Part shown: one piece after another, positions 1-64,000 of the stretch
Layout of the letters: every line of letters starts with the position of its first letter
Position numbering within the stretch: position 1 is the stretch's first letter
Origin: a virus
Taxonomy: Duplodnaviria; Heunggongvirae; Uroviricota; Caudoviricetes
DNA length: 64,000 nucleotides
IMG/VR virus record: IMGVR_UViG_3300037245_002365
Reading direction: 5' to 3' (one strand)
Made by a program: the position numbers and the translations under genes
Notes under the pieces: generated by a model
The model's database searches: none
Told to the model about the DNA's origin: nothing
What the model saw: only the letters and a program-made list of their open reading frames with translations

Positions 1-1434
1 CTTCTCCAACCGCATAAATATGGCATTGCCAGGAACATAGAAAGCATACTTCTCTGTTTCATGTGCTGTAAAGCCATCACTTTCAGGATTAATTGGATAG
101 TAAACAATATTCTTTCTACCATCCCAAGCTTTCATCTCCCATCCACCTACTGAAGCAACTTTAGTTGTCTCCATGATATCAAATGGTTCTGAAACTTTAC
201 CATTAATACACCAAACACCATAATCACCTAAATTTGGATGATCTCCTTCTGGCTCAAATGATTCTGCTGTTTTCTCTGTAATCTCATCAGCAATATGCCA
301 TTCGCCAAGTTTATCGATGTACATAGTACGTGGCTCACCCAACATTGGGTAAACATTAGTCATCTCACCATTTGGTAGATATTCTTTGAGACTAGATAAT
401 TTAGTTATCGTAAATGGAGTAGTCATCGTTTTACCAGTTAAAAATGTTCCATGTTCACCAACTTGTGGCATATCACCCTCAATCTCTTCAAATGTAGCTA
501 CTTTCTCTAGATCAGCATCTCCTGCTGTGCTATAAGTTTTATCGCTGTGTACTGTAAGTATACAGTCATCTAGTATAAACTCTCCAAAATCAGGAGCACT
601 CGCAACTTTCTCGAAGCTAGCAGGTGCTTCACCTACGGTTAACATTCCAAACTCTTCTGCTTCACTCTCTGTTACGGGAACTTTCCAAACAAAGTCAACT
701 TTAGCGTTTGCTTGCTTTATTGTATAGTTGCCATGACTATCTTTAAACGTTGCTTGTCTGTCGATATCAAGGTCTCTCACTAGAGCGTCCATTGAATCTT
801 GGAAAGTGCCAACTTCTTTGCTGGCAAGTTTGTGTAGTACCTCAATTGTATCATTTTCAACAAATGCATTCTTTAACACTGGATCGTTTTCGACTTGAGC
901 AATTATCTTATCTGCGGCTGTCTTGTCTATATTTTCTAGTGAATCTATAATTGATGCGTATTTGTGTCCCATGTAACCATAAGGTTGACGTAATGCAGCG
1001 TAAGGGTAACCTGAGCTAGCATTTGGGTTAGGTGTGTGTTGTATCTGATTATGGAACAACAGAGTTGAGCCTTTAACTGGTGATCTTTGTACGCCTTTGA
1101 ATGGGCTCTCACTAGTTGTGACTTCTTTCAGCGTTTCATGTGTAAGTGGAAGCACAGTATCTCCGACGATCATTACGTCTCGGGGTGCTAATATAAATTC
1201 TTTTACGACTAATGGTACTTTTACTCCACCTACATCTAGTGAACCAACAGCGTATCCTTTTGAAAAGTCTTTTTCTTTCCATCTAACTAATAGGGGCATT
1301 TGTTGAAGATATGGATAACTCTCCATGAAATCATGAATAATTTGTTTCGACCATTTTGTACTATCTGTATCTAAGACCAGTACAGCGTGTGTCGCGGTTT
1401 TATTAAATTCAACTGTGCCAAATAAATTGCTCAT
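1..1434 (-). CDS. Hypothetical virion or structural protein; 3' end of the gene (C-terminus) runs past the window's left edge
   Basis: ATG at 1434 on the minus strand with a GGAG RBS 8 nt upstream. Open reading frame continues to position 1. It sits in the minus-strand block with the putative tail gene. The ORF track omits it because there is no stop in the window. Confidence 0.6.
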   Translation of the reverse strand, partial: MSNLFGTVEFNKTATHAVLVLDTDSTKWSKQIIHDFMESYPYLQQMPLLVRWKEKDFSKGYAVGSLDVGGVKVPLVVKEFILAPRDVMIVGDTVLPLTHETLKEVTTSESPFKGVQRSPVKGSTLLFHNQIQHTPNPNASSGYPYAALRQPYGYMGHKYASIIDSLENIDKTAADKIIAQVENDPVLKNAFVENDTIEVLHKLASKEVGTFQDSMDALVRDLDIDRQATFKDSHGNYTIKQANAKVDFVWKVPVTESEAEEFGMLTVGEAPASFEKVASAPDFGEFILDDCILTVHSDKTYSTAGDADLEKVATFEEIEGDMPQVGEHGTFLTGKTMTTPFTITKLSSLKEYLPNGEMTNVYPMLGEPRTMYIDKLGEWHIADEITEKTAESFEPEGDHPNLGDYGVWCINGKVSEPFDIMETTKVASVGGWEMKAWDGRKNIVYYPINPESDGFTAHETEKYAFYVPGNAIFMRLEK

Positions 1435-1511
1435 CTTTTTTCTCCGTTTTGATAAGATTTGTTCTTACTGTAATATAGGAACTTTTAATCTTTTAGTCAA
1501 GACATTTCTAA

Positions 1512-1790
1512 TTACTCTGAAACAGGAAACGCTATGTTTAGCTCTTCAAACATTTTATCCATTACAGCATTTATAACTGTATTGGCTATGTTTGCTATTG
1601 CGTCTGTGTATTCAGCTGGAGTTCTAGTTGGAGCACTTTTGTCTTCTTCATACTCCCCACTCAGGTCATTCTCATCAACCGGCACGAGTGGGAAAGTGAC
1701 AATTTCAAGAGTTTTCCATTCTGTCTCAAATAGAGAGTGTGCAGCTTCTTTGGCTGTAGTAATTGTTGTTTGTTCAAATCTATTAGGCAT
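1512..1790 (-). CDS. Small acidic hypothetical protein, coupled to the upstream structural gene
   Basis: 92-aa ORF on the same strand as its neighbours. Its start overlaps the stop of the 1783..3567 gene. Confidence 0.5.
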   Translation of the reverse strand: MPNRFEQTTITTAKEAAHSLFETEWKTLEIVTFPLVPVDENDLSGEYEEDKSAPTRTPAEYTDAIANIANTVINAVMDKMFEELNIAFPVSE

Positions 1791-3567
1791 CGTAATTTAA
1801 TGTTCCTGTTGCTATTGTTGCTTCTATTTGTGTTATTTGTGTTTGTGCTGCAAGTATTTGTGTCTGCATTTGTATTCCTGGTGATATAATTGCTAATTTT
1901 AAAGATGCTCCTCCATCCATAGGTACTGGTGTCCAAAAAGGTAGTCCATTTAATCCAGTAAATATATTAATGAATGCACCCATCTTTTCAGTTAGTGCTG
2001 TTATTATACCAGTTAACTCTAGCATCTGTTCTCTAACCGTATCAATAAAGTTAGCTGTTGCTGATACTTGTAGGGTCTCACCACTATTTGTACTAGTGAA
2101 TGCAGACTCTTGTGCGCTCGTATTAAATTCGCCATCAATTACAAGCTCTTTGCCTAACGCTATTGTTTCTGACTTCCACACGCTATTGTCTGTTGTGTAA
2201 TATACTCCATACAATATCTGACCAAGAGAACGAGCTTCAATTGTATCACTATACAATAAGCTGCCACCTAGAATTTGTGTTCTAGAGTATCCACCACCAA
2301 TATTAATTGGGGCTGTGTTAAATCCATGTACATGTTTACGCCAAATTGTGTCACGCATACCAATTGGTGCATCACTACTTTTTAATATACCAAAACTTTC
2401 AACATAGTGCTGTTTGGCAGAGTAGTTTGGTAACTTAAAGTCATAACCCTTACCTTCACCCATATTATCTAACAATAATCCTTTAACTGAAGGAGTTATC
2501 CCAGTGTAAATCTGATGTCTGAATATCTCGCCCTTCACACCATCAATAACTGATCCAGGAGTTAAGCCAGCACGAACAGTAATATCATCTTCATACTCAC
2601 CTTGTCTAAACAAATATGTGTCTGTAGAGGCTTCATGTATTCTTTTTGATGATATTTCAAATACAGTGCCACGAGGATAGAAATCATTATTACTAAATCT
2701 ATATGAACCTGCATTCTGTCCCGCAGGGTCACCAAAGCGCATCATAGTCACAAGATTCTTCTTCGTATCATCAGTAGCTTGTCTTGTTTCTATTTGATAT
2801 GGATGTTGTCCGAACAGTTCTGTATTTTTCTTGGGGTTAGTAATAGCGCCAGCACGTACAATTGCTTTATCTGTATACTGACTAGTAGCAGTCAGCAATG
2901 TTGTTTCGCTTAATTCTGTTATTGCATCTGCATCGCCTGGAGATTCCTGTGACTTAAGATATACTTCTGTATGTGGTGTTAAATTGGCGAGACCAGAATA
3001 TGGGTCTATTGCAAAGTAATCATTAATTACTTTTCCACCTGTAAATGTCTGCACACTAGAAACAGAGGTAGTTTTAACAGCTTTTGACTTTCCATCAATC
3101 TCGATGTTAGCAAGTGGTCCACAGTATAAAGAACCAAGTCCTTCAGGTGTAAGTAACAACGAAGCTGGTGTCTCTATGCCTACTTTAGCAAAAACACTTC
3201 CTCTACTCAATATCTCTGGTGACCAAATACCGAACGGAGTACCATTTATAGCGTTTGCTGTCCTCACATATGTAAGTATTTGCACCTTCTGATCAAATTT
3301 TGTTTCCATCACAATACATTCTGTATTTTTTGGTGGGTGTGATATCATCCCTTCACCAAAATCACCAACTGGTAATGGTGATGGTGGGTATGCTTCCTTT
3401 ACTCCCCCGTTAGCACGATCAGTAGAAGCCTTGGCTTCCTTAACATAGATACGAAATGTTTTATCATCTGGATTTATATCCGGATCTTCTACTACTATGG
3501 CTCTATATATCTCATATGTGTCGGACCCGACATCATTTGATGCGAATCCTATATTATTTTTTCTCAT
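1783..3567 (-). CDS. Putative baseplate or tail structural protein (594 aa)
   Basis: Long ORF. N-terminus YEIYRAIVVEDPDINPDDKTFRIYVKE resembles the OB-fold N-terminus of baseplate hub or spike proteins, but this is a weak motif-level similarity only. Confidence 0.45.
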   Translation of the reverse strand: MRKNNIGFASNDVGSDTYEIYRAIVVEDPDINPDDKTFRIYVKEAKASTDRANGGVKEAYPPSPLPVGDFGEGMISHPPKNTECIVMETKFDQKVQILTYVRTANAINGTPFGIWSPEILSRGSVFAKVGIETPASLLLTPEGLGSLYCGPLANIEIDGKSKAVKTTSVSSVQTFTGGKVINDYFAIDPYSGLANLTPHTEVYLKSQESPGDADAITELSETTLLTATSQYTDKAIVRAGAITNPKKNTELFGQHPYQIETRQATDDTKKNLVTMMRFGDPAGQNAGSYRFSNNDFYPRGTVFEISSKRIHEASTDTYLFRQGEYEDDITVRAGLTPGSVIDGVKGEIFRHQIYTGITPSVKGLLLDNMGEGKGYDFKLPNYSAKQHYVESFGILKSSDAPIGMRDTIWRKHVHGFNTAPINIGGGYSRTQILGGSLLYSDTIEARSLGQILYGVYYTTDNSVWKSETIALGKELVIDGEFNTSAQESAFTSTNSGETLQVSATANFIDTVREQMLELTGIITALTEKMGAFINIFTGLNGLPFWTPVPMDGGASLKLAIISPGIQMQTQILAAQTQITQIEATIATGTLNYDA

Positions 3568-3570
3568 AGC

Positions 3571-3591
3571 TTAATGTAGTCACTACATTAA
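3571..3591. repeat. Inverted repeat TTAATGTAG-CAC-CTACATTAA in the divergent intergenic region
   Basis: Perfect 9-bp arms seen directly. It lies between the minus-strand structural genes and the plus-strand array. The related ACTACATTAAGA motif recurs at 6168-6185. Confidence 0.6.
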
Positions 3592-3606
3592 GATTAATCA
3601 AGCGTT

Positions 3607-3619
3607 TTTGGTATAAGAT
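3607..3619 (+). promoter_or_regulatory. Phage promoter-like motif TTGGTATAAGAT
   Basis: One copy of the recurring (A/T)TGGTATAAGAA motif found 25-70 nt upstream of ORFs. Resembles a TATAAATA-type late promoter. Confidence 0.45.
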
Positions 3620-3659
3620 TTTTATGGTTAACCTATTATTCTAAATTAAGGAGGACATT

Positions 3660-4103
3660 ATGGAGACTATCAACGTAGATTGGAGTAGAGAGAGGTATGA
3701 CATAACAAAATGGTTTCAGCTACCTACAGCAGCAGATGGATTAATAAAAATTGTTGACTTCGATCCAACTGCTCCACCACATCGAATTAGATTTCGTGAG
3801 AACTGGGACACCAAAAAGAAACCAACTCATTCAGGTCAGCTATTCTATAAAGATTTTTTTAACTTAGAACCTGATGCAGAACTAGTATTGCATGTGGATG
3901 GCCTTATGAAGCCTATACAATTTATAGGCCTTAAGATAGACCATTGGGGTGCGCAAAAATGCTGGTGTATGACTTACAGAAATAAAGATGGTTCAGAACT
4001 ATCAGCATCATTACATTATTTAGGAGCAGCAAAATCACGACCAACAGGCGGCTGGGCCGTACTTCGGTGGGTAACATTGAAGGAACAAGACAATGATAGA
4101 TAA
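3660..4103 (+). CDS. Tandem paralog family member 1 (unknown function)
   Basis: AAGGAGG RBS. Has the family motifs KP-x-HSGQLFYKDFFNLEPDAEL and C-terminal WVTLKE. Its N-terminus is longer than in the other members. Confidence 0.8.
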   Translation: METINVDWSRERYDITKWFQLPTAADGLIKIVDFDPTAPPHRIRFRENWDTKKKPTHSGQLFYKDFFNLEPDAELVLHVDGLMKPIQFIGLKIDHWGAQKCWCMTYRNKDGSELSASLHYLGAAKSRPTGGWAVLRWVTLKEQDNDR

Positions 4104-4461
4104 TTATAGTAATATGTACTGTTTCAGAGATAAATATGACTTTACAAAGTGTTGTAATAAGCTGGTATGTAAACCAGACAACCCTGATCAATTATTTTTC
4201 AGAGATTTCTTCAAATTAACAGAAAACACAGAGCTAATTGTTGTTAGTCCTCTAGCAAATGAAGAAGATATGATTAAAATACCCGTTCAATTCATCAAAA
4301 CTTATCTGTATAGAAACCCCGTGAGTCCCTCTAGATGGCATATAGCATTCAGAGACCAAGACGGAGTAGAATACATGGCAGATATATATGAGGTTGGTGC
4401 TTTATTTCATGAAGGAATTTGGAGTTGTAATCAATGGATAACATTGAAGGAGACATCATGA
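4093..4461 (+). CDS. Tandem paralog family member 2
   Basis: DQLFFRDFFKLTENTELIV ... WITLKE. Its start overlaps the 3' end of the previous gene. Confidence 0.8.
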   Translation: MIDNYSNMYCFRDKYDFTKCCNKLVCKPDNPDQLFFRDFFKLTENTELIVVSPLANEEDMIKIPVQFIKTYLYRNPVSPSRWHIAFRDQDGVEYMADIYEVGALFHEGIWSCNQWITLKETS

Positions 4462-4802
4462 CACATTGGACAGATGTGAAACCAATGCGCAAAGGACAAC
4501 TATTCTTTAGAGATTTCTTTAAACTTGATATAGATACAGAGCTAGAGATTTATAGCAATGATCGCCATTCCGCCATTTATGATAACAGAGATTATAAGAG
4601 CACTGATAACACAGAGATCATATATGTACAATTTGTTAAAGCAATCCTAGAGAGAATTGAAGGGGACAAAGATTTTTGGAGCATTAAAGTCAGAAATGCG
4701 GATGGTGAGTATCTTCTGTTAGACCTAGGATTATATGGTGGCACACGCATTGATGGCAACTGGAATGCAGATGCATGGATAAAATTAAAGGAGATAGAAT
4801 GA
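4458..4802 (+). CDS. Tandem paralog family member 3 (start moved to the ATG after AAGGAG)
   Basis: GQLFFRDFFKLDIDTEL ... WIKLKE. The upstream WITLKE codons TTGAAGGAG supply its RBS. Confidence 0.75.
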   Translation: MTHWTDVKPMRKGQLFFRDFFKLDIDTELEIYSNDRHSAIYDNRDYKSTDNTEIIYVQFVKAILERIEGDKDFWSIKVRNADGEYLLLDLGLYGGTRIDGNWNADAWIKLKEIE

Positions 4803-5158
4803 GTGATAGGTATTGGACAAAAACAAAACCAGACAATAGTGGTCAGTTGTATCTTAAGGACATATTGAAATTGCCTGAAAATACAGAACTAGTTGCTCAC
4901 ATCAATCCAGTGTTCCAGCAATGTATTTATTATCTTAATGGGAATAATTTTCTGAAAGATATTGACAACAGAGCAATGCAAATACAATTTATCAAAGCAG
5001 AGATATTGAGTGTTGCTCATGATGACAAATATTGGCATATTCATTTTAGAACTTTAGATGGAGAGGAACTTGTTATAGATTTAGGTATCTATGGAGCAGT
5101 ATGTTGGCAAGGTAAATATAACAAATGTAGGTGGCTAACACTAAAGGAGATAACATGA
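4799..5158 (+). CDS. Tandem paralog family member 4
   Basis: GQLYLKDILKLPENTEL ... WLTLKE. AAGGAG lies 6 nt upstream of the ATG. Confidence 0.75.
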   Translation: MSDRYWTKTKPDNSGQLYLKDILKLPENTELVAHINPVFQQCIYYLNGNNFLKDIDNRAMQIQFIKAEILSVAHDDKYWHIHFRTLDGEELVIDLGIYGAVCWQGKYNKCRWLTLKEIT

Positions 5159-5508
5159 GTTCTAGTGATTACTGGACAAAAGTAAAACCAATCCGTTCGG
5201 GTCAATTATATCTCAGGGATATACAGAAATTGCCTGAAAACACAGAACTAATTGCCCATGCAAAGCCTAATTTTGGGCAAATTATGTATGAGGATATTTC
5301 TGAAGAAATAGCTAATAGTAAAGCATTACCTATACAATTTATTAAAGCAAGAATATTAGACCATGGAAATGGTGATAAATACTGGCACATACGATTTAGA
5401 ACTTTAGATGGAACAGAACATACTTTAGATCTAGGTAATTATGGAGCAGTACGTTGGCAAGGTAAGTATGGTACATGTAGATGGTTAACATTAAAGGAGC
5501 AATTATGA
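5155..5508 (+). CDS. Tandem paralog family member 5
   Basis: GQLYLRDIQKLPENTEL ... WLTLKE. Very similar to member 4. Confidence 0.75.
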   Translation: MSSSDYWTKVKPIRSGQLYLRDIQKLPENTELIAHAKPNFGQIMYEDISEEIANSKALPIQFIKARILDHGNGDKYWHIRFRTLDGTEHTLDLGNYGAVRWQGKYGTCRWLTLKEQL

Positions 5509-5855
5509 GCATATCTGACGGAAGTTGGAGTAAAAAGAAACCAACAAGAGATAATCAACTATTTTTCAAAGATTTACGGAAATTAAGAGAAAATGATGAA
5601 TTACTTGCATTTGTAGAAGGAAACAATCCTCATGACTTTTACACACTAGATGAAAATGAAGAGGTTGATGCAAGGTTGGAGGGAGTCAAGCCAGAACCAC
5701 TACAATTTATTAAATTAAAAATATTGGATACATATTGGCATTTAATCGCTAGAAATATGGAGGGTGCCATAATAACTTTAGACCTAGGTACATACGGCGC
5801 AGTATGTTGGAGAAATAAGTATCATCAAAAGAAATGGCTCACATTAAAGGAATAG
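5505..5855 (+). CDS. Tandem paralog family member 6
   Basis: NQLFFKDLRKLRENDEL ... WLTLKE. Confidence 0.75.
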   Translation: MSISDGSWSKKKPTRDNQLFFKDLRKLRENDELLAFVEGNNPHDFYTLDENEEVDARLEGVKPEPLQFIKLKILDTYWHLIARNMEGAIITLDLGTYGAVCWRNKYHQKKWLTLKE

Positions 5856-5858
5856 TAA

Positions 5859-6149
5859 ATGAAGAACTTATTTAATACCCGCCTATTACTAAAAGATATG
5901 CGTCAACTACAACCACGAGATAGATTAATCTTTCACATACGTGATGGTGCACACAGAGAAGATGTTCCAGTAGAATTCCTCAATCTAGAGTTAGGTGGAA
6001 CCTATAGTCAAGGTGATTATAAATACTGGTGTGTCCGTTTTATATCTATGATGGGCAATGAGCGCGTAATGGGACTAAGAGTACTTAACGCAGTTAAGTA
6101 CAAGAATAACATGTACAGAGGCTACCATTACTTAACACGGGATATTTAG
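5859..6149 (+). CDS. Divergent or truncated member of the tandem family
   Basis: LLLKDMRQLQPRDRLIFH matches the family core. It lacks the TLKE tail. Confidence 0.6.
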   Translation: MKNLFNTRLLLKDMRQLQPRDRLIFHIRDGAHREDVPVEFLNLELGGTYSQGDYKYWCVRFISMMGNERVMGLRVLNAVKYKNNMYRGYHYLTRDI

Positions 6150-6158
6150 GTATAAGAA
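6149..6158 (+). promoter_or_regulatory. GGTATAAGAA promoter-like motif
   Basis: Exact motif about 50 nt upstream of the 6211 ORF. Confidence 0.45.
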
Positions 6159-6210
6159 CACTATGAGCACACAATATAACTCATAACTACATTAAGAATT
6201 AAGGAGAGAT

Positions 6211-6687
6211 ATGGACATTCGAACAATAAATTCATATGAATTTATTACCAATCAAAATTATACAGAAAATTTTACTCACAAGTATTTCTCAAAGGATTCC
6301 CGGCGAACAAGAACTGTTATGCGTAATCCAGACCGACCAGGACAACTATTCTATAAAGACGGATTTAAGCTTGAGCCCGGAGTAGAGTTATGTTTGCACA
6401 GAGATGTGTTTAGAGACTCAGGACTCATCAAAGTACAGTTTGTACAATTTATTACAATGCAACAACATGAACGTAATTGGAAATTGGGAGCAGTTGATGA
6501 AGAAGGTAATCCGGTATCAATGTACTGTATAGGTTATGCTATGTCACCTTATGCGGAGGCTACCAAAAAATATTGGGACCCATATAATTGGATAACACTT
6601 AAATCAAGTGTTGATCATAGCAAATTGACATTATTAACTATTGATGAGAAAGAGGGACATTACGAGGAGAATTTAAATGCCAACTAA
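6211..6687 (+). CDS. Tandem paralog family member (longer N-terminus)
   Basis: RPGQLFYKDGFKLEPGVEL ... NWITLKS. AAGGAGAG RBS. Confidence 0.75.
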   Translation: MDIRTINSYEFITNQNYTENFTHKYFSKDSRRTRTVMRNPDRPGQLFYKDGFKLEPGVELCLHRDVFRDSGLIKVQFVQFITMQQHERNWKLGAVDEEGNPVSMYCIGYAMSPYAEATKKYWDPYNWITLKSSVDHSKLTLLTIDEKEGHYEENLNAN

Positions 6688-7096
6688 AGAAATGTTCACA
6701 TTAAAAGATATTAGAGGAGAGCAGGTAGAGTTTGAAGATACATACAAAAGACCAACAAATACTGGTCGACTTTCCTTCAAAGATTTTTTTAAATTAGAGG
6801 AAGGTCAGGAGCTGACCATTCATTCTGAAGGACTGCAAGGTTCAAATCCAGACAGACCAAACGAAGAAAATGTTCAATTCATTTCTATACGTCAGGGAGA
6901 GTTTGGCTTCGGTCCTAAAACTTGGGGTATTAACTTTAGAATGCCTGATGGTGAAAAGTTAGGAATAGACTTACATTTCTTAGGGGTTACCAAATGTGGT
7001 CACAACTGGAAAGATAAGATATGGGTATCCCACAAAATAACAAAAGATAACAACAGTTATCTCAAATGGGTAGAGAGGCAGAAATTTTATGGGTAA
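6677..7096 (+). CDS. Tandem paralog family member
   Basis: NTGRLSFKDFFKLEEGQELTIH, then a conserved DG-E-LGIDL core. Confidence 0.7.
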   Translation: MPTKEMFTLKDIRGEQVEFEDTYKRPTNTGRLSFKDFFKLEEGQELTIHSEGLQGSNPDRPNEENVQFISIRQGEFGFGPKTWGINFRMPDGEKLGIDLHFLGVTKCGHNWKDKIWVSHKITKDNNSYLKWVERQKFYG

Positions 7097-7114
7097 ACCT
7101 ACAGTTAGCAAACC

Positions 7115-7139
7115 CGAAAAAGCTGGACAGCTTTTTTAA
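7115..7139 (+). terminator. Rho-independent terminator after the first array
   Basis: Stem AAAGCTG/CAGCTTT followed by a T run. Confidence 0.6.
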
Positions 7140-7223
7140 TCTTGGTGTTTCCAAATGGGGTAAAGACTGGAGGAGCAGAGTATGGTTAACAAAGAAAGTC
7201 ATTTAGCTTTCTTTCCAGAAATG

Positions 7224-7233
7224 GGTATAAGAA
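7224..7233 (+). promoter_or_regulatory. GGTATAAGAA promoter-like motif
   Basis: Exact motif upstream of the 7317 ORF. Confidence 0.45.
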
Positions 7234-7316
7234 AGCTATGGGTAATCATGTCCTAGATATTAGGCGGCCCAAAAATAACAAACAAGTGTTTTTTTAAATT
7301 ACAAGGAGAATACAAT

Positions 7317-7601
7317 ATGCATATGAGAATGCAGATAGCTGCAGTGACACAATTAGATGGCTCAGTTATAGCGAGAATCTTTTCAGAGAATCGCACTGAA
7401 CCAGTAATAACGTCAAGGCCTTGCGAATCTGATATAAAAGCTATGATTGACGCTGTTGACCAGTTGAGATCTACGCTTTCAGCTATGGATATTGCAATTG
7501 GGACTAGAAAAGCTTTCCAAAAAAGGTTTAAGACCGATTTGGTAGGCCACAGATCTATTGATATTGGTAGTCACACCACTATCATAGGTGAGAGAGTATA
7601 G
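7317..7601 (+). CDS. Hypothetical protein
   Basis: 94-aa ORF with an AAGGAG RBS. Confidence 0.6.
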   Translation: MHMRMQIAAVTQLDGSVIARIFSENRTEPVITSRPCESDIKAMIDAVDQLRSTLSAMDIAIGTRKAFQKRFKTDLVGHRSIDIGSHTTIIGERV

Positions 7602-8055
7602 AAAACACGCAACACAGCACTCACCACAAGGTGAGTGTAATGAGATTAAAGAAATGATACAAGAAAATGTAAATGATGAATATCTAAGGCAAGCTAGAGC
7701 CAGAGGTATCAGAGCAGGTGACACCGTATTGGTAGTCAAGGGATTCGACGAAGAAGCCCACCAAAAATTAGCAGGTAGAGCCCTTTCGTACGCAGCCGTA
7801 ATGAATGGGACCGTTGGAAGAACATGTGAAGTAATTGAAGTAAAGAATGGTAATTACCTAGTCAGAGAGTCAGGTAACTCTGAAATGTGGTGGTTCCCTT
7901 ATTATTGCCTAGAACTAGTCAACAGCGATATCGTTATTGACGGGCATAAAATCAAATTTTATGAAGACTATATCACAGTCGGCTGCAAAATTATTCCTCA
8001 TAGCAAAGTTATAAGGATTTACAACCGAATCACTGCTGAAAAGACTAATGACTAA
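7588..8055 (+). CDS. Hypothetical protein, paralog of 8048..8605
   Basis: Shares ...GD-(V/I)-...-DG-Y-V-E...W-PYYC-ELE/V with the next gene. Confidence 0.65.
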   Translation: MREYRKHATQHSPQGECNEIKEMIQENVNDEYLRQARARGIRAGDTVLVVKGFDEEAHQKLAGRALSYAAVMNGTVGRTCEVIEVKNGNYLVRESGNSEMWWFPYYCLELVNSDIVIDGHKIKFYEDYITVGCKIIPHSKVIRIYNRITAEKTND

Positions 8056-8605
8056 GAACGAGGTATATAAGCTTCAGTCAGCAGCTACTGACATTGAAAC
8101 TGGTGACAGTATTAGAATACTTCGAGACTTTGATCCCTCTGCGCATAGAGCTATCTCTGATGCTCCGCTTGGTTACACAGATGTTATGGATGGTTACATT
8201 GGTGACTGTTACACAGTCTTGGAAGTAAGAGATGGTAACTTTATAGTAGAATCTATAGATACTTTTGGCTTTGGATCAATTGCGTGGCCATGGTATTGTG
8301 TTGAGTTGGAGGAAAAGGCACAACCAGGCCCCACTCCAATATATGTAGGATTAGATAAAGACGTAGAAATATTCTTTTATGATGATTATATTTGCGTTAA
8401 TGATATTCTTATTTACAAAGATACTCTTGATGAAATTATCATCAGACTTGATGAAGACACAAATGAAACTCCTCAGCAACAGTATGAACCCGTACAACGT
8501 ACATTGAACATGCCACAAGGTACCGCTGTACCAGTGGAAGAAAAGAAAGAGATCATATGCGATTGTGACTATTGTACACAATTTGATAGCAAAATACATA
8601 GATAA
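8048..8605 (+). CDS. Hypothetical protein, paralog of 7588..8055
   Basis: Same conserved core. The two are translationally coupled. Confidence 0.65.
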   Translation: MTKNEVYKLQSAATDIETGDSIRILRDFDPSAHRAISDAPLGYTDVMDGYIGDCYTVLEVRDGNFIVESIDTFGFGSIAWPWYCVELEEKAQPGPTPIYVGLDKDVEIFFYDDYICVNDILIYKDTLDEIIIRLDEDTNETPQQQYEPVQRTLNMPQGTAVPVEEKKEIICDCDYCTQFDSKIHR

Positions 8606-9234
8606 TGCCTAATACAATATTAGATTGGCCCGAAGTAGCAGCAATCAGAAGAAAATATGCTTTGGGCCAAATTACTTTCAAAAAGCTAGGCGAAGATTTT
8701 GGTGTTGCAGAAACCACAGTTGCTGATGTTATACATGACAGGACTTGGAATTTATCTACTAAGATAAGTAATGATAGAGCAATAGATAATAGTGATGTTA
8801 TAACCTCAGGTGACCTCACTTGGGAAGAAGTTGGAGATATACGAGACAGAAGGCGTGGACATGCTAATGCCTCTGTTGCATCATATTTAATGTCTAAATA
8901 TAATATTTGTTATAAAACAATTTGTGATATAGAAGCATTTAAAATCTGGAGAAGTTCAGATGAGTATGATGGATACAAAGCTAAGAAAGCTTTACTTCCA
9001 CCAAAAACTAAACCTGAAGTAATAGTTTCTAAACCTGAAGATACGCCCAAAAGAAAATATGTTAGTAGTGTTACTAAGTTAACATGGCAAGATATTCTAG
9101 CAATTCGAAGAAAGGCTAAAAACAAGTATGTGTACAACGTACGCAAACTCGCAAAAGAATATAAAGTAAGTGATCAGACAATGAGAAACATCATTAACAA
9201 GAAAACTTGGAAGAAAAAGCCAAAAGGTTTATAA
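8605..9234 (+). CDS. DNA-binding protein with three NUMOD1-like helix-turn-helix repeats and no nuclease domain
   Basis: Three repeats of the form KY-x-(L/V)-x5-LA/G-x-(F/Y)-x-VS/A-x-T-(V/M)-x-(D/N)-(V/I)-I-x3-TW. These resemble the nuclease-associated DNA-binding modules of homing endonucleases. Confidence 0.5.
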   Translation: MPNTILDWPEVAAIRRKYALGQITFKKLGEDFGVAETTVADVIHDRTWNLSTKISNDRAIDNSDVITSGDLTWEEVGDIRDRRRGHANASVASYLMSKYNICYKTICDIEAFKIWRSSDEYDGYKAKKALLPPKTKPEVIVSKPEDTPKRKYVSSVTKLTWQDILAIRRKAKNKYVYNVRKLAKEYKVSDQTMRNIINKKTWKKKPKGL

Positions 9235-9375
9235 TGTAAGGTTAATTTTGTCATTTATCAGTATTTTGACACATCAGCTCTAAACTTGACCAATAGAGTC
9301 AAGTTCATAGCCAAAAAAGCCAAAAATAAGCCCAAAATAGGCAAATATGGGCCATGCTACATGGAACCCCTTTTT

Positions 9376-9830
9376 CTTGTAGCATGAAACACGGTTTCGG
9401 TGTATTTTTATTAATTTAATAAAATCAACACTTTAGCAAATAGGTACCAAAACTTTTATTATTCGAGGATACAGCGTGCTACAAGAAAAAAGACGTTTTG
9501 TAGCATGGAATAACTTGTTTAAAAACAGTTGTTTAGTAAATAAATAAGTGTGAAAATTCGAGTTAGCTACACGATTTCTGTGTATGATAGGACCCTAGGA
9601 GATTTTTTCACCTACCCCCTACCTCAAGAAATCTCCTGACCCCCTCTTATACAAAGAATTCTTGTAGCTAACTCAATAAAACACATTATATATTATATTA
9701 AACTCATTATAAACATATACTTAGAGTATGCTACAAAGACATTATTTAACATTATTATATTAACTATGTAAGTCCTTTAAAAATAAGTATTTAATACGTG
9801 CTACAAAACCGTGTAGCATGCTTGTAGCAG
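9376..9830. repeat. Cluster of at least 8 TTGTAGC(A) or GCTACAA motifs, plus GAAACCGTG repeats, in non-coding DNA
   Basis: Seen at 9376, 9476, 9498, 9563, 9661, 9729, 9798, 9811 and 9821 in both orientations. Three copies fall within 35 bp at 9798-9830. Confidence 0.7.
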
Positions 9831-9959
9831 CCGTGTAACAGGAATTGAAATCACCATATCATTTAACATAGTTAAATGCAATAAAAACAACATCAACCTC
9901 TGCAAGCTACGAAACCGTGGACGAAGCTCGACAATAGTCGAGATTTGTCCAAATTAGGC

Positions 9960-10130
9960 CAAAATCAGACCAAACTGATCACTTTTTGGCCGAAACTGAA
10001 CGTTTTTCGTCCAATTCTGAACAAAACTGAACGAAAAATAACGAGTTTGATTTGGAAAATAGTTTGAAACTATTTAATTGTGAAGGGTTGATGAAGATTG
10101 TGTGAAGATTCGATGAAGAACACAAAACAC
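9960..10130. repeat. Direct repeats AAACTGAACG (x3) and GATGAAGA(TT) (x3), iteron-like
   Basis: Seen directly: cgaaactgaacg, caaaactgaacg, ttctgaac, then gatgaagattg, gtgaagattc, gatgaagaac. Confidence 0.6.
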
Positions 10131-10169
10131 TCATGTATACACAGACTATACAAAAATAGATAGGTTAGT

Positions 10170-10550
10170 ATGGAATTAATTAAAATAGAACAACAGGTAG
10201 AAACAATAAAAAGACTATATAAAGCAGGTAATGCATTTGGACCAGTTAACCCAAATCACCCAAATCAGCTCTCTTTAAAAGATCTACGATCTCTTGAACC
10301 TGATACTGAGCTACTATTTCATAAATTTTATGTACATCCTACTCCATTTAAACTAAGAACGGAAAAAAGACAATTTATTAAACTAGAGTTAACTCCCAAA
10401 TACAGCGCTACAACACCATATACTTGGGCTATTATTAGTAGAGATGTTAATGGTGATATTAACTCTCATCCATTAAGAGCTTATTGTGCAGTAAAATGTG
10501 TTAGAAATAGAGGTTGGAGACAGGATGCTTGGATTGCACTTAATATATAA
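10170..10550 (+). CDS. Tandem paralog family member (array B)
   Basis: NQLSLKDLRSLEPDTELLFH ... RQFIKLEL ... GWRQDAWIALNI. This subfamily is shared with the 10855 ORF. Confidence 0.75.
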   Translation: MELIKIEQQVETIKRLYKAGNAFGPVNPNHPNQLSLKDLRSLEPDTELLFHKFYVHPTPFKLRTEKRQFIKLELTPKYSATTPYTWAIISRDVNGDINSHPLRAYCAVKCVRNRGWRQDAWIALNI

Positions 10551-10567
10551 TAAGGCGAATTTAAATA

Positions 10568-10858
10568 ATGAACTATTATCATTTACTATATCTTTACGAC
10601 ACTTGGGCAAAGCTGGTTGGCAATATCGAGATCGATATTACCAATCATTACCGACACAGCCGATACTCAAAGGACCACTATGGTGAAAGAGTTACAGTGT
10701 GTCCACCCATATTTACTGACAAATTTGTTATGTCTCTAATACCCGTCTGGTATGCGAGAAAGTTCTTAAGGAGTGTCATGTATAAATATAACACACCAAA
10801 TATCACTAGAGAACATTTAATAATAGAGTTTTTTGAAATACATAGAAGGGTAACATGA
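10568..10858 (+). CDS. Hypothetical protein
   Basis: 96-aa ORF between two family members. Weak. Confidence 0.4.
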   Translation: MNYYHLLYLYDTWAKLVGNIEIDITNHYRHSRYSKDHYGERVTVCPPIFTDKFVMSLIPVWYARKFLRSVMYKYNTPNITREHLIIEFFEIHRRVT

Positions 10859-11229
10859 CTCATATAGAAGAACGTGCAAGAAAAGTCCATAACATACGCT
10901 TTAAATGGAATTCGATTAGACCAAATTATCCTAATCAAGTTTTTCTTAAAGATTTAAGATTAATGAGAGAAAATACAGAATTACTTTTTTACAGGGTTGA
11001 ACTAGTAGGGGCGTTTGAGCTAGAAATAAAAAAGAGACAATTTATTAAAATACAGTTATCTGGTAAATTTATCACAGATACTGGAAGAGATGTCTGGACT
11101 ATTACTACCAGAGATTTAGATGGACTAGAGCATGAGGACGCATTACGAGCTAACGGAGCTGTAAGAAGCCGTAGACATAAAGGTTGGCGACAAGATAAAT
11201 GGATTGCACTTAATACTGAAATAGTCTAA
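10855..11229 (+). CDS. Tandem paralog family member (array B)
   Basis: NQVFLKDLRLMRENTELLFY ... KRQFIKIQL ... GWRQDKWIALNTE. Confidence 0.75.
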   Translation: MTHIEERARKVHNIRFKWNSIRPNYPNQVFLKDLRLMRENTELLFYRVELVGAFELEIKKRQFIKIQLSGKFITDTGRDVWTITTRDLDGLEHEDALRANGAVRSRRHKGWRQDKWIALNTEIV

Positions 11230-11282
11230 AGAGGTATGTGATAATATGACACCGAAAGAACAGAAAGAAGGAGAACAGAAAT

Positions 11283-11522
11283 ATGTGGTTAAGTTTTAAT
11301 AAAGACGAGGAATTATATGAGTTATGGGAAAAAGAGCCCATCGTTGCTACATGCACAACTGCTAGATACTTTTATCTGCCAAACGATATAGAGATAGCTC
11401 GTTTCACATATAATGAGGTAGATGATGATGAATTGAAGTTATGCCAGTTCATGTCATTCCCTGAAATGGAAGATATGACTAGCGTTCAACTGGACAGTAT
11501 TATATTTAAAGCAAGAGAATAG
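11283..11522 (+). CDS. Hypothetical acidic protein
   Basis: 79-aa ORF. Confidence 0.5.
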   Translation: MWLSFNKDEELYELWEKEPIVATCTTARYFYLPNDIEIARFTYNEVDDDELKLCQFMSFPEMEDMTSVQLDSIIFKARE

Positions 11523-11540
11523 CATGGAAAGATTTATGAA

Positions 11541-11984
11541 ATGATTTTACATCCACTATGCCTAGATAAGAGTGGCAAGAGAGTACTAACAATACTTCTC
11601 AGAAGCTATTCTAATAATGAAAAGATGCGTGATATTCATGCAGTGTTTGCACCTACAGGAATTGCTTTAAACAAACATATTCAAGAAACTATGACTGAGC
11701 TTATGTCCTCCAACCAAGAACGGGATAATGCCGTTAAAGAGCTGAAGACTCTCAAGGACGCAAGCGGACAAGACTGGATAAAAGTGGAAGATAGACTTCC
11801 ACAAAAAGATGATACCTTATTTGGTATAGAATACAGAGTATTCAGTGAAACCAGTGACGAAGTAACTCTAGAACGTCACGCTCGTTATAAGAATGGTAAA
11901 TGGTATGAAGATGGTTCTGATGAACCGTTGGAAGAAATTACTCATTGGCAAGTAATCATAGTACCGGAGAGGTTAAACAAATGA
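11541..11984 (+). CDS. Hypothetical protein
   Basis: 147-aa ORF. Confidence 0.55.
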   Translation: MILHPLCLDKSGKRVLTILLRSYSNNEKMRDIHAVFAPTGIALNKHIQETMTELMSSNQERDNAVKELKTLKDASGQDWIKVEDRLPQKDDTLFGIEYRVFSETSDEVTLERHARYKNGKWYEDGSDEPLEEITHWQVIIVPERLNK

Positions 11985-12352
11985 AGTTAACAAACGTGGA
12001 TTGGCTAGAAGACGGCAGTCATCAAAATGATTATAGACCTATAAAACCTACTCATCTCAATCAATTATTTCTTAAAAACCTCCGAAAGTTAGAACCTTTA
12101 ACAGAGTTAATACTTCATCGAGGCAGAGAAAACACCATTGAGATACAATTACAGTATATTAAGTTTCATAAGTATAAAAGCCTTAATGACATTGTTCCGG
12201 TAAATCGTGCCTATATGTGTTATATACAAAAAGATGGCCGAAAAGTGGAGACATTATGTCCCACACTAGGTTTAGTACCATTTTCCAAAAAATATATATT
12301 AGGTATAGCAGGATTTTGGATACACCAAACTTGGTTGACATTAAAGGAGTAA
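11981..12352 (+). CDS. Tandem paralog family member (start moved to the ATG after GGAG)
   Basis: NQLFLKNLRKLEPLTELILH ... WLTLKE. Confidence 0.7.
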   Translation: MKLTNVDWLEDGSHQNDYRPIKPTHLNQLFLKNLRKLEPLTELILHRGRENTIEIQLQYIKFHKYKSLNDIVPVNRAYMCYIQKDGRKVETLCPTLGLVPFSKKYILGIAGFWIHQTWLTLKE

Positions 12353-12355
12353 CAA

Positions 12356-12538
12356 ATGTATTGGGGAATAATAAGAGAAGTATTATTTGGATTGTTTATT
12401 ATAGCTGCTTTGGTGATAGAAATGCTCATAACTGACAGCATAGGATTAATATTAATCACAGGTATTGGTTGTTTCTTGTGTCTAGGATATACAATTGAAG
12501 CCATAAAAGGCGAAATAATATATAAGGATTTAAAATGA
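12356..12538 (+). CDS. Small membrane protein
   Basis: 60 aa with two hydrophobic helices. Confidence 0.5.
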   Translation: MYWGIIREVLFGLFIIAALVIEMLITDSIGLILITGIGCFLCLGYTIEAIKGEIIYKDLK

Positions 12539-12710
12539 CTAAAGCACCTAAAATTTCTGATCCGCTAATAAATACTTTATTAAAGCAAAAAGATGTACAC
12601 AAACAAAGAGTGAAAAACCTAAAATTTCAGGTTTATAAATTAAATCAACATATTAGAAATGTAGATAAAGAACTAGCCCGGTTATTTAAAATTAAGAAAA
12701 GTAAAATACA

Positions 12711-12911
12711 ATGAGTAAAGATTTATTAACACTGATCGATGAAGTCAATGAGTGCATGTCCAGTATGACACCTGTCGAGGTAGCTGAAGTTGAGTGCAAA
12801 ATATGGAAAGTAACACCATCAGTACCAGCAGATGAAACACCTGAACAAGACAGGCGCATTCGTATAGCTGTTGCACTCAAACATGTAGCATATGCCACTA
12901 AAAAGGATTAA
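12711..12911 (+). CDS. Hypothetical protein
   Basis: 66-aa ORF. Confidence 0.5.
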   Translation: MSKDLLTLIDEVNECMSSMTPVEVAEVECKIWKVTPSVPADETPEQDRRIRIAVALKHVAYATKKD

Positions 12912-12913
12912 AA

Positions 12914-13153
12914 ATGAAGTATAGAATATTACCAGAAGACTTTGATCCAGAAACATCTGCACCATTAGAGGTAACAGACCCGGATATCTTATATCTAAGA
13001 TTACGTGATATGGGCGGTAGCCTACATGTAGATGTTTATAATGCTGATGGCTCTTACAAAGGTAAAGCTTTTTGGCTTATGGATAATAATGAAGGTATTT
13101 TCGCTAGCGATGCTTATTTATGTCGATGTGGGCTTCCATTAAGGATAGAATAA
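12914..13153 (+). CDS. Hypothetical protein
   Basis: 79-aa ORF. Confidence 0.5.
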   Translation: MKYRILPEDFDPETSAPLEVTDPDILYLRLRDMGGSLHVDVYNADGSYKGKAFWLMDNNEGIFASDAYLCRCGLPLRIE

Positions 13154-13279
13154 AATGTATACAACAATAGCAATAATGGCTTGCCTAACCATATTAGGCT
13201 TAGGAGGCACATATCTTACCAAAGAGGGTGGGTTCGTAGGTTGGGCTATGTTTATTCTTATTGTATATTGGATATTCTA

Positions 13280-13492
13280 ATGACACAATTAGCCTTTCCA
13301 AAATTCCCAACAGTTAGCAACATACCTGTTATTAACCTTTGGCCAATGGAGACTGAGTGTACTTTATGTAATATACATCTCTGGCCACCAAGATATGCCC
13401 TTCCAATGTTTGAGGGAAAAGTTATTGAATCAGGAAACACATTCTTTAATGTATGTGAAGACTGCTATGATAAGCATGAGGATATAAAATGA
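13280..13492 (+). CDS. Cys-rich small protein (probable zinc-binding)
   Basis: CTLCN...CEDCYDKH. Start moved to the internal ATG that follows a small membrane ORF. Confidence 0.45.
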   Translation: MTQLAFPKFPTVSNIPVINLWPMETECTLCNIHLWPPRYALPMFEGKVIESGNTFFNVCEDCYDKHEDIK

Positions 13493-13707
13493 GCAGAAAC
13501 CCAAAAGTTAAGAAAAGTGCAGCTACCGAGCAACGCTTAGAAGACTTAGAGATTAAGAAACAGCAGCTAATGAAGATGATATCAGAGAAGCAAAAAGAGT
13601 TAAACAAACTCAACGATGAATTTAGAGAATGTTATACTGAGATGGATAAGCTAGAAGGCTGGGAACCTTGGGAACTTGAAATGCCCACTTATAGGGATAG
13701 GAACTAA
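13489..13707 (+). CDS. Coiled-coil small protein
   Basis: 72 aa, heptad-rich. Confidence 0.5.
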   Translation: MSRNPKVKKSAATEQRLEDLEIKKQQLMKMISEKQKELNKLNDEFRECYTEMDKLEGWEPWELEMPTYRDRN

Positions 13708-14072
13708 TGAGCAGACCACATAAAACCATGGGAAATTACTCAACCAAGAAACCTGACCATGTAGGTCAGCTTTTTCTTAAGGACTTAAAAAAGCTCCCCT
13801 ACAATACAGAGTTAATAGCTCATAATCCAGACGAACTTGTTAACATACAGTTAATAGGAATGAGATATGAGCCTTATGATGAAGTGGTATTTGGTGTTGA
13901 AGCACCTAAAAGCTCTAATAATTGGTTCATACACTTCAGACGCTTAGACGGAACAGAAGGCGCTAGATTGTCTTACTCTGCAGGGTTATCACGAGCAGGT
14001 AAGAACGCGAATGGCACTCTTGTTGGCAAATGGATACAAGACAGATGGATAACATTGAAGGATAACACATGA
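13707..14072 (+). CDS. Tandem paralog family member
   Basis: GQLFLKDLKKLPYNTELIAH ... WITLKD. Confidence 0.75.
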   Translation: MSRPHKTMGNYSTKKPDHVGQLFLKDLKKLPYNTELIAHNPDELVNIQLIGMRYEPYDEVVFGVEAPKSSNNWFIHFRRLDGTEGARLSYSAGLSRAGKNANGTLVGKWIQDRWITLKDNT

Positions 14073-14389
14073 GTATATTAGAACGTCAAAGATCCATTTA
14101 TAAAACTAGTAAACCAAATCATCCAGGCCAACTAACCCTGAAAGATATAAAAAATCTTCCATATAACACTGAATTAACATGGAATCATCCATCAGGTGTT
14201 ACACATATACAATTTATGGAAATTGAATTTGTACAAAAACATGGTTGGAAAGTGTACTTTAGGTATGAAGATGGTAAAAGAGACAGCAGAAAACTGGACT
14301 CTCTTGGAGCAGCACGAGTACTTAAAAAAGGATCAAGCAGTCGTGCAGGCAAATACTTACAAAACGGTTGGATAACATTGAAGGAATAA
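14069..14389 (+). CDS. Tandem paralog family member
   Basis: GQLTLKDIKNLPYNTELTW ... WITLKE. The upstream TLKD codons (AAGGAT) supply its RBS. Confidence 0.75.
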   Translation: MSILERQRSIYKTSKPNHPGQLTLKDIKNLPYNTELTWNHPSGVTHIQFMEIEFVQKHGWKVYFRYEDGKRDSRKLDSLGAARVLKKGSSSRAGKYLQNGWITLKE

Positions 14390-14393
14390 AAAT

Positions 14394-15008
14394 ATGAAAT
14401 GGTTTATAGTATCAATAAACTCAATGGACGTGCGTGAAGGTAAAGCAGACATGCATATTACCAACTACAAAGTAGTTCCGAAGGAACTATTAGTAAAAAG
14501 ATTTGACTCAGAAATTTCAGATTTGCGATGGATAGAAACAAAAGATTATACAGCAGGCGGTGGCCAAGCATCTGGAACTATGATAATGTCCGATGGGAAA
14601 GAATTTATCATCACGTATAACTGGAAGGGCGTAAGTCAGCCTGAAAATTTCCGTGCTCATAAAACCTATACGATATTGGTTAAGGGTGAGGGAATTGAAG
14701 AATATATGAAGAAGTATATTAAACAGATTATTGCCGATGAAGGTAAACCCGAAACTGGTATTGTATTTGATTTTGCAAAAGAGATAGAACCGTGGAGATG
14801 TTTAGAGCACCCCTTCAGGACTTTTTGGCGTGGAATAAGAAATGACTTCAATACGTTAATATGGGGATATTCTTACCGATTTAAACACTATTGGCGAGGT
14901 ACTTTACCGAATGAGAGTTATGTGCGGTCGCTAGGAATGAAAACATATTCCTTTGTCATAGCGCGAATGAAAAGAAAGCAATCAGCCAAAGAAGGAGAAT
15001 TATCATGA
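14394..15008 (+). CDS. Hypothetical protein (204 aa)
   Basis: Follows the TLKE-encoded AAGGAA RBS. Confidence 0.6.
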   Translation: MKWFIVSINSMDVREGKADMHITNYKVVPKELLVKRFDSEISDLRWIETKDYTAGGGQASGTMIMSDGKEFIITYNWKGVSQPENFRAHKTYTILVKGEGIEEYMKKYIKQIIADEGKPETGIVFDFAKEIEPWRCLEHPFRTFWRGIRNDFNTLIWGYSYRFKHYWRGTLPNESYVRSLGMKTYSFVIARMKRKQSAKEGELS

Positions 15009-15190
15009 GAAGAAGACATAGCATACGGGACAGAAACGCTTACACACCAACACATGAACTAGTAATGGGCCCACCTTCCACAAGATATTGTGATAAATGT
15101 GGGGAACCGCTGCCATGGGGACCGAATGTAAAGAAACATGACTGCTCATCTACATTCTTAAAAAGACTTATGAAAAACTTTAAGAGGTAA
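15005..15190 (+). CDS. Small zinc-ribbon protein
   Basis: CDKCGEPLPWG ... HDC. Confidence 0.45.
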   Translation: MRRRHSIRDRNAYTPTHELVMGPPSTRYCDKCGEPLPWGPNVKKHDCSSTFLKRLMKNFKR

Positions 15191-15191
15191 C

Positions 15192-15383
15192 ATGAAGCAC
15201 CATAAAACAAGGATATTACAAATTACGACTCAAGTAATTAAAGGGGTACAAGAAGAAACAATCTCTAAATTTCTTGATGAGGAATCTAAAGATGGTTGGA
15301 ACCTCATTGGGACTACTGCTGTATATCTACCCTTTGCATTAAAAAATGTATATACTTTTATGTTTAGTAAGGAAGCAATATAA
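15192..15383 (+). CDS. Hypothetical small protein
   Basis: ORF in the gene-dense plus-strand block. Confidence 0.45.
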   Translation: MKHHKTRILQITTQVIKGVQEETISKFLDEESKDGWNLIGTTAVYLPFALKNVYTFMFSKEAI

Positions 15384-15598
15384 TGAATGAAAAAACAGTA
15401 GGCTGCTTTGTTAGAACCCCTGATGGCGTTGGCACACTGCGCATGATTGAAGGACATCCTTACAGAATTGGTTGGGTAGAACTTGATTGTGGTGCTGTAG
15501 GCGGCTACAGCTATTACACTGTTTACAACGAACAAACTAAAGCTTCCGAGCTTCTTATTCTAAACCCATATAATTTTGAAACTTTGGAGGCAGCATAA
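15383..15598 (+). CDS. Hypothetical small protein
   Basis: ORF coupled to its neighbours. Confidence 0.45.
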   Translation: MNEKTVGCFVRTPDGVGTLRMIEGHPYRIGWVELDCGAVGGYSYYTVYNEQTKASELLILNPYNFETLEAA

Positions 15599-15601
15599 CA
15601 G

Positions 15602-15868
15602 ATGAATATTACAGATAAGTTACAATTAAGCATATTAGGAGTGTTGTACGATTTGGCACCTCAAGGGTCGACAAATAGTGACACATCAATAGGAAGAACA
15701 CCTAGAACTCGGGTTGTCAAAGAAATATGTAAAGTATTAGAAAATGAGGAACAACAACGCATTGATGAGCTCGAAGCTGTTTTCAGAGAGATACGTGAGA
15801 CACATCAGTTTTACTTAGAACACGATCAAGCAATACTTGCAAAAATTAATGAGTTAGGAATAAAATGA
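15602..15868 (+). CDS. Hypothetical protein
   Basis: 88-aa ORF. Confidence 0.5.
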   Translation: MNITDKLQLSILGVLYDLAPQGSTNSDTSIGRTPRTRVVKEICKVLENEEQQRIDELEAVFREIRETHQFYLEHDQAILAKINELGIK

Positions 15869-16227
15869 CTAGACTAACACCACAACAGCAAAAGATTAAA
15901 GAACAAGAAAATGAAGTACGTATAGCTGAACTAGACTTAAAGAGCGCTAAAAATACCGTATGGTATGCAGAACGAAGGGTTGAAGAACAAAAAGAAAAAC
16001 TAAAAGTAATGAAAGCAGAAGAGCTGACTGAAGATGAAGAACTATTCATCCTTAGGCACTATGATGGCTTTGATAACATTTGGATTGATGTCACTTCACC
16101 AGCCTCAAAGAAAGCCACACAATTTGAGTATAATCAGCATACTGATAATGGCTCTAAAAATACCTGCTATGAAGATATAGACTATTATAAAATCTTCCCG
16201 GAAAACACTAGAATGCTTAGAAGTTAA
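15865..16227 (+). CDS. Hypothetical coiled-coil protein
   Basis: 120-aa ORF. Confidence 0.5.
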   Translation: MTRLTPQQQKIKEQENEVRIAELDLKSAKNTVWYAERRVEEQKEKLKVMKAEELTEDEELFILRHYDGFDNIWIDVTSPASKKATQFEYNQHTDNGSKNTCYEDIDYYKIFPENTRMLRS

Positions 16228-16239
16228 AGGAACTAAATT

Positions 16240-16509
16240 ATGAATGAAACAAAACCCTCAGCGAACACGTTAAAGACGTTTGCTGATGCTCTAAAAGATA
16301 TTACCACTTACAGAGAGTCTGATGGTTATTATAAATTATCAAATCGACTAATTTTTAAGATTCCTTCAGCTCCTGAAGAAGAAGGGTTTTACCACTTAAT
16401 TGCATTGGCTGAAAATGGCGGAACAACACAAGTTATTGTGCTAACAGACATAGAAGCAAGCACTTTACTTAAACTACTGCTATTAACTGATTCAATATGT
16501 TCTATATAA
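16240..16509 (+). CDS. Hypothetical protein
   Basis: 89-aa ORF. Confidence 0.5.
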   Translation: MNETKPSANTLKTFADALKDITTYRESDGYYKLSNRLIFKIPSAPEEEGFYHLIALAENGGTTQVIVLTDIEASTLLKLLLLTDSICSI

Positions 16510-16694
16510 ATGATAATTACATAAGAGGCCTCAAAGACGACAAAGAGTTTTTACGTAAACAGTTGTTTGACCTAATAACTAAGATGAATAGTACATTATC
16601 TGCCATCAGAAAGAATAATAAAGAAATAGGTAGACAAGAGAAAATAAGAACTGAACACCTGAAGGAAGAGTATGGAAGAGCGCCGAACAAATAA
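16497..16694 (+). CDS. Hypothetical small basic protein
   Basis: 65-aa ORF. Confidence 0.4.
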   Translation: MFYINDNYIRGLKDDKEFLRKQLFDLITKMNSTLSAIRKNNKEIGRQEKIRTEHLKEEYGRAPNK

Positions 16695-16916
16695 AGAATG
16701 AATAACATTTAGTTTAGTAGAGCACAATCCATGTTTTATGCTACTCGACACACATGCATTTCACCCATTTGAATTAAAACGTAAAACCGATTACTTAACT
16801 ATTAAAGATGACCCAATGTATGCTGAATGGCGATTCCGTGTTGATGGTTATTATAAAGGTGAATATTACTCAGACTTTGAGATATTAGGACATTATTAAA
16901 AATACAGGAGAAAGAA

Positions 16917-17231
16917 ATGGAAGAACGAAGAGTTAACATTATGACACATGATCAAAAAATCAAAAATGCTATATGTCCTACATGTGTTACATCTAAACCT
17001 ATGACAAAAATCACAGGAGAAACCCACGGGGGTTTCTACTGTTTTGAGTGTGGTGTACAATATCGTCCACCAGTATGTGAGTCACAAGACATGTCTGGAC
17101 AACGTTGGTTTAGAACTGATATAGTTGGTGGACCTAGGTGGGTAAAGAAACAAAATATAGAGATAACCACACTCCAATTACAAATGAAAGTTGCACTAGC
17201 AGCTTACATGGATTTAAAATACGGTAAATAA
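16917..17231 (+). CDS. Zinc-ribbon protein
   Basis: CPTCV...CFECG. GGAG RBS. Confidence 0.55.
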   Translation: MEERRVNIMTHDQKIKNAICPTCVTSKPMTKITGETHGGFYCFECGVQYRPPVCESQDMSGQRWFRTDIVGGPRWVKKQNIEITTLQLQMKVALAAYMDLKYGK

Positions 17232-17232
17232 T

Positions 17233-17601
17233 ATGTTTAGATGGAATAGAGAAAAAAATGAACAAGTAATCTCCATGAACTTTGGCTTCATACCAGAAGA
17301 CCCGTTCAAACTGCTGCGCAGTTTGTCCAAGTCAGGACGCCGTAGATTTAGAGACAGACATCATTATCGGTTCTCTACGATATGGAACATGTCTAATGAA
17401 GAACTCAAAGACGTTAAGCCCAGAGTATCCATTTGGAAGCACGGAGAAGAGGCTTACACCATTCAAGTACGTGTGATAGAAAAGAATGAAGCGAACGCTT
17501 TATTGGCAGCTGAAATAATATATCGAAATTGGTATAAGAACACTGAAACTAAAGAAGCATTCCATACTGTTAAGAAGGAATTCGTGGAGATTATAATATG
17601 A
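17233..17601 (+). CDS. Hypothetical protein
   Basis: 122-aa ORF. Confidence 0.55.
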   Translation: MFRWNREKNEQVISMNFGFIPEDPFKLLRSLSKSGRRRFRDRHHYRFSTIWNMSNEELKDVKPRVSIWKHGEEAYTIQVRVIEKNEANALLAAEIIYRNWYKNTETKEAFHTVKKEFVEIII

Positions 17602-17930
17602 CAACTTACCCACATCCCATATGTTTTGGTACAGGTGTACTGCCTAACATGCCCTCAGACAATAATATGTGTTGGGAATGTTATGGTAGTGGACAGGTCG
17701 AGGATCGAAGGTTCTCACCCAGGCATCAGAGAAGACAGGCAGAACCTGTAGAAGTAATTCAATTAAGTATTAAAAATCGTGGAATTTGGAAACCGTGGTT
17801 ACCATGTTTTAAAACAAAAGATGGATTTATCCGTGTTCAGCAACGTGAAGCATTACTTCAACGCAGAACTGAAGACATGGATGCTCGAATTGAAATAGTA
17901 ATGGAATTAGTAGATGTAGATAAGGAATAA
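17598..17930 (+). CDS. Small protein with a DnaJ-type CxxCxGxG zinc finger
   Basis: CFGTGV...CWECYGSGQ. Confidence 0.5.
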   Translation: MTTYPHPICFGTGVLPNMPSDNNMCWECYGSGQVEDRRFSPRHQRRQAEPVEVIQLSIKNRGIWKPWLPCFKTKDGFIRVQQREALLQRRTEDMDARIEIVMELVDVDKE

Positions 17931-17943
17931 TAGGAAAAATATA

Positions 17944-18435
17944 ATGAATCTTTCCGAAGAAACAATAATTGAGAAAATCGTAGAACGGCTTTCAGAGTCA
18001 GAATCTATGGACTTTCCAGACCTATCTGAGAGAAGAATAATAGAATATAGTAAATGGCTCGGTGAACCAGTATTAACATACTTAAATATACCAGTACTAA
18101 ACGCTACAAAAGAAGTTAATATGTTACGCGGTTTGCTTACATATCGTAGCCATCATGAGATGTTTATCTTCGTACACGAAAAAGGTATACTTAGAACAGA
18201 GGCTATAATTGGCCCTGACACACTAATCTCCTTTAGAAATATACACTCTGCAGGTGATTCAGATAACTACCGCTATGAGTTTACATTACATACTAAAGAG
18301 CTTGACGTAATCAACACGTTCACTATAAAAGGTATAAATGAAGCTGAAGAGATGGGGAAGAGATTAGTAGCAATACGTACACAAATACGTAAGAATGAAA
18401 TAGAAGCCGGCAGAAGAAGTAGCTGGTGCATATAA
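17944..18435 (+). CDS. Hypothetical protein
   Basis: 163-aa ORF. Confidence 0.55.
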   Translation: MNLSEETIIEKIVERLSESESMDFPDLSERRIIEYSKWLGEPVLTYLNIPVLNATKEVNMLRGLLTYRSHHEMFIFVHEKGILRTEAIIGPDTLISFRNIHSAGDSDNYRYEFTLHTKELDVINTFTIKGINEAEEMGKRLVAIRTQIRKNEIEAGRRSSWCI

Positions 18436-18495
18436 AGATTAAGCTATCCGCTTAATGTTGACGTTTCGAAACACACAACAACAAAGGAATACTCG

Positions 18496-19389
18496 ATGAG
18501 TAACGACAAGAACAACACCCTCAGCCAACGGTTGAGTAATGGATTAAGTGCCTTTGCACATATCCTATTTAATAAGGGCGCTGAGGTAAGCGTCAAAAAA
18601 CAGGGCGAACCGGTCCAACGATTTGGCCACCCATTAACAGTTAATGGACTCCCAATGAGCTCGGACTTGCTCCCAAATGAGCCGATCCAGAAATTGCTCA
18701 CAGAACCCATTTTATATGACAGACCAACCCATAGGGCGTTGAGCTCTGGCTTCAATATGAAGAATTTCTTCAGTGTTATGAAAGAATATTACAAGTTAGT
18801 ATCCAAACGTACCGAGAGTCGTGGTGGAAGCCGTGATGTCTATGTGTATGCGTTTAGGTCTATGCTTGTGGAAGTGGCTGTTGGATCAAGTAGAGAAGAC
18901 AACGTTTATTCAAACGTTTTTATTTGTAATGATCCAAACACCGATGCAGAATTAAGCACATCAATTCTAGAGCGCATGGCTGGCATGCCGGAATACAAAG
19001 ATAAAACGCTTGACTTTACCGGTTATACCCATGTATGGTCAGATGGTGATTGGACCGAAGTAGGTCCATGGTCCAGATTGATCAGTGAATATTTTTACGA
19101 GCTTGATGACTTACTGCAAGAGCAGTTAGACATGAAAGAAGCTGCAGAAGAAGCGGATAGACTCCGCAAAATTCAGGACCGCGAGGACTCCCTGAAACCA
19201 AGATTAGATAAATGGCAGACAGCGCTTGAAGAGCGTTATCCTCAGCTAGGACCTGCAGCTGCCTCTGCCCAAGACGGGCCTACTCCAGTAGACGACTTCA
19301 AAACTACCGCCGCTACAAAACCAGCAGCAAAGCCAACGGCTAAAACTACAACAGTTAAGCCCAGAAGCAAAAGCACAAAAACTGGTTAA
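18496..19389 (+). CDS. Hypothetical protein with a Lys/Thr/Pro-rich basic tail. Its region is noticeably GC-richer than the surroundings.
   Basis: 297-aa ORF. C-terminus TTAATKPAAKPTAKTTTVKPRSKSTKTG. Confidence 0.6.
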   Translation: MSNDKNNTLSQRLSNGLSAFAHILFNKGAEVSVKKQGEPVQRFGHPLTVNGLPMSSDLLPNEPIQKLLTEPILYDRPTHRALSSGFNMKNFFSVMKEYYKLVSKRTESRGGSRDVYVYAFRSMLVEVAVGSSREDNVYSNVFICNDPNTDAELSTSILERMAGMPEYKDKTLDFTGYTHVWSDGDWTEVGPWSRLISEYFYELDDLLQEQLDMKEAAEEADRLRKIQDREDSLKPRLDKWQTALEERYPQLGPAAASAQDGPTPVDDFKTTAATKPAAKPTAKTTTVKPRSKSTKTG

Positions 19390-19523
19390 AGTATCGGAAT
19401 GTCCCCGGTATATCGTTGAGTAAACCTCAGGGTACGCAGACCTGTGGTACTGCAGTTCATTAACACATTCGAGATTCGAATGTAAAATGAAATTGGTACC
19501 TAAAAGAAAAGACAGTAAAGAAT

Positions 19524-19570
19524 AGGTACGAGGGTAATATTACTCTCGTACCTATTTCTCATTTCTTTTA
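19524..19570 (+). terminator. Strong rho-independent terminator
   Basis: Perfect 9-bp stem AGGTACGAG/CTCGTACCT followed by a T-rich tract. Confidence 0.75.
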
Positions 19571-19610
19571 CTTAACTATTGAAACTCTTAAATTAGGAAT
19601 AATATAAAAT

Positions 19611-20510
19611 ATGATTGATTTATCTATAGATGGCCGATTGTTGGGATATCAGACAGGGCCACTTGTGTTTCTTAGTGATTATAAAGACGCGATTGGTTAT
19701 GCAAATCTTAGAATAGGTGATGACGAATATACTCCTCATAGTAGGGGACGTTCAGGACCTAAAGAAACCTTTATGTCATATAGTATAAAAGATATATGGA
19801 AAGTAGCGTCTGTATCGGAATTAAGATTAAATAATCGAGATCTACATTATACTAGCACGGACGCTGATTATAATCTAAGATGCACTTCAAAAGCTTTTGC
19901 AGCCTTTTTCAATTTTCTAAGGCAGATCTCATATTTAGATGAAAAAGCAGATAGACATCGTTGTGCATTATCAAACTTTCTTACAATGAGATTTAAACAA
20001 AAAACCATTGAGATGTATATACCAAATATACCTGTTTGGGGAGAATTTGAACAGAATATACAAATGCTCTTGCAGGAATATATGGCATGTATAACGTACG
20101 CCATGAAAAGACCTCGTATATATGCTGGTTACAGTCCATACTATGGTAATGAGTCTTTAGGTAAAGATATGGTTTATTTGGAAAATAGGGCAAGGAAGGC
20201 ATATGAGGCAGAAAGAAAATTAGGCACAACAAAAAGTTTTAAAGAAGCTAAACTTAAACATGCAGTTGCATTGCAGTTTATTTCCAACAATCCTTGGAAC
20301 TCATATAACGCATTTGATAGCCTTATTAGACAACATCTTGATTTATACCACATGGATGAGAATACCAAATGGGTAATGGATATAGAGGATGTAGCAGAGC
20401 TTGGTGAAGAAAAAGGGACTGCAAGAAAAGTACGCAATTTACGCGTTAATAACTTCATGGCTGAAGTCATCACCACAATGCTCCAAGAAGCAGAAGAATG
20501 GACTTGGTAG
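19611..20510 (+). CDS. Hypothetical protein (299 aa)
   Basis: Long ORF. No motif recognised. Confidence 0.65.
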   Translation: MIDLSIDGRLLGYQTGPLVFLSDYKDAIGYANLRIGDDEYTPHSRGRSGPKETFMSYSIKDIWKVASVSELRLNNRDLHYTSTDADYNLRCTSKAFAAFFNFLRQISYLDEKADRHRCALSNFLTMRFKQKTIEMYIPNIPVWGEFEQNIQMLLQEYMACITYAMKRPRIYAGYSPYYGNESLGKDMVYLENRARKAYEAERKLGTTKSFKEAKLKHAVALQFISNNPWNSYNAFDSLIRQHLDLYHMDENTKWVMDIEDVAELGEEKGTARKVRNLRVNNFMAEVITTMLQEAEEWTW

Positions 20511-20570
20511 CGCACAAAAATTAAATAAGTAAAATAATATAACACAACTTTCCCTGAAAGGAAAAGTAGA

Positions 20571-20996
20571 ATGAGTAAATTAAGAGTCACAGACGCAGTA
20601 TTCCTGCAATGGGTAACGTCTATACTAAAAGTATACAGCGATAAACCATTTGATAGTATAAAGATGTCCTCACCGGACAGCTATGAGTTTGACCTCATAT
20701 TGAACACACCACATCCACACACAACAGATGTAGTGGAGCTCAATTCAAAATTTCTAACGAAATTTAACAAAGAGCAATTCACTGAAGAAGAGCGGAAGCT
20801 TTACATGAATGTCCTTATCTACGCTATTAGTTTGGACACGGAGAGTCCAAACGACGAAGAACAAAAGGGTGTAACAGCTAGTGATCTTATGTCAATACAT
20901 GATGCATCAAAGACAGCGAGAATCTATACCGCACACACAGTGCTCTTTAATAGAGACCAATTAGACGCAGAAGCTGCAGCACAGAAGGACGTTTAA
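20571..20996 (+). CDS. Hypothetical protein
   Basis: 141-aa ORF with a GGAAAAG RBS. Confidence 0.6.
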   Translation: MSKLRVTDAVFLQWVTSILKVYSDKPFDSIKMSSPDSYEFDLILNTPHPHTTDVVELNSKFLTKFNKEQFTEEERKLYMNVLIYAISLDTESPNDEEQKGVTASDLMSIHDASKTARIYTAHTVLFNRDQLDAEAAAQKDV

Positions 20997-20997
20997 C

Positions 20998-21255
20998 ATG
21001 GCAACATATTATAGGCGTAAAGTAGTAATAGAGAATGAAAAAGGCGACCGTATCGATCCTGAAACAGCGCACGGTATATTAAAAAAACGTGTGTGGGATG
21101 CATTTCTGGAGTATGCTAAAGTTTCCAGCACATTGTCAGGAATGGATGAATGTTTCGCAATTGAGTGTGGTGATGAAATTCTGGACCTCGATGAGTTCGA
21201 GGGTATCACAATGACGGACCTAATAGAGATTGCTGGGCTCGATAATCCAGCTTAA
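20998..21255 (+). CDS. Hypothetical acidic protein
   Basis: 85-aa ORF. Confidence 0.5.
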   Translation: MATYYRRKVVIENEKGDRIDPETAHGILKKRVWDAFLEYAKVSSTLSGMDECFAIECGDEILDLDEFEGITMTDLIEIAGLDNPA

Positions 21256-21287
21256 GTAATACAACCACGATAAAACCAGAGTAAAAA

Positions 21288-21686
21288 ATGAAAGTATATC
21301 ACATATTTAAATCCGGTTGGGATGGACGCTGGGGCAATCTTTATGCTTGGACAGAAGAGGTTGCGAGAGCACAGTTTGCTGCAATCAAACAAGAAGAGCT
21401 AGAGGGTATAGAAGAGCTCCTAGTAGATCAGAAGGAGGAACTCGCTGATAGCGAGTTCGAATACAGCAGTTTCTATGCTGATCAGATTAGAGAGACAGAG
21501 GGAGATATTGAAGGCCTGAAGGCCCTCAATTTTGATAACTGTCAAGACAAGAATGCTCGATCAAAAATATCACCAGCAATTGAAACCATCAATTGGAAAA
21601 TGATTGATGTAGTAGAATCAATTACACCTATTAAAGAAAGCGAGTCTAAATTAAATGAGAATCCTACCGAGGCGCATATCGCGTAA
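21288..21686 (+). CDS. Hypothetical protein
   Basis: 132-aa ORF. Confidence 0.55.
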   Translation: MKVYHIFKSGWDGRWGNLYAWTEEVARAQFAAIKQEELEGIEELLVDQKEELADSEFEYSSFYADQIRETEGDIEGLKALNFDNCQDKNARSKISPAIETINWKMIDVVESITPIKESESKLNENPTEAHIA

Positions 21687-21921
21687 GTTAGAAGAGATAC
21701 GAGATGAGATTGAATATCAGCTACAACCTCTTCTTCTGTGGATTGAGAAGGTTATACAACCATTCAATCCGCCTACTAACTATAGCAGTTGTGGATGTCC
21801 AGGAACATTTCATTCCTGCAACGAGAAACCCTTTGAATCAAATGGGTTTGGCTTTGATGACGCAAAGGAACGTGAACGCATTGCAATAAAAAGTATGAAA
21901 AAATACTTCAGGTCCTTGTAA
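21655..21921 (+). CDS. Hypothetical protein
   Basis: 88-aa ORF that overlaps the previous gene. Confidence 0.4.
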   Translation: MRILPRRISRKLEEIRDEIEYQLQPLLLWIEKVIQPFNPPTNYSSCGCPGTFHSCNEKPFESNGFGFDDAKERERIAIKSMKKYFRSL

Positions 21922-22119
21922 TGAAACAAATAAATAAAGCATTTTAGGTCGAAAGAAGGCCGCAGGCGCTAAACCCAGTTTTGCACTAAAGGAAGGGACA
22001 AACTATGATAGATTGGATTTTGACATATTTACCATTTGTGGCTGTAGGCATTTTCTTTGTCTTGGTCGTAATACACGCGCTGTATTTAAGATACGTAGAG
22101 AAATTGGAGTGGTATTAAG

Positions 22120-22380
22120 ATGAAACATAATTATACAGGCACTTTCTGCTTAGTAAACCATACATCTGATGGTGTGCGGGTACCAGCATGTAAACGCTGC
22201 AGATCGTGTGGACATTTTATTCCACACGATGAACAAGCGGGCGATTGCACAAATATAATTCCAGAAGATGAATGGGAACCAACATTGGAAGAAATGGAAG
22301 TGTTGATTGATAGTGGAGAACTTAACGCTAGATATAAAGCAATCAAAATAGCACGGTGGAAAAGGGAATCAGCAAAATGA
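22120..22380 (+). CDS. Cys-rich small protein
   Basis: CKRCRSCGH...GDC. Confidence 0.5.
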   Translation: MKHNYTGTFCLVNHTSDGVRVPACKRCRSCGHFIPHDEQAGDCTNIIPEDEWEPTLEEMEVLIDSGELNARYKAIKIARWKRESAK

Positions 22381-22862
22381 GTATATACAGAAATAGAGTG
22401 ATAGATGAGCTGAGAGTCTTCGTCCAAGATATTCTAGAGCGTAGAGAAAACCTAACTTCTGATGACTATGAGATAGAATATGGAATGGAAGCCGATGAGA
22501 TTACGAAGATACATCAGTGGAATAACATTGATGAGCACATGCCTACGCCAGATCTGGTGGATTCCAAAGGTGAAATGAAACTGTACTTATGCGAATATTG
22601 TTCAGTCTCTCCATTCTCCGAAGATGGGCACAAATGGTTTCAATTAAGTGGTTACGTAACACGTAATGGCAAAGTTAATTGGTCCTCAGGTGTAGCTCGC
22701 AGGGACACAGTAAGATGGATGGCTCTTCCAGAGTATGAAGCAGATAGAAGGTGGAATGAGGAAGGCAATGAAATCGATGAGGATGGAAACATAATTCTAC
22801 CAGAAGTGCCGGAAATACCAGAAGTACCAGAAGTGAAAGAAACCTCAGATGAAGTCGTATAA
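22356..22862 (+). CDS. Hypothetical protein
   Basis: 168-aa ORF. CEYC motif. C-terminal PEVPEIPEVPEV repeats. Confidence 0.55.
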   Translation: MEKGISKMSIYRNRVIDELRVFVQDILERRENLTSDDYEIEYGMEADEITKIHQWNNIDEHMPTPDLVDSKGEMKLYLCEYCSVSPFSEDGHKWFQLSGYVTRNGKVNWSSGVARRDTVRWMALPEYEADRRWNEEGNEIDEDGNIILPEVPEIPEVPEVKETSDEVV

Positions 22863-23262
22863 AGATAAGTTTATTGCAGCAATACAAGGAACTATGAAAT
22901 TACACCAAGCTATAATTGATGGAGATCGTAAGAGTTTGCCGGGTACCTATAATGGGTGTCCGGTATGTAATGTATACAGAGGTGTTAATGGCACTTGTGC
23001 TGGATGTCCTTTGACCGCTCCTGATAATGGTGAGGGTGACACAATTGGTTGTACAGAATTTGCAAGTTTTCCGTATCCCTCGTTTGGCAATTGGAGTGAA
23101 AATGACTCAAAGGCAGCACTCGACACTAGAACAGCTATAGAAGCGTCTAGAGATAGACTTGTCTTTTGGAAGAAAATTATACCAATTTTAGAGAACACAC
23201 CAGCGAAACAATTCACACCCAAAGGGTGGGAATACTTCTATGAATTGGAAAGATGGTGGTAA
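22849..23262 (+). CDS. Cys-rich hypothetical protein
   Basis: CPVCNV...CAGCP...GC. Confidence 0.55.
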   Translation: MKSYKDKFIAAIQGTMKLHQAIIDGDRKSLPGTYNGCPVCNVYRGVNGTCAGCPLTAPDNGEGDTIGCTEFASFPYPSFGNWSENDSKAALDTRTAIEASRDRLVFWKKIIPILENTPAKQFTPKGWEYFYELERWW

Positions 23263-23288
23263 CAGTAACGTAGAATTAGATCGGAAAT

Positions 23289-23298
23289 GGTATAAGAA
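23289..23298 (+). promoter_or_regulatory. GGTATAAGAA promoter-like motif
   Basis: Exact motif 10 nt upstream of the 23308 ORF. Confidence 0.45.
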
Positions 23299-23307
23299 AG
23301 ATACACT

Positions 23308-23514
23308 ATGACACTTACAGAATTACTTCTTGCAGAAATAAAGACGTATCTTGCAGAAATAAGTGGGTTAGATAATAACAGGTTACAAGACGGTGATCCT
23401 GATTGTAATCATGATTACACTGAAGTTATAGACTCAAGTAATGATCACGACGGAGATGAAGAATGGTGGATTGAAGAATGTCAAGAATGCAATTTATCAT
23501 GGTATATGCCATAA
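23308..23514 (+). CDS. Hypothetical acidic protein
   Basis: 68-aa ORF. Confidence 0.5.
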   Translation: MTLTELLLAEIKTYLAEISGLDNNRLQDGDPDCNHDYTEVIDSSNDHDGDEEWWIEECQECNLSWYMP

Positions 23515-23534
23515 ATTAATAAAAAGGAACTAAT

Positions 23535-23978
23535 ATGTTTGAATCAATTAAATTGAAAATGAAGCAATGGGATCAAATAATCCATGCAATACTCTATCCA
23601 GGAGAGCCCGATGATTATATCAAGTGGTATGATTTTGCTTTGGCTCAGTGGCGGTTACATAACGGACACGGTCCAGAGACATTCTCAAAGTGGAAAAAAT
23701 TTACGTCCAATTTTTATGGACCATTACATTATCCACCCCGCCCAACATGTGGCTACGATTTTCTAATCGAATTGCCTCAGCCTGAAGAGGGTAGGTACAT
23801 GCACACAGTTGCTGTAATGCTTATGGAAGAACGTGATGGTACAAGCAGGCAGTTCACCGCGGCAACAAGGTATGAAATACATACTGCTAAAGTATTGCTA
23901 CGCTTAGAAGCATACTATCGCACATACTGTCCAGATTATGTTCCAGAGGAGGTAGTGGACGATGCCGTATCAGATTAA
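23535..23978 (+). CDS. Hypothetical protein
   Basis: 147-aa ORF. Confidence 0.55.
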   Translation: MFESIKLKMKQWDQIIHAILYPGEPDDYIKWYDFALAQWRLHNGHGPETFSKWKKFTSNFYGPLHYPPRPTCGYDFLIELPQPEEGRYMHTVAVMLMEERDGTSRQFTAATRYEIHTAKVLLRLEAYYRTYCPDYVPEEVVDDAVSD

Positions 23979-24447
23979 ATATTGGTTATCGAGAGATAAC
24001 ACGGACTTCGGTAAGGACGCAGGTCTTTACCGGATAACAAATCACGCGGAACCAGTCATGCGAATGGGACGGTGGTATCCAGCTAATGATGGTGGGTACC
24101 AAATCTCTTTGCATGACACTGATGTCAGACTTCTTCTCGGAGAAGAGTTTGAACTAGAGCTAGGTGGTATACTGGAGCTTGCTATCAGCAAGTATGACCT
24201 CCACACTGCACTGGCACAGAAGATGAATAGTTTGGATAGTCAAATTTTTTCATTAACAACAATGTTAGGCGATTCCTTAGATATGATACTAGCTTTAGTA
24301 AGCAAACCCTTTGGAGAATCTAATTTTGGCGATAGAATTAAAAGACTTAAAAAAGCATTTACCAACGTGTTAGCAAATAAATATACACCGAAAGAAATGG
24401 ATGCTTTATTTCCAAAAGTAGCAACAGAATTAAATGAAAAAAGGTGA
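23962..24447 (+). CDS. Hypothetical protein
   Basis: 161-aa ORF. Confidence 0.55.
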   Translation: MPYQIKYWLSRDNTDFGKDAGLYRITNHAEPVMRMGRWYPANDGGYQISLHDTDVRLLLGEEFELELGGILELAISKYDLHTALAQKMNSLDSQIFSLTTMLGDSLDMILALVSKPFGESNFGDRIKRLKKAFTNVLANKYTPKEMDALFPKVATELNEKR

Positions 24448-24629
24448 AAACCCTTATGAGGAAAAACAGAATGAAACTGACGACAAAACTTAAAATAGGT
24501 GGCGGTGTGGCGATAGCTGTATCAATTATAGCGATAGTTATATCTTTGTTCACCAAATTGATTTTCATTGCAGTGGTAGCCTCAGTCTTAACGCTTGGTG
24601 GGGCATATCTTTTACATAAACTATTATGA
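24444..24629 (+). CDS. Small membrane protein
   Basis: Hydrophobic 61 aa. Confidence 0.5.
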   Translation: MKTLMRKNRMKLTTKLKIGGGVAIAVSIIAIVISLFTKLIFIAVVASVLTLGGAYLLHKLL

Positions 24630-24789
24630 GGATCTTTACACACACATCATTTACAGTGAGGGTAGTAGCAATAGCTATCACCACTTTCGCTGCAATAGTA
24701 TTAACTAAATGGGCATTGATATTAGCAGTAGGATATTTAATATTCGCTGTTAAAGGATATTTCCATATCAAAAATAAGGAAAGTAATTA

Positions 24790-25089
24790 ATGGATGCTTA
24801 CACACTTCAACATTATCGTAGAAAAACCTGGAGCTGGATTACGGAAAACTTCAAATTCCTAAAGGGACTGAGTGTGTGTATACCGCCAGTTATAGCTTTA
24901 GTAGTAAGTGGTTTTGTAGTACTTTATGCCATAATAATGGGCATTACTGCTGCAAACATGGGTAGTGATGGTATTACTATAATATACTGGGTATTACTGA
25001 AAGGCTCGTTTGTAGTGGCACTCAAATTCGCATTACCGCTGTTGCTTATGGCTGCAGGTATATTTGCAATATTTAAAATACTGGACTAA
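24790..25089 (+). CDS. Membrane protein
   Basis: 99 aa with three predicted TM helices. Confidence 0.55.
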   Translation: MDAYTLQHYRRKTWSWITENFKFLKGLSVCIPPVIALVVSGFVVLYAIIMGITAANMGSDGITIIYWVLLKGSFVVALKFALPLLLMAAGIFAIFKILD

Positions 25090-25091
25090 CT

Positions 25092-25313
25092 ATGGAAACC
25101 GGCACAGAGGCTCCTAAGAGGGCCAAAGTTATCAGATTGATACCAACGGTCATCAACATATACACAGTAGAGGGAGAGCCCCGCTGTGACTGTATGGGAG
25201 GACTGTGCGCATGTGGTGAGGTACATGAACTAGACTACGTAGAAAAGAAATACGCAGAGGCCATGGCTGCTCAAGCGCAGCCACCTCAACCACCCCCATA
25301 TTCAGCCGTCTAA
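25092..25313 (+). CDS. Hypothetical protein
   Basis: 73-aa ORF. Confidence 0.45.
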   Translation: METGTEAPKRAKVIRLIPTVINIYTVEGEPRCDCMGGLCACGEVHELDYVEKKYAEAMAAQAQPPQPPPYSAV

Positions 25314-25325
25314 CGGAGGACAAAT

Positions 25326-25742
25326 ATGAATACACAACAACACAACCCCGGCGTTCCCAATACAGATATTGACGCCGCAAAACCGGTAGAAGTAGATACT
25401 GAGCCAGACCAAAAAACAATTATAGCTGTAATGGGTTTGATTGCAAACTGGCTCGATGACGTTGAAGCCATGCTAACTGGCATGGTTCCAACTGATGACG
25501 GATATATGGAATATATCAGCCAAAAGAATAACCTGGAACAATTGCTTAATGCATACTTTGGTGGAGCAGAAGGTGCTGATAAGTACGTACTACAAGAAAC
25601 CATAAGACACGCTAAAGCAGCTATTCAGGCGTGCAAATTTCAACCAATAAGATGGTTGGAAAACAATGGAGTTCAACGTGCCATGGACGCACTTAAAGAT
25701 TCCAGAAAGGTTTGCGACGAGGCATTGCCCTCAAACCGATAA
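25326..25742 (+). CDS. Hypothetical protein
   Basis: 138-aa ORF with a GGAGGA RBS. Confidence 0.6.
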   Translation: MNTQQHNPGVPNTDIDAAKPVEVDTEPDQKTIIAVMGLIANWLDDVEAMLTGMVPTDDGYMEYISQKNNLEQLLNAYFGGAEGADKYVLQETIRHAKAAIQACKFQPIRWLENNGVQRAMDALKDSRKVCDEALPSNR

Positions 25743-25763
25743 AATCAAACACAAACACTACAG

Positions 25764-26159
25764 TTGGAGCACAATGTCATGAGTATAAAAATAGATAGGG
25801 TATATGTATCGCTGGTTTCTGATAAGGAATACAAAGTTATTCTCGGTTTGTACGAGGTTTCAAACAATAAAAGGTTGAATAAACCTTTTGTGCAGTTTTG
25901 GACACACCATACTAGAAAGGCTATCAAAAACTTACTACACACTAGTAAGATGTTTGATTACTTACAAGAGTATGGGAACTTGTTTCAAACTAAAGAAGAG
26001 GTCAATGAAATACTGGTTGACTTACTTAAAGCCATTAATATCCAAGAGTTGTCTAATAAGTGTCTTATTCAGTACATGAATAAAGATTATATATCCGACC
26101 CAAGCACCGACAGGGGTCAACTAGACGGAACACTTCCCTTCTGGCAACGCCCAGGTTAG
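25764..26159 (+). CDS. Hypothetical protein
   Basis: 131-aa ORF. Confidence 0.55.
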   Translation: MEHNVMSIKIDRVYVSLVSDKEYKVILGLYEVSNNKRLNKPFVQFWTHHTRKAIKNLLHTSKMFDYLQEYGNLFQTKEEVNEILVDLLKAINIQELSNKCLIQYMNKDYISDPSTDRGQLDGTLPFWQRPG

Positions 26160-26178
26160 GGACAAACCAACAGTATTT

Positions 26179-26188
26179 GGTATAAGGA
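26179..26188 (+). promoter_or_regulatory. GGTATAAGGA promoter-like motif
   Basis: Near-exact motif upstream of the 26233 ORF. Confidence 0.4.
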
Positions 26189-26232
26189 ATATGTAACCAG
26201 TAATTAACATAGGAATTACACCAAACAAAAAT

Positions 26233-26835
26233 ATGAAAAAAAACAACATAATAAAATGGCTGGTAATAACAACAGCGTTGTTGCTATCAGTTGGGCAATT
26301 ATCCGGAAAGACTCACTCTATAGACGGTAATACGTACGATTATAGTAAGTTGACGCTTTATCAAAAATTGAACCTCGATGAGGCATACAATTATGGTAAA
26401 TCGTTTGGGATAGGGTATGAAATGGCAACTGTGCGATGGAAAGAGACATTTGTTGGGGAAAGAATCATTGAAATAAATCTTCAAGACCCTTCAATCGGAC
26501 CATGGCACAAAAATGTATATTGGGCAGTAGAAGAGCATAAAGAAATGTTCTCGAAAAACAATGACATGACTCGAAATCTTATGGCACAGCACATGATCAA
26601 CAACCTTGACTTCATGGCTGGTATGTTCATAGATGATTTTGAGTGGCTATTAGTAGCAAAGAAAGGCAACCTTAGGGATGCTTACGCGTCCTATCCAGGT
26701 ATTGCCGATTATAAAACCGAGAAGGCTCGGAACTACGCTAGCTGTAATATGGCCGCTCGTAAAGAGCTCATACTGCACGCTAAGTTCGAGGAACGATTGG
26801 GACCCCAATCACCTCCGAAGAACACGTACAAGTAA
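26233..26835 (+). CDS. Secreted or periplasmic protein with an N-terminal signal peptide
   Basis: MKKNNIIKWLVITTALLLSVGQLSG has the signal-like n/h/c regions. Confidence 0.6.
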   Translation: MKKNNIIKWLVITTALLLSVGQLSGKTHSIDGNTYDYSKLTLYQKLNLDEAYNYGKSFGIGYEMATVRWKETFVGERIIEINLQDPSIGPWHKNVYWAVEEHKEMFSKNNDMTRNLMAQHMINNLDFMAGMFIDDFEWLLVAKKGNLRDAYASYPGIADYKTEKARNYASCNMAARKELILHAKFEERLGPQSPPKNTYK

Positions 26836-26848
26836 TAAAAATTGGGGT

Positions 26849-26878
26849 AGATAACATTCGTTATCTGCTCCTTTTTTT
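26849..26878 (+). terminator. Rho-independent terminator
   Basis: Stem AGATAAC/GTTATCT followed by CTCCTTTTTTT. Confidence 0.65.
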
Positions 26879-26906
26879 ATCTTACAATAATTAACCAGAA
26901 TATAAA

Positions 26907-27524
26907 ATGGCAACAGCATCAGCAATGGGATACGAAAATTATCCTAGACTTGAAATAGTGGAATCGCCTTTTATGGAAGAGGGCAAAGCACTATTGATGG
27001 ATACGACAAAACTCAATTATATATCAAATATGCGTAAACCCTTCGATTTCGAAAGAGAATTTATGTGTGATTGGGCAATGCCAGAAGAATCAGAACCGAA
27101 ACAAACCAGACACAGAGATATGGCAAACATAGCAGATGGGACTACTTGGAAGTATGAAGGCAGTGACCACCTTTCTTTTAATAATAGCGTTTATGCTGGA
27201 ATAGGCATAGATCCACCAGCATTTCAACTACGAGTAAATACATATAGAAGCCCAGAAGAAATAAAAGAAATAATAATTAAAGAACTTTCAGAGTTCTGGT
27301 TAGTGCACTTAATTCTTAGCATTGATCAAGATGATTATACTGAAAGACGTACAGAAGAATTGACAGCAGAAAACACTACCGAGAAGCCAACAGTGTATAA
27401 TAATACCGGGCAAATAAAAGTAGATAACATGCAAATTGGTGATTGGACTTATAAAAATGACTACATATACACCGGCAATGACAGAATTTTAATAGGTTCA
27501 GGCGCAACAACATCAACCACATAA
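26907..27524 (+). CDS. Hypothetical protein (205 aa)
   Basis: ORF only. Confidence 0.6.
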   Translation: MATASAMGYENYPRLEIVESPFMEEGKALLMDTTKLNYISNMRKPFDFEREFMCDWAMPEESEPKQTRHRDMANIADGTTWKYEGSDHLSFNNSVYAGIGIDPPAFQLRVNTYRSPEEIKEIIIKELSEFWLVHLILSIDQDDYTERRTEELTAENTTEKPTVYNNTGQIKVDNMQIGDWTYKNDYIYTGNDRILIGSGATTSTT

Positions 27525-27531
27525 AAATATA

Positions 27532-27798
27532 ATGAATCCAGGCGAACAAATAGTTCCAGGAATACTGCCACAGGCAAAAATTAACATAACACCAGAAGAT
27601 GCACAACCAATGTTGTGCCCAGGGCAAGTTCCTCATTCAGAGACAGGAAATAAAACAGAAACTTGCGGACATAATACATACATACAGGTATTCAAACTAG
27701 GAAGAGTATCTAAATTACTAACAGGCCAACCAGAAGACATAATCATGCAAGTTGTTGAACTAGCATGTCAAAAATGCGGTCACATACTAAAGGATTAA
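27532..27798 (+). CDS. Zinc-ribbon small protein
   Basis: CPGQ...CGH...CQKCGH. Confidence 0.5.
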   Translation: MNPGEQIVPGILPQAKINITPEDAQPMLCPGQVPHSETGNKTETCGHNTYIQVFKLGRVSKLLTGQPEDIIMQVVELACQKCGHILKD

Positions 27799-28124
27799 TA
27801 TCAGTGAATGAAAAATCAATTAAATTTAAACATGAAGACTATGAAGTAGAGGTAAGGCCTAACGGAGAGAAGGACTACATAGTAGTACTCACATATTACG
27901 TTAAGAGATTTTTCTTTTTTGGAATAGCAAATAAGGTTACGCTTCGTTACACAGGTGGTCGTACCACATGGGAAACTTTCCCTGACCTTAAACCAGTAAA
28001 AGGATACACACAAACACTTCTGTATGATATTTGGAGAGAAGCAAGACACATTAGAAGAGAAAACGAGGAAGCGCTAGAGCGCTCCCATACTAATGGCGTA
28101 GATACATACACGCCAGGGAAATAA
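27765..28124 (+). CDS. Hypothetical protein
   Basis: 119-aa ORF. Confidence 0.5.
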   Translation: MSKMRSHTKGLISVNEKSIKFKHEDYEVEVRPNGEKDYIVVLTYYVKRFFFFGIANKVTLRYTGGRTTWETFPDLKPVKGYTQTLLYDIWREARHIRRENEEALERSHTNGVDTYTPGK

Positions 28125-28126
28125 TC

Positions 28127-28534
28127 ATGAGTTTATTTGAAACGAATAAAAAGTTTATAAAAGATGAGGCCGAAAAAGCCCAAAAAACATTAGAAAAATG
28201 TGGTTTTGACACACCAGAAAAACTACGGAGAAGGCATATGGAATTGTTTACATATGTTGGAGATGTGAAACTCAATATTATATTACATAGAGATTCATGG
28301 ACAAGCATAGATGTTGTGCTCGAATGTCCACATTGTGGAGAAGCAGTAGAAATAAATACTAGCAATCCAGAGGAAACTGGTATACTTATGAATACAGAGC
28401 ATACCTGCCCAGCGGCCAGATATCGCTATGATTCTGATAGTAGGTGTGAATGTACATTTGGTTGGGATATTGAATTGGGAAAAACAACTCATATTTTTAA
28501 ATGTCTTAAATACAAAGAGGAACATAATGACTAA
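28127..28534 (+). CDS. Hypothetical protein with a CPHCG motif
   Basis: 135-aa ORF. Confidence 0.55.
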   Translation: MSLFETNKKFIKDEAEKAQKTLEKCGFDTPEKLRRRHMELFTYVGDVKLNIILHRDSWTSIDVVLECPHCGEAVEINTSNPEETGILMNTEHTCPAARYRYDSDSRCECTFGWDIELGKTTHIFKCLKYKEEHND

Positions 28535-29040
28535 TGTCACTATCAACATTTCCCGAATTTGCAAGAATGGTACAAGATGGTTTAGACCGGGACCGGGAAG
28601 AAATATATCGTACCCGACCAATGGTTAGCGGGCCGTTACCACCTATGGGATATCCAGTAAAACCACCACCACCAACACTAAGAACACTTAGAAGAAGAGA
28701 GAGTAAAGAAATGGTAAACTCAGCACCTTATAATACCACATGCCCAAAATGCGAAATGACTAAAGCTAGAAAAGCTAGGCATGCCACAGCAGAAGTAAAT
28801 AATGCATATGGTAAAGTTTCTAAAGATGCCTTCTTTATTTTAATGAAGAAAGAAACTGATGCCAAAGAGAAAACAAATAGGGCAGTTAAAACATTAGTAC
28901 AGAGCCCACAAACACTACATTTAGATGTTAATGGTGTACTTAAGATTAGTTTTACTGCATATTGTTCTGTGTGTGGTTTAAAAATCAAGCATGAACAAGA
29001 AGTAAAATTCCCCGCAATAGAAGATGAAGCTTACGAGTAG
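28534..29040 (+). CDS. Zinc-ribbon hypothetical protein
   Basis: CPKCE...CSVCG. Confidence 0.55.
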   Translation: MSLSTFPEFARMVQDGLDRDREEIYRTRPMVSGPLPPMGYPVKPPPPTLRTLRRRESKEMVNSAPYNTTCPKCEMTKARKARHATAEVNNAYGKVSKDAFFILMKKETDAKEKTNRAVKTLVQSPQTLHLDVNGVLKISFTAYCSVCGLKIKHEQEVKFPAIEDEAYE

Positions 29041-29488
29041 GGTTCGTCGCGCTAAATATAAAAAGCGAGGCAATAACCCAGACAACAAAAATAAAAATCT
29101 ATGTAATTTAGAAGTAGCTACAAGACTTGGTGTGTCAGAGAACACCAAATACTTGCATACCAAAGAAGACGTATTACGAGCACTCAGACAGGCATACACA
29201 GTACGAAGCTGTAAAGCTCGTCTGGGGACGAGCCTAACTGTTGGTTCAGCAAGAAAGAAACTAATAGCTATCGCCAAAGGCGATACCAAAGCAATAGGTT
29301 TCTTAGTTATAGTATCTGGCAAAGTGTGGCATTCATTATTCCTATTGACTGATGGGTCAACAGAAATTGATACAAACCCAAAGAAAAATGATAGAAGAAA
29401 AATAGAGCATTGCTATCTAGTTAGGATCACAGATTTAAATAAATTTAAATCCAACACAGATGACAAGTGCTTTATAAGGATTACGTAA
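29024..29488 (+). CDS. Hypothetical basic protein
   Basis: 154-aa ORF. Confidence 0.5.
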   Translation: MKLTSRVRRAKYKKRGNNPDNKNKNLCNLEVATRLGVSENTKYLHTKEDVLRALRQAYTVRSCKARLGTSLTVGSARKKLIAIAKGDTKAIGFLVIVSGKVWHSLFLLTDGSTEIDTNPKKNDRRKIEHCYLVRITDLNKFKSNTDDKCFIRIT

Positions 29489-29844
29489 TGGAAATTAACA
29501 GAACTGTCCTCGAAGGTAACACCGCCGCATACTATCCAAACGCGCCTTTGGATGATAAGTGGTACATAGTTAAAGCACCTACGAAAAGATTCAGATTGCT
29601 TGAATGGTTAATACATGAGCCTGAAAGAAAGTTTAAACCTCTATGGGATTTATATAAATACCTAGGAGGACAGACCTCCTTAACCGGAAGAAACTTTAAA
29701 CATTTATGGCGCATATATAAATGTTCTACCGACAAAACGCCCGACAAACATATTGACAGCCACATAAACTTAAAGAAAGCAATAGAGTGGGTAGAGTTTC
29801 ATGAACAAATTAGAGTACAGAGAGAATTAAATGCAAAACCATGA
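29467..29844 (+). CDS. Hypothetical protein
   Basis: 125-aa ORF. Confidence 0.5.
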   Translation: MLYKDYVMEINRTVLEGNTAAYYPNAPLDDKWYIVKAPTKRFRLLEWLIHEPERKFKPLWDLYKYLGGQTSLTGRNFKHLWRIYKCSTDKTPDKHIDSHINLKKAIEWVEFHEQIRVQRELNAKP

Positions 29845-30037
29845 TGAAAAAGATATTCAAGAGGATATGCCAGAACTACGTATATGTAGTAAATGCAAAT
29901 CATTAGTTAATAAACTGTATGGTTTGATGGTCCCGCACTTGTGTAAACAGTGCTATGACAAAATGGTGCAATATCAAGAACAAGTTGATTATAGATGCAG
30001 CTTATGTAAACAAATTTATGCAAAATGTTGCTGTTAA
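29831..30037 (+). CDS. Cys-rich small protein
   Basis: CSKCK...CKQCYDK...CSLCK. Confidence 0.45.
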   Translation: MQNHDEKDIQEDMPELRICSKCKSLVNKLYGLMVPHLCKQCYDKMVQYQEQVDYRCSLCKQIYAKCCC

Positions 30038-30065
30038 TATAGAAGAAGTATTAGAGGATAAAAAA

Positions 30066-30863
30066 ATGAGTGATAAAACGTCTCTCGGAGACAGAATGAA
30101 AATATATGAGAAACTTAACGCTACAGCGTTGATGCCTCATTTACCAGTAATAGCAAGGATTGATGGCCGGGCATTCCATACATTTTGTAGGGGCTTTGAT
30201 AAGCCTTTCGATATGAGAATGGTAGCAGCCATGCAATCAACAACGGAATTTATATTTAATGAATTCAATCCTATGTTTGCACATACATTCAGTGATGAAA
30301 TAAACCTAATGTGGTATTATCCAGAACCTGAACAACAAATGGTGTTTGGTGGAAAAATACAAAAACTTTGCTCAGTGCTAGCTTCAGCAGCTACACTTAG
30401 GTTCAATGAAGCAAAACTGGAACTCTTTGAGGGTAATCCAATTGCTGAAAGAAAAGCAATGTTTGATTGTAGAGTATGGAATGTACCTACAACAGATGAA
30501 GTAGCTAACTACTTTGTATGGCGTGAACAAGATGCAGCTCGTAATAGTTTACAGATGCTTTCAAGAGCACATTATTCACACCATGAGTTGGAAGGCAAGA
30601 AACAGGCTGACATGCACGAGATGTTATATAAGAAAGCCATTAATTGGAATGAACAGCCGATGATATTAAAAGCCGGTAGTTATTACAGACCGAACCCAAC
30701 AACTCCTGCGGAACTTGTAAAATCTCGATATCCAATGCTTGATGGAAGCTTACTGAACCTGCCATATAGTACGGATGGTAAAACTCCACATGAGCAACGA
30801 CTAAGATTCATATTTAGACCAGAAGAAAGGGAATACGATGGCACAGAAAAGAAAGCTGAGTGA
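30066..30863 (+). CDS. Thg1-like protein (tRNA-His guanylyltransferase family, 3'-5' nucleotide addition)
   Basis: VIARIDGRAFHTFCRGFDKPFDMRMVAAMQ...FAHTFSDEINLMWYY matches the Thg1 core VVVRLDGRNFHRF...YGQSDEYSFVF. Start placed at the ATG after a GAGGA RBS. The ORF track shows an upstream extension. Confidence 0.6.
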   Translation: MSDKTSLGDRMKIYEKLNATALMPHLPVIARIDGRAFHTFCRGFDKPFDMRMVAAMQSTTEFIFNEFNPMFAHTFSDEINLMWYYPEPEQQMVFGGKIQKLCSVLASAATLRFNEAKLELFEGNPIAERKAMFDCRVWNVPTTDEVANYFVWREQDAARNSLQMLSRAHYSHHELEGKKQADMHEMLYKKAINWNEQPMILKAGSYYRPNPTTPAELVKSRYPMLDGSLLNLPYSTDGKTPHEQRLRFIFRPEEREYDGTEKKAE

Positions 30864-31041
30864 TGAAGAATATATTGCAGACGATGGGGTATCTTGTCCT
30901 TACTGCGGTAAACCGGGCACACAAAATGATGGATCCTTTGAAATGGATGGGCCAACCGTGTGGCAAAACAACAGTTGTAATCTTTGTGGGGCAGAGTGGG
31001 AAGATTGGTATCAATTGGTCTTCATACAACCAAGGTCTTAG
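30838..31041 (+). CDS. Zinc-ribbon small protein
   Basis: CPYCGKPG...CNLCGAEW. Confidence 0.45.
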   Translation: MAQKRKLSDEEYIADDGVSCPYCGKPGTQNDGSFEMDGPTVWQNNSCNLCGAEWEDWYQLVFIQPRS

Positions 31042-31063
31042 ATAAACTTTATAAGTAGATCTT

Positions 31064-31073
31064 GGTATAAGAA
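31064..31073 (+). promoter_or_regulatory. GGTATAAGAA promoter-like motif
   Basis: Exact motif 35 nt upstream of the 31108 ORF. Confidence 0.45.
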
Positions 31074-31107
31074 CAATAGTAAATTTAAATTACAAGGTAA
31101 AAAGAAA

Positions 31108-31389
31108 ATGAATATTTTTCCGTGGATACTATTAATTATTCTTAGTGTCCTAATAATCAAATTTGGAAAAAGGGCTTTAAATTGGTTAGGCGACTTCATC
31201 GATAATACTAATGCTCCTTCGTCAGAAATGACGGATAGAGTTAAAGTAGCAAAGGGTGAAGTATCTGATCTCAAGGTTGAAAAGAAAACTCTTTCAACTG
31301 AAGTAAGTTCGGCAGGAAAGGCTAGTGATCTAAAGGCGGACATTGGCAAACTCAAAGGTAAACTAAAAACAAAGGAAGATAATGATTAA
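31108..31389 (+). CDS. Single-pass membrane coiled-coil protein, partner of the SPFH protein
   Basis: N-terminal TM helix, then a charged coiled coil. Its stop overlaps the next start. Confidence 0.55.
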   Translation: MNIFPWILLIILSVLIIKFGKRALNWLGDFIDNTNAPSSEMTDRVKVAKGEVSDLKVEKKTLSTEVSSAGKASDLKADIGKLKGKLKTKEDND

Positions 31390-32638
31390 AACATTATTGA
31401 CTAGATTCGCACCAGCATTGCTCCTAGTAGCAATTGTTGTTCTGGCTGTGTTCAGCCAACAGATTCTTGAAACAAACTCACGCGGCCAGTATCAAATTAA
31501 GCAGGCGGCTGTCACCGGTGACATGAGCGCACGCTTAGAACCCGGTATGTACGGCCAATGGTTTGGTGATATTGACACTTGGAACAAAGCGGAGACGTTT
31601 TATTTCACAGCTGACTTTGACGGCGAAGGTGATACTAAAGCAGATAAATCAATTGAAGTACGCTTCAATGATGGTTCTATCGCTAAAATATCCGGCACAG
31701 CTCGAATCACATTACCATACACTGAAGCTGAAGCAGTCGCTTTGGTTGCTGATCATGGTTATAAAAGTTACAAGGAACTAGCACAGAAATTGGTTCTTCC
31801 TTCGGTTCGAAATGCATTACGATCCAGCGCTAACTTGATGTCAGTACGTGAAAGTTATTCTGAAAACAGACTTGATTTTATTAACTGGTCCCGAGATCAG
31901 CTGCAAAACGGTTTGTATAATACAGAAGAGATTACGAAGAAAGTTACTGATATATTAAGTGGTGAACAGGTTACCAGGACATTCAAAACGATACAGAAAG
32001 ATGCCAGCGGTACTCCAGTTTATCAGTTCAATCCTTTTGATGGTAAGGGAATAACAATTTCAAACTTTGAAATTAAGTCATTCAATTACTCTCCGAAGGT
32101 ACGTGAGCAGATTGCGGCTCAACAAGCAGCTTTGATGGCTGTTCAGACCGCACGAGCATTAGCGAAAGAAGCTGAGCAAAAAGCACTTACTACAGAGGCT
32201 GAGGGAAAAGCTGAGGTTATGCGCGTTAAATATGAAAACGAGCAAAACAAAATCGCGGCTATCATCAAAGGCGAACAAAGGCGTGATGTTGCTGAGTTAG
32301 CAAAAGCTGAAGCCGGGTTCACCAAGGAAGCTCAAATCCTAATCGCAGACGGTGAGGCTTATCGTAAGAGAGAAGTCATGGCCGCCGATGGTGCATTGGA
32401 TAAAAAGCTAGCAGCATTAGTTACAATTAATGGAGCTTTTGCCAAGGCTGTTGAAAATCATGTTGGTGCTTGGGTACCATCCATCGTATTTGGTGGGGGT
32501 GGATCAGGAGGATCGTCTGATTTGACTAATGGTATGAACGGCGTTCAAAACATGGTTGATTTGTTGACTCTTGCAGCAGCAAAAAACCTGTCTCTTGATA
32601 TGACGCTACCAACAACGTCGAAAACGGCTGTTCAATAG
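31382..32638 (+). CDS. SPFH/band-7 (stomatin/prohibitin/HflKC-like) membrane protein
   Basis: N-terminal TM helix, then an SPFH-like domain. Ala/Glu/Lys-rich coiled coil (EAEQKALTTEAEGKAEV...AKAEAGF) and a Gly-rich C-terminus. Confidence 0.55.
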   Translation: MIKTLLTRFAPALLLVAIVVLAVFSQQILETNSRGQYQIKQAAVTGDMSARLEPGMYGQWFGDIDTWNKAETFYFTADFDGEGDTKADKSIEVRFNDGSIAKISGTARITLPYTEAEAVALVADHGYKSYKELAQKLVLPSVRNALRSSANLMSVRESYSENRLDFINWSRDQLQNGLYNTEEITKKVTDILSGEQVTRTFKTIQKDASGTPVYQFNPFDGKGITISNFEIKSFNYSPKVREQIAAQQAALMAVQTARALAKEAEQKALTTEAEGKAEVMRVKYENEQNKIAAIIKGEQRRDVAELAKAEAGFTKEAQILIADGEAYRKREVMAADGALDKKLAALVTINGAFAKAVENHVGAWVPSIVFGGGGSGGSSDLTNGMNGVQNMVDLLTLAAAKNLSLDMTLPTTSKTAVQ

Positions 32639-32870
32639 CCAGTTGACAAACGAGGATATATTCCTCACGAATGAATTGCGATGCCGGGCCCATTCGGGTC
32701 CGGCATTGTCATATGAGGAACTTTTTTTATTATGTTAATGGCAATTAAACTGTTAGGTGTTTTCATACTCATGTGTATGTCAATAACAGCAGCAGTATAC
32801 TTTACATGGAAATACGAGCATGTCATATTTGATGATGTGCTACCACCCTTAGACCCACAGGAGAATAACG

Positions 32871-33182
32871 ATGAAACAGACAAAGATATTTGAGTTAGTA
32901 AATACCACAACAGATAAAGTACTAACCACAGAAACTTTCTGTGAAAATAAATCATTGGATGACTTAAATGATTTTTACAAATCAAGTTGTACAGACATTC
33001 GTTGGAGACTGGCTGAGAATCAACTAATGGCTCCAATGGAATTTGAAAATAGAATGATAGCTGCGACTAGAACAACTAATCCACAATCCAATGGTGATTA
33101 TCTAATGATGGAACTTTTAAGATCATTAGGTTATGGCGATGGTGTAAGTGTTTTCTTGAATATAGAAAGGAATTATGAGTGA
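32871..33182 (+). CDS. Hypothetical protein
   Basis: 103-aa ORF. Confidence 0.5.
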   Translation: MKQTKIFELVNTTTDKVLTTETFCENKSLDDLNDFYKSSCTDIRWRLAENQLMAPMEFENRMIAATRTTNPQSNGDYLMMELLRSLGYGDGVSVFLNIERNYE

Positions 33183-33397
33183 TGGCAACCTATTCAGCAG
33201 AACCTTGGACAATTAGAAGACATGGAGGAGATGGAAGATTTAAAAATGCACTCACTAGCGTTATGGATAGCGATGGTATTGAAGTGTGTGATACTTTAAG
33301 TCTTGCCCTGCCTATTGAAACGTGTGAAGCTAACGCAAAAATAATAATAGCAAAAAGAATAGTAATTATGAACGCAATTAAAGAGGATATGAAATGA
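33179..33397 (+). CDS. Hypothetical protein
   Basis: 72-aa ORF. Confidence 0.45.
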   Translation: MMATYSAEPWTIRRHGGDGRFKNALTSVMDSDGIEVCDTLSLALPIETCEANAKIIIAKRIVIMNAIKEDMK

Positions 33398-33398
33398 A

Positions 33399-33683
33399 AT
33401 GGCAACTGATGAAAAAATTGAAGAAAAAGAATTAACGATAGACGAGAAAATAGAAAAGTTCTACATCGAGTCTATAGAAGCGATTGAAAAATATAGAGGA
33501 AAGTCGTGGTATGCATATTACCTACGTAAAAGCATACTAGGTAAATATGGCGAACACGAAAATTTAGTTGATTGGGCATCTCTATTAGAAAACCCTGCAA
33601 GATCAAAAGCACTTAGTACTCTTAGAAACCTTAAGATAGAATTAGGTGATGTTATCACTGAAGTAACGGGATATAGGGACTAA
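33399..33683 (+). CDS. Hypothetical protein
   Basis: 94-aa ORF. Confidence 0.5.
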   Translation: MATDEKIEEKELTIDEKIEKFYIESIEAIEKYRGKSWYAYYLRKSILGKYGEHENLVDWASLLENPARSKALSTLRNLKIELGDVITEVTGYRD

Positions 33684-33687
33684 TAAT

Positions 33688-33927
33688 ATGACTACAGCAG
33701 CAGAAGCACCAAATTTTACTTTAGAGGTAATTGAAACAGAACAGAACTGTCCATCATGCGAACAACCTTTGACTATCACAAAGATTAGAGATGCTATCTG
33801 CAATAGAAAAAAATGTCATGTAAGACTCTATGATATGAATGGTACATGGGTCATGCGTAAGGTGTGGTTCGATGAATATATCATGCCTATGATGGAAGAG
33901 ACTCTACCAGAGAATGCGGGAGCATAA
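33688..33927 (+). CDS. Zinc-ribbon small protein
   Basis: CPSCEQ...CNRKKCH. Confidence 0.45.
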   Translation: MTTAAEAPNFTLEVIETEQNCPSCEQPLTITKIRDAICNRKKCHVRLYDMNGTWVMRKVWFDEYIMPMMEETLPENAGA

Positions 33928-33929
33928 AA

Positions 33930-34397
33930 ATGTTAAATGAATCAAACGTAATAAATAGCTTTAGAGGTAAATATTTCTTTCTAAGTAACTTTTACGTTGT
34001 GTCACTTACCATGGATGATGGCAAAGAATATGCAACATCCGAGCACGCTTATCAAGCGGCAAAAATGGAAAGTAAAAAAGACGCAGAGAAAGTTAGGTTA
34101 GCTGCTAGTCCGAGTGTAGCTAAAAAATTAGGAAATGAATTAACAGCCAAAGAAGGTTGGGATTTCATTAAAATCGATATGATGAAAGATATCGTCGAAG
34201 TAAAGTTTTTCCAAAATGTTGAGATATACAAGAAATTATTAGAAACAGGTAAGGCCCACTTAGTAGAGGGCAACACTTGGAAGGATGATTTCTGGGGCGT
34301 GTATCAAGGCGTTGGGGATAACCACCTCGGAAAAATTTTAATGGAAATAAGAGAAGAAGCAAGTGATTGGGATATAGCTATCCTAACAACTAAGTAA
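33930..34397 (+). CDS. NADAR (YbiA/DUF1768) domain protein
   Basis: FRGKYFFLSNFY ... SEHAYQAAK ... DFWG ... LGKILMEIR match NADAR signature motifs (F-x-FYS-x-FSNF, EHYFQA-K, WG). Confidence 0.6.
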   Translation: MLNESNVINSFRGKYFFLSNFYVVSLTMDDGKEYATSEHAYQAAKMESKKDAEKVRLAASPSVAKKLGNELTAKEGWDFIKIDMMKDIVEVKFFQNVEIYKKLLETGKAHLVEGNTWKDDFWGVYQGVGDNHLGKILMEIREEASDWDIAILTTK

Positions 34398-34405
34398 GGA
34401 AAAAA

Positions 34406-34726
34406 ATGACAGCCGCAGTAGCCTCAATAGTAAAAATTGCTTATTTTATAACATACTTAGATGCTTTATATAGATCACCATTGTATACTTTTGGGCTAGG
34501 TTTAAAGGACAAAATTAAAAATGCGGAATCTCCAGTATTTATGACTTGGAGAAAAAAAGCAAAAATATTATATAATAATGGTGTATGTATAAAGTGCAGT
34601 GAAAATACAGATGAAACTATTTATTGGTCTTGGGTATCAGGGTCAGTTAGTATGAAAAGTAATCAAAAATATAAATGCAACTTATGTGAGAGCACCGTAA
34701 TGGTGCACTTTAAAGATGCTTTTTAG
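34406..34726 (+). CDS. Cys-rich hypothetical protein
   Basis: CIKCSEN...CNLCES. Confidence 0.5.
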   Translation: MTAAVASIVKIAYFITYLDALYRSPLYTFGLGLKDKIKNAESPVFMTWRKKAKILYNNGVCIKCSENTDETIYWSWVSGSVSMKSNQKYKCNLCESTVMVHFKDAF

Positions 34727-34885
34727 GGAAAACAATGAGTGAAGAAAAAGAATTTAATCTTTTAGTCAAAACAGATAAAGAGATCAAGTTTCGCAGTAAA
34801 GACTACAATTTTTACTTTAAGTTTGGAATACCAGTAGAAGATGTTCGACTCTACCACGGAGAGTACATGGACTAAGGATTGAATA

Positions 34886-35341
34886 ATGAAGAAAAGACTA
34901 GGATTTGTGAGCAACTCAAGTAGCTCAAGTTTTATTTTGGCATTCAAAGAGAAGCCAGAAACAATAGAGGACTTAAGATTACTCCTCTTCCCAGACAATG
35001 AATTAAATGAAACGTACCATGAGAGTGACTACTCGTGGTATCCGGAAGCCCAGAGATATCTTAGAATAACTATAGGTGAAGCATTATCATGCCTTCTACG
35101 TGATTTATTGGAAGAAAGGGGCACAAGAAATCTTAAAGCAGTAGAACAATTATTTAGCTGTGGATGGTCTGGTGATCATGATATGGACCAAGAAGCCAAA
35201 GAATTCCTAGAAAAGCACGCAGACTGTAAAATATACAGCGTCGGCTATTCTGATGAAGATGGGCGTTTTTATAGTGCTATGGAGCATGAAGGATTATTTA
35301 ATAATCTAGGATCACACGTATATACAATTAGTCAACACTAA
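34886..35341 (+). CDS. Hypothetical protein, paralog of 35352
   Basis: Shares the first 16 aa, [16 protein letters not shown], and about 50 nt of DNA with the next gene. Confidence 0.6.
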   Translation: MKKRLGFVSNSSSSSFILAFKEKPETIEDLRLLLFPDNELNETYHESDYSWYPEAQRYLRITIGEALSCLLRDLLEERGTRNLKAVEQLFSCGWSGDHDMDQEAKEFLEKHADCKIYSVGYSDEDGRFYSAMEHEGLFNNLGSHVYTISQH

Positions 35342-35351
35342 GGAGAATAAA

Positions 35352-35630
35352 ATGAAGAAAAGATTAGGATTTGTGAGTAACTCAAGTAGCTCAAGCTTTG
35401 TTATTCCCCTAGAGGATATAAATGCAAAGCAGCTACGGCAAATACAGCATCATGATGGCCTTGCCAATAAAGGTAAGGGTAAAAATGACCCCAGTGATGC
35501 TTGGAGTATAGAAATAGATGATGAAGATGAAGTCGTTCGCGGCTCAGTCTTTATGGATAATTTTGATATGTATAACTATCTGAAGAAGAGAGTTAAAGTT
35601 GACATGGACTTAATAGAGTGGGGCGAATAA
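35352..35630 (+). CDS. Hypothetical protein, paralog of 34886
   Basis: Same N-terminus. Confidence 0.6.
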
Positions 35631-35631
35631 A

Positions 35632-35997
35632 ATGATAACATATGGAATAATAACAGCAATCGTGCTTATGCACTTCTTTGCTGATTTCTTTTTTCAAAAC
35701 AATAAGATGGCGACAAACAAAAGTTCAAGTAATTTTTGGTTAGGCGTGCATACAAGTGTGTATGCACTAATCTTCTTTATTGGTAGTTTATTCTTCCTGC
35801 CTATTTCCGCAGCATTCGCAGCGATATATGCAGTGATCAATGGAGTCTTTCACTTTATGGTGGATTATATGTCTTCACGGATAACCTCGCGTTTATACAA
35901 AGCAAAAGAAATGCACTGGTTTTTCACAGTAATAGGAGCCGATCAAGCAATACATATGTTAGTCCTATTTGGCTCGTACATATTATTAATGGGATAA
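35632..35997 (+). CDS. Membrane protein (DUF3307-like, HFxADF motif)
   Basis: Three TM helices. [10 protein letters not shown] motif. Confidence 0.5.
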
Positions 35998-36000
35998 ATT

Positions 36001-36504
36001 ATGAAGGAAAATAAAGATAGAAACGCATTTCCAGGATCAACCACTGAAATATACTGGAAAGGTATGACTAAAAGAGAATACATGGCGACTAAAGCGCCAC
36101 CAAGACCTCATTGGTTCCAACCAGAAGAGTTAGGAAGTAAACCGGAAAAGCCGGAAGCTTCATTTGAGTATAACAAAAAGATGTACCATAGAAATCACTT
36201 CGATCATGTTGGTGTGCTAACAGAAATGAATACAGGCCAATTAAAAGATGCCCATGTAGATAGTGATGGAAATTGGTGGACCTTTTCTGAGAAAACTAAA
36301 GATGATAAAGAACAAAAATCGATTACTCCACACTCGCATCTTTGGGACGACATAATGTTTGATGAAAAGAAATGTGCAGAGTATAATAATGACTTACGTA
36401 TATGGAATGAAAGAAACCATTTACACGGAGATATCCAATGGGCATACTATTGGGCTGACGCAATGTTAGGAGAATCTCTAGTTGTAGAAAACCAGGAAGA
36501 ATAA
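36001..36504 (+). CDS. Hypothetical protein
   Basis: 167-aa ORF. Confidence 0.55.
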   Translation: MKENKDRNAFPGSTTEIYWKGMTKREYMATKAPPRPHWFQPEELGSKPEKPEASFEYNKKMYHRNHFDHVGVLTEMNTGQLKDAHVDSDGNWWTFSEKTKDDKEQKSITPHSHLWDDIMFDEKKCAEYNNDLRIWNERNHLHGDIQWAYYWADAMLGESLVVENQEE

Positions 36505-36941
36505 TGATTACTAATAAAGAAAGCACAACACACGGTGCTGGATATCCAATACATTTTTGTAATGCATGTCAGCAGTATGTCAATGAAGAAGGTAAATGCA
36601 GATGCACAACCGTAGGAAAACCCTATAATCCAAACATGACACTACCACCGGATATTTCTCTCCCTTCTATAGCTGATGAATACTTACCAGCTATGGTAGA
36701 AATAAACAATGAAGATACAATTAATATTTGTGATAAAGTTAATATTATATTAGCTTTACCAACAAAAGAGACCAAAGCTGTAATGGTTACTGGTACAGTA
36801 CTTGATATGCCGAGTAGTCCAGGTGGCTGTTGGCACATCAGATCAGAAAATGGTAAACTTGTTTACGTAGATACCTTCTTTTCAATGACTTTACTAGAGA
36901 AATTTGTGTCGGAGACTTGCGATGAAGTGGATACCGATTGA
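36504..36941 (+). CDS. Hypothetical protein
   Basis: 145-aa ORF. Confidence 0.55.
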   Translation: MITNKESTTHGAGYPIHFCNACQQYVNEEGKCRCTTVGKPYNPNMTLPPDISLPSIADEYLPAMVEINNEDTINICDKVNIILALPTKETKAVMVTGTVLDMPSSPGGCWHIRSENGKLVYVDTFFSMTLLEKFVSETCDEVDTD

Positions 36942-37392
36942 ACAGGAAAAACCTAAAGAAGGTGAAGTAGTACTATTACAATACAAAACTCCAACGAGCC
37001 TTGGATGTATGGGTACTGGCATGGCTGTAGGACCATTTATAGATGACGAGTTTAACAACGTTATAGTATGGCAAAGAATAACTCCTTATCAGAAAGTTGA
37101 AGAACATATGAGTGATTTAAAATTCGAATGGAAAAAACGGTATCGCAAATTAGGCGATAAAGAGAAGATCACTATGGCCGTTATAGGTGATCCATTCTCT
37201 CAAAGATTAATGGAAGCAACGATACATAAAGAAACAAAAGATCTTTGGGTATGTGCTGTTTACGGGATGAAAGGTATTATGTTTATGAGTGGCGGTAAAA
37301 ACGAATATGAAGCAAAATTAGTTGCTGAAACTCATATAGTAAATGTACTTAACACCATGGTCAGAAACTATGAACACATTATAGGTAAATAA
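36922..37392 (+). CDS. Hypothetical protein
   Basis: ORF. Start moved to MKWIPIEQ. Confidence 0.5.
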   Translation: MKWIPIEQEKPKEGEVVLLQYKTPTSLGCMGTGMAVGPFIDDEFNNVIVWQRITPYQKVEEHMSDLKFEWKKRYRKLGDKEKITMAVIGDPFSQRLMEATIHKETKDLWVCAVYGMKGIMFMSGGKNEYEAKLVAETHIVNVLNTMVRNYEHIIGK

Positions 37393-37393
37393 A

Positions 37394-37741
37394 ATGGAAA
37401 TAAAACAAAATAAAATACTTCAAGAAATAGTTGAATTAGATGAAGAACAACAGGAAGAAGTAGTCAAAACTGGTTATGAATGTCCTGATTGTAAAGGAAT
37501 AGGTAAAGTATACTATATCCCAGAAGGTTCTGTAGGTTGGGGTAGTAGAGAATTCCCTTGCGGTAGGTGCGGTGGTTTAGGTAAAATTCTTACAAGAAGG
37601 ATTTTTGATAGAAGGCTCGCCCCACAAGTTGAATACCTAGACCCAAACGCTATAGTAGGACAAGTCTTATTGTTTGCAAAAGAGGGCATAGTACGTGTTG
37701 AAAGACGTAATCACGCACAAAGAAAGGTGGATGTAAACTAA
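37394..37741 (+). CDS. DnaJ-type zinc-finger small protein
   Basis: CPDCKGIGKV...CGRCGGLGKI. Confidence 0.5.
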   Translation: MEIKQNKILQEIVELDEEQQEEVVKTGYECPDCKGIGKVYYIPEGSVGWGSREFPCGRCGGLGKILTRRIFDRRLAPQVEYLDPNAIVGQVLLFAKEGIVRVERRNHAQRKVDVN

Positions 37742-38199
37742 TGCTTCTCATAGATCCAGCCTTTGCAGGCACGCTAACTTCAAAAATGATAAATTGCATA
37801 CATTGTAATTGCTATATATTTGAGGGTGACATAAATTATCACACCATAGAACCTCCTAGAAACCCCGAACACTTTCCTGTGGCCGAGAGACCACCTATAT
37901 GCGAAAGCTGTAAGGTAGGAATGGAACACCCAAACAGGGTGCTTCCAATGGTATTCAAAGTAGACGAACTTCCTGGATGGATTATCGCTTCAGACACTGC
38001 AGCGTTCTCTCCTAAACATCATCCTACTAGTCCAAATGTTATTTGGATTCGTAATGGTATTACTGGGTACAAGTATTTTACTACAATGCTTCATGAAGTA
38101 GGACATTGGGTAATAGATAAAACTGGTGGAGACATTCATGATAAGGATGTACGTCAAGAAAAGTATGATGCATTATGCGTCAAGTATCTAACCAAATAA
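37741..38199 (+). CDS. Putative zinc metallopeptidase (HExxH)
   Basis: MLHEVGHWV is a HEVGH zincin motif. No other support. Confidence 0.4.
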   Translation: MLLIDPAFAGTLTSKMINCIHCNCYIFEGDINYHTIEPPRNPEHFPVAERPPICESCKVGMEHPNRVLPMVFKVDELPGWIIASDTAAFSPKHHPTSPNVIWIRNGITGYKYFTTMLHEVGHWVIDKTGGDIHDKDVRQEKYDALCVKYLTK

Positions 38200-38200
38200 T

Positions 38201-38210
38201 GGTATAAGAA
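38201..38210 (+). promoter_or_regulatory. GGTATAAGAA promoter-like motif
   Basis: Exact motif upstream of the 38238 ORF. Confidence 0.45.
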
Positions 38211-38237
38211 GGTAAATAAACATTTACTGGAGAAAGC

Positions 38238-38447
38238 ATGAACATGTCTTTGGATGAGCGAGAGATAAAAGTATTGAAATTATTTTCAGTATTTAGCTCT
38301 ATTATCATAATAGCTTTTGTAGGAGCAATAGTCCTGATTAGGTTATTATGGGGAGACGCCTCTACTGTAGCAGAAGCATGGACCGGTGCCACATCATCAC
38401 TGCTCTTTGGATTTACATATGGAATAATAAGGAGCTTCAACAAATAA
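38238..38447 (+). CDS. Small membrane protein
   Basis: 69 aa, hydrophobic. Confidence 0.5.
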   Translation: MNMSLDEREIKVLKLFSVFSSIIIIAFVGAIVLIRLLWGDASTVAEAWTGATSSLLFGFTYGIIRSFNK

Positions 38448-38459
38448 CCATAATAAGGA

Positions 38460-38750
38460 ATGAATGAGTATTACATAGTGACCACTAATCATGATGGTCG
38501 CAAACAGTTTCTTGTTGATAGAAAGAAAATTAGATATAAACGATTTTGGTCACCACGTTTGAGTATTGCGCAGCCTTTTGATATAAGAGAGGAGGCAGAA
38601 GAACGTATGGCAAAATTGAAATATAATTCTCCTGAAATTGTCAATAAAAAAGAAGCTATAAAAATTGCTCAAGTTCTGAAAGCAGAATTAGGTGTTAAAT
38701 ATGAACAGTTTCAACCAGTTAAAACTCTGGCGCAACTCAGGCATAAATAA
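38460..38750 (+). CDS. Hypothetical protein
   Basis: 96-aa ORF. Confidence 0.5.
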   Translation: MNEYYIVTTNHDGRKQFLVDRKKIRYKRFWSPRLSIAQPFDIREEAEERMAKLKYNSPEIVNKKEAIKIAQVLKAELGVKYEQFQPVKTLAQLRHK

Positions 38751-38842
38751 CAGCAAAGAATTACTGGGCACTAGGTATACCACAACAGATCGTGGCTCAG
38801 TAACTACACAATAACAAAAAAAGAAAGTAAGGTTAACATTAC

Positions 38843-39202
38843 ATGGATAATTATGTAAAGGACTTCTGGGACTGGTTCGCGGGTTTACTAGGTCAAAGGA
38901 CCACCGAGAAAAAACTGGCGAAAGCGGGCAAGAAAGTTGATAAGGCATTGGGAGCCTTTGATAAGGTTGCTACTACCCTAGAAGGTGTTGCCACGGAATT
39001 CACCGCAGTTTCTGATGATCTCCAAACCGAGATTGCAGAGGCCGAAGAAGAGTTAAGACTCAAACGTGAATCCCTCAAGGACACCGACGCACGGGTTGCC
39101 GAAGCCAAGAATACTGCCTCCAGGGTACGTGAAGTATTTGGCCTCGTCAGCGCATCCGAAACCCCCGCCGAAGCTACCGACGATACCAACACATCTGACT
39201 AA
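38843..39202 (+). CDS. Coiled-coil hypothetical protein, GC-richer than its surroundings
   Basis: 119-aa ORF. Confidence 0.55.
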   Translation: MDNYVKDFWDWFAGLLGQRTTEKKLAKAGKKVDKALGAFDKVATTLEGVATEFTAVSDDLQTEIAEAEEELRLKRESLKDTDARVAEAKNTASRVREVFGLVSASETPAEATDDTNTSD

Positions 39203-39204
39203 AG

Positions 39205-39864
39205 ATGTTTCGCAAGTATGAGAAAACATATCGCATACTTGTTCCTCAGATTAACGTCAAAGGAAAGCACTTCCTTTCCAAAGACGAGATGCGCGCATTA
39301 CTTGGCGGGGAGGTAACCCTTCTCGAAAAGTTAGACGGCGCTAACACTGGCATTATCCCAACGCGAGACTGGTTCCGTTTGCAAAAACGGGGCTCTCTCG
39401 TGGATGCCAGTGAACATCATCAATTTAATTTTTTTAAAGCATGGTCTGAGCAGAACTATGAAAAGCTGATCGATATACCAAAACATTATAGGGTGTATGG
39501 GGAGCTTATGCGCTGTGTACACACAGTAAACTATAATAAACTTCCAGATTGGTTTGTAGTATTTGGTATCTTTGATACTAAATTAATGCAATACTTAAGC
39601 TGGAATAATGTGATAGCACTTTGTGATGGATGGGGACTTAGTACAGTACCAACCATAGCAAATGGTGTTCACGTAGAAAAAATGGACCTTTTCAACCTAA
39701 TACCAGATGTATCAGGTTATGGGGACGAGGCTGCGGAGGGCCTTGTAGTATGGAACTACAGAAGACAGATGAGAGGCAAACTTGTAAGAGAAGAATTTGT
39801 TAAACATATGGATAACTCCGGTCACTGGATGACCAAGGAGTTGAAATTTAACTCTTTGATTTAG
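39205..39864 (+). CDS. Rnl2-like RNA ligase, nucleotidyltransferase domain only
   Basis: N-terminus MFRKYEKTY matches the T4 Rnl2 N-terminus MFKKYSSLENHY. Motif I is EKLDGAN (KxDGxN). At 219 aa it lacks a C-terminal domain. Confidence 0.55.
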   Translation: MFRKYEKTYRILVPQINVKGKHFLSKDEMRALLGGEVTLLEKLDGANTGIIPTRDWFRLQKRGSLVDASEHHQFNFFKAWSEQNYEKLIDIPKHYRVYGELMRCVHTVNYNKLPDWFVVFGIFDTKLMQYLSWNNVIALCDGWGLSTVPTIANGVHVEKMDLFNLIPDVSGYGDEAAEGLVVWNYRRQMRGKLVREEFVKHMDNSGHWMTKELKFNSLI

Positions 39865-39888
39865 TTTAAAATTTAACCAAACAAAATT

Positions 39889-40632
39889 TTGGAATTATTA
39901 ATAAATGCTGGCGATTTTGAGTTACTCACACCGCCAGACGAATTGCGGGCACAAATGCGCCGTATGGAAAGAGCAGGTAGAACCTGCTATCAGTCAGAGA
40001 TCGGTGAAATCACCGATGTCACTGCTGAAAACTTTGTAAGAAAAATATTGCATCAGTTCCACCATGAGAGTGTAATTGAACATAGCTCTTTAACAGTGAA
40101 ATTTACAGGTGTATGCCGTGGATTCACTCATGAATTAGTACGTCACAGATTAGCGTCTTTCTCTCAGGAAAGCACACGATATGTAGACTATGCTAAATCT
40201 GAAACTAAGGGTGCTGCAGACATAGTAGACCTTGATAGATTTGAATTACGTTGTGTTGCACCACCACACAGAGATGTGGATGAAAAATTTCAAGTCCATG
40301 ACAATTTCACTGGGCATGTAATGAAGTCTTACAGAGATATGCTTGAAGAAATGGAAGCCAACTACAAAGCTTTACGTAAAGCTGGTTGGGTACCACAAGA
40401 TGCAAGGCAAATACTGCCAATAGCAACTGAAAGTGATATTGTTGTTACGGCTAACTGGAGAGAATGGAGACACATTCTTACAATGAGAACGGGTAAACCT
40501 GCTCATTGGGAAATTAGGCGTGTAATGTGCAACTTACTGCAAGTATTACAGGAAACTATCCCAGTAATATTTGAAGATTTTGTAGAAGCAGGTACTAGCG
40601 ATGGTGTTCTATATTATTCAAGATTCAAGTAA
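39889..40632 (+). CDS. thyX: Flavin-dependent thymidylate synthase ThyX
   Basis: ELVRHRLASFSQESTRY is the ThyX RHRxxSxxxxSxRY signature. The start appears to be TTG. Confidence 0.75.
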   Translation: MELLINAGDFELLTPPDELRAQMRRMERAGRTCYQSEIGEITDVTAENFVRKILHQFHHESVIEHSSLTVKFTGVCRGFTHELVRHRLASFSQESTRYVDYAKSETKGAADIVDLDRFELRCVAPPHRDVDEKFQVHDNFTGHVMKSYRDMLEEMEANYKALRKAGWVPQDARQILPIATESDIVVTANWREWRHILTMRTGKPAHWEIRRVMCNLLQVLQETIPVIFEDFVEAGTSDGVLYYSRFK

Positions 40633-40676
40633 ACACCTTTGTCGCCTTAAAAATTAACCACAAATATGAGTAATAT

Positions 40677-41222
40677 ATGACTGATAAGAAAATTTACTAC
40701 ACAGGAATCGGATCACGCTCAACACCCGCAGCTTATATGCTCTTGATGGAGAATTTTGCTGAAAGGCTATCAAGGCTAGATATAATTTTAAGATCTGGTG
40801 GTGCAGATGGAGCAGACAGTGCATTTGAAAAGGGAGTAATAGGAGATTTAAAAGAAATCTTTCTCCCATGGCCAAATTTTAATCATAATAAATCTGATTT
40901 ATGTAATATAAGCGTAGAAGCATACAAACTTGCTTGGGAACATCACCCACATTGGGCAGCCTTAAAGCAATCAGTTAGAAAATTACATGCAAGAAACGTT
41001 CATCAGATTTTAGGTAAGGACTTGAAGACTCCGTCTTCAGCAGTTATTTGCTGGACACAAGATGGTGCAAACACAGCTAAAGATTGTACTAGATTAACTG
41101 GCGGTACAGGGATGGCTATCAGAATAGCACATGAGCACAAAGTGCCTGTCTATAATATAAAGAACAGAGAAGACTACTCTAAATGCATAGAGTGGATTAC
41201 TAATTTAGGGGACCAAAAATGA
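40677..41222 (+). CDS. DprA/Smf-like SLOG-family Rossmann-fold protein
   Basis: YYTGIGSRSTP...ILRSGGADGADSAFEKGV matches the DprA pattern vGsR-x-P...SG-A-GiD-aAH. Confidence 0.5.
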   Translation: MTDKKIYYTGIGSRSTPAAYMLLMENFAERLSRLDIILRSGGADGADSAFEKGVIGDLKEIFLPWPNFNHNKSDLCNISVEAYKLAWEHHPHWAALKQSVRKLHARNVHQILGKDLKTPSSAVICWTQDGANTAKDCTRLTGGTGMAIRIAHEHKVPVYNIKNREDYSKCIEWITNLGDQK

Positions 41223-41404
41223 TTTCAAAGATTAAAAAAGTTATTCTAATATATGACTGTGAATATTTAGAAGAAGAGGTAGAAGTTGAAATTACTGATA
41301 ACATTGTATTGTCAGAGTATACTCGTGGATTAGATGTGATTGCTGAAGTGTATTGTTCGTGTATGCGTTTACACAAATTCATACTAAAAAAAGAAGAACG
41401 ATGA
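41219..41404 (+). CDS. Hypothetical small protein
   Basis: 61-aa ORF coupled to its neighbours. Confidence 0.4.
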   Translation: MISKIKKVILIYDCEYLEEEVEVEITDNIVLSEYTRGLDVIAEVYCSCMRLHKFILKKEER

Positions 41405-42564
41405 AATTTACACACGACAAATTACAAGAGTATATAGATAAGAAAATGCTGATGCGACAGAAGCATCCAGTATTCGATTACTATATCTATAACTATACTC
41501 CAGAGGTACAATTTAAGAAACTCTGGAACCCTACGCTTATGGCATGTAGAGGCCTAATTTTGGATGGAGACAGCAATGTTATTGCTCGACCATTTACTAA
41601 GTTCTTTAATTACTCTGAATTAGGACCATCTGCAAGAGGAACACTCAATAGACGGGTTAGTGAAGTCTACGAAAAAATGGACGGTAGCTTGGGTATAATG
41701 TACCCCCACCCTGGTTTTGAAGAGTTTAGTATTGCAAGCAGAGGAAGTTTTACCTCTCCGCAGGCACTATTCGGTACTGATTTATTGAATAATAAATACA
41801 GGAAGTGGACTAAACATTTTAGATATGAACCAGAAAATTTCCCAGAGAACAGTATTTTTCTAGCAGAAAAAACAGTAATTTTTGAGATAATTTATCCCGA
41901 AAACAGAATAGTAGTTAACTATGGCGATATGGAAGATATGGTTTATCTAGGTGTTGTTGAAAACAGTACCGGAAACGATCTTTATCCAGTAATAGAAAAA
42001 GACTGGCCCTTTCCTGTTGTTCGTAGATACACAGAATTAGAAAACCTCACTATGGATGAATTGGTAGAGCGTGTTAACAACCACGAAGATTACGGTAATA
42101 ACCGTGAAGGTTACGTGGTAAAATTTAAGAACGGCTCTCGAACCAAATTGAAATATCCTGATTATATCAGGTTACATCGAATAATGACTGATATGAGTGA
42201 GAAACGAATTCTTGAAGCAGTGATCCAAGGACCGCTGTCTGAAGAATTCTTGGATGGTGTTCCAGATGAATGCTATGATTGGCTGAAAGATGTAGAGAAA
42301 CGATTCAGAGCTGAATACGAAACAATCAAATTATCTTGCCAGCTATTCTATCAACAGTGCCAATTAAAACAGATAGGGGACGCACCAAAGTTCACCAGAA
42401 AAGATTGGGCATTAGCATTTCTTAAGACGCCTTACCCAGCAGTGCTATTTAATATGCTAGATGGAAATGATTATTCACCAGCGATTTGGGCCAAAATTGA
42501 GCCTAAACCCGGAAAACAAACCTTTCAGACGTCTGGATATAATAGAACTAAAGAAAAGACTTGA
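41401..42564 (+). CDS. rnlA: RNA ligase 1 (T4 Rnl1 family)
   Basis: LMACRGLILDGDSNVIARPFTKFFN ... EKMDGSLG ... IASRGSFTSPQA aligns with T4 Rnl1 [27 protein letters not shown] ... KEDGSL ... KSKGSIKSEQA. Start placed at the ATGA overlap. Confidence 0.7.
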   Translation: MKFTHDKLQEYIDKKMLMRQKHPVFDYYIYNYTPEVQFKKLWNPTLMACRGLILDGDSNVIARPFTKFFNYSELGPSARGTLNRRVSEVYEKMDGSLGIMYPHPGFEEFSIASRGSFTSPQALFGTDLLNNKYRKWTKHFRYEPENFPENSIFLAEKTVIFEIIYPENRIVVNYGDMEDMVYLGVVENSTGNDLYPVIEKDWPFPVVRRYTELENLTMDELVERVNNHEDYGNNREGYVVKFKNGSRTKLKYPDYIRLHRIMTDMSEKRILEAVIQGPLSEEFLDGVPDECYDWLKDVEKRFRAEYETIKLSCQLFYQQCQLKQIGDAPKFTRKDWALAFLKTPYPAVLFNMLDGNDYSPAIWAKIEPKPGKQTFQTSGYNRTKEKT

Positions 42565-42707
42565 CAAAATACTTAATATATAGCTATATTAAAATATGGT
42601 AACAAATGAACATAAATACGCCTCAGCGAATTTAACGCAAGATTTTAGTGGGAGAGACCCACTAGGAGTTTTGGTTACCTAAGTTTATACTTATTATTTT
42701 GTTAAAC

Positions 42708-42741
42708 AACCCCGGTAACCTCAAAAGTTCCGGGGTTTTTG
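42708..42741 (+). terminator. Rho-independent terminator just before the first tRNA
   Basis: Stem AACCCCGG/CCGGGGTT followed by a T run. Confidence 0.65.
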
Positions 42742-42763
42742 ATTTTTGACATCGCGTATTATT

Positions 42764-42837
42764 GTCTCAGTAGCTCAGTCTGGTAGAGCGCCGTCCCTCC
42801 AAGTCGGATGTCGCAGGTTCAAATCCTGTCTGGGACT
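42764..42837 (+). tRNA. tRNA, most likely Gly (anticodon TCC); an alternative reading of the loop gives Trp (CCA)
   Basis: Hand-folded. Acceptor GTCTCAG/CTGGGAC (one G-U), D-arm GCTC/GAGC, T-arm GCAGG-TTCAAAT-CCTGT. Anticodon stem CCGTC/GTCGG has one T-T mismatch. Loop is CCTCCAA. Confidence 0.65.
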
Positions 42838-42863
42838 CACAATTAGGAAAACCAAATATTAAT

Positions 42864-43346
42864 ATGATTGATTTACAACAGTTTGTAAGATTTATACAAA
42901 GCGGCGGTGCTGCATATGATGGCTATGCTTATGGCTATGGTCGTGAACAACGTGGCCAAGCCATATATGAAATAAGAATCCATCCAGAAGATTTTGAAAC
43001 GCTTCGAGAGCAGCTTGCTAGAGCTTACGGAGGTATGCCTATGTATCAACATGACCCTTATGGACGTCAAGATACCTACAGACAAATTATGGGCCAAAAC
43101 TTCCAAATAGATAATAATATAGCTATCGGAAGTATAGGTGTTTTTTTTCGACCGCCACAACAAATAGAATTGAGTGGTCCAACAGAAAAACCGAAGGAAC
43201 CACCAGTATCTATGAAAGAGGTTTGTGATAGTATGATACAGACTTTAACAGAAGAAACAAAAGACATGAACTACCTGAAAACGACAGTAGCTGATGTACA
43301 GCCTATAAGAGGAAGGATGCCGAACGATGAAGAGAGGGTATTTTGA
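42864..43346 (+). CDS. Hypothetical protein
   Basis: 160-aa ORF directly after the tRNA. Confidence 0.55.
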   Translation: MIDLQQFVRFIQSGGAAYDGYAYGYGREQRGQAIYEIRIHPEDFETLREQLARAYGGMPMYQHDPYGRQDTYRQIMGQNFQIDNNIAIGSIGVFFRPPQQIELSGPTEKPKEPPVSMKEVCDSMIQTLTEETKDMNYLKTTVADVQPIRGRMPNDEERVF

Positions 43347-43764
43347 AATAGGGATTATAAATGGCAAAGATAAGGCTAATATAGGTACTCTATGGCGCTC
43401 TGCATATCAATTAGGGGCATCGGGTATTTTCACAATAGGTGCTAGATACTCACACCAAAAAAGCGACACAACAAAAGCTATAAAACACATACCATTAAGA
43501 CAGTACGAGACGTTTGAAGAATTTATGAAGATCAAACCGAAGGAAGCACGCTTAATCTGTGTAGAAACGGGAGGCTCACCACTAAAAAGGTTTGTACATC
43601 CTACTTCTGCAATATACTTATTAGGCGCGGAAGATACAGGTATACCAGAGTATATACAAGTCGAGAGCGACTACATTATTTCACTACAATCTGTAAATAT
43701 ATCATCATATAATGTATCTGTAGCAGGAACCTTAGTTATGTATGACAGGATGTTTAATAAATAA
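43327..43764 (+). CDS. SpoU/TrmH-family RNA 2'-O-methyltransferase
   Basis: IGIINGKDKANIGTLWRSAYQLGASGIF matches the SPOUT motif (PEN-GN-GTL-RSA-AFGA) and is followed by LLGAEDTGI. Confidence 0.6.
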   Translation: MKRGYFEIGIINGKDKANIGTLWRSAYQLGASGIFTIGARYSHQKSDTTKAIKHIPLRQYETFEEFMKIKPKEARLICVETGGSPLKRFVHPTSAIYLLGAEDTGIPEYIQVESDYIISLQSVNISSYNVSVAGTLVMYDRMFNK

Positions 43765-43776
43765 CCAAAAATTAAA

Positions 43777-44211
43777 ATGATTAAAGATCATTATGTTGCA
43801 GGCTTTGTCTTTGACAAAGAACTAGAACATATCTATTTAATTAGAAAAAACAGACCAAGTTGGCAGGAAGGCTTGCTAAATGGAATCGGCGGACACATAG
43901 AGGCTAATGAGTCTCCACTATCCGCAGTGGTTAGAGAGTTTATAGAAGAAACTGCCACTAAAGTAAATGCAGAAGATTGGCATCATATTGCTACCATATC
44001 CAGCAAACCAGATAAAACTTCTGGATTCCCATGGGAATGCTGGTTTTTCATGGCAGTTACTGGACAGACTCCAGTAACCAATACAGATGAAGAAGTTGTT
44101 AAAGTTAGATTAACTGACTTACATGATGGGGACGTAATACCAAATTTAAACTGGTTAATACCTTTAGCACTGCATGGTGAGAAAAGTTGGCCAGTGATAG
44201 CAAATGAGTAA
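43777..44211 (+). CDS. Nudix hydrolase
   Basis: Nudix box GGHIEANESPLSAVVREFIEETA (Gx5Ex7REUxEExGU). Confidence 0.7.
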   Translation: MIKDHYVAGFVFDKELEHIYLIRKNRPSWQEGLLNGIGGHIEANESPLSAVVREFIEETATKVNAEDWHHIATISSKPDKTSGFPWECWFFMAVTGQTPVTNTDEEVVKVRLTDLHDGDVIPNLNWLIPLALHGEKSWPVIANE

Positions 44212-44221
44212 AGGAACATAA

Positions 44222-44653
44222 ATGATATTTTCAGCAGGTGTGATGATCAGAAGAACATCCGATAATAACGTTTTAATATGTCGACCCCTCATGGGTAAGA
44301 CAGCACGCTCTTTTCCAAAGGGAGAAGTTGATGACGGAGAAACTTACGCCCAAACAGCAAAAAGAGAAACTTTTGAAGAAACAAATATAGACCTTCCATT
44401 AGAATCTCTAAAGTATATGGGTCAGTTTAAATATGTTAAGAGAAATAAAACTATCGTTCTATTCTCTGCAACAATAGATGACAAGGATTTACCGGATGAG
44501 CTTATTTGCTCATCAACGTTCCAGCTAAAGGGCAAAGGCCCTCAGTTACCAGAAGTAGATAAATTTGAATGGGTAACCATTTCAGATGCTATCGAACTTG
44601 TGCATGAAGCACAATCAAGGGTCGTTAAGAATTACGTGACAGAAAAAATGTAA
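44222..44653 (+). CDS. Nudix hydrolase (second copy)
   Basis: Nudix box GEVDDGETYAQTAKRETFEETNI. Confidence 0.7.
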   Translation: MIFSAGVMIRRTSDNNVLICRPLMGKTARSFPKGEVDDGETYAQTAKRETFEETNIDLPLESLKYMGQFKYVKRNKTIVLFSATIDDKDLPDELICSSTFQLKGKGPQLPEVDKFEWVTISDAIELVHEAQSRVVKNYVTEKM

Positions 44654-44661
44654 GGAACCGA

Positions 44662-44961
44662 ATGAAAGTTGTATATGATACTGCAGGTATGGAAGAAATG
44701 ATAGACAGTGCAGGTAAAAGGGTATTACACCATCCGAAAGGAAGCTGTAAAAACCAAGAAGCTGGCTGTCCAGTACATAACCCATCAGAGCACAAATTAA
44801 ATGAGGCACCCTTGTTTTTTGCTGATGAGTTATTGTTTCCAGTATTCTTTAGAGTATGCGAACATGGACATAGACATCCAGATCCAGACTCTTTACGTTA
44901 TTATAGAGATATGGGATATTCATTAAATGACAACCACGAATGTGATGGTTGTTGCACATAA
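44662..44961 (+). CDS. His/Cys-rich small protein (metal-binding?)
   Basis: HHPKGSCKNQEAGCPVHNPSEH...CEHGHRH...CDGCC. Confidence 0.5.
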   Translation: MKVVYDTAGMEEMIDSAGKRVLHHPKGSCKNQEAGCPVHNPSEHKLNEAPLFFADELLFPVFFRVCEHGHRHPDPDSLRYYRDMGYSLNDNHECDGCCT

Positions 44962-45062
44962 AAATTATGGAGGGAGTGTAAGGATGTCTAAGTACGTACT
45001 AGAGATACCTTACTACGAGAGGATGACTCAACTCCCTCCGTCACTTTAAAAAAGGAAATTAA

Positions 45063-45335
45063 ATGAGAGATATAAAAGAAGTTATTAGCAGAATGCTTGA
45101 AGTAATTAATGAGCAATCAGAAATAAGCGTTTACATTGAATCGCTTATTGCCGGACTGGAAGATATTCGACTTAGGGTTGATAAAAACCAATCCAACGAC
45201 TTGGCTTGGGGAGGTATAGGACATTATCTTTCAACTTATATGCTCAACTCAAACGATCCAGAATCACCGGAGTGGACAAGAGAGGTTGCCGCATTATTTG
45301 TTGGCAAAACCTACATAGCTCCAGTAACGGAATAG
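45063..45335 (+). CDS. Hypothetical protein
   Basis: 90-aa ORF with a GGAAAT RBS. Confidence 0.5.
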   Translation: MRDIKEVISRMLEVINEQSEISVYIESLIAGLEDIRLRVDKNQSNDLAWGGIGHYLSTYMLNSNDPESPEWTREVAALFVGKTYIAPVTE

Positions 45336-45337
45336 AA

Positions 45338-45577
45338 ATGCTTGACAACAAAAACTTCACAACAATAGTCTATTATGCAGAAGACATAAAAAAGTGGGAA
45401 TATAAACTTACTACCGGCAAACTGATCCTACAAGATGGACGATGGTTTGTTGAAGGTGGGTTTACTATTTCTGGTGGAGCTACTACAGCTGCAAAAGCTT
45501 ATCGCTCAGCAAGAATAAGTTTAGGGCTCAGTAAGTTATATAATTTGCTTATATGGCTTTTGGACAAATACAGATAG
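45338..45577 (+). CDS. Hypothetical protein
   Basis: Starts at the ATG right after the previous stop. The upstream extension shown in the ORF track (from 45206) is not trusted. Confidence 0.45.
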   Translation: MLDNKNFTTIVYYAEDIKKWEYKLTTGKLILQDGRWFVEGGFTISGGATTAAKAYRSARISLGLSKLYNLLIWLLDKYR

Positions 45578-46056
45578 ATAAGAAAGATATGGACGAACAA
45601 AACACAAGATCGTACGATAGCACGAAAGACACCGTTGATCATATAAACAATGTACAAGAGTACCTTCTTTTGATGGCTACTAAATTGCTTGATCGAGGAT
45701 TAAATCATGATAGGTCAAAATTAGATGACCCTGAATTGGAAATATTCAATGAGTTTACTCCAAAGTTAAAGCAATTAACATTCGATAGTGATGAATATAA
45801 GAAATGTCGTGAAGAAATGGCACCAGCGTTAAACCACCATTATGCAAAGAACAGGCATCACCCTGAACACTTTGCTGAAGGGATAAATGATATGACGTTG
45901 ATTGACATTTTAGAGATGCTGTGTGACTGGAAAGCAGCCACACTTCGCCAAAATGATGGCAATCTTAGAAAGAGTCTTGATTCGGCTTCAAAACGATTTA
46001 ATATAGACACACAACTTAAGAAAATACTGTTAAATAGTATTGGGTTGTTTGACTAA
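45553..46056 (+). CDS. HD-domain phosphohydrolase
   Basis: H...NHDRSKL...HHYAKNRHHPEH...D gives the H/HD/H/H/D metal-ligand pattern. Confidence 0.5.
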   Translation: MAFGQIQIDKKDMDEQNTRSYDSTKDTVDHINNVQEYLLLMATKLLDRGLNHDRSKLDDPELEIFNEFTPKLKQLTFDSDEYKKCREEMAPALNHHYAKNRHHPEHFAEGINDMTLIDILEMLCDWKAATLRQNDGNLRKSLDSASKRFNIDTQLKKILLNSIGLFD

Positions 46057-46063
46057 GGTTTGA

Positions 46064-46104
46064 GAAGCAAGCAAAGTTTATTAATTATTTTGCTTGCTTT
46101 TCGA
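46064..46104 (+). terminator. Rho-independent terminator
   Basis: GAAGCAAGCAAAG...TTTGCTTGCTTTT. It overlaps the -35 region of the HNH promoter. Confidence 0.6.
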
Positions 46105-46122
46105 TTCACAATTGTTTATATT
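46094..46122 (+). promoter_or_regulatory. sigma70-like promoter of an HNH gene (TTGCTT-17-TATATT). The ATG lies 6 nt after the -10, so the mRNA is probably leaderless.
   Basis: The same architecture sits upstream of all four HNH paralogs. Confidence 0.55.
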
Positions 46123-46127
46123 TAAGT

Positions 46128-46709
46128 ATGAAAGTTAAATGTAAATACTGTGAAATAGAATTCGACAAGAGACCGGATCAAGTTAAAAAATACAAAAATC
46201 ATTTTTGTAGTAGATCACACGCCGCGTCTTATAATAATAAGATTCACCCAAAATGTAGTTTCGACGGTATTAAAAATGTCTACTGTTTAGATTGTGAAAA
46301 ACCACTTAAGCATAAAACTCACCCTAGAAAAAAATATTGCAATCAGCAGTGCCAAATGAGTTTTCAACACAAAGAGTACATCAGAAGATGGCTCATTGGG
46401 GAAGAAACGGGTAATAGGTGTAAGACTGAGGTATCGATTTCGAAACATGTACGTAGATGGATTTTTGAAAAATATGACAACAAATGTTGTAAATGTGGTT
46501 GGGATAAGATTAACACAACTACGAATAAAATACCACTACAAGTAAGTCATATTGATGGGAACCCTTATAATACAATACCAGAAAATTTAGAACTTATATG
46601 CCCAAATTGCCATTCTTTAACTCCTACGTTTGGAGGACTGAATACAGGTAACGGCAGAAAATTAGAGAGCAATAAGGAAAAATATAGAGCATCGGGCCAC
46701 TGGGTGTAG
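46128..46709 (+). CDS. HNH homing endonuclease (free-standing)
   Basis: Cys-rich CxxC pairs. HNH core ...HIDGNPYNT...NLELICPNCH. The last ~8 codons overlap tRNA-Asp. Confidence 0.7.
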   Translation: MKVKCKYCEIEFDKRPDQVKKYKNHFCSRSHAASYNNKIHPKCSFDGIKNVYCLDCEKPLKHKTHPRKKYCNQQCQMSFQHKEYIRRWLIGEETGNRCKTEVSISKHVRRWIFEKYDNKCCKCGWDKINTTTNKIPLQVSHIDGNPYNTIPENLELICPNCHSLTPTFGGLNTGNGRKLESNKEKYRASGHWV

Positions 46710-46761
46710 CCACCTCCCTGTCACGGAGGATATCAGGCCGGTTCGAACCCGGTATGCTCTG
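46686..46761 (+). tRNA. tRNA-Asp (GTC)
   Basis: Perfect acceptor AGAGCAT/ATGCTCT. Anticodon stem CCTCC/GGAGG with loop CTGTCAC. T-arm GCCGG-TTCGAAC-CCGGT. Short 3-bp D-stem and a 7-nt variable loop. Confidence 0.65.
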
Positions 46762-46803
46762 CGGGGTTGGCCGGTTACCCGTTGAATCGAAAAACGGCAT
46801 TTT

Positions 46804-46878
46804 GGGGATATAGTTTAAATGGGAAAACATTGCCCTTGCAAGGCAAAATTTCGAGTTCGAGCCTCGATTTCTCCACCA
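46804..46878 (+). tRNA. tRNA-Ala (TGC), with encoded CCA
   Basis: D-arm GTTT/AAAC. Anticodon stem TTGCC/GGCAA with loop CTTGCAA. T-arm TCGAG-TTCGAGC-CTCGA. Acceptor GGGGATA/TTTCTCC has one U-U mismatch. Confidence 0.65.
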
Positions 46879-46914
46879 AATTCAATAAAAACAATAATTT
46901 ATGAAGGAGATACT

Positions 46915-47091
46915 ATGTTTGTAAATTTAAATGCAATGACAGATGAAGCGTATCAAGCCTTCATGGAAAAGTATCAAGAAAAAGTATTCGGAATTATCAT
47001 TGAAGCAGAATTTGAAATGGTTGAGAAGAAAGAAACATTTAGAGATAAGATAGGAAAATTGGTAGAAACAATAAAATCAATTAGAAAGTAA
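46915..47091 (+). CDS. Small hypothetical protein
   Basis: AAGGAG RBS 7 nt upstream. The longer ORF starting at 46819 overlaps tRNA-Ala. Confidence 0.5.
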   Translation: MFVNLNAMTDEAYQAFMEKYQEKVFGIIIEAEFEMVEKKETFRDKIGKLVETIKSIRK

Positions 47092-47747
47092 TGAAGATTG
47101 TAGCGATTGCAGATACACATATGCTCCATAATGACTTGATGGTCCCCGAGGGTGACCTACTTATCCACGCAGGAGACATGTGTACATATGGTAGAGAAAA
47201 TGAAGCTAGAGAAACTGCCAAATGGTGGAAATCCTTACCCCACCCTCATAAAATCTATGTTCCAGGAAATCATGATGTATCAATATATGAAAATCGTAGT
47301 TTAAGAGAATTATATGAGGATGAAAATAGCCACGTCTTAATTGACGAGGCTCTAGAAATTGATGGGATTAAGTTTTGGGGTAGCCCATGGACGCCAGAGT
47401 TTTGTGGATGGGCATTTATGCTACAAAGGGGCGGAGACGTACTAGCAAACAATTGGGCTGCTATTCCTGATGACACTGACGTGTTAATTACCCATGGCCC
47501 ACGCTTTGGGTATGGAGATAGAAACGAAGAAAATCTTCCAGTTGGGTGTGAAGCACTAGCTTGGCGGCTAGAGCAAATGCCTGATTTGAAGTACCATATC
47601 TTCGGACACATCCATACAGATTATGGTATAAGAAGATTCAATAACACCTCTGTTATAAACGCTTCTATACATGAGGGTACGTGGAAACACCACGACTTTA
47701 CCCCACCTATTGTTTTTGAGTATGGAGAAGAACCCCATTATGGGTAA
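47091..47747 (+). CDS. Calcineurin-like metallophosphoesterase
   Basis: Motifs IADTH, GDMCTYG, GNHD, GH-H. Confidence 0.7.
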   Translation: MKIVAIADTHMLHNDLMVPEGDLLIHAGDMCTYGRENEARETAKWWKSLPHPHKIYVPGNHDVSIYENRSLRELYEDENSHVLIDEALEIDGIKFWGSPWTPEFCGWAFMLQRGGDVLANNWAAIPDDTDVLITHGPRFGYGDRNEENLPVGCEALAWRLEQMPDLKYHIFGHIHTDYGIRRFNNTSVINASIHEGTWKHHDFTPPIVFEYGEEPHYG

Positions 47748-47898
47748 GAAAAAAATAAAACCGCCTAAGTCAAAATCTTTGACTAAATATCCGATACCAC
47801 CTACTACAAGAGAGGAAGATACCTCGAAACACACTAAAAAAGAGCGGCGGGAAAATAAAAAAGATATGAAGAATATTGAAATTGATTCAGAATAATTG

Positions 47899-47981
47899 GC
47901 CCTGCAGCATTGTGGCATAAATGCGCTAAACTAAGCATGCCCATGGTTTAGAGATATCGGTTCGAGTCCGTTCAGGGTTCA
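47899..47981 (+). ncRNA. tRNA-like element with canonical acceptor, D and T arms but an oversized anticodon region
   Basis: Acceptor GGCCCTG/CAGGGTT. D-arm GCAT-x10-ATGC. T-arm ATCGG-TTCGAGT-CCGTT. A 6-bp stem CTAAAC/GTTTAG encloses a 14-nt loop. Confidence 0.35.
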
Positions 47982-47984
47982 AAA

Positions 47985-48292
47985 TTACCAGGGGACACAC
48001 AATGCATCTGAGTATGGATGGTAATTAACATACAAAAGGATGTAGCGCCCCACCTAACACCCGCAACGGGTGTCGAAGACGCCACGTTACCCACAGTGGC
48101 GCAACTATCTCAGCCGGACCGGGTCTAAGGCCCGGATAGCAGAGATAGATTCTCAGGCCGATATTGCCTGAAAGAAAGTAAAGGGTCAGCAACTGGCAAA
48201 CGGATGATATGGTTAACGCTCGACGTTATTAAAGTTTTGGATCGCTAAGACGCCTATCAGCCCGCCGGTTGTTGACCCTCACTACCTCTATT
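47985..48292 (+). ncRNA. Candidate structured non-coding RNA (GC-rich, many hairpins)
   Basis: No ORF. Hairpins ACACCCG-CAA-CGGGTGT, CGCCAC-x10-GTGGCG, CCGGG-TCTAAGG-CCCGG, and AATTACCA...TGGTAATT. GC content clearly above the flanks. Confidence 0.3.
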
Positions 48293-48365
48293 GAGCTGTA
48301 GCATAACTGGCAATGCACCGGTCTGTTAAACCGGGTTATAGGAGTTCGAAGCTCTTCGGCTCAGC
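48293..48365 (+). tRNA. tRNA-Asn (GTT)
   Basis: Acceptor TGAGCTG/CGGCTCA. D-arm GCAT-AACTGGCA-ATGC. Anticodon stem CCGGT/ACCGG with loop CTGTTAA. T-arm AGGAG-TTCGAAG-CTCTT. Confidence 0.7.
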
Positions 48366-48395
48366 AATAATTTTAACTTAAAAAATGGTGAAATA

Positions 48396-48671
48396 ATGGA
48401 AATAAACAGTACGAAAGACGGAAAATTTTATGTCAGGGATACAGAAACCGGCAGACTATTCCTAGTAGAACCACTAGGGTTTGACAAAGTAGGTTGGGGT
48501 GACATTGACCCTGCTACGAAAAAGGTTCAAGGTGATTACGGTCAGAAACATATAGGCTCAGTATCTGAGAAAAATAGTGTTGTAACAGAAGATAACGGAT
48601 TCAAAAATATTATAGACGTTGGTCCCGGCGAAAGCCCATTTGCAGCGATTGAAAAATTGCTAAAGAAATAA
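48396..48671 (+). CDS. Hypothetical protein
   Basis: 91-aa ORF. Confidence 0.55.
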   Translation: MEINSTKDGKFYVRDTETGRLFLVEPLGFDKVGWGDIDPATKKVQGDYGQKHIGSVSEKNSVVTEDNGFKNIIDVGPGESPFAAIEKLLKK

Positions 48672-48722
48672 AATTTGCGTTCACCTTAAATATGGTGTAT
48701 AATATATAGGGAGCGATAATAT

Positions 48723-49217
48723 ATGAAAAATTTAGATTTTACAAAGTTAGAAGTAAACTGTGATATGGACGGTGTACTAACAAACTTCGCTGGTTCATTT
48801 TTGAAGATATCAAATGACATTGAATGCGACGTTTATGAAAACACACAAGGCTCAGAGAAATTTTGGGAACTTATAGACAAAGAAGGGCTCGACTGGTGGG
48901 CTAATATGCCTTGGATGTCGGATGGAAAACTGCTTTGGTACTATATAGAAAATCTGAGACCCCATATTCTCTCTGCACCCGCAAAGAGATTGCCACAGAG
49001 TAGAGAAGGAAAAAAGATTTGGGTAAAACGTGAGTTAGGTAAAGTACCAGTTAGACTGGGAAAAGCCAAAGACAAACAACAATTCGCTCACGCGAATTGC
49101 ATACTTATAGATGATATGCAACGTAACATCAATCAGTGGCGCGATTCCGGAGGAGTTGGGATACTCCATACTTCAGCAGAAGATACCATAAGACAATTAA
49201 AAGCTTTGGGCCTTTAA
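48723..49217 (+). CDS. HAD-superfamily 5'(3')-nucleotidase-like protein
   Basis: HAD motif I, CDMDGVLTNF. Confidence 0.5.
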   Translation: MKNLDFTKLEVNCDMDGVLTNFAGSFLKISNDIECDVYENTQGSEKFWELIDKEGLDWWANMPWMSDGKLLWYYIENLRPHILSAPAKRLPQSREGKKIWVKRELGKVPVRLGKAKDKQQFAHANCILIDDMQRNINQWRDSGGVGILHTSAEDTIRQLKALGL

Positions 49218-49303
49218 GTAGAAGAAATAAGTCCTATGGGAATGACTATAAGCGAAACCGCCCTAAAGAGTTGAACAACGGATTCAAATATTGAAATAAT
49301 ATA

Positions 49304-49332
49304 TTGACTTTCGAGTCATTCTTGTTTATATT
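49304..49332 (+). promoter_or_regulatory. sigma70-like promoter of an HNH gene (TTGACT-17-TATATT), leaderless start
   Basis: Seen directly. The ATG at 49338 lies 6 nt after the -10. Confidence 0.6.
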
Positions 49333-49337
49333 TAAAT

Positions 49338-49832
49338 ATGAAAGTTAAATGTAAACATTGTGAAATAGAATTTGATAAAAAACCTAATCAAATAAAAAAA
49401 GATAAGAATAATTTTTGCTGCAGATCTCATGCTGCAATTTATAATAATAAGATGTACCAGAAGAGGGCACCAACTAAGTGGCGTTGTATGGATTGTGATA
49501 AAAAAGTAAGCCACGGATCAAAACGCTGCCAAGGCTGTAAACGAATAGATGCTCTTAAAATTTATAATTCTCACACTATAGAAGAAAAAGTATATAAAAA
49601 AGGCGATGCTTCTTTAAAATTTGTATATATACGCAAGCATGCGGGAATAGTTCTTGAGTTAGAAAATAGAAAAAAGAAGTGTGAGGCGTGTGAATGGGAT
49701 AAACATGTCCATGTAGCACATATAAAAGCATTAAGCAGTTTTGATCTAACAACAAAAATTGGTGTAGTAAATGCACCAGAAAATTTAAAGTATCTATGTC
49801 CCAATTGTCATTGGGAATTTGATCATAATTAG
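49338..49832 (+). CDS. HNH homing endonuclease (paralog of 46128)
   Basis: First ~50 nt about 90% identical to the 46128 gene (MKVKCKHCEIEFDK). HNH core CPNCHWEFDHN. Confidence 0.7.
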   Translation: MKVKCKHCEIEFDKKPNQIKKDKNNFCCRSHAAIYNNKMYQKRAPTKWRCMDCDKKVSHGSKRCQGCKRIDALKIYNSHTIEEKVYKKGDASLKFVYIRKHAGIVLELENRKKKCEACEWDKHVHVAHIKALSSFDLTTKIGVVNAPENLKYLCPNCHWEFDHN

Positions 49833-49835
49833 TAT

Positions 49836-49910
49836 GCTCGGTTCGTCTAGACAGGACTAGGACACCGGGTTTTCATCCCGGCAACACGGGATCGTAGCCC
49901 GTACCGAGTA
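49836..49910 (+). tRNA. tRNA-Glu (TTC)
   Basis: Acceptor GCTCGGT/ACCGAGT. Anticodon stem CCGGG/CCCGG with loop TTTTCAT. T-arm ACGGG-ATCGTAG-CCCGT. D-loop is long at 11 nt. Confidence 0.6.
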
Positions 49911-49932
49911 CAAATTCCAACCAACAAGTAAT

Positions 49933-50397
49933 ATGAGTAAAAAGGTAACTACCACTACGGTAGAAAAAGAAAGAACATCAGGATATAAATGGTCTTATGA
50001 AGTTTGGGAAAACCTCCCTGAAAATCAGATCGTTACAAAAAAAGACATTGGCAGCAAAATACAAGTTGCCGGACATTTACATCCTGATCCATATAAACTT
50101 AAAAAGATCGTAGAAGCAAACAAGAAAACACCATATAAAGAAAAGAGCATCATTGCCATGGATAACTATGGTACTGAAAGAACTTTCTATTATACTATGT
50201 GCAGACGGCACCCAAAAGTACTGGCTGAAGAGGCTAGACTAGCCAAAAAGAAGATGAAGAAAAGAAAAGTCAGATGCAAATTATGTGATGAACTTTTTCT
50301 TCGTATCAATGCACATTTAAAGAAAACTCATAAAATGACTCCAGAGGAGTATCAAATTGAATGTAAGACAAGAAATAAAAAGCACACAGATAAATAA
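49933..50397 (+). CDS. Basic hypothetical protein
   Basis: 154-aa Lys-rich ORF. Confidence 0.55.
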   Translation: MSKKVTTTTVEKERTSGYKWSYEVWENLPENQIVTKKDIGSKIQVAGHLHPDPYKLKKIVEANKKTPYKEKSIIAMDNYGTERTFYYTMCRRHPKVLAEEARLAKKKMKKRKVRCKLCDELFLRINAHLKKTHKMTPEEYQIECKTRNKKHTDK

Positions 50398-50650
50398 TTC
50401 TGTGCAAGAATTAAGTTCCAAAATAAAGTCCAGATTAATTGAAAAAGGACGTGGAGCTTTTGTGAGTACTCATGAAATTCTAGGTATCATAACTGAAGAA
50501 TATTATGAATTAGTGGATGCAGTGAGATCAGATGTCGTAGATGATGTCCGATCAGAGTTATTAGATATAGCCGTAGGTTGTATTTTTGGCATAGCCTGTA
50601 TCAACGAAAACACCATGAAACAGCAAAACGAAGAGGAAGTGGGTAAGTAA
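50357..50650 (+). CDS. MazG-like NTP pyrophosphohydrolase domain protein
   Basis: ILGIITEEYYELVDAVRSD...DELLDIA has the EExxE...D pattern of MazG. Confidence 0.45.
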   Translation: MNVRQEIKSTQINNSVQELSSKIKSRLIEKGRGAFVSTHEILGIITEEYYELVDAVRSDVVDDVRSELLDIAVGCIFGIACINENTMKQQNEEEVGK

Positions 50651-51133
50651 ATGGCAGATAAGTTTAAATTAAAAGATCCAGTAAAACTGGTAAGCACCAG
50701 AGGTAAACCTATAACAAAGGAAAATACTGGAACTATTACTAGGGTAAGGTCTGTGAGTAGTGGTTACTACACATCAAACCGTGAATATACAGTAACATTC
50801 AATTCAGGTAAAGCAAACACTTATAAAGCGGGACAACTGGATTTATTAATTACTAAAGACAAAGGTGATATAGCAAGTATCAGTAGAAAAGAAGTTACGG
50901 ATGGATTAAATACCGTAATGATAAAAATAAAAGAGAAAACTGATGAAATGAAGATAATTCAAGATCAGATTGCTTTTATGGATTTATCCAATGTTGATGA
51001 ATTAAATCTAAATTTGTACAAATCTTATAAAATAGCACAAATGCTTTCTCAGAAAGAAGAGTGCAGTGAGTTAGAAATGGCATCCGCTATACAAGATCTA
51101 ATGTATAACGAACAAAGCCCATACACTGACTAA
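50651..51133 (+). CDS. Hypothetical protein
   Basis: 160-aa ORF. Confidence 0.55.
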   Translation: MADKFKLKDPVKLVSTRGKPITKENTGTITRVRSVSSGYYTSNREYTVTFNSGKANTYKAGQLDLLITKDKGDIASISRKEVTDGLNTVMIKIKEKTDEMKIIQDQIAFMDLSNVDELNLNLYKSYKIAQMLSQKEECSELEMASAIQDLMYNEQSPYTD

Positions 51134-51171
51134 AAAATTAGTCTCGCTCAGAAAGCTGGGCGAGATAAATA

Positions 51172-51348
51172 CGGCGGGTAGCTCAAATTGGAGAGCAGCC
51201 ACTAAAGGAGCTTACTGAACGGATCGTTAATAACGAGGGCGATCTAAGGGTAGGGGTTACCGAATATACGGACGGATGTCCAAAACTCGTGGTAACTTTA
51301 AGCAGAGATTAGTGAGCACGGATGCTGGTTCGAGTCCAGCCCCGGCGA
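51172..51348 (+). ncRNA. tRNA-like element: 5' acceptor plus D-arm, and 3' T-arm plus acceptor, separated by about 120 nt
   Basis: CGGCGGG-TA-GCTC-AAATTGGA-GAGC at 51172-51197. GCTGG-TTCGAGT-CCAGC-CCCGGCG-A at 51324-51348. Confidence 0.3.
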
Positions 51349-51420
51349 CAAGTTCCCAAAGTACCTCTCCGCGGCTCAGTGTGAGGACTAGCGATGGAAG
51401 TTCGCTCTTTGGGATAATTA

Positions 51421-51541
51421 GGGCCTAATAGCATAACGGATAATGCACTTGATCAGCGTTGAGCCAGAAGTCTGAAATTGTGTACAAAGTTTAGAATAAA
51501 CTTCTGAGGGAAATAGATGGGTTCGACTCCCATTGGGTCCA
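51421..51541 (+). ncRNA. tRNA-like element with an enlarged anticodon region
   Basis: Acceptor GGGCCTA/TGGGTCC. D-arm GCAT-x8-ATGC. T-arm ATGGG-TTCGACT-CCCAT. The internal 7-bp stem CAGAAGT/ACTTCTG encloses a 28-nt loop. Confidence 0.3.
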
Positions 51542-51961
51542 CAAATTACAAGCGGTAGGCTTAGAAGTAGCCATCCTTAATAAGTGAGGTAGCGTACCGA
51601 TGGTGGCCTTGCGCTGCTTGAGGGATGCATTGCGCTTTGCTTCTTGGGTGTAACAACATGCTTGTTAAAATTGGATTAAATAATGTCAGGTAGGGGCCTG
51701 ACGGATACATATAGCACCGGTATGGTGAATAGGAACGCCCGAACGATCAGTAAATATCCGGTATCCCCGGAGGCGTACAAAATGCCTATCAATCGGTTGA
51801 AAGTCTAAGGAAGTGAACTAACGAATAGATCTTCTGGGATGTCGGCGGAAACTGAAAAGTTAGTAGTCAGGTTGTAAATAAAACGTTAATATAAAATACA
51901 ACTGAACGAGTTATATGTCAAAATGTCGTCTTTAGGCATTATTTAATCTGATTAAAATTGA

Positions 51962-52035
51962 CGCGGGGTAGGGCAGTTTGGTAGCCCGCCAGCCTCATAA
52001 GCTGGAGGTCGCCGGTTCAAATCCGGCCCCCGCTA
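51962..52035 (+). tRNA. tRNA-Met (CAT)
   Basis: D-arm GGGC/GCCC. Anticodon stem CCAGC/GCTGG with loop CTCATAA. T-arm GCCGG-TTCAAAT-CCGGC. Acceptor has a C1-U72 mismatch. CCA is encoded. Confidence 0.7.
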
Positions 52036-52061
52036 CCAAGTAGTAAATAGATTCAAACAAT

Positions 52062-52135
52062 AGCGGGGTAGAGCAGTCCAGTAGCTCGTCAGTCTCATAA
52101 ACTGAAGGTCGTGGGAGCGAAGCCCACCCCCGCTA
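52062..52135 (+). tRNA. tRNA with anticodon CAT (Met, or Ile2 by lysidine)
   Basis: Perfect acceptor AGCGGGG/CCCCGCT. Anticodon stem TCAGT/ACTGA with loop CTCATAA. T-arm GTGGG-AGCGAAG-CCCAC has an unusual T-loop. Confidence 0.7.
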
Positions 52136-52157
52136 CTAAATTAATAAAGAGGTAGAT

Positions 52158-52838
52158 ATGACAAAACGTAGAAGCAAAGCATTACGCCTTAAAAAGAAAC
52201 AGAAAGAAGTACTGGATTTTGACCGTCAACTCACAGAGATATACAAAAGGCAAAACAATCCTAGAAGAGTCAAATTAGATAAACCACATAATGTTGGCTG
52301 GCAAAAAATATGGCATATTCGTAAAGATCGTGGATTGCTTGAAGAAGAAATAGACGCTATCCAAAATTACTTGGACACCTGCACCTATTTACACTGGGCA
52401 AGAAAAAAATCAAGATTGACGGCGGAAGTACCAAGGGTTAAAATCTATCTGACTAAAAAAGACTTAAAAGCTTTACCAACAAAAAAGGTTAAATTACTTT
52501 TTGATACAGACTGGATGGCATTCCTTGCAAACAAACGTTATCGAATAAGTGACTATGCTTACAGACAATATTTCTGGACAGAGATAATACATTACCGAGT
52601 TAATGAAGCTGCCGAGTTTGATCCAAGGCTCGAAAGTAGGAAGTACTTTTTGCATAAGAGGCTCTATGGCGAAGGCCAGTGGAGAAAGTTCGCCGGTCGA
52701 GACAATGGCGGCGGTAAAGACCACCACTGTTTAGGCGAAAGCCGTTGTGCAGAGCACTACCATAGAAAGGCTGATAAAAAAATAGCTAGAGTAGAAATTA
52801 ACGAAGCAGTACAAGATATAATCGCACCGATTGAATAG
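52158..52838 (+). CDS. Hypothetical basic protein (226 aa)
   Basis: ORF with a GAGG RBS. Confidence 0.6.
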   Translation: MTKRRSKALRLKKKQKEVLDFDRQLTEIYKRQNNPRRVKLDKPHNVGWQKIWHIRKDRGLLEEEIDAIQNYLDTCTYLHWARKKSRLTAEVPRVKIYLTKKDLKALPTKKVKLLFDTDWMAFLANKRYRISDYAYRQYFWTEIIHYRVNEAAEFDPRLESRKYFLHKRLYGEGQWRKFAGRDNGGGKDHHCLGESRCAEHYHRKADKKIARVEINEAVQDIIAPIE

Positions 52839-52859
52839 GTGATGGCTTGCAGTAATAAT

Positions 52860-53185
52860 GGATCGTACCCCGAGCTAACAAGGTTAGCATGGCCCTGTAC
52901 TACGATGATTATTACACCACTTGTGGGCAAACTAGATAGCAAAACAGGGCCAAAGAATTAAACATGACAGTAGGACATATTCGCAGATAATGCTGAGGCT
53001 CAGGATGTCTATATAATCCCGTCCGCTGGCAGTAGCAATTAAAAATAGGTGACACTCCTTTGGCAAGGGGTGGTGTACTAGTAAACGGTGGAATAACATA
53101 TCTCGCGGGGTCTTATGCCACCCCGAGGCAACGGATTAGGAGTGCCAACTCTATGCCCTGCCTCGGCTTGATGCCACAATTAAAT
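52860..53185 (+). ncRNA. Candidate structured non-coding region
   Basis: No convincing ORF. Hairpins GCTAAC-AAG-GTTAGC, GGCCCTG...CAGGGCC, CTGAGG-CTCAG, GGGGTGG...CCACCCC, CCGAGGCA...TGCCTCGG. Confidence 0.25.
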
Positions 53186-53260
53186 GCCCTCGTAGCTTTA
53201 ATTGGACAGAGCGCCGCGCTACGGACGCGGAGGTTGGGAGTTCGAATCTCTCCGAGGGTG
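53186..53260 (+). tRNA. tRNA-Arg (ACG)
   Basis: Acceptor GCCCTCG/CGAGGGT. Anticodon stem CCGCG/CGCGG with loop CTACGGA. T-arm GGGAG-TTCGAAT-CTCTC. Confidence 0.8.
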
Positions 53261-53274
53261 CAAAAGAATTAAGG

Positions 53275-53397
53275 GGAACGCTGGCAAGGAGTTAATATTA
53301 ATAAACCTCTACATTATCAGAATGTGGCGAGCCGGGCGATCTGATCACTCGCTGTCCGATGGACTATTGGGAGTTCGACTCTCTTCTTCCCCACCAA
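53275..53397 (+). ncRNA. tRNA-like 3' end (GGGAG-TTCGACT-CTCTT-CTTCCCC-A-CCA) with a possible far-upstream acceptor GGGGAAC
   Basis: T-arm and 3' CCA seen directly. 122 nt is too long for a canonical tRNA. Confidence 0.25.
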
Positions 53398-53424
53398 TTA
53401 TTATAGACTTAAAATTATAAGACT

Positions 53425-53452
53425 TGATTTTAAGTCTAAATATGTTTATATT
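53425..53452 (+). promoter_or_regulatory. sigma70-like promoter of an HNH gene (TTGATT-16-TATATT), leaderless start
   Basis: Seen directly. ATG at 53458. Confidence 0.55.
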
Positions 53453-53457
53453 TAGGT

Positions 53458-53973
53458 ATGAATACAAAAATATGTACAAAATGTACCAAAGAAAAGTCTC
53501 TAGAAGACTTCAACTTTAAAAATAAAACAAAAGGTATTAAACAGGCACAGTGTAAAGAATGTCAATCCATATACTTTAAAAAACACTATAGCAAAAACGT
53601 AGAAAAATACTGTAAGCGAGCCAGAACCTCTAATCCAGCAGCAAAAAAAAGAAATAGAGAGTTTATTATATCCTATTTGCTAGAACACTCCTGTGTAGAT
53701 TGTGAAGAAACTGATATTGTTGTATTGGATTTTGATCACGTTATTGGTGAAAAGCGTGAAACGGTTTCTACTATGGCAAGATCGCCTTATAGTATTAAAT
53801 CCATAAAAGAAGAAATAGGTAAATGTGAGATTCGTTGTGCAAATTGTCACCGAAGAAGACATTCCAAAGAAAATGGTTTTTACAAAGAAGGCGTCGTAGC
53901 TCCAAAGGTAGAGCGAAAGTCTGAAAAACTTTGCGTTGGTGGTTCGAATCCGCCCGATGCCACAAACCAATAA
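53458..53973 (+). CDS. HNH homing endonuclease. Its last ~28 codons read through tRNA-Phe.
   Basis: CTKCTKEK...CKECQ...DHVIGEKRET...CANCHRRRH. Confidence 0.7.
   Translation: MNTKICTKCTKEKSLEDFNFKNKTKGIKQAQCKECQSIYFKKHYSKNVEKYCKRARTSNPAAKKRNREFIISYLLEHSCVDCEETDIVVLDFDHVIGEKRETVSTMARSPYSIKSIKEEIGKCEIRCANCHRRRHSKENGFYKEGVVAPKVERKSEKLCVGGSNPPDATNQ
53890..53962 (+). tRNA. tRNA-Phe (GAA), lying inside the 3' end of the HNH ORF
   Basis: Acceptor GGCGTCG/CGATGCC. D-arm GCTC/GAGC. Anticodon stem AAAGT/ACTTT with loop CTGAAAA. T-arm GGTGG-TTCGAAT-CCGCC. Confidence 0.8.
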
Positions 53974-53978
53974 ATAAA

Positions 53979-54586
53979 ATGACAGATGAAATAAAAAGAT
54001 CGAATTATATGTGGTTGGGAGAATTACGGTCCTGGAATAAACCTGGACTAAAGTTAAACCAATTACAAGGCACCCCTATAAGGAAGTCCTTAGAGAGGGT
54101 GTAAGATTAGTAGAATCCTTAGGCATATTCACTTGGCTCTCAGCAGGCACCGCTTTAGGAATTTATAGAGACGGTGGCCCAATAGAAGTAGGAGATTGGG
54201 ATTTAGACATAGGTATTTATGGTCATGACTTTACTGACGATATTGAATTGTTGCTTAATAAGCATGGATTTGATACAGTAAGAGCTGTTGATAAAATTAA
54301 ACCTATGCAGAGATGCTACCAGAAAAACAATGTAATATTAGACATAATGTGCTACCACAAAGATACTGATGGTACATATGTTAATTATGTTGATTGGTCT
54401 GAAGTTCGCAAACCTGCAAAATTACTAGAAAACTTTGATGATATTGATTACGATGGCAAGACCTATAACCTTCCTTTGGCTCCAGATTATTTTGAATGGA
54501 GATATGGAAAAGACTGGGAAACACCCAAAGACGGTTTCAAAGGTATATATGGTGAAGCCATGAGTGTGACAGAAGAAACTAATTAA
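53979..54586 (+). pseudogene. LicD/fukutin-like nucleotidyltransferase-fold gene, split between two reading frames (frameshifted or pseudogene)
   Basis: ATG at 53979 gives a 41-aa frame-0 piece that ends at 54104. The -1 frame is open from 54041 to 54586 with no ATG or GTG before the TTG at 54248. That frame encodes GTALGIYRDGGPIEVGDWDLDIGIY, which is like the LicD GxLLGAVRHGGFIPWDDDID motif. Confidence 0.45.
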
Positions 54587-54601
54587 AAAAGAAACGAGAT
54601 A

Positions 54602-54826
54602 TTGATGTGTGACGCACAAAAAGAACTTATGGAACAAATTCATGGAATACAGCCTTGTGATGTTAATGTGTGTAATAATCCAGTACGAAAATTTTCTCCT
54701 AAAGTTAAAGCTGGAATTGGCAGAAAAGGTAAAAGATGGAGCCGAGTATGTGGAGAATGCTACAAAGAAATAAGTCAGCGACAACTTTATATATCTTTAG
54801 CAAACTTGGTTAAACGCAGATTTTAA
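54602..54826 (+). CDS. Cys-rich small protein
   Basis: MCDAQKE...CDVNVCNN...CGECY. Confidence 0.45.
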   Translation: MMCDAQKELMEQIHGIQPCDVNVCNNPVRKFSPKVKAGIGRKGKRWSRVCGECYKEISQRQLYISLANLVKRRF

Positions 54827-54835
54827 TAGTAAGCC

Positions 54836-54863
54836 CCTGTAGCTGAGTCCGGTTTAGCGCTTT
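54836..54863 (+). pseudogene. 5' fragment of a tRNA (acceptor plus D-arm), a partial duplicate of tRNA-Thr
   Basis: GCCCCTGTAGCTGAGTCCGGTTTAGCGC versus tRNA-Thr GCCCCTGTAACTCAGTCCGGTTAGAGTAGC at 55471. Confidence 0.5.
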
Positions 54864-54877
54864 TAATATAAAAGTAC

Positions 54878-54906
54878 TTGACAAATGAGCTATATATGTC
54901 TATATT
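54878..54906 (+). promoter_or_regulatory. Consensus sigma70 promoter TTGACA-17-TATATT for an HNH gene
   Basis: Seen directly. ATG 5 nt after the -10. Confidence 0.65.
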
Positions 54907-54911
54907 TAAGT

Positions 54912-55469
54912 ATGGATAAAAAAATACTTGAAATATATATAGAGCAGGGTATGTCAACATATCAAATTGCTAAAGAAGAAAATTGCGGACAAACCAACGT
55001 AAGGCATTGGCTGAATAAATATGATCTTTCTACTAAATATGTTAGAAAGAAAACTATTAGACCGATTCATATTTGTAAAAACTGCGACAAAACATTAGAT
55101 CACAATATTAGAAGTCAAAGGGTTTACTGCTCTACAAATTGTCATCAAAAATATATGGCAAAAGAAAGAGATAAGCGTATAGAAACTGCTGGGGGTTTGC
55201 CAGATAATATGGCTATTAGAACTCTTAAAACCTATATGTTAAAAAAACGCGGAGTTGTCTGTCAAATTTGTGAACTAACAGAATGGAATAATAAACCAAT
55301 ACCTCTAGTTTTAGATCATATAAATGGAGATTCAACTAATAGTAGTTTTGAAAATTTACGATTAGTTTGTGGAAATTGTGATATGCAATTACCAACATAT
55401 AAGGGTAAAAATGCAGGAAACGGAAGACATAGTCGAAGACAACGATATAAAGACGGAAAATCTTATTAA
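54912..55469 (+). CDS. HNH homing endonuclease (inserted beside tRNA-Thr)
   Basis: MDKKILE... (ATG follows the conserved TATATTTAAGT). CKNC...CSTNCHQKY...DHINGDSTN...CGNCD. Confidence 0.7.
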   Translation: MDKKILEIYIEQGMSTYQIAKEENCGQTNVRHWLNKYDLSTKYVRKKTIRPIHICKNCDKTLDHNIRSQRVYCSTNCHQKYMAKERDKRIETAGGLPDNMAIRTLKTYMLKKRGVVCQICELTEWNNKPIPLVLDHINGDSTNSSFENLRLVCGNCDMQLPTYKGKNAGNGRHSRRQRYKDGKSY

Positions 55470-55470
55470 T

Positions 55471-55545
55471 GCCCCTGTAACTCAGTCCGGTTAGAGTAGC
55501 TGATTTGTAATCAGCCTGTCGTTGGTTCGAATCCAATCGGGGGCT
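55471..55545 (+). tRNA. tRNA-Thr (TGT)
   Basis: Acceptor GCCCCTG/CGGGGGC. D-arm ACTC/GAGT. Anticodon stem GCTGA/TCAGC with loop TTTGTAA. T-arm GTTGG-TTCGAAT-CCAAT. Confidence 0.8.
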
Positions 55546-55564
55546 CAAATAAAGGAAAAGAAAA

Positions 55565-55834
55565 ATGAGTTATACACCAGCAGAACAACAACAAATACTT
55601 GAAGATGCTAAAAAAGTGGTAGATGTTTTAAAGAAAGCTGTTGATCTATTTAAAGATAACACACCTCTAACTGACGAAGAAAAAGATGCAGTTAATAAAA
55701 AATTGATAGAAGATTGTGTTAGTCCAGAACACAGTCCACCCATGCATAGAGTATATGAAGTTGGAACACACGAGCATGTATGCCCATCTTGCAGACAAGT
55801 AACCAAGTTTTTTGTACCAATGGTAAGATGTTAA
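55565..55834 (+). CDS. Hypothetical protein with a CPSC motif
   Basis: 89-aa ORF with a GGAAAAG RBS. Confidence 0.5.
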   Translation: MSYTPAEQQQILEDAKKVVDVLKKAVDLFKDNTPLTDEEKDAVNKKLIEDCVSPEHSPPMHRVYEVGTHEHVCPSCRQVTKFFVPMVRC

Positions 55835-55851
55835 ATAACCAAAAATAAATA

Positions 55852-56067
55852 ATGAAAAGATGTGATAGGCTCGGATGTGGAAGAACCATTTTCCCTTCGA
55901 GGGGCTGGGGAAGAATAGCCCTAAAGATAACTGATAAACTACTAATTTTAGAGCTATGTAATTCATGCTACAATGAAATAACTCCCGAAGACTTTGGAGT
56001 AGAAGTAATTTTAAAACAAGGTAAAAATGGCGAAGAAGATATCGCAGTTTACGAAAAAAATGTATAA
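55852..56067 (+). CDS. Small Cys-containing protein
   Basis: 71-aa ORF. Confidence 0.4.
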   Translation: MKRCDRLGCGRTIFPSRGWGRIALKITDKLLILELCNSCYNEITPEDFGVEVILKQGKNGEEDIAVYEKNV

Positions 56068-56328
56068 ATATATAATTAAAGTGTGCTTCAGCACAACAAA
56101 TGATCAGCACCCACTTAAGAGTGCGGAAGATGCAATAAAAGAAATCTTGTCGGGCGACAAAATATTAGTAAAGCCAACAGTGAACATAGCAGAACTTGAC
56201 GTAGAAAACCTCATGACATTTAAGGAAGAAAAACTAGTCAAGACTGAAATTAAAAGAATTTTTAACACTATATACCCGGAGACAGAGATCATACATGTGA
56301 AAATTGAAAGAGCACATTAGGAGATACC

Positions 56329-56538
56329 ATGATATTTGACATGCAGGAATGGATGTACGAGTGGGTGGAAGAACACAAAGACAAACAAGATGATGGAACC
56401 ATCAAAGTAAGCATCTTCGGAGAAGACGCTGTAATATTTGATGACGGGGAAGATGCAGATGACTTCCTATGGAATTTAGCACCAGATGAATACCATGAGT
56501 ATATGTCTGGTTATGGAGAGGATTTAAAAGATGAGTGA
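56329..56538 (+). CDS. Acidic small protein
   Basis: 69-aa ORF with a GGAGAT RBS. Confidence 0.45.
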   Translation: MIFDMQEWMYEWVEEHKDKQDDGTIKVSIFGEDAVIFDDGEDADDFLWNLAPDEYHEYMSGYGEDLKDE

Positions 56539-56839
56539 AGAAGAAAAAGAAATGACGACAGATGAGTTTTCAGAAATCGTTAAGGAAGGTATAACACTAG
56601 TAGATTTTTATGCTGATTGGTGTGGACCTTGTAAACAGATTGCACCAATATTAGAAGAACTTACTGATGTTAGAGTTCTAAAAGTTAATGTAGATGAGCA
56701 CAAAGATGTGACAACACTGCACGGGGTACGTAGTATTCCAACAGTATTTTTATATAAAGACGGTATAGTAGTTAAGTCACTTTTGGGTGCAAACTCAAAA
56801 GAAACCTACCAAAAAGCAATTGATGCATTAATCGAATAA
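56531..56839 (+). CDS. trx: Thioredoxin
   Basis: WCGPC active site, about 100 aa. Confidence 0.8.
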   Translation: MSEEEKEMTTDEFSEIVKEGITLVDFYADWCGPCKQIAPILEELTDVRVLKVNVDEHKDVTTLHGVRSIPTVFLYKDGIVVKSLLGANSKETYQKAIDALIE

Positions 56840-56843
56840 TGTT

Positions 56844-57098
56844 ATGGACGACAACAAAGTTGAAAAATATCATGAGATAGATTACACTATCTTAAAAGTA
56901 TGTGGTACTTGTATCCATGCTCGCTTTAAACCAAGAAATGTTTGGGGTACGTGTTCAAAATACGCATATGACCATATGAAACATACAGATTCCCATAGGC
57001 AATTAAGTATATATAAGTTTGGGACATGCCCAAGTGCAGAGGTCGATAATGCAATTAGAGATGCTTTAGGTAAGTATGCAATTTTGATAAAGAAATAA
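56844..57098 (+). CDS. Cys/His-containing small protein
   Basis: 84-aa ORF. Confidence 0.45.
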   Translation: MDDNKVEKYHEIDYTILKVCGTCIHARFKPRNVWGTCSKYAYDHMKHTDSHRQLSIYKFGTCPSAEVDNAIRDALGKYAILIKK

Positions 57099-57103
57099 AA
57101 TTC

Positions 57104-57169
57104 TGTAATGTAGCTCAGCGGACAGAGTCCCCGGCGGGGGAGACACGAGTTCGAATCTCGTCATTACGG
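57104..57169 (+). ncRNA. tRNA-like element with a truncated anticodon arm (66 nt)
   Basis: Acceptor TGTAATG/CATTACG. D-arm GCTC/GAGT. T-arm ACGAG-TTCGAAT-CTCGT. Only a TCCCC-GGCG-GGGGA hairpin where the anticodon arm should be. Confidence 0.35.
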
Positions 57170-57175
57170 AAGATA

Positions 57176-57249
57176 CGGGGTATGGCGCAGTCCGGTAGCG
57201 CACTCGCTTTGGGAGCGAGGGGCCGCAGGTTCGAATCTTGCTACTCCGA
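57176..57249 (+). tRNA. tRNA-Pro (TGG)
   Basis: Acceptor CGGGGTA/TACTCCG. D-arm GCGC/GCGC. Anticodon stem CTCGC/GCGAG with loop TTTGGGA. T-arm GCAGG-TTCGAAT-CTTGC. Confidence 0.8.
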
Positions 57250-57255
57250 CATTAT

Positions 57256-57331
57256 GGTGATTGTAGCTCAGTGGTAGAGCGCTCGGTTGTGGCCCGAGAG
57301 GTCGAGGGTTCGAGACCCTCCTTTCACCCCA
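57256..57331 (+). tRNA. tRNA-His (GTG) with a genomically encoded G-1 and encoded CCA
   Basis: Extra 5' G opposite discriminator C73. Anticodon stem CTCGG/CCGAG with loop TTGTGGC. T-arm GAGGG-TTCGAGA-CCCTC. Acceptor has two U-U mismatches. Confidence 0.7.
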
Positions 57332-57471
57332 AAGAAAAATGAGGAGTAAGTGCAGACATGGGAGGCACTATAAAAAGATCGAGGGTAGCAACCTCTTGGC
57401 CCCGCAGAGCACGTAAATCTGTGAGAAATTCGCTTCCTCATTAAAAATTAACAAAAACCAATAAATAAATA

Positions 57472-57729
57472 ATGGTATACAATCCAGACGTAACAACGGC
57501 AAAACCAGCAACACCACTGAAATCAAAAAAGATAGAAGTGAAAAGAATACAGTCTAACAATGATGTTGTAGACATAATTGAGAATGAAGGGATGGGCTAT
57601 GCAGTAATGAACTACATGGATTCCAGCCAGATTATGGATTTAGAACTAGCAGAGTTGTGGGACGAAGCAGCTACAGCATTAGGTGCTTTAGAATCATATC
57701 TTAGAGCAAATTCAAAATATGAATATTAA
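57472..57729 (+). CDS. Hypothetical protein
   Basis: 85-aa ORF. Confidence 0.5.
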   Translation: MVYNPDVTTAKPATPLKSKKIEVKRIQSNNDVVDIIENEGMGYAVMNYMDSSQIMDLELAELWDEAATALGALESYLRANSKYEY

Positions 57730-57731
57730 TC

Positions 57732-58289
57732 ATGTTAGAATTAGAAATGAACTCAGTAGACTTGGAACCTAGGTTGCGACAAGTACAAGAAGTAGACATG
57801 ACCCGTACAGTGTGTACCTCCTGTGGTGAGGGAACTTATAGGGAAACTTTATTTTTTGATGATATGGATGGTGTTTTACACTGCGAAATATGTAATCATG
57901 AAACTAAAAGATGGCAAAAACCAATCACAACTGGTGAGCCCGTTTATGTAACTAGCTTTGATTTAACTAAAGTAGTGGTTGCAGACGATTTGATTTATAA
58001 AGAACCACCACGAGTAGTACACCTCAAAGTGGAACCTTATGACGTGTATATAGGCAGGCCCTCAATTTGGGGTAACCCCTACTCACACAAGAGTGACACA
58101 TTAGCAGAATTTAAAGTGTCCAGTAGAGAAGAAGCTGTAGAATGTTACAGAACTTGGTTTCCTAAACAAGAAGGCGCTTTAGAAGCGGTAAAGGATTTGA
58201 GAGGACAAATACTAGGTTGCTGGTGTAAGCCTAAAGCTTGCCACGGCGACGTATTACTAGAATTAGCAAACGCAGAAAAGGAAGAGTAA
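57732..58289 (+). CDS. Zn-ribbon plus DUF4326-like protein
   Basis: CTSCGEG...CEICNH, then VYIGRPSIWGNPYSH...CWCKPKACHGD, which is typical of DUF4326. Confidence 0.5.
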   Translation: MLELEMNSVDLEPRLRQVQEVDMTRTVCTSCGEGTYRETLFFDDMDGVLHCEICNHETKRWQKPITTGEPVYVTSFDLTKVVVADDLIYKEPPRVVHLKVEPYDVYIGRPSIWGNPYSHKSDTLAEFKVSSREEAVECYRTWFPKQEGALEAVKDLRGQILGCWCKPKACHGDVLLELANAEKEE

Positions 58290-58462
58290 ATGCCAGAAAC
58301 AGAAGAAACTTGTATATGGTTAGAAAAGTGGTGGGCAGCAGATAACTTTCATGACGAATATTATTATACAACTTGCTCGACTAATGTAGAATATAATGAT
58401 GCAAAAGAATACAAATATTGTCCATTTTGTGGAAAACTAATAATGAAAATCAAGGAATAAAA

Positions 58463-58840
58463 ATGTTATTAAAAATAACTAGAGAATTTCTTAGAGCACA
58501 TCCAAATTATATATTTGTGTTCGGAGACAATTTATTAAGACGCGGAACTGGTGGAGCAGCCGCATTACGTGATGTGCCCAATACATATGGATTCATTACC
58601 AAAAAGACCCCCACCCACGATGACGCAGCCTATTTTACTCCTGAAGAATACGCAGACGTATTCAAAGAAGAGTATGGTAAATTGGCGGTTGCCATAGATT
58701 ATAATGGTGACACAAATACTAAGTATTTCATATCGAAACTTGGATCAGGCTTAGCGAATAAGTTTGGAATTTTTGAGCAAGTAATAAATCCAAGAATCTT
58801 GGATTTAGACAAATACCCTAATGTAACACTTTTATGGTAA
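58463..58840 (+). CDS. Rossmann-like (LOG/SLOG-like?) hypothetical protein
   Basis: IFVFGDNLLRRGTGGAAALR is a Gly-rich loop after a beta strand. Start placed at the ATG after AAGGAA. Confidence 0.35.
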   Translation: MLLKITREFLRAHPNYIFVFGDNLLRRGTGGAAALRDVPNTYGFITKKTPTHDDAAYFTPEEYADVFKEEYGKLAVAIDYNGDTNTKYFISKLGSGLANKFGIFEQVINPRILDLDKYPNVTLLW

Positions 58841-58852
58841 AGGATTAAAAAT

Positions 58853-59068
58853 ATGATACTAGAAGTTATATTTGTAGTATATCTGCTAATTGTACTAGCC
58901 ATGCTTGCAACAATATTGCCATTAGTTAAAGGTTTACCAGCAAAAAATAAATTAATAGCTTTATTTATAGCTATGGGTTGGCCATATTTACTAGCCGATG
59001 CTTATTTTATGCTTGCGTCACCACACATAAAGTCTTATATCGTAGGTAGATGGAAACACTATTGTTAA
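58853..59068 (+). CDS. Small membrane protein
   Basis: Two TM helices. Confidence 0.5.
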   Translation: MILEVIFVVYLLIVLAMLATILPLVKGLPAKNKLIALFIAMGWPYLLADAYFMLASPHIKSYIVGRWKHYC

Positions 59069-59085
59069 AAATGAAGAGGTAATTT

Positions 59086-59095
59086 GGTATAAGAA
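59086..59095 (+). promoter_or_regulatory. GGTATAAGAA promoter-like motif
   Basis: Exact motif 45 nt upstream of 59140. Confidence 0.45.
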
Positions 59096-59139
59096 ACCTA
59101 GAAGACTTTATTAAATAACAATCCGAAAGGAAACAAACA

Positions 59140-59940
59140 ATGTCAAAAGACGTTCGTTTAGTACTTATCGATATCCAGAATGACTTCTGCGATCCTATTG
59201 GATCACTGTATGTCGCTGGTGCAGAAGAAGACGCTTCAAGAGTGGCGACTATGATAGGGCGATTAGGCTCTAGAATTAGTAAAATCCATTTAACCATGGA
59301 TTCTCACCGCCCATTTGATGTGGCGCATCCAATTTTTTGGACAAATAGTGATGGTAAACACCCAGACCCATATACTCCGATTTCCGTCGATGACGTGAAA
59401 AACGGCGTATGGCTCACATCTATTCCTGGCCTACAAAAATACGTCTTGGGATACGTAGAGGCTTTAGCCTCTAAGGGTAAGTATGGCTTGTTTATCTGGC
59501 CAGAGCATTGTTGCATTGGTACATGGGGACATGGAATTTTCCCAGTAGTATCAGAAGCAGTAATGGATTGGGAACGTGATTTGGTCACGATGTCAGATAT
59601 TGTAACTAAAGGGAGCAATCCTTTTACGGAGCATTATTCGGCTATTGAGGCAGAAGTTCCCAGTGACAATGACCCCACCACTCAATTAAACACCGCATTT
59701 ATCGATACTCTGCAAGATGCAGATATTGTGGCAATTGCCGGTGAAGCCTTGAGCCACTGTGTTGCAAATACTGTTAATGACATCATTAAGAAATTTGGTG
59801 ATGACCATACTAAGAAAATAGTATTGTTGACAGATGCTTGCAGTAACGTTACTAACTTTGAAGGCCTGGGCGATACCTTTGTAGCAGAAGCTACAGCCAA
59901 AGGTATGCAGGTTTCAACCACAATCGAATTCTTAAAATAA
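59140..59940 (+). CDS. Isochorismatase-family cysteine hydrolase (nicotinamidase/PncA-like)
   Basis: VLIDIQNDF carries the catalytic Asp motif. ...ALSHCVANTV contains the Cys. Confidence 0.6.
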   Translation: MSKDVRLVLIDIQNDFCDPIGSLYVAGAEEDASRVATMIGRLGSRISKIHLTMDSHRPFDVAHPIFWTNSDGKHPDPYTPISVDDVKNGVWLTSIPGLQKYVLGYVEALASKGKYGLFIWPEHCCIGTWGHGIFPVVSEAVMDWERDLVTMSDIVTKGSNPFTEHYSAIEAEVPSDNDPTTQLNTAFIDTLQDADIVAIAGEALSHCVANTVNDIIKKFGDDHTKKIVLLTDACSNVTNFEGLGDTFVAEATAKGMQVSTTIEFLK

Positions 59941-59951
59941 GGAAGCACTAC

Positions 59952-60695
59952 ATGTCAGAACATGAAGACGTTATGGCGCAAATGACCACAGGTTCAAACT
60001 ATGGTTTCAGTGCCGTCAATCTTGACAATATTGAAGCAACGGAAATTACCTTGGTGACTATCGTTGTGGATACGTCATATTCCTTAGATGGTCAGGCAAA
60101 ATCATTGGAAGATATGATTAAAGCAGCCATCGGCTCTTGTCAGAAAAGCCCACGGGCTGAAAATGTGATGATAAGGTTAGTTACCTTTAATCGCACTGAG
60201 CATGAAGAGCATGGTTTCAAACTGTTGAGCACAATTGACCTTGCTGATTATGATGGCATGATCACCATTCAAGGCAATACACTGCTCTTTGATACAGCCG
60301 CGCACTCCTTGGAAGCAATACAAAAGTATGGTAAAGACCTTAACGATAATCGTTATCTTACCAATGCAATTGTGTTCTTCATCACTGATGGTGCGGATAC
60401 GCATTCAACTTACACGCCGAATACAATCAAGAATTTGATTGCAGAGATTCGTCGGTCGGAAGACCTCGATTCGCTTGCAACTGTCTTGATCGGCATGAAC
60501 AAAGAAGCGTATGTTCAGCAATATCTTGATACCTTCAAGAATGATGCTGGCCTTGACCATTATCATGAAATGGGTGATGTTACTCCAGAGAAACTGGCTA
60601 TATTGGCCGGTTACATCAGTACCAGCATTCAGTCATCTTCACAAGCAATAACGACTGGTGGTCCCTCAAAGACCCTGGGCGATTTGAAGTTCTAG
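59952..60695 (+). CDS. vWA-domain protein (TerY-like)
   Basis: MIDAS motif DTSYSL...T...ITDGAD. Confidence 0.65.
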   Translation: MSEHEDVMAQMTTGSNYGFSAVNLDNIEATEITLVTIVVDTSYSLDGQAKSLEDMIKAAIGSCQKSPRAENVMIRLVTFNRTEHEEHGFKLLSTIDLADYDGMITIQGNTLLFDTAAHSLEAIQKYGKDLNDNRYLTNAIVFFITDGADTHSTYTPNTIKNLIAEIRRSEDLDSLATVLIGMNKEAYVQQYLDTFKNDAGLDHYHEMGDVTPEKLAILAGYISTSIQSSSQAITTGGPSKTLGDLKF

Positions 60696-61523
60696 GTGCA
60701 TTCAGATAGTCATTTCCTAATTGGGCATAGTCACCGTGTATGCGAGGACTATGCCCTTTCTGGGATTACCGAAGACGGTTTTACTCATTACGCAATAATA
60801 TCTGATGGATGTTCAGATTCCAAGAAGCATCATTCAAAAGCTAAAACAGACCTCGGAGCAAGAATTCTTGCTCATTGTGCTGTGCGTGCTATAAACAATA
60901 TCTTTACGGAGTTGTTTGATGTAAGTAATTTACACCGTATCATGGGAAAAATTATCATTAACAATGCACAAAGAGTAATAAGAGACCTTGGTTTACCTGA
61001 GGCTTCTTTGGACGCAACTTTAATAATTAGTATAGTAACTCGTGATGGTAGTTCATTCGTGTTTTTTTACGGTGACGGTACAGTCGCTTATAGAAAAGAC
61101 GATCTTGAAACACTGTACACAATATCCTATCCTTCAAATGCACCTTATTATTTATCATATCTTTTGAACAATGATAGAAATACGGCATACTTTGAAGAAT
61201 TTGGTAATACCTATACTATAGAAAGGCACAGTCTGAATGAGAAACTTGTTGTAGAAAACACAGTAGATGAATATGCAATAAGTTGTAAAGATGTTTGTAT
61301 TTGCGATGTAGGTGATATCATAACTATAATGTCGGATGGTGTGGACACGTTTGAGAAATTAGACGGGTCTGAATTACCACACAACGTTGTTGCAGATATA
61401 ACCGACTTCAAACGTACAGCAGGTGAGTATGTTACACGTCAAATGATTTGGTTAGCGAATAGAAACACTAAACAAGACATTGTACATAAAGACGATTTCT
61501 CAATGGCATCTATATGCCTTTAA
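60696..61523 (+). CDS. PP2C-family Ser/Thr phosphatase
   Basis: GHSHRVCEDYA...YAIISDGCSDS...YGDGT are PP2C-like metal-binding Asp motifs. GTG start abuts the vWA stop. Confidence 0.55.
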   Translation: MHSDSHFLIGHSHRVCEDYALSGITEDGFTHYAIISDGCSDSKKHHSKAKTDLGARILAHCAVRAINNIFTELFDVSNLHRIMGKIIINNAQRVIRDLGLPEASLDATLIISIVTRDGSSFVFFYGDGTVAYRKDDLETLYTISYPSNAPYYLSYLLNNDRNTAYFEEFGNTYTIERHSLNEKLVVENTVDEYAISCKDVCICDVGDIITIMSDGVDTFEKLDGSELPHNVVADITDFKRTAGEYVTRQMIWLANRNTKQDIVHKDDFSMASICL

Positions 61524-61541
61524 AAAGCAGAAGGGGTTGCC

Positions 61542-63242
61542 ATGTCGAGACAAGTACTCATTAAAAATGTTGGAAATGTGACATTGACAGATAATAACTT
61601 TGTAGGTGCTGGCGGCGAAGCTGCTGTGCATAGACAAGGTAATCATGCAATAAAGGTTTATCATGACGAAGGCAAAACATTACCTGAAAAGAAAATAATC
61701 GAATTAGGTAATATTAGGGCTACAAATGTATTAAAGCCTTTACATTCTGTATACGATACCAAGACTAATAATCTTATCGGATACGCAATGCAGTATGTTG
61801 ATGGTACACATCCAATATGTAAACTGTTTACAAAATCGTTCAGAAACAAATACAATATAGATCACAGAATGATATACAAGTTAGTCAACTCTATACAGGA
61901 GACTGCTGCTAGTATTCATTTCGATAAGTGTTTAATAGTAGACTTCAATGAAATGAACCTACTAACTTCCAGTGACTTCAAAATACCATACTTTATTGAT
62001 GTGGATAGTTATCAGACTCCCTCATTCCCGGCAACGGCTTTGATGGAATCAATACGAGACCACACTTCCCCTCTGGGGAAGTTCAGTATTTATACTGATT
62101 GGTTTGCCTTCGGTATCTTGGCATTCCAGCTATATATTGGTATCCACCCCTTCAAGGGTAGACATCCAAACTATAAACCTGGAGATTGGCAGCAACGGAT
62201 GGAAGACGGTATATCTGTGTTTAACAAAGATGTACAACTTCCGCCAGTATGCAATCCCTTTGCTATAATACCCCCACGACATAAAGATTGGTTTGAAGAT
62301 ATGTTCGTTAATAATAACCGTAGTGAACCACCACGGATGGACTCAAGCGAACCAATAACCATGGAAGTAAAACGTGTTGTAATAAATTCAACAAATCTAT
62401 TTGACATCAAAGAGATTGTTGAGTTGGAATCGAAGTTCGATATAGTTACTTCTGCTTACAGCTTTGTAGGACAGAAGCACTATGTTACGCAGGATCGAAT
62501 CTATGCGGGTAAACGTCTCATACAGGACGGTTTGGCCAAAGAGAAAAACGATAAGATACTGCTAGCTTCGTCACCAACCAGTAGACCTGTCATATGCAAA
62601 TTAAAAGACAAATTCCTATCCATGTATGAAATGGACGGTGGATATCTTGGAAAAATACCTTGCAAAGGTGCAACGGTAATTTCCGGACGGCTCCTTGCTG
62701 TATCAACCATGGGTTTGACTGAAGTTGAGTTTAAAGAATATGGCGGTAAACTGACTTATTTTGAAAAGGTGGGGTCAGGAGCTGGTGAGCATTCTAGGTT
62801 ATTTGACGGAGTACTCTGTCAAAATCTATTAGGCAAACCATTCCTAACTGTACCCACAGAAAGCGGGTTCGCTTCCTACAAAACAGTAGAGTTAGAAGAC
62901 TATAGAGTCATAGACATGAAACTGGAACGGAACATCTGTGTTCTAATGGCTGAAAAGAAAGGAATCTATTATAGGTTCGTATTCATTTTCGACCATAAAA
63001 AACACACCTATGATCTAAGAATTACAAAAGACGTTCCTTTTGACGCAATTAACTTTACAGTTACTAGGAAAGGTATCTGCATTCTATCGACTGAAAACAA
63101 CCAATTGGAACTCTTTAGAGATAACCGCGCCGTTAAGGTTGTGGAGAACTCTCCAATAGATTCTTCAATGACATTGTTTAGTTTTGACAATACTGTGTAT
63201 TTCGCACATGAAAACAAAGTAATGTCAATTACAATGAAATGA
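61542..63242 (+). CDS. Ser/Thr protein kinase-like protein with a C-terminal extension (566 aa)
   Basis: Gly loop VGAGGEAAVH, then AIKVY (VAIK Lys). HFDKCLIVDFNEMN looks like the catalytic loop and IDVDSY is DFG-like. The C-terminal ~280 aa is unassigned. Confidence 0.55.
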   Translation: MSRQVLIKNVGNVTLTDNNFVGAGGEAAVHRQGNHAIKVYHDEGKTLPEKKIIELGNIRATNVLKPLHSVYDTKTNNLIGYAMQYVDGTHPICKLFTKSFRNKYNIDHRMIYKLVNSIQETAASIHFDKCLIVDFNEMNLLTSSDFKIPYFIDVDSYQTPSFPATALMESIRDHTSPLGKFSIYTDWFAFGILAFQLYIGIHPFKGRHPNYKPGDWQQRMEDGISVFNKDVQLPPVCNPFAIIPPRHKDWFEDMFVNNNRSEPPRMDSSEPITMEVKRVVINSTNLFDIKEIVELESKFDIVTSAYSFVGQKHYVTQDRIYAGKRLIQDGLAKEKNDKILLASSPTSRPVICKLKDKFLSMYEMDGGYLGKIPCKGATVISGRLLAVSTMGLTEVEFKEYGGKLTYFEKVGSGAGEHSRLFDGVLCQNLLGKPFLTVPTESGFASYKTVELEDYRVIDMKLERNICVLMAEKKGIYYRFVFIFDHKKHTYDLRITKDVPFDAINFTVTRKGICILSTENNQLELFRDNRAVKVVENSPIDSSMTLFSFDNTVYFAHENKVMSITMK

Positions 63243-63364
63243 TGGCAGGCGGGGTGATGAGGTATTTGATGGTTTCGACCATTCTCATATGATGTTAATC
63301 AAAATTAAAGCCACTGGAACCCCGCTTATCATTACCAAGCATATAAATATAAGGAACAAAAATA

Positions 63365-64000
63365 TTGAGTATACCAGAAGAAAAATCTACCGCACCAGAA
63401 AAAACTCTCACACCACTAAACGCAGATTTCGAAGAAGATTTAGATAATGGTGTTGAAGACCAAAAAGTGGACCCTGAGCATCAGTCTAATTTAAGTCCTT
63501 GGGAAAATGAAGAAGACAACGCATTATACATGGCACCCCCTGCTGATCACCGTAACATAGTAAGAAATATAACTAGGGGAATGCAACAACATAATGAAGG
63601 AACAACCGTTGTTCAAGCCAATCAATACTCTAATGCCGTAAGCACTGCCCTAAAGGGTAATAGGCTTAGATGGTTAAGAGATAAATTGAATGGGCTCTCA
63701 TTATCTAGTGCGGAGACAATAGAATTTACAATAGATCGAAGCGAGAGAGAAAAAGTTAAGAAAATACTTACCTCTCTTGGAGAAATATTATTGAGTGCGC
63801 CAACACTTGTTAATACTTTATATAAAGACTCTTTATTGACTTCTAAGATTGTATCCAGAAGTCAGCATGTTGATATTTCTATCACTGCTTTCTCGGACAC
63901 ACCAGAAAAAACAGAAGCGATATTAGATGAATTAAGAAAATTGACTGAATTCGCGGTCACAGAAGCATTATTGGTGGATATAAATTGGTATTTTAGAGGC
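63365..64000 (+). CDS. Hypothetical acidic protein, truncated at the window end
   Basis: ORF open to position 64000. TTG or internal ATG start. Confidence 0.45.
   Translation, partial: MSIPEEKSTAPEKTLTPLNADFEEDLDNGVEDQKVDPEHQSNLSPWENEEDNALYMAPPADHRNIVRNITRGMQQHNEGTTVVQANQYSNAVSTALKGNRLRWLRDKLNGLSLSSAETIEFTIDRSEREKVKKILTSLGEILLSAPTLVNTLYKDSLLTSKIVSRSQHVDISITAFSDTPEKTEAILDELRKLTEFAVTEALLVDINWYFRG

Follow-up and report, generated by a model that had tools for sequence, protein, structure and literature searches.

What are the tRNA-like genes that stand among the ordinary tRNAs of this phage and carry something other than a normal anticodon arm? The window (the whole 64,000-nt stretch of viral DNA analysed here) holds a tRNA array at 42764–57331, characterized with ARAGORN, Rfam, Pfam and a promoter scan. 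With default settings, ARAGORN finds 12 canonical tRNAs, all on the + strand (Gly, Asp, Ala, Asn, Glu, two Met, Arg, Phe, Thr, Pro and His), rather than the 13 counted originally. Small ORFs and HNH endonuclease genes are scattered between them; four HNH genes each adjoin a tRNA, and a 5′ fragment of tRNA-Thr (54833–54854) lies upstream of one. Two RNA ligase genes (39205–39864 and 41353–42564) and a phosphoesterase gene (47091–47747) are near the array, Pfam identifies a SpoU methylase and two NUDIX hydrolases in the same island, and the promoter scan found few + strand terminators or strong promoters inside the array. This array is the context of all the elements considered here, E1–E5 and sp23, which share the strand and surroundings of the canonical tRNAs.

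The existence of aberrant tRNA-like genes at this locus, the basis of the original prediction, is borne out. A strict frame scan, requiring U8, acceptor, D and T stems of 7, 4 and 5 bp, the G53–C61 pair in the T stem and a T loop of the form T[TA]C[AG]A, gave 12 matches on the + strand of the window and none on the − strand, compared with 0.02 matches per dinucleotide-shuffled window and none in shuffled GC-rich islands. The tRNA frames are thus far beyond chance. E2 (51172–51348), E3 (51421–51541, with a 3-nt linker) and E4 (57104–57169) pass the scan; E5 is also real, and E1 is weaker. Complete outer arms, which had been described for every element, are present in E2–E4 (7-bp acceptor, D and T arms), but E1 has a T-stem mismatch and the acceptor of E5 is only 5–6 bp. 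All four elements first listed, and the possible fifth, are retained; a sixth, sp23 (51354–51414), had been overlooked. The Rfam tRNA model (RF00005) finds no match in E2, E3 or E5, and a 5-bp stem with a 7-nt anticodon loop is absent from all of E1–E5. The N73-CAA trailer is common to E2, E3 and the canonical tRNAs.

One syntenic and informative relative, L168, was found for comparison. Its proteins are 60–87% identical to those of the window, four-fold sites are 52% identical, the intergenic flanks could not be aligned and neutral sites are near saturation. E2 combines canonical D and T arms and an A73-CAA trailer with the acceptor CGGCGGG/CCCGGCG, in which a G3×G70 mismatch is conserved. 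Its extended anticodon stem (GCCACTAA/TTAGTGaGC) encloses a payload of about 103 nt (51206–51308) containing two hairpins, and its RNAfold z is −2.3. The orthologue, L168 13671–13851, is 78% identical in the frame and 77% in the payload stems, as against 49% in the unpaired payload. E5 (53273–53396, + strand) encodes ACCA and is expanded mainly in the D region, by two extra hairpins. It has a GGCGA/TCGCT stem with a 9-nt loop, UCUGAUCAC (53335–53353), a variable hairpin of class II type (GTCC-GAT-GGAC) and a T arm that hardly differs from the one in the neighbouring tRNA-Arg. Its orthologue, L168 17933–18056, is 76% identical; the position after tRNA-Arg in L003 has no E5. A covariance model derived from E5 also matches class II tRNAs, including T4 tRNA-Leu. 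Compensatory changes affect 5 of the 39 pairs in E2 and 5 of the 32 in E5, with no pair broken in either, as judged from two sequences and a structure predicted from the same two; sliding the partner by 1–3 columns as a control gave 0–1 compensatory changes. Five compensated pairs each, none broken, at a distance where neutral sites are near saturation, mean that E2 and E5 are not decaying pseudogenes. The comparison of relatives that had been proposed as a check therefore supports E2 and E5, but E1 and E3 are absent from L168 and the sequence of E4 is not conserved.

Just after E2 on the + strand, the L168 comparison and RNAfold (z = −2.0) indicate a 61-nt three-way junction, sp23. An 8-bp stem (UCCCAAAG/CUUUGGGA) closes it, and inside follow UA, a CCUC..GAGG hairpin, ACU and an AGCGA-UGGAAGU-UCGCU hairpin that abuts the 3′ strand; the predicted fold looks like a tRNA lacking its anticodon arm. 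sp23 is 97% identical to L168 13860–13921, and E2 is followed by sp23 in both phages. Searches of about 170 phage loci gave no match to sp23 besides L168, and the E2 and E5 models likewise found no further homologues there. E2, E5 and sp23 appear, from this sequence comparison, to be under purifying selection.

The tRNA-like folds might serve only as RNase P and 3′-end cleavage signals that define the ends of neighbouring RNAs, the products released being sp23, small mRNAs and two structured non-coding stretches, nc1 (47982–48291) and nc2 (51542–51961). The arrangement is suggestive: sp23 is flanked by E2 and E3, nc1 lies between E1 and tRNA-Asn and folds far better than shuffles (z = −5.7), nc2 lies between E3 and tRNA-Met (z = −3.0), and + strand terminators and strong promoters are scarce inside the array. 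However, E2 and E5 have conserved payloads that covary, which a cleavage signal would not need; nothing tRNA-like lies 3′ of sp23 in L168; and tRNA-Pro, 7 nt from E4, would supply the cut anyway. We regard this role as distinctly unlikely.

The set is mixed, E2, E5 and sp23 being constrained whereas E1, E3 and E4 are confined to this lineage, either as recent additions to the class or as copies being lost. E1 (47898–47980, + strand) has the acceptor GGCCCTG/CAGGGTT, a GCAT..ATGC D arm and, as first described, a 6-bp stem (CTAAAC/GTTTAG) with a 14-nt loop. It is the least tRNA-like: positions 8 and 14 are C and U, the T stem contains a U.U mismatch, and the top of the acceptor has two G.U pairs. 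Its Rfam tRNA score is 31 bits (47906–47980) under permissive filters only, ARAGORN calls it only after the threshold is lowered, and its stability is no better than that of shuffles (RNAfold z = 0.07). Neither L170 nor L168 has it at the syntenic position. E3 (+ strand, z = −2.0) has G3.U70 in its acceptor and an A73-CAA trailer. The 3-nt linker and D arm are followed by a CTTGAT-CAGC-GTTGAG hairpin (51448–51463) at the anticodon position, a 42-nt hairpin (51465–51506) at the variable-arm position, whose 7-bp stem and 28-nt loop had been correctly recognized, and a canonical T arm. It is missing from L003 and from L168; in the latter, sp23 is followed by a promoter and a gene. E4 (+ strand), 66 nt long and 7 nt upstream of tRNA-Pro, has the 7-bp acceptor TGTAATG/CATTACG and canonical D and T arms. 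In its 15-nt middle region the hairpin with a 4-nt loop noted earlier (CCCC-GGCG-GGGG, 57129–57140) replaces the anticodon arm, and its Rfam tRNA score of 40.9 bits exceeds the gathering score (29). L164 lacks an element of this kind. The same position in L168 (20316–20394) has the same design in a different sequence, with a degenerate T arm; both acceptors are perfect 7-bp helices even though 5 of 7 positions differ. The capped-hairpin design, seen in E3, E4, both L168 9737–9805 (Rfam tRNA score 40.6 bits) and 20316–20394, and L064/L099, recurs independently.

The absence of E1 and E3 and the fast change of E4 fit weak or no constraint, and the suggestion that such elements are degenerating pseudogenes, ruled out by covariation for E2 and E5, may yet apply to E1, E3 and E4. 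The argument that recurrence of the pattern speaks against random decay is a weak one, since a copy can be recognized only if its acceptor, D and T arms are all intact. The whole set could be pictured as tRNA pseudogenes that deletions and insertions have produced in an array with rapid turnover, through HNH homing, duplication and illegitimate recombination, with the look of a family arising solely from that sampling bias. The HNH genes adjoining tRNAs and the tRNA-Thr fragment upstream of one of them agree with this, as do the absence of E1 and E3 from L168, L170 and L003, the absence of E4 from L164 and its decayed replacement in L168, the departures and shuffle-like stability of E1, and a clearly truncated tRNA-like copy at L168 9903–9950. 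Mobile elements are known to leave tRNA gene fragments and pseudogenes (PMC9897764), which the tRNA-Thr fragment and the truncated L168 copy resemble. However, fragments left by integration miss one half of the tRNA, while E2 and E5 are full-length and, through five double changes apiece, have lost no predicted pair, where four-fold sites have drifted to 52% identity. Nor would decay be expected to leave sp23 almost unchanged, to keep both E4-position acceptors perfectly paired, or to replace loops with well-formed hairpins. As an explanation of the elements in general, debris is on the unlikely side.

The original prediction also offered tRNAs with intervening sequences, perhaps processed by the phage RNA ligases, and a related idea is decoding with enlarged loops. 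Intron-aware ARAGORN does give models for E1 (Met(cat), 9-nt intron), E2 (Leu(gag), 98 nt) and E3 (Met(cat), 27 nt), the two RNA ligases and the phosphoesterase are encoded nearby, and no canonical tRNA is present for Leu, Ser, Tyr, Ile or Lys, among others. However, removal of the inserts restores no canonical loop: the models depend on stems with mismatches, or on loops that lack U33 or purine 37. The same model reads the E2 orthologue in L168 as Asn(att), not gag, the E5 loop is 9 nt here but 10 nt in L168, and E4 is too small for any anticodon. There is no bulge-helix-bulge motif, and Rfam gave no match to group I or other intron families at E <= 10. The splicing reading of E1–E3 was rejected on the mismatched models, the differing E2 'anticodons' and the lack of an Rfam intron, and decoding in any of these forms seems extremely improbable.

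We favour, at about an even chance, the view that the elements do not decode but are RNAs that use a tRNA frame, and that the enzymes of tRNA processing probably mature them. Each keeps the acceptor/T-arm stack that the processing machinery would read, and E2–E4 also keep the D-loop and T-loop bases that would form the elbow, the 7-nt anticodon loop having been lost to a capped hairpin or a larger folded insert. We infer that the elements would be transcribed together with the array, excised by RNase P and 3′-end enzymes, gain or keep a CCA end and persist as stable small RNAs. The variable lower half would be the working part in any function, probably binding protein rather than base pairing. 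Against the non-decoding view stand the patchy distribution of E1 and E3, the fast-evolving E4 position with its decayed T arm in L168, and the churning of the array by HNH homing genes, with its debris in both phages.

Among the ideas first proposed, stable RNAs like the small species of the T4 tRNA cluster fit best, given the compensatory changes in E2 and E5 and the form of T4 RNA C (species 1 RNA, rnaC), which appears to be the closest known analogue. It is stable, and no role has been assigned to it (PMC3014915, PMC9697503). Like the elements, it lies inside a phage tRNA cluster on the tRNA strand, with segB, a homing endonuclease gene, next to it. Its canonical T arm (CCGGG-UUCGAAU-CCCGG) leads into an acceptor-like 3′ strand, long hairpins stand in place of the D and anticodon arms, and a 7-nt anticodon loop is absent. 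However, its sequence similarity to the elements is limited to the T loop. In its imperfect acceptor 5 of the 7 pairs form; E2–E4, by contrast, have complete acceptor and D arms. The number of such RNAs is two in T4 and five or six in this phage, and T4 RNA D (rnaD) has no tRNA-like fold.

A tmRNA likewise combines an acceptor stem and T arm with no anticodon. In E2 a long helix leaves the frame at the anticodon-stem position, as in tmRNA, and G3.U70 could permit alanine charging of E3. However, the elements keep a full D stem, have no pseudoknots or conserved tag reading frame, and are 66–177 nt long compared with about 230 nt or more for tmRNAs. ARAGORN and Rfam searches for tmRNA gave sub-threshold or artefactual matches only. 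The acceptor end could nevertheless be the functional part, in an RNA charged without an anticodon for a tmRNA-like or non-ribosomal role, or in a decoy sequestering host toxins directed at the 3′ ends or bodies of tRNAs. AlaRS is known to recognize its substrate by the acceptor stem alone, E3 and L168 9737–9805 combine A73 with G3.U70, the alanine identity pair, E5 encodes CCA, and the ligases, SpoU methylase and NUDIX hydrolases of the island would suit such a role. However, G3.U70 in E3, which is not conserved, may be inherited from a parent tRNA-Ala; E2, E4 and E5 have no recognizable identity set, tmRNA features are lacking, and no decoy target is known. Carriers or decoys of this kind are very improbable.

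The logic proposed for non-decoding RNAs on a tRNA frame has precedents. In the MHV68 vtRNAs and the MALAT1 mascRNA, non-decoding tRNA-shaped modules recruit RNase P, RNase Z and the CCA-adding enzyme, and in the engineered 'tRNA scaffold' cargo in the anticodon arm is stabilized. Those systems are eukaryotic or artificial, and comparable processing is only proposed here; we know of no characterized bacterial-virus example with conserved cargo on a tRNA-shaped module. YrlA (Rfam RF02553), a non-coding RNA often linked to RNA-repair genes, also contains a tRNA-like module (PMC4201824, PMC7824862). However, its topology is the opposite of that of the elements, the RNA ends being at the anticodon side and the acceptor closed by a loop. 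The YrlA model matches the window only across two adjacent tRNAs, far below threshold, and no TROVE protein was found among the ORFs scanned. Other large phages commonly carry tRNA frames with inserts.

That the window contains a family of tRNA-like elements, as the original prediction held, is borne out by scans that ignore the anticodon region. A strict frame scan, which demands a 7-bp acceptor stem, U8, a 4-bp D stem, a 5-bp T stem in which G53 pairs with C61, and TTCRA in the T loop, is passed by elements E2 (51172-51348), E3 (51421-51541) and E4 (57104-57169), along with nine canonical tRNAs. All 12 matches lie on the plus strand, compared with none on the minus strand and 0.02 in each dinucleotide-shuffled window, and the frames are therefore real. 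E1 (47898-47980) and E5 (53273-53396), on the same strand, pass a relaxed scan. Standard tools respond poorly to these frames. None of the five is called by ARAGORN at default settings, and with the Rfam tRNA model RF00005 (gathering threshold 29 bits) E4 scores 40.9 bits and E1 31 bits, the latter with permissive filters only, E2, E3 and E5 being unreported. None of E1-E5 has a canonical anticodon arm (5-bp stem, 7-nt loop, U33 and a purine at 37), the loops being 4 nt in E3 and E4, 9 nt in E5, 14 nt in E1 and about 103 nt in E2.

The predicted anatomy of the anticodon-region replacements agrees with ours, with refinements, E5 being enlarged chiefly in its D region, where it has two extra hairpins. 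In E4 the anticodon arm is replaced by CCCC-GGCG-GGGG, and in E3 by CTTGAT-CAGC-GTTGAG followed by a 42-nt hairpin at the variable-arm position. E2 has a lengthened anticodon stem (GCCACTAA/TTAGTGaGC) enclosing two hairpins. The 14-nt loop of E1 is carried on a 6-bp stem; position 8 of this element is C, position 14 is U and the T stem contains a mismatch, and shuffling does not make the fold less stable. E5 combines its 9-nt loop (UCUGAUCAC) with a variable hairpin of the class II type. The tRNA-elbow bases A14 and G18G19 and the T-loop bases are retained in E2-E4, and the trailers are tRNA-like, with N73-CAA in E2 and E3 and an encoded ACCA in E5. Directly after E2 lies a further element that the original list did not include, sp23 (51354-51414, plus strand), a 61-nt three-way junction consisting of an 8-bp closing stem, UA, a D-like hairpin, ACU and, adjoining the 3' strand, a 5-bp T-like hairpin whose 7-nt loop is UGGAAGU. 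As modelled, this layout is that of a tRNA minus its anticodon arm.

The suggestion that the elements are tRNAs with intervening sequences is disfavoured. ARAGORN in intron mode does provide models for E1-E3, with mismatched stems or loops without U33, and the anticodon it assigns to E2 is gag in the window and att in the orthologue from L168, the main syntenic relative. An intron core would be marked by a group I fold of at least about 200 nt or by a 4-bp helix flanked by two 3-nt bulges. Insert length is 9-103 nt, the sequence contains no bulge-helix-bulge motif, and no intron family is matched in Rfam at E <= 10. E4 is too small for any anticodon. A tmRNA or permuted tmRNA was also considered and rejected, its sole support being a permuted ARAGORN call at lowered threshold (tag EVAYRWWPCAA) and Rfam matches confined to the T arm. 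No tmRNA is found at default thresholds, the defining combination of a tRNA-like domain with G3.U70, pseudoknots and a tag reading frame is not present, and neither a tag-like reading frame nor an SD-like AAGGAG in E2 is kept in L168. YrlA was likewise rejected. The Rfam matches to it span neighbouring tRNAs and score 27.3 and 20.9 bits, where the threshold is 69; the features of a YrlA or Y RNA, namely a Ro-binding stem formed from the RNA ends, an acceptor that is closed, and linkage to a Ro (TROVE) protein, are not found, and no TROVE domain occurs among the 20 ORFs scanned. Nor can each element be assigned one parent isotype, the best matches among 514 phage tRNAs being generic, at about 60-70% identity.

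The window comes from a large, AT-rich phage (GC about 35%). Contigs identical to it occur in one JGI metagenome and one Logan assembly, the longest being 228 kb. Deposited phage genomes include no close relative, and the sole match in an INPHARED near search with 47800-53500 is a tRNA-Met-sized piece in Vibrio phages. A plus-strand island at 39-58 kb brings together genes for RNA repair and modification, tRNAs and HNH genes: an Rnl2-type RNA ligase (39205-39864), an Rnl1-type RNA ligase (41353-42564), a SpoU methylase, two NUDIX hydrolases, a calcineurin-like phosphoesterase (47091-47747), 12 canonical tRNAs (ARAGORN, default settings) and four HNH endonuclease ORFs (46128-46709, 49338-49832, 53458-53973 and 54885-55469). 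Each HNH ORF ends a few bases from, or inside, a tRNA gene (Asp, Glu, Phe, Thr), and those at 49338, 53458 and 54885 have their own TTGAC..TATATT promoter. HNH ORFs lie at different tRNAs in L168, so they are mobile. The presence of HNH pseudogene remnants in the non-coding islands was considered and rejected, tblastn being negative.

The phosphoesterase has two close homologues (78-80% identity), one on an 84-kb contig that supplies the L168 locus, whose synteny with the window extends from ligase to thioredoxin gene. Three short contigs of other relatives (L170, L003 and L164) each cover part of the array. Another metallophosphoesterase homologue, P0009, was rejected as a phage relative because it is bacterial chromosomal DNA, and homologues of ORF226 and ORF84 lie on contigs of just 2.5 kb and 1 kb. 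Searches of IMG/VR with ORF 50651-51133, the E4 pattern and a 21-mer from sp23 gave no match; the JGI metagenome and GTDB genome collections lack the 21-mer as well, the former being also without the window's own contig. Neither BLAST nor covariance models found homologues of E1-E5 or sp23 in 160 IMG/VR loci collected through RNA ligase and DUF4326 proteins. Protein identity between the window and L168 is 60-87%; at four-fold degenerate sites identity is only 52%, and intergenic flanks cannot be aligned. Neutral sequence is thus near saturation, so that a conserved RNA is conspicuous.

Three elements stand out in this way. The E2 orthologue in L168 (13671-13851; Rfam tRNA, 34.5 bits) is 78% identical in the frame and 77% in the payload stems, whereas the unpaired payload, at 49%, has drifted to the neutral level. 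All 39 consensus pairs are retained, five of them through two-sided changes, as in GGATCGTT/GGCGATCT to GGATTACT/GGTAATCT and GGTTACCG/TGGTAACT to GGTCACTA/TTGTGACT, and none is broken; shifting the pairing partner by 1-3 columns leaves 0-1 compensatory pairs. An acceptor mismatch, G3xG70, is common to both phages. In both, too, the 3' strand UUAGUGAG is able to pair with either of two 5' strands, and the second pairing may represent an alternative fold. The E5 orthologue (L168 17933-18056) lies directly upstream of tRNA-Phe, unlike in the window, where an HNH cassette has been inserted between the two. It is 76% identical overall, with five of 32 pairs compensatory over four helices and none broken; the loop core UCUGAUCA and encoded ACCA are kept, the loop being 9 nt in one phage and 10 nt in the other. 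L003, a more distant relative, has no E5 after tRNA-Arg. The E5 covariance model also matches tRNAs with long variable arms, T4 tRNA-Leu included, and E5 therefore descends from such a tRNA. In the T arm, E5 and tRNA-Arg hardly differ. Finally, sp23, at 97% identity against 52% at neutral sites, is the best-kept non-coding piece of the region and lies directly 3' of E2 in both phages. By sequence comparison, in which the covariation comes from the single relative L168, purifying selection on E2, E5 and sp23 is clear.

The same comparison treats E1, E3 and E4 differently. E1 is not at the syntenic site of L170 or L168. E3 and the 420-nt non-coding stretch that follows it are missing from L168 and L003, and in L168 sp23 is followed by a promoter and gene where the window has E3. 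At the position of E4, L168 has other sequence of like design, with a perfect 7-bp acceptor (ATGGTTG/CAACCAT), a D arm and CCGGCT-AUGG-AGCCGG, and with a decayed T arm; L164 has an unrelated hairpin only. The set is therefore mixed: the proposed check for covariation in relatives is positive for E2 and E5, and leaves E1, E3 and E4 without orthologues. How far the elements are degenerating pseudogenes must be answered in the same divided way. Debris is present in the array, as a 22-nt tRNA-Thr 5' fragment (54833-54854) followed by a small hairpin just upstream of the HNH ORF at 54885-55469, and as a truncated copy in L168 (9903-9950). Decay is possible for E1, E3 and E4; for E2 and E5 it is excluded by their intact and compensated pairs against a background of 52% four-fold identity. 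The argument that recurrence of the pattern itself speaks against decay is biased by recognisability, although constraint is nonetheless clear for E2, E5 and sp23.

Among the interpretations offered originally, which as a whole are partly supported, stable tRNA-shaped RNAs like those of T4 fit best. T4 RNA C and RNA D are non-decoding, tRNA-shaped RNAs that have been recognised for decades. In the T4 cluster of tRNA genes, rnaC adjoins a homing endonuclease gene; its T arm is canonical and its closure acceptor-like, and long hairpins replace the D and anticodon arms. The elements described here likewise lie in a phage tRNA cluster on the tRNA strand and have a T arm and acceptor closure without an anticodon loop. 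They share no sequence homology with rnaC or rnaD, only the generic GGTTCGAATCC matching, and so are analogues rather than family members. The function of T4 rnaC is still unexplained (PMC3014915, PMC9697503). Literature searches turned up no anticodon-less tRNA-like phage RNAs other than T4 RNA C and D.

In these elements the decoding part is replaced. They keep the acceptor/T-arm stack along with the elbow and with trailers of tRNA type, which are the features that RNase P, 3'-end enzymes and the CCA-adding enzyme recognise. Because the features used in processing are retained and the decoding part is swapped, we propose that the elements would be excised from the array transcript as tRNAs are. 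The products would then endure as stable RNAs, with the lower half as functional cargo. In E2, conservation of the payload stems together with neutral drift of the loops points to recognition of shape by a protein rather than to base pairing. The alanine identity set, G3.U70 with A73, is carried by E3 and by an element at L168 9737-9805; judged from sequence, these two could be charged without an anticodon, or G3.U70 may merely have been inherited from a tRNA-Ala parent. The nearby RNA-repair and modification genes provide circumstantial evidence that suggests a role in conflict over host tRNAs and translation.

The E2 covariance model acts as a detector of insert-bearing tRNA frames, and many are found in other large phages. 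One frame, AGTCAGG...CCTGACT, occurs as 13 distinct copies on eight contigs, with six in tandem in locus L105 (842-2393) and further examples in L027, L049, L060, L064, L066 and L108. Its layout is AGTCAGG-TG-GCGGAATTGGTAGACGC ... ACAGGTTCGAATCCTGT-CCTGACT-A, with a tRNA-Leu-type D arm, A73 and a hypervariable middle of 45-95 nt. Other tRNA-likes (L064 470-559, L099 12773-12861 and L088 12111-12199) have a GUGA-capped hairpin of about 16 bp as anticodon arm; their acceptor stems differ among phages, with pairing intact. Thus, the tRNA islands of large phages seem in general to contain insert-bearing or anticodon-less frames, which standard tools pass over.

A tentative and rather doubtful extension is that these RNAs form an unrecognised, widespread class in large phages, with a constant, processable tRNA top half and swappable cargo in the lower half, that acts in conflict over host translation. 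E2, E5 and sp23 would be its conserved members, and the AGUCAGG...CCUGACU frames would also be included. Members of such a class could serve as sponges or decoys that soak up tRNA-binding enzymes or defences aimed at tRNAs, or alternatively as aminoacyl carriers independent of the anticodon.

Phage tRNA clusters are usually viewed solely as codon supplements or as substitutes for tRNAs cut by host nucleases. The present lineage has several putative non-decoding, tRNA-shaped RNAs, two of them, together with sp23, under purifying selection, and insert-bearing frames occur in other large phages; taken together, they provide a comparative handle on the T4 RNA C/D question. There is also a consequence for annotation. 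Standard tRNA finders overlook such genes or call them pseudo, intron-containing or undetermined tRNAs, so that phage tRNA repertoires can be inflated or distorted.

Several other unusual RNAs were encountered. The L168 element at 9737-9805 is an anticodon-less tRNA-like (Rfam 40.6 bits) with GGCA-CACC-TGCC at the anticodon position; within the L168 locus, no canonical tRNA-Ala is among the ARAGORN calls. Also in L168, a tRNA-Asn (10925-11012, 88 nt) and a tRNA-Pro (20399-20482, 84 nt) have long variable arms, unusual for their isotypes. L168 (17643-17716) and an unrelated phage, L175 (about 1040-1115), have in common a rearranged tRNA-Arg-like gene, in which the acceptor stem is followed by a 3-bp stem around an anticodon hairpin of 4 bp, whose 7-nt loop (ACG or UCU) is normal. 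A stretch resembling a D loop, GGxTAATTGGATxCAT, comes 3' of this hairpin, and the T arm is canonical. Of the two copies, one is missed by ARAGORN and the other is labelled an intron-bearing 'tRNA-Pyl'. On three contigs (L064 14248-14426, L055 14717-14895 and L074 20717-20900), a seemingly complete tRNA, its own D loop bearing an inserted hairpin, lies between D-arm-like and T-arm-like halves joined by a long inverted repeat; no outer acceptor stem is identifiable in the three.

Within the window, the non-coding stretch between E1 and tRNA-Asn (47982-48291) is GC-rich, with a fold z of -5.7 against shuffles. L170 keeps its central part and L168 its 5' hairpin, it has no Rfam match, and it is probably an undescribed structured RNA. 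The 420 nt between E3 and tRNA-Met (51542-51961; z = -3.0) contain no plus-strand ORF of at least 50 aa and no HNH remnant. An element of about 125 nt at 52846-52965, 3' of the ORF at 52158-52838, is kept in three phages (L003 1144-1277; L168 16782-16918); it has no Rfam match, its helix GGCCCTGT/ACAGGGCC is invariant, and in its internal hairpin the sequence shifts while the pairing stays. Beyond the island, three adjacent genes at 59952-63242 encode a vWA-domain protein, a PP2C phosphatase and a kinase-like protein (a weak match), in a layout that recalls vWA-based conflict systems. The 40-nt spacer between tRNA-Asp and tRNA-Ala (46763-46803; GGGGTTGGCCGGTTACCCGTTGAATCGAAAAACGGCA) is near-identical in L168 (9853-9897), though the adjoining elements differ.

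Follow-up and report, generated by a model that had tools for sequence, protein, structure and literature searches.

A Conserved Structured RNA Next to tRNA-Asn in the tRNA Cluster of an Uncultured Jumbo Phage

The tRNA Cluster and Its Surroundings

The window analyzed here, a stretch of 64,000 nucleotides, is part of a 228-kb metagenomic contig (JGI 3300043172, Ga0484852_0000003), of which identical copies occur in two other samples. By its gene content, the source is an uncultured jumbo phage of roughly 228 kb without a cultured relative, and the closest protein match of its RNA ligase reaches only 36%. Between 42.7 and 57.3 kb, the window carries 12–13 tRNA genes with small ORFs in between, among them HNH-like ORFs whose 5′ ends are repeated; every tRNA gene and ORF of this cluster is encoded on the plus strand. 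Genes for RNA repair and modification are located around the cluster and encode a T4-type Rnl1, a second RNA ligase, Thg1, a SpoU methylase, and two NUDIX proteins.

Three stretches of the cluster had been proposed from the letters alone to be free of ORFs, rich in GC, and dense in hairpins: region 1 (47985–48292 in that proposal, 47981–48291 here), region 2 (51134–51960), and region 3 (52860–53185). As stated there, the regions lie between tRNA genes; they are on the tRNA strand, and neither region 1 nor region 2 has a DNA match among 50,697 phage records (megablast, blastn). In composition and folding, region 1 agrees with the original prediction on all points, whereas region 2 does so in part and region 3 lacks the hairpin density. 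The three stretches are not of one kind either, as region 2 consists mainly of expanded tRNA-like genes and a three-way junction and region 3 is not unusually stable.

Region 1 occupies the slot in front of tRNA-Asn(GUU) and is preceded by a pseudo-tRNA (Table 1), in which a 6-bp “anticodon” stem is predicted by folding to close a 14-nt loop. This element scores 31 bits against the Rfam tRNA model (gathering threshold 29) under permissive filters only and is seen by ARAGORN only with the intron option and a lowered threshold. It has no counterpart in the related loci L008 and L006 introduced below and is present in this phage only.

Table 1. Positions of RNA features in the window (all coordinates refer to the 64,000-nt stretch).
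Feature	Position	Strand	Description
Pseudo-tRNA	47898–47980	+	Directly 5′ of the structured RNA; acceptor, D, and T arms present
H1 hairpin module	47985–48024	+	UUACCA...UGGUAA, then UUAAC; common to L006 (alignment, fold)
H2 hairpin	48057–48073	+	ACACCCG-CAA-CGGGUGU
H3	48080–48101	+	CGCCAC/GUGGCG; C/A-rich loop of 10–14 nt
H4	48105–48148	+	7-bp stem CUAUCUC/GAGAUAG, A·A mismatch, GC/GC step, A-rich internal loop, GC-rich tip hairpin
H5	48154–48170	+	CAGGC/GCCUG; equivalent in L024 CCCUU/AAGGG
H6 rod	48176–48284	+	Outer 3–4 bp helix, then 15-bp helix (GGGUCAGCAACUGGC/GCCGGUUGUUGACCC), variable tip
tRNA-Asn(GUU)	48292–48365	+	Begins 7 nt past the end of H6
tRNA-like chassis	51172–51349	+	Acceptor, D, and T arms; structured insert of ~105 nt replaces the anticodon arm
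Three-way-junction RNA (59 nt)	51355–51413	+	Nearly invariant between relatives
Second expanded tRNA-like element	51421–51542	+	7-bp acceptor stem, T arm, long extra arm
Non-coding stretch (419 nt)	51543–51961	+	Ends at tRNA-Met; z = −2.9; local windows near 0
Conserved RNA with two crossing helix sets	52844–52955	+	Homologue at L006 16782–16918
tRNA-like element	53273–53396	+	Encoded CCACCA end, expanded D region, long extra arm

Composition, Coding Potential, and Folding of Region 1

The GC content of region 1 is raised, as had been predicted: It amounts to 0.498 (0.519 in the core, 48078–48283), compared with 0.377 for the window as a whole and 0.39–0.40 for the flanking ORFs. The claim that the stretch holds no ORF was borne out as well, since none exceeds 55 aa. 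Moreover, each of the six frames is interrupted by several stop codons of different kinds, so that a recoded genetic code rescues no ORF. A hidden recoded ORF was rejected for each of the regions, where every frame is stopped repeatedly by more than one kind of codon, and tblastx of the regions against the relatives gave no match.

Perfect hairpins are indeed present (ACACCCG/CGGGTGT, CGCCAC/GTGGCG, and TCAGGC/GCCTGA), and further helices are formed by CCGGGUC/GGCCCGG and by a 15-bp long-range pairing. On the plus strand, the minimum free energy (MFE) of region 1 is −116.9 kcal/mol compared with −82.9 ± 4.7 kcal/mol for dinucleotide shuffles, none of 100 of which folds as well (z = −7.2); the minus strand yields z = −4.7. 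In a sliding fold scan with 150-nt windows across 46.5–54.2 kb, the three windows over 48000–48299 (z = −4.5, −3.5, and −5.9) form the strongest run in the cluster, while those dominated by tRNA genes range from about −3 to +1. Because the helices include G·U pairs, the pairing takes place at the RNA level and does not reflect DNA inverted repeats. A repeat or MITE as the source of region 1 was rejected, as neither BLAST nor R1, a covariance model built from the core, finds a second copy in the window. A consensus scan detected no sigma-70-like promoter and no plus-strand terminator inside region 1.

Architecture and Conservation of the Core

Relatives were sought via the flanking proteins in a collection of 5.8 billion proteins, in which the only informative loci were L006/L007, L008, L023, and L024; the more distant loci L025–L036 are without a tRNA cluster. 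L006, a contig of 84 kb, encodes a metallophosphatase with 78% identity to that of the window, and L007 is a second contig with the same protein. L008 is a contig of 2.2 kb (80% identical), and L023 and L024 are short contigs.

The core of region 1 (48080–48284, plus strand) is a four-helix RNA of ~205 nt, in which the hairpins H3, H4, and H5 are followed by a long rod, H6. It recurs in two of the related metagenomic phages, L008 and L024. In L008, region 1 comes directly after the stop codon of an ORF; BLAST aligns positions 48092–48158 at 82%, and the homologue on its own folds into the succession H3-H4-H5-H6 with z = −4.2. Identity between the window and L008 is 82% in the H3–H5 core, ~78% in the neighboring coding DNA, and 91% in tRNA-Asn. 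The L024 contig begins inside H4 and retains H5 and H6, after which come a GC-rich hairpin and then a different tRNA-Asn. L006 and L023, in turn, share only the H1 and H2-like modules and the GC-rich hairpin, and in L006 the stop codon of the metallophosphatase gene precedes the H1 module. In these two loci, the slot before a third kind of tRNA-Asn is filled by an unrelated X domain of ~150 nt that is closed by a 12-bp helix; the entire L006 stretch containing it folds with z = −3.2. A hammerhead suggested by the motif CUGAUGA in the X domain of L006 was discarded, as the motif forms part of a plain hairpin and hammerhead models give no match. Across the relatives, three unrelated tRNA-Asn genes fill the same slot.

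The individual helices differ in how much they have changed. H2 corresponds in part to the GC-rich hairpin CCCCUUUCGA..GCCGCAAGGC..UCGAAGGGGG of L006, L023, and L024, which shows covariation at 3 pairs. In H3, all 6 pairs are identical in the window and L008, and H4 folds alike in both with one compensatory change from A-U to G-C; H3 and most of H4 are thus invariant and uninformative for or against the structure. In H5, 4 of the 5 pairs are altered on both sides in L024. The rod H6, which emerges identically from independent MFE folds of all three sequences, is altered on both sides in 10 of its 19 pairs and contains G·U pairs that are workable on the plus strand only, and its tip measures 66 nt in the window, 48 nt in L008, and 24 nt in L024.

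For the analysis of covariation, the three core sequences were hand-aligned to their independently predicted folds, padded free of gaps, and passed to a pair counter. Standard pairs make up 97.2% of the 107 pair cells, and 15 of the 44 pairs are altered on both sides (one in H4, four in H5, and ten in H6), counts that stem from three closely related phages with one sequence truncated and that are inflated by the hand-fitting of H5 and H6 to the folds. Shuffling the 3′ letters leaves 5.5 ± 1.9 double changes (15 was reached in none of 500 shuffles), and sliding the partner by 1–3 columns leaves 0–3 double-changed pairs at about 35% pairing. The paired cells comprise eight G·U and no A·C combinations, from which it follows that the helices work in plus-strand RNA only. 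The comparative check called for by the original prediction therefore came out in favor of a structure kept by compensatory changes in relatives, as judged from 15 of 44 pairs in a hand-fitted alignment of three sequences: Region 1 is a conserved structured RNA of the plus strand. The covariance model R1 recovers only the three known members in 735 kb of sequence. Pattern scans of viral, metagenome, and genome contigs returned either nothing or chance-level matches without the helices; R1 rejects every one of these matches, which identifies them as chance matches.

Further RNA Elements in the Cluster

Region 2 has a GC content of 0.443, and its two halves fold modestly better than chance (z = −2.7 and −2.9), which upholds part of what had been claimed for it; its local 150-nt windows, however, stay near 0 with the sole exception of the hairpin 51137–51170. 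Two tRNA-like genes that are missed by standard ARAGORN and Rfam account for much of its GC. One of them, the chassis at 51172–51349, is detected by ARAGORN with the intron option and has a conserved G3·G70 mismatch in the acceptor stem; a putative ACGAG/CUCGU contact lies within it. Its homologue in L006 (13671–13851) scores 34.5 bits against the Rfam tRNA model over 181 nt, and the two copies are 73% identical with 5 compensatory pairs. Since the “anticodon” called by ARAGORN differs between them (Leu-GAG in the window and Asn-AUU in L006), the chassis is not a decoding tRNA with an intron. It is followed by the three-way junction (fold z = −2.3), which has no Rfam match and only 2 differences from L006, both of which keep a predicted pair, as opposed to 73% identity in the flanks. 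The second tRNA-like gene (51421–51542), which is absent from L006, is again found by ARAGORN with the intron option (z = −2.1), while Rfam sees only its 17-nt T arm. The remaining 419 nt up to tRNA-Met have no homologue in the relatives by BLAST.

For region 3, the raised GC content (0.467) is not accompanied by the predicted density of hairpins: The stretch 52839–53185 folds with z = −0.5, and 30 of 100 shuffles are as good. It nevertheless overlaps a conserved RNA (52844–52955) with two crossing sets of helices, the first formed by GUAAUAAU/AUUAUUAC together with AUCGUA/UACGAU and the second by GGCCCUG...CAGGGCC. RNAalifold finds 6 of 25 pairs to be compensatory, all in one helix set, and the invariant GGCCCUG/CAGGGCC helix is the one chosen by MFE in both the window and L006; the crossing helices suggest a pseudoknot. 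Further downstream, the tRNA-like element 53273–53396 is 84% identical to L006 17932–18059; its “anticodon” loop has 9 nt (8 nt in L006), and its stem CUACA/UGUGG covaries to CUACG/CGUGG. A start motif AAUUAC(C/A)(A/U)G after tRNA-like 3′ ends was considered and dropped, as it occurs twice and is not enriched.

None of the four tRNA-like elements forms a cloverleaf with a 7-nt anticodon loop: The loops comprise 14 nt in 47898–47980, ~105 nt in 51172–51349, at least 27 nt in 51421–51542, and 9 nt (L006: 8 nt) in 53273–53396. With acceptor, D, and T arms but the wrong loops or anticodons, they are tRNA-like and not tRNAs. Taken together, the cluster contains an unusual wealth of RNA modules that are not catalogued.

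Relationship to Known RNAs

The search for a known RNA class that had been recommended for region 1 did not yield one: In Rfam 15, the isolated 311 nt have no match at E ≤ 10. At gathering as well as permissive settings, the window, the isolated regions, and the relatives return tRNAs only and are hence without a signal of a group I intron, tmRNA, RNase P, SRP, 6S, ROOL, GOLLD, or a known ribozyme. Literature searches for a described equivalent found none. The RNA of region 1 thus belongs to no family in Rfam. Of the candidates originally put forward, a structured and probably stable novel ncRNA within the tRNA cluster is supported by the strand-specific thermodynamic stability and the compensatory base changes in relatives, whereas an intron, a tmRNA, and an RNase P RNA are not.

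Small stable RNAs in the tRNA cluster of T4 have been known for fifty years without a function, and we know of no role established for rnaC or rnaD since. Like region 1, rnaD (species 2, 119 nt) and rnaC (species 1, 139 nt) are non-coding, lie on the tRNA strand within a phage tRNA cluster, and have no Rfam family; they come directly after tRNA-Arg with spacers of 1 and 6 nt. Region 1 displays the same layout in that it is non-coding and adjoins a tRNA on the tRNA strand of such a cluster, and both clusters include a homing-endonuclease gene, segB in T4 and the HNH-like ORFs here. T4 rnaC folds with z = −4.6 and is itself tRNA-like and enlarged, with both a T arm and a stem joining its ends, a form that resembles the window elements 51172–51349, 51421–51542, and 53273–53396. 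As neither rnaC nor rnaD has a match at E ≤ 1 in 42–58 kb of the window, in L006, or in L008 (blastn with word size 7, nhmmer), the likeness is one of kind and not of family membership. Moreover, the region 1 RNA differs from the T4 RNAs in being larger (about 205 nt), in lacking a T arm, in lying upstream of its tRNA, and in its architecture of three hairpins and a rod.

Two other groups of RNAs invite comparison. ROOL and GOLLD are phage RNAs described as “often near tRNA islands” (PMC12286853). Their Rfam models match none of the three regions at E ≤ 10, and with ~580 nt and 800+ nt, respectively, and many pseudoknots they differ from the mostly nested region 1 RNA of ~205 nt. The bacterial Y-RNA-like YrlA, a tRNA-mimicking RNA, combines a tRNA-like module with another structured domain and occurs close to genes for RNA repair in bacteria and in some phages (PMC4201824). 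The window is similarly rich in such genes (two RNA ligases, Thg1, a SpoU methylase, and NUDIX proteins). YrlA, which is bound by Ro60/Rsr, yields only sub-threshold matches on ordinary tRNAs in the window and its relatives, and no Ro60/TROVE gene occurs within the 37 kb with Pfam calls; furthermore, the ends of YrlA RNA are located at its Ro-binding stem and not at an acceptor stem.

Possible Origin and Role of the Region 1 RNA

We propose, at a probability of about 0.55, that region 1 encodes a new phage small RNA that is cotranscribed with tRNAs, released by nucleases, stable, and active in trans, in analogy to T4 rnaC and rnaD. The RNA would consist of the ~205-nt structured ncRNA at 48080–48284 (plus strand), possibly extended by the upstream hairpins from 47985. 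From the common plus-strand orientation of the cluster and the lack of a promoter or terminator inside region 1 we infer transcription within a tRNA/ORF polycistron, out of which the RNA would be excised by the host nucleases that process tRNAs. Its 3′ boundary would result from RNase P cleavage where tRNA-Asn starts (48292), and its 5′ boundary from RNase Z or RNase E acting behind the pseudo-tRNA (after 47980) or within the A/U-rich linker; the positional basis for this is that the RNA ends 7 nt before tRNA-Asn and has the pseudo-tRNA upstream. By pairing the J5/6 segment with the 3′ tail, the rod H6 may shield the released RNA from exonucleases, and the product would persist as a stable RNA acting in trans. 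Release of this type has precedents in the 3′ETS-leuZ sponges of E. coli, the tRNA-miRNA units of the gammaherpesvirus MHV68, and engineered tRNA scaffolds: In these systems RNase P and RNase Z free a non-tRNA RNA from its tRNA context, and the tRNA shape has a stabilizing effect. None of the examples is a phage system with the sequence of the window.

The main rival holds that region 1 is a spacer acting in cis, which provides RNase III or RNase E sites, protects the 5′ end of tRNA-Asn, or insulates the folding of its neighbors, and whose excised piece is degraded. We regard this as a serious though unlikely reading. The slot before tRNA-Asn always holds a structure closed over a long range, be it of the W type (window, L008, L024) or the X domain (L006, L023), and the unrelated structure in the latter two loci means that the slot may matter more than the particular RNA, which favors a cis role. 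In addition, the length of the H6 tip varies freely from 24 to 66 nt, and H6, an interrupted duplex of ~20 bp, is a putative substrate of RNase III, which cuts such interrupted duplexes in the processing signals of T7 and T4. A processing site, however, requires far less than 205 nt and four distinct helices. The loops and junctions of H3–H5 (GCAA, AGCAGAG, AAGAAnGU) are kept, and the core, at 82%, is conserved at least as well as the adjacent coding DNA. In L024, moreover, the RNA is parted from its tRNA by another hairpin and the tRNA-Asn is a different gene, so the RNA travels independently of the tRNA it would serve. The mosaic character of the region is also what one would expect if it were non-functional debris, that is, decayed tRNA genes, hairpins, and scars from cassette shuffling driven by homing endonucleases, with GC and hairpins inherited from former tRNAs: The pseudo-tRNA is peculiar to this phage, H1 and H2 are combined differently in L006 and L024, one slot holds three unrelated tRNA-Asn genes among the relatives, and the HNH-like ORFs with their repeated 5′ ends are scattered among the tRNAs. 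Such an origin is nonetheless improbable, because decay produces neither compensatory double substitutions (15 of 44 pairs in the hand-fitted alignment) nor an exclusive use of G·U over A·C; besides, the z-score of −7.2 lies far beyond the range of about −3 to +1 in tRNA-dominated windows, and neither a T-loop nor any further tRNA signature is present in the core, which is not matched by the Rfam tRNA model.

Descent from a known catalytic or housekeeping RNA carries still less weight. Region 1 might be taken for what remains of a group I intron, for a miniature version of one, or for some other ribozyme that cleaves or splices itself, given its compact, GC-rich, multi-helix architecture, the abundance of group I introns in phages, and the motif GCAGAGAUAG, whose loose likeness to the J6/7-P7 region of tRNA group I introns we presume and treat as a lead only. 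This is very improbable: Neither Intron_gpI (RF00028) nor a ribozyme model has a match at E ≤ 10 in the isolated 311 nt, in 46.5–54.2 kb, or in the relatives. Region 1 is flanked by a pseudo-tRNA and tRNA-Asn, both complete, and interrupts no tRNA or protein gene, and accordingly there are no exons to splice. GCAGAGA pairs with CUAUCUC in a plain covarying hairpin stem, where L024 has AACGGAGG, and the RNA, at 205 nt and with no evident P3-P7 pseudoknot, is no longer than the smallest group I introns known. A diverged tmRNA, RNase P RNA, SRP RNA, or Y-RNA-like element, finally, borders on the implausible, even though tRNA-like pieces adjoin region 1, ARAGORN with a lowered threshold calls a “permuted tmRNA” at 51259–51712, and phages with a distant (59%) homologue of the 91-aa ORF 48396–48671 encode a normal tmRNA. 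At default settings ARAGORN finds no tmRNA, and the permuted call was rejected, as it is sub-threshold, joins two different tRNA-like elements, and has a “coding piece” that is absent from L006. The Rfam tmRNA model (RF00023) responds only to 17-nt T arms with 12.9 and 5.6 bits against a gathering threshold of 47, the permuted model RF04321 scores 11.2 bits (E = 7.5), and 47981–48291 has neither a G3·U70 pair nor a tag reading frame. For RNase P, SRP, and 6S there are no matches at E ≤ 10, and YrlA reaches 27 bits against 69 on tRNA-Met only. The 205-nt core is also smaller than the smallest bacterial RNase P RNA known to us, which has about 276 nt.

If the proposed trans-acting RNA is expressed, it and its neighbors would be compact and tractable candidates for learning the roles of such RNAs, and the cluster would provide a natural example of RNA processing guided by tRNAs; if they are only spacers, what is left is a modest point of annotation, namely that tRNA-like genes and structured spacers are missed by standard tools. 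ROOL and GOLLD mark the tRNA islands of phages as a hotspot for elaborate RNAs. To this the window adds a new, well-folded RNA family with covariation support and, in a single uncultured jumbo-phage lineage, at least four further conserved RNA modules among the tRNAs, two of which are chassis with large inserts. A broader and rather speculative reading, which we consider doubtful, is that the cluster is an operon in which several new families of RNA make use of the machinery for tRNA processing, with at least one of them in an active role. Its members may be the 205-nt RNA, the chassis, which would display a conserved and possibly pseudoknotted 105-nt domain, the 59-nt junction, and the pseudoknot-like RNA of ~110 nt; the active member may work as a ribozyme, serve as a decoy against tRNA-targeting nucleases of the host, or form an RNP together with the neighboring lysine-rich 51-aa protein (47740–47895), and the rich set of RNA-repair genes might be connected to this role. 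The chassis at 51172–51349, with its 105-nt insert in place of the anticodon arm, looks like a natural tRNA scaffold.

Structured RNAs among the tRNA Genes

The most conserved of all non-coding elements in the tRNA gene cluster is a 59-nt three-way-junction RNA, whose conservation exceeds even that of the tRNAs: The window and the related phage contig L006 differ at two positions, both of which preserve a base pair, and the flanks are 73% identical. Rfam yielded no match for this RNA.

Two further elements are tRNA-like. In the first, a chassis comprising an acceptor with a conserved G3·G70 mismatch, a D arm, and a T arm carries a structured insert in place of the anticodon arm, so that the element looks like a naturally occurring “tRNA scaffold”. 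Its helices covary between the window and L006, and the invariant segments ACGAG and CUCGU could form a pseudoknot. The second element has an expanded D region and a long extra arm, and its “anticodon” loop consists of 9 nt (8 nt in the L006 copy); the two copies share 84% identity, and the stem covaries. This element encodes its 3′ CCACCA; among the remaining tRNAs of the cluster, those with inspected 3′ flanks, for example tRNA-Asn, do not encode CCA.

Downstream of the tRNA-Met genes lies another conserved RNA, in which two sets of helices cross, suggesting a pseudoknot. In the window, a 226-aa ORF is situated between the tRNA-Met genes and this RNA; the ORF is missing from L006.

Features of the tRNA gene cluster and its surroundings (window coordinates unless a contig is named)
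Feature	Window	Related contigs	Remarks
Three-way-junction RNA, 59 nt	51355-51413		closing stem CCCAAAG...CUUUGGG and two hairpins
tRNA-like chassis	51172-51349	L006 13671-13851	~105-nt insert
tRNA-like element, 124 nt	53273-53396	L006 17932-18059	3′ CCACCA encoded
Crossing-helix RNA	52844-52955	L006 16782-16918	
226-aa ORF	52158-52838		
51-aa ORF	47740-47895		ATGGGTAA; overlaps metallophosphatase stop codon
HNH-like ORFs	46128-46709, 49338-49832	L006 11076-11206, 18138-18337, 20496-20651	weak, sub-threshold HNH endonuclease matches
tRNA-Asn(GUU)	48292-48365	L006 10925-11012; L024 138-212	three unrelated versions
Additional tRNA	57104-57169		Rfam, 40.9 bits
RNA repair/modification genes	29955-30863, 39205-39864, 41353-42564, 43327-44653		
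91-aa ORF	48396-48671		
tmRNA, ~369 nt		e.g., L031 3309-3677	tag GAAHTHIVTSKSTFSVAGTVVENEVFVA
Cytochrome c-motif ORF		L006 14021-14656	Pfam Paired_CXXCH_1

Mosaicism of the Cluster

A lysine/arginine-rich 51-aa ORF is shared by the two phages in which the four-helix RNA lies directly downstream, namely those of the window and of contig L008; L006, with a different structured domain in this slot, has no such ORF. Its product, for which Pfam gave no match, could be an RNA-binding partner. HNH-like ORFs with repeated 5′ ends are dispersed among the tRNA genes and probably represent free-standing homing endonucleases, comparable to segB of the T4 tRNA cluster. They could drive the cassette-like mosaicism of the cluster.

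At one genomic slot, closely related phages carry three tRNA-Asn(GUU) sequences without relation to each other, the version of L006 and L023 being 88 nt long versus 74–75 nt in the other two. Rfam also identified an additional tRNA just upstream of tRNA-Pro, which ARAGORN did not report.

Gene Neighborhood

RNA repair and modification genes are dense around the cluster and include a Thg1-like tRNA-His guanylyltransferase, two RNA ligases (one PF09414, the other of the T4 Rnl1 type), a SpoU methylase, and two NUDIX hydrolases; neither polynucleotide kinase nor RtcB was recognized in the ~37 kb with Pfam calls. In the more distant contigs L031–L036, the 91-aa ORF has a homologue with 59% identity, and a standard one-piece tmRNA is encoded a few hundred bases downstream. 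The tRNA cluster of L006 includes an ORF in which motifs of multihaem cytochrome c are recognized, an auxiliary gene that is unusual at such a position.

Follow-up and report, generated by a model that had tools for sequence, protein, structure and literature searches.

The closest described systems to the gene set studied here are the TerY-P triads, in which a vWA protein, a PP2C phosphatase and a Ser/Thr kinase are proposed to form a phosphorylation switch (Anantharaman et al. 2012; PMC11090510, PMC4978471). The kinases of these triads end in a C-terminal Zn-ribbon (CoCoNuT-linked) or OB fold (stand-alone defence) (PMC11090510), and TerY-P-like modules give anti-phage defence, according to the accounts of Gao et al. 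2020 in PMC11090510 and PMC7699616. In archaea, the C-terminal region of the vWA protein ArnB is phosphorylated by the ePKs ArnC and ArnD, and this phosphorylation controls complex formation (PMC6509490). E. coli YegI and PphC are an active kinase/phosphatase pair; S162 of YegI is essential for autophosphorylation (10.1101/819920, 10.1101/303594) and the motif-II Asp of PphC is the essential D46 (10.1101/303594). The E. coli triad YegL-PphC(YegK)-YegI has the same three domains in the same gene order, yegL-pphC-(yegJ)-yegI, as the phage genes described below, with no nicotinamidase or NAD genes nearby. We know of no substrate for any TerY-P-like triad, that of E. coli included.

Depletion of NAD+ is a major bacterial anti-phage strategy, and research on phage NAD+ reconstitution (NARP1-3) is very active. 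Cleavage of NAD+ by Sir2, TIR, PARP or ART enzymes releases nicotinamide, whose conversion to nicotinate by a nicotinamidase is the entry step of the Preiss-Handler route, which then proceeds through PncB, NadD and NadE. To our knowledge, the known phage routes to NAD+ are all bare enzyme pairs, and the control known for bacterial NAD+ homeostasis is mainly transcriptional (NrtR, NadR, NiaR). NARP1 consists of Adps and Namat, NARP2 of Nampt and Nmnat, and NARP3 of PnuC and a NadR-like protein; both NARP1 and NARP2 consume nicotinamide (PMC13464706). NAD-jumbo phages carry Preiss-Handler clusters of pncB, nadD and nadE (PMC11662467), and the NAD+ synthesis clusters of jumbo phages and counter-defence NAD+ reconstitution are established (PMC11662467; bioRxiv 10.1101/2024.02.11.579819; PMC13464706). 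The report on NAD-jumbo phages (PMC11662467) does not mention a kinase, a phosphatase or a vWA protein, and we found no prior description in the literature of a linkage between nicotinamidase, vWA, PP2C and kinase genes.

The window (the whole 64-kb stretch of viral DNA that we analysed, part of a 228-kb contig) holds four co-directional genes at 59140-63242, which occupy 4.1 kb, or 3.3 kb when counted from the vWA start. The features are as follows:

59085..59095, + strand, promoter-like motif tGGTATAAGAA, 45 nt upstream of the PncA-like ATG
59140-59940, + strand, PncA-like nicotinamidase gene, 266 aa
59952-60695, + strand, vWA gene, 247 aa, ATG start
60696-61523, + strand, PP2C gene, 275 aa, GTG start
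61542-63242, + strand, kinase gene, 566 aa, ATG start
61542..62336, + strand, Hanks-type (YegI-like) Ser/Thr protein kinase domain, residues 1-265
62400..63242, + strand, kinase C-terminal all-beta domain, residues 287-566, followed by the stop codon

The intergenic gaps, read directly at the junctions, are 11, 0 and 18 nt. A ribosome-binding site, AAGGAAG, overlaps the TAA stop of the PncA-like gene, which precedes the 11-nt spacer; the TAG stop of the vWA gene directly abuts the GTG of the PP2C gene; and the 18-nt spacer between PP2C stop and kinase holds GAAGGGG. The open reading frames and the tight operon that an earlier, sequence-only reading of this DNA had described, abutting GTG and 18-nt gap included, are exact. 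The GTG start is further supported by 45 homologs, at least 90% of which have their N-terminal Met at the aligned position. The same reading had placed a promoter motif at 59086 in a phage setting; motif and setting both hold. The window has eight exact copies of GGTATAAGAA, the one at 59086-59095 included, where 0.24 would be expected, and every copy is on the + strand. Seven of the eight sit just past the end of the preceding ORF; for all eight an ORF begins 10-84 nt downstream, and the four-gene cassette itself contains none. The copy upstream of the PncA-like gene reads TGnTATAAG, like an extended -10, and we infer that GGTATAAGAA is the promoter of the tetrad. Other genes near the cassette in the window are a mix of tRNA/RNA-repair, nucleotide and unknown genes.

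Comparison across genomes reveals that the conserved unit is larger than the three genes (vWA, PP2C and kinase) first singled out: it is a tetrad led by the nicotinamidase, with the PncA-like protein as a core member and its best-conserved enzyme. Among the 80 IMG/VR and 80 GTDB loci found with the kinase, the order PncA>vWA>PP2C>kinase is syntenic in 65 and 37, respectively, and the arrangement is therefore far from chance. Where both flanks are full, all four genes occur together in 57/62 viral and 21/30 bacterial loci. The linkage also appears when we start from the other end: all four contexts picked by PncA similarity alone contain vWA, PP2C and kinase (with a permuted order in one, L173), and the PncA-like protein and the kinase, each searched against 50,697 GenBank phage records, match the same four. 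Huge phages have the tetrad, and so do Armatimonadota, Acidobacteriota, Spirochaetota and Myxococcota, on their chromosomes and outside prophages. The linkage spans several bacterial phyla and very diverse huge phages whose proteins are 30-55% identical. Its members are separated by 0.5-4 kb of unrelated genes in many phage loci.

The first gene had been read as an adjacent isochorismatase-like hydrolase. The fold and the membership in one unit stand, although the protein is a core nicotinamidase and not a mere neighbour. Judged by its catalytic triad, metal site, predicted fold and genome context, the 59140-59940 product is a nicotinamidase of the PncA/Pnc1 type. The triad D11/K157/C207 aligns to Pnc1 and is invariant in 46 locus-derived and 62 database homologs. 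At the metal site, D54 and H123 are invariant in both alignments, and H56 is kept throughout one of them and in at least 90% of sequences in the second; these residues align with D51/H53/H94 of yeast Pnc1 (DxH and WPxHC motifs). In nicotinamidase structures, the pyridine nitrogen is bound at this D-H-H metal site. All six matches in a PDB profile search are nicotinamidases (2h0r at 2.9e-12), and in a Foldseek search with the AF2 model (pLDDT 94) nicotinamidases take all of the first 12 places (E 1.6e-14 to 9e-10; target-normalised TM 0.53-0.82). NCBIfam PncA matches at 1e-9, and the single-sequence Pfam Isochorismatase score is 21.2 bits, below the cutoff of 27; for this weak call and that of the kinase, firmer support came from family alignments, predicted structures and fold searches. 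The protein has more than 2,400 homologs. It exceeds canonical enzymes by ~50 aa and has a conserved insert near residues 64-117 (against Pnc1, an insert of roughly 25 aa and ~50 extra residues overall), and this longer subfamily, distinct in length from PncA/Pnc1, is the one tied to the triad. The predicted hydrolysis of nicotinamide is supported by genomic coupling to PncB. By Pfam and NCBIfam, none of the four tetrad proteins belongs to the Adps, Namat, Nampt, Nmnat, PnuC or NadR-like families.

For the other three genes, Pfam, alignments and structure prediction agree with the assignments made from sequence, namely a MIDAS-containing vWA protein, a PP2C phosphatase and a Ser/Thr kinase with a large C-terminal extension. 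The vWA protein scores 24.6 bits with Pfam VWA (cutoff 23.8) and its MIDAS is complete, with D40-x-S42-x-S44, T110 and D146 invariant. Its Ser-rich C-terminal tail (residues ~215-247, with S223, S225, S230 and G236 invariant) is the most conserved segment of the system at 71% mean pairwise identity. The PP2C protein scores 32.1 bits with PP2C_2 (cutoff 24), and D18, D37-G38, G126-D127-G128, D214-G215 and D266-D267 are invariant in 45 homologs; the metal-coordinating aspartates of motifs I, II, VIII and XI (D18, D37, D214 and D266-D267) are thereby kept, with motif numbers assigned by position and, for motifs I and II only, by alignment to PphC. Likeness to the E. coli proteins is marginal for both: the vWA protein gives a weak profile match to YegL with the MIDAS aligned (hhalign E 6.5e-4, probability 28%), and D37 of the PP2C protein aligns with the DGAGS motif-II Asp of PphC.

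The kinase scores 16.3 bits with Pfam Pkinase, below the cutoff of 31.7, and has all Hanks-type features: G-loop, VAIK Lys, alphaC Glu, catalytic Asp/Asn, DFG-equivalent Asp and a bilobal fold. Its catalytic residues are invariant across the family, and hhalign shows its kinase domain to be a homolog of that of E. coli YegI (probability 98%, E 6e-14). Since these residues and the PP2C aspartates are intact, the enzyme assignments of the sequence-only reading pass the checks on which they had been staked, kinase fold and PP2C metal binding. The kinase shares the unusual motifs of YegI (GGEGAVY versus GGEAAV; a non-HRD catalytic loop; D-x-D-S-[FY]-Q for DFG), and the phage family retains the alphaC Glu and the catalytic-loop Asn, both of which YegI has lost. 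Activation-loop residues S156 and T159 are invariant, and YegI S162 corresponds to S156 by motif position (DSDS in YegI, DVDS here). Whereas YegI is a two-pass membrane protein without a sensor domain, the phage kinase is predicted to be soluble and to carry a propeller. Its C-terminal domain of ~280 residues is all-beta, with 28 strands in seven groups of about four (DSSP of the AF2 model, pLDDT 91.7), and is probably a seven-bladed beta-propeller. Foldseek aligns the full-length model to LRRK2 (kinase plus WD40) and its C-terminal half to the propeller sensor of BT4673 (3ott). A phmmer search of 1.84 billion representatives with the C-terminal domain gave 799 matches (clusters at 50% identity); the full-length matches, of 555-585 aa, share the architecture of the kinase family, with the propeller-like domain at about 280-565, and the domain is therefore exclusive to this family. 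No other part evolves as fast: its identity is 34%, where the kinase domain has 51%, which fits recognition of variable protein targets in a conflict setting better than a universal metabolite. Pfam TerY_C and OB gave no match to the kinase C-terminus at E<=1, and its AF2 model contains no Zn-ribbon or OB fold.

Now we consider the genes around the tetrad. Within 8 kb on either side, 52/88 viral and 48/80 bacterial loci have at least one of PncB, NadE, NadD and NrtR (identities confirmed by Pfam), and about two thirds of the complete tetrads have at least one (37/57 viral, 16/21 bacterial). PncB is the most frequent linked enzyme, adjoins the PncA-like gene in many loci and is the joint most frequent gene family inserted within the tetrad, where NAD genes are interleaved as PncA-vWA-PncB-PP2C-KIN or PncA-vWA-PP2C-PncB-NadE-KIN. 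In L089 the order on one strand is PncB-NadE-PncA-vWA-PP2C-KIN-NrtR, and a 536-kb phage contig (L085) has NadD in addition to the PncB, NadE, NrtR set. Recurrent neighbour families in the 168 loci are NrtR, PncB, NadE, NadD and PARP (PARP and NADAR occasional), and none is a ter, restriction, McrBC/CoCoNuT, WXG/FtsK or secretion gene. The bacterial copies are chromosomal, sit among housekeeping genes and lie outside defence islands and prophages. The defence-type setting that had been suggested for the triad is therefore not borne out; the neighbours are NAD+ salvage genes. Tetrad relatives thus resemble the NAD-jumbo phages in carrying pncB, nadD and nadE clustered with the PncA-like gene. 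The window itself does not hold a complete pncB-nadD-nadE cluster: PncB, NadD and NadE gave no match in its 64 kb by tblastn and jackhmmer, and these genes and NrtR are absent from the window plus the next 10 kb of the contig. The nearest relatives (L009-L013) are bare tetrads too, so the pathway here would depend on host enzymes or distant genes.

The reciprocal, rearrangement-resistant linkage, the nicotinamidase identity, the NAD gene context and the chromosomal copies suggest that the tetrad is one functional unit for nicotinamide/NAD+ salvage, with a kinase-phosphatase-vWA switch gating the nicotinamidase step, a reading to which we assign a probability of roughly 55%. In particular, the embedding of the tetrad among NAD+ salvage genes suggests protein-phosphorylation control of NAD+ recycling. 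For the kinase substrate, the parts played by vWA protein and propeller, and the gain for the phage, we infer the following. The nicotinamidase would convert nicotinamide to nicotinate, with the PncB, NadD and NadE steps supplied from elsewhere in the phage genome or by the host. The soluble kinase would sense a cue via its propeller, autophosphorylate on S156/T159 and then phosphorylate a partner, for which the likeliest candidate is the vWA protein at its Ser-rich C-terminal tail; the MIDAS of this protein would bind or release the nicotinamidase or another target; PP2C would reset the system. The archaeal ArnA-ArnB-ArnC/D-PP2A archaellum switch resembles this arrangement in its vWA protein with intact MIDAS, its eukaryotic-like kinases and its phosphatase reset, and ArnB C-terminal phosphorylation is a mechanistic precedent for the conserved tail. 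ArnB differs in having extra beta-sandwich and four-helix-bundle domains, and the Arn switch in using an FHA protein as reader module and in an output, motility-gene transcription, that has no NAD link. In huge phages the module may maintain or restore the NAD+ pool while infection proceeds, countering host immunity that depletes NAD+ and/or feeding NAD+-consuming phage enzymes. NARP1-3 are likewise phage-encoded and start from NAD+ breakdown products or precursors, which makes NAD+ restoration a plausible purpose of the tetrad, but they use other enzymes and another route (the tetrad would act by deamidation to nicotinate) and have no signalling module. What the phage gains is not self-evident, since host NADases could also be freed from product inhibition when nicotinamide is removed. 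More tentatively, the tetrad may be a signal-gated form of Preiss-Handler NAD+ restoration common to huge phages and several bacterial phyla, in which the propeller-kinase detects NAD+ depletion, NADase attack or a protein marker, and, through the vWA adaptor and PP2C reset, switches the nicotinamidase and thereby the flux from nicotinamide back to NAD+. It would then be a fourth phage route for rebuilding NAD+, and a regulated one, as well as the first example, in prokaryotes and their viruses, of NAD+ salvage under the control of eukaryotic-like Ser/Thr phosphorylation.

The data point to a widespread cassette in which the entry enzyme of nicotinamide recycling is genetically tied to a kinase, a phosphatase and a vWA switch protein. 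Should the switch control salvage, bacterial NAD+ homeostasis would prove to be regulated post-translationally as well, and TerY-P-like triads would gain a concrete and testable output. Because the tetrad is compact, predicted to be soluble and readily expressed, the hypothesis is directly testable.

Could the triad instead be a TerY-P-type conflict system, that is, a sensor for defence, superinfection exclusion or counter-defence with the nicotinamidase as its effector? In this scheme a competitor or a host defence would be sensed and PncA would destroy nicotinamide, starving rivals that use NARP1 or NARP2 or rewiring NAD+ signalling. Gene linkage alone fits both a triad that regulates PncA and a PncA that serves a sensor. 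The vWA protein with MIDAS and the adjacent PP2C and Ser/Thr kinase genes in one operon are common to both systems, the order and the YegI-like kinase are those of the E. coli triad, such modules can defend against phages (Gao et al. 2020, via the summaries in PMC11090510 and PMC7699616), the propeller evolves fast, like the sensors of conflict systems, NARP1 and NARP2 do consume nicotinamide (PMC13464706), and PARP and NADAR appear as occasional neighbours. The TerY-P match made by the sequence-only reading thus stands for domains and order and fails for the rest: the kinase has no TerY-P Zn-ribbon or OB fold, with probably a propeller in its place, and where TerY-P is linked to ter, McrBC/CoCoNuT, DNA-processing and WXG/FtsK genes, the tetrad is linked to PncA, PncB, NadD, NadE and NrtR, with no restriction, McrBC/CoCoNuT, ter or WXG/FtsK linkage in 168 loci. 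The bacterial copies amid housekeeping genes, beside the NAD-rebuilding PncB, NadE and NrtR, suggest salvage rather than destruction. We consider a conflict system unlikely; between superinfection exclusion or counter-defence and NAD+/nicotinamide metabolism, the evidence points to the latter as the controlled process.

The same linkage bears on whether these are simply co-located, independent genes, with PncA as an ordinary auxiliary metabolic gene and the triad as a separate host-takeover phosphorylation module. Huge phages do group many unrelated auxiliary genes, the window neighbours are mixed, and unrelated genes split the members in many phage loci; yet the linkage is reciprocal, is kept across phyla and huge phages at 30-55% identity and survives insertions and one permutation of order, and the four genes here appear translationally coupled behind one promoter-like motif. 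Independence is accordingly improbable in our judgement. We give least credence to a third scheme, a triad-controlled cysteine amidohydrolase acting on some other amide (a modified nucleotide, a signalling molecule or a protein side chain). The sub-threshold Pfam score (21.2 versus 27), the insert and extra residues relative to Pnc1, and an isochorismatase fold that also hosts maleamate amidase, biuret hydrolase and N-carbamoylsarcosine amidase (lower in the Foldseek list) would allow it, but the D-H-H metal site is conserved, all PDB sequence matches and the top 12 fold matches are nicotinamidases, and the most frequent linked enzyme, PncB, is a pathway partner. Searches with PADLOC HMMs do not discriminate here: the vWA and PP2C proteins have no match, and neither have YegL and PphC of the E. 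coli triad used as a positive control. The kinase weakly matches PD-T4-6 and mad6 and the PncA-like protein PDC-M10B (all E > 0.008), while the YegI control matches only PD-T4-6, MkoA and similar models.

The PncA-like nicotinamidase gene and the three genes that follow it (the vWA protein, PP2C phosphatase and kinase of the triad) form a compact cassette on the + strand, which we refer to as the tetrad.

Genes of the tetrad and the two genes immediately 5' of it
57732-58289, + strand: DUF4326 protein with an N-terminal Zn-ribbon-like region
58418-58840, + strand: DUF7831 protein
59140-59940, + strand: PncA-like protein, 266 aa, ATG start
59952-60695, + strand: vWA protein, 247 aa, ATG start
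60696-61523, + strand: PP2C phosphatase, 275 aa, GTG start
61542-63242, + strand: kinase, 566 aa, ATG start

The coordinates assigned to the four tetrad ORFs by the sequence-only reading prove exact, and the promoter motif GGTATAAGAA that it placed at 59086 is present. Reading the junctions directly, we find an 11-nt spacer between the PncA-like and vWA genes, with an AAGGAAG ribosome-binding site overlapping the PncA-like stop, no gap between the vWA and PP2C genes, where a TAG stop abuts the GTG start, and an 18-nt spacer containing GAAGGGG between the PP2C and kinase genes. The GTG start is supported by the PP2C N-terminus, which matches its homologs residue for residue. The GGTATAAGAA 10-mer has 8 exact copies in the window versus 0.24 expected, all on the + strand (6149, 7224, 17531, 23289, 31064, 38201, 47625 and 59086). 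A T usually precedes the copies and, counting this T, the copy at 59086 becomes TGnTATAAG, similar to an extended -10 element. The copies lie 10-84 nt 5' of the next ORF, 7 of the 8 directly after the end of the preceding one; nearly all sit in short intergenic spacers and none falls within the cassette. The motif may represent a class of phage promoters in this genome. Because a copy lies upstream and none inside, it is plausible that the cassette is a single transcription unit starting 5' of 59140. A search for an intrinsic terminator 3' of the kinase gene detected none; the intergenic stretch at 63249-63326 holds a 7-nt inverted repeat (GCGGGGT ... ACCCCGC) with a 64-nt spacer, which is not a canonical intrinsic terminator.

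How specific is the assignment of the first gene, which the sequence alone had suggested only as an isochorismatase-like hydrolase? The catalytic triad D11, K157 and C207 is invariant in alignments of 46 and 62 homologs, and the metal site D54, H56 and H123 is invariant or nearly so in both. A profile search of PDB sequences with this family returns nicotinamidases exclusively (yeast Pnc1 at 2.9e-12, M. tuberculosis PncA and the P. horikoshii, A. baumannii and Leishmania enzymes), with the DxH and WPxHC metal motifs in register. The AlphaFold2 model (pLDDT 94) gives the same answer, with nicotinamidases at Foldseek ranks 1-12 and other isochorismatase-fold amidases lower, and NCBIfam matches PncA at 1e-9. 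Compared with Pnc1, the tetrad protein has about 50 additional residues and carries a conserved insert around residues 64-117. From these alignments and the model, the first gene of the tetrad is a predicted nicotinamidase. Nicotinamidases convert nicotinamide to nicotinate, from which PncB, NadD and NadE make NAD+ (the Preiss-Handler route).

The vWA protein scores 24.6 bits, barely over the Pfam VWA cutoff of 23.8, and its MIDAS residues (D40-x-S42-x-S44, T110 and D146) are invariant across 46 homologs. The phosphatase scores 32.1 bits against PP2C_2 (cutoff 24), with D18, D37-G38, D214-G215 and D266-D267 invariant across 45 homologs; D37 aligns to the motif-II aspartate of E. coli PphC, reported to be the essential D46 (10.1101/303594). 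Neither family profile matches a PDB sequence at E<=0.01. The single-sequence Pfam match of the kinase is weak (16.3 bits), and in alignments of 41-75 full-length homologs the G-loop G24-G25, K38, alphaC E54, catalytic-loop D134 and N139, D153 (within a DVD replacing DFG) and D186-W187 are invariant or nearly so. When profiles are compared, E. coli YegI matches at 98% probability (E 6e-14) and shares the atypical motifs. Judged by its place in the motif, invariant S156 is the counterpart of YegI S162, a residue required for autophosphorylation (10.1101/819920). The catalytic Lys and Asp of the kinase and the metal ligands of the PP2C, on which the sequence-only reading had let its proposal stand or fall, are thus clearly conserved. 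We can rule out a small-molecule (APH/ChoK-like) kinase from the protein-kinase fold matches, the conserved activation-loop Ser/Thr and the PP2C partner.

Residues 287-566 of the kinase are confidently modelled as an all-beta domain of 28 strands in seven groups of about four, the first strand being positioned in the model so that it could close the last blade. The best Foldseek alignment of the whole protein is to LRRK2, a kinase followed by a WD40 domain, and the C-terminal half aligns to the propeller sensor 3ott. Given the seven strand groups and these alignments, the domain is probably a seven-bladed propeller. Used alone as the query of an exhaustive phmmer search, it finds 799 representative clusters; since the full-length matches share one architecture (555-585 aa, with the domain at about 280-565), it is exclusive to this kinase family. 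TerY-P kinases, in contrast, are defined by a C-terminal Zn-ribbon, or by an OB fold in stand-alone defence systems (PMC11090510), where the tetrad kinase has its all-beta probable propeller of about 280 residues. It also differs from YegI, which has TM segments; we find none in any of the four tetrad proteins.

Now we consider how far the four genes travel together. The kinase has more than 848 full-length homologs, and its exact sequence occurs on a 228-kb JGI contig (3300043172 Ga0484852_0000003). We took 80 IMG/VR and 80 GTDB loci around kinase homologs, with ORFs labelled by jackhmmer, and find the order PncA>vWA>PP2C>kinase in 65/80 viral and 37/80 genome loci, most exceptions being truncated contigs. 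Where full 8-kb flanks are available, all four genes are present in 57/62 viral and 21/30 bacterial loci. Phage tetrads often carry unrelated inserts of 0.5-4 kb between genes while keeping collinearity, and the window holds the most compact version. Some relatives have ORFs between PP2C and kinase, but these are heterogeneous, which rules out a conserved fifth gene. Four contexts picked solely by PncA similarity contain the other three genes in 4/4 cases, one of them permuted (PP2C-kinase-PncA-vWA), so the linkage is reciprocal. Of 50,697 GenBank phage records, only four, all metagenomic, carry protein-level homologs, and both the PncA-like protein and the kinase match these four (three are uncultured phages of 462-595 kb); near-identical DNA is found in none of the GenBank phages. 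The sequence-only reading of a TerY-P-like triad holds for the domain identities and the tight operon structure, but the conserved unit is a tetrad led by a nicotinamidase, and both the kinase C-terminus and the linkages depart from TerY-P.

Separately, 19 bacterial loci, mostly Acidobacteriota, encode a protein of about 740 aa at a median of 35 bp 3' of the kinase (for example 9726-11948 in locus L116 and 9728-11950 in L120), with an N-terminal SAM-methyltransferase domain and a C-terminal region of about 570 aa without assignment. It may be a lineage-specific fifth component.

The neighbours of the tetrad, identified by all-against-all clustering of adjacent ORFs, Pfam confirmation and profile searches, bring it repeatedly next to NAD+ genes.

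NAD+-related neighbours in the comparison loci
NrtR (Nudix plus NrtR winged helix): about 60-65 loci
PncB (NAPRTase): 51 loci
NadE: about 30 loci
NadD-like nucleotidyltransferase: about 15 loci
WGR-PARP: about 11 loci

At least one of NrtR, PncB, NadE and NadD lies within +/-8 kb in 52/88 viral and 48/80 bacterial loci, and for complete tetrads in 37/57 and 16/21, respectively. PncB is present in 27/57 complete viral tetrad loci; +/-8 kb amounts to no more than about 8% of a genome of at least 200 kb, and so we infer that this is far above random placement. NAD genes are sometimes interleaved with the tetrad (PncA-vWA-PncB-PP2C-KIN; PncA-vWA-PP2C-PncB-NadE-KIN), PncB being the joint most frequent family inserted inside it. 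The arrangement PncB-NadE-PncA-vWA-PP2C-KIN-NrtR occurs on a single strand of a 2.28-Mb Spirochaetota contig (L089) and, with NadD added at the end, on a 536-kb phage contig (L085), while in a complete 4.4-Mb Capsulimonadaceae chromosome (L105) PncB directly follows the kinase. Housekeeping flanks rule out a prophage or mis-binned phage origin of the bacterial copies in L105, L089 and L120: the L105 copy is flanked by LeuA, a serpin, a histidine kinase, an FGGY kinase and an MFS transporter, and the L089 and L120 copies by other genes of the housekeeping kind, together with one NADAR-domain protein. These three copies are thus chromosomal and outside prophages, whereas short MAG contigs may still be of phage origin. 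In L120 the NADAR-domain protein (2891-4069, - strand) adjoins NrtR. PARPs consume NAD+ and release nicotinamide; about 8 viral and 3 bacterial loci have a WGR-PARP gene no more than 8 kb from the tetrad (for example 15692-16969 in L017/L018, 13738-15150 in L006 and 1-489 in L007). Cas12f/TnpB-like genes (OrfB_IS605, Cas12f1-like_TNB) are seen on huge-phage-like tetrad contigs (L006 1-136, L170 1-162).

The window itself shows none of this linkage: we find no PncB, NadE, NadD or NrtR in its 64 kb or in the following 10 kb of contig, and no PARP in the window. Its closest relatives (L009-L013) likewise carry a bare tetrad. Nicotinate in this lineage would therefore be left to distant phage genes or host enzymes. 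Two tandem Nudix hydrolases lie 15 kb upstream on the + strand (43777-44211 and 44222-44653; Pfam NUDIX 1.5e-11 and 3.3e-15), and neither has the NrtR winged helix; ADP-ribose or NADH would be possible substrates, relevant to the NAD+ theme.

To interpret these observations, we propose that the triad would be a reversible phosphorylation switch gating the nicotinamidase step. Mean pairwise identity is 59% for PncA, 53% for the whole vWA protein, 51% for the kinase domain, 37% for PP2C and 34% for the propeller, while the Ser-rich vWA tail (about 215-247) reaches 71%, the best conserved segment of the whole system. In archaea, ePKs phosphorylate the C-terminal region of the vWA protein ArnB (PMC6509490). 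Because of this precedent and the 71% identity, the vWA tail is our preferred candidate substrate of the kinase. On this view, the MIDAS would bind an acidic or phosphorylated partner, possibly PncA. In E. coli, PphC dephosphorylates YegI (10.1101/303594). We take the fast-evolving propeller as the likely sensor; a domain this divergent is more in keeping with recognising proteins than with binding a universal metabolite, and so the rival explanation of the cassette as a conflict system stays alive. Phages answer defence systems that deplete NAD+, and thereby release nicotinamide and ADP-ribose, with the NAD+ reconstitution pathways NARP1-3, of which NARP3 consists of PnuC and a NadR-like enzyme (PMC13464706); the NrtR repressor of NAD genes responds to ADP-ribose (PMC2330246; summarised in PMC9503650). 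PADLOC defence models give no meaningful matches for the tetrad, and the E. coli triad used as a control likewise failed, so we draw nothing on TerY-P membership from these models. The switch on nicotinamidase, our preferred reading, would join a widespread phospho-switch to NAD+ salvage in huge phages and bacteria alike, and it is directly testable.

The vWA/PP2C/kinase triad as such is already known. Complete sets of salvage or Preiss-Handler genes have been described in jumbo phages (PMC11662467), in a paper that names pncB-nadD-nadE clusters but not any kinase, phosphatase or vWA protein, and the Aravind lab survey of viral NAD+-ADPr systems (PMC9503650) does not mention PncA, nicotinamidase, TerY or PP2C. 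A targeted full-text search found nothing linking pncA/nicotinamidase to a PP2C, vWA and kinase module. Within the literature searched, the tetrad and its NAD linkage appear undescribed, and what we rate as new is a YegI/TerY-P-like triad with a new sensor domain, a new conserved enzymatic partner and a new context.

The remaining genes of the window include an auxiliary set typical of huge phages.

Auxiliary genes of the window
29955-30863: Thg1-like tRNA-His guanylyltransferase
31382-32638: SPFH/Band-7 protein
39889-40632: ThyX
41353-42564: T4 Rnl1-like RNA ligase
56531-56839: thioredoxin

RNA ligase, RtcB and Band-7 genes recur around the tetrad in three relatives (L007, L170 and L173). The DUF4326 and DUF7831 genes do not recur with the tetrad in other loci, nor is the AAA ATPase (PF00004, 448 aa) a recurrent neighbour elsewhere; it starts with TTG 122 nt past the kinase stop and runs off the window (63365-64000; 11824-13170 in L004). 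Near 4 kb, gene orientation and GC/AT skew change sign, the first ~4 kb being transcribed opposite to the rest and containing a 594-aa ORF with no Pfam match (1783-3567, - strand). Beyond the AAA ATPase, the contig encodes a PspA/IM30 protein and a glutamate-receptor-like ion channel (SBP_bac_3 plus Ion_trans).
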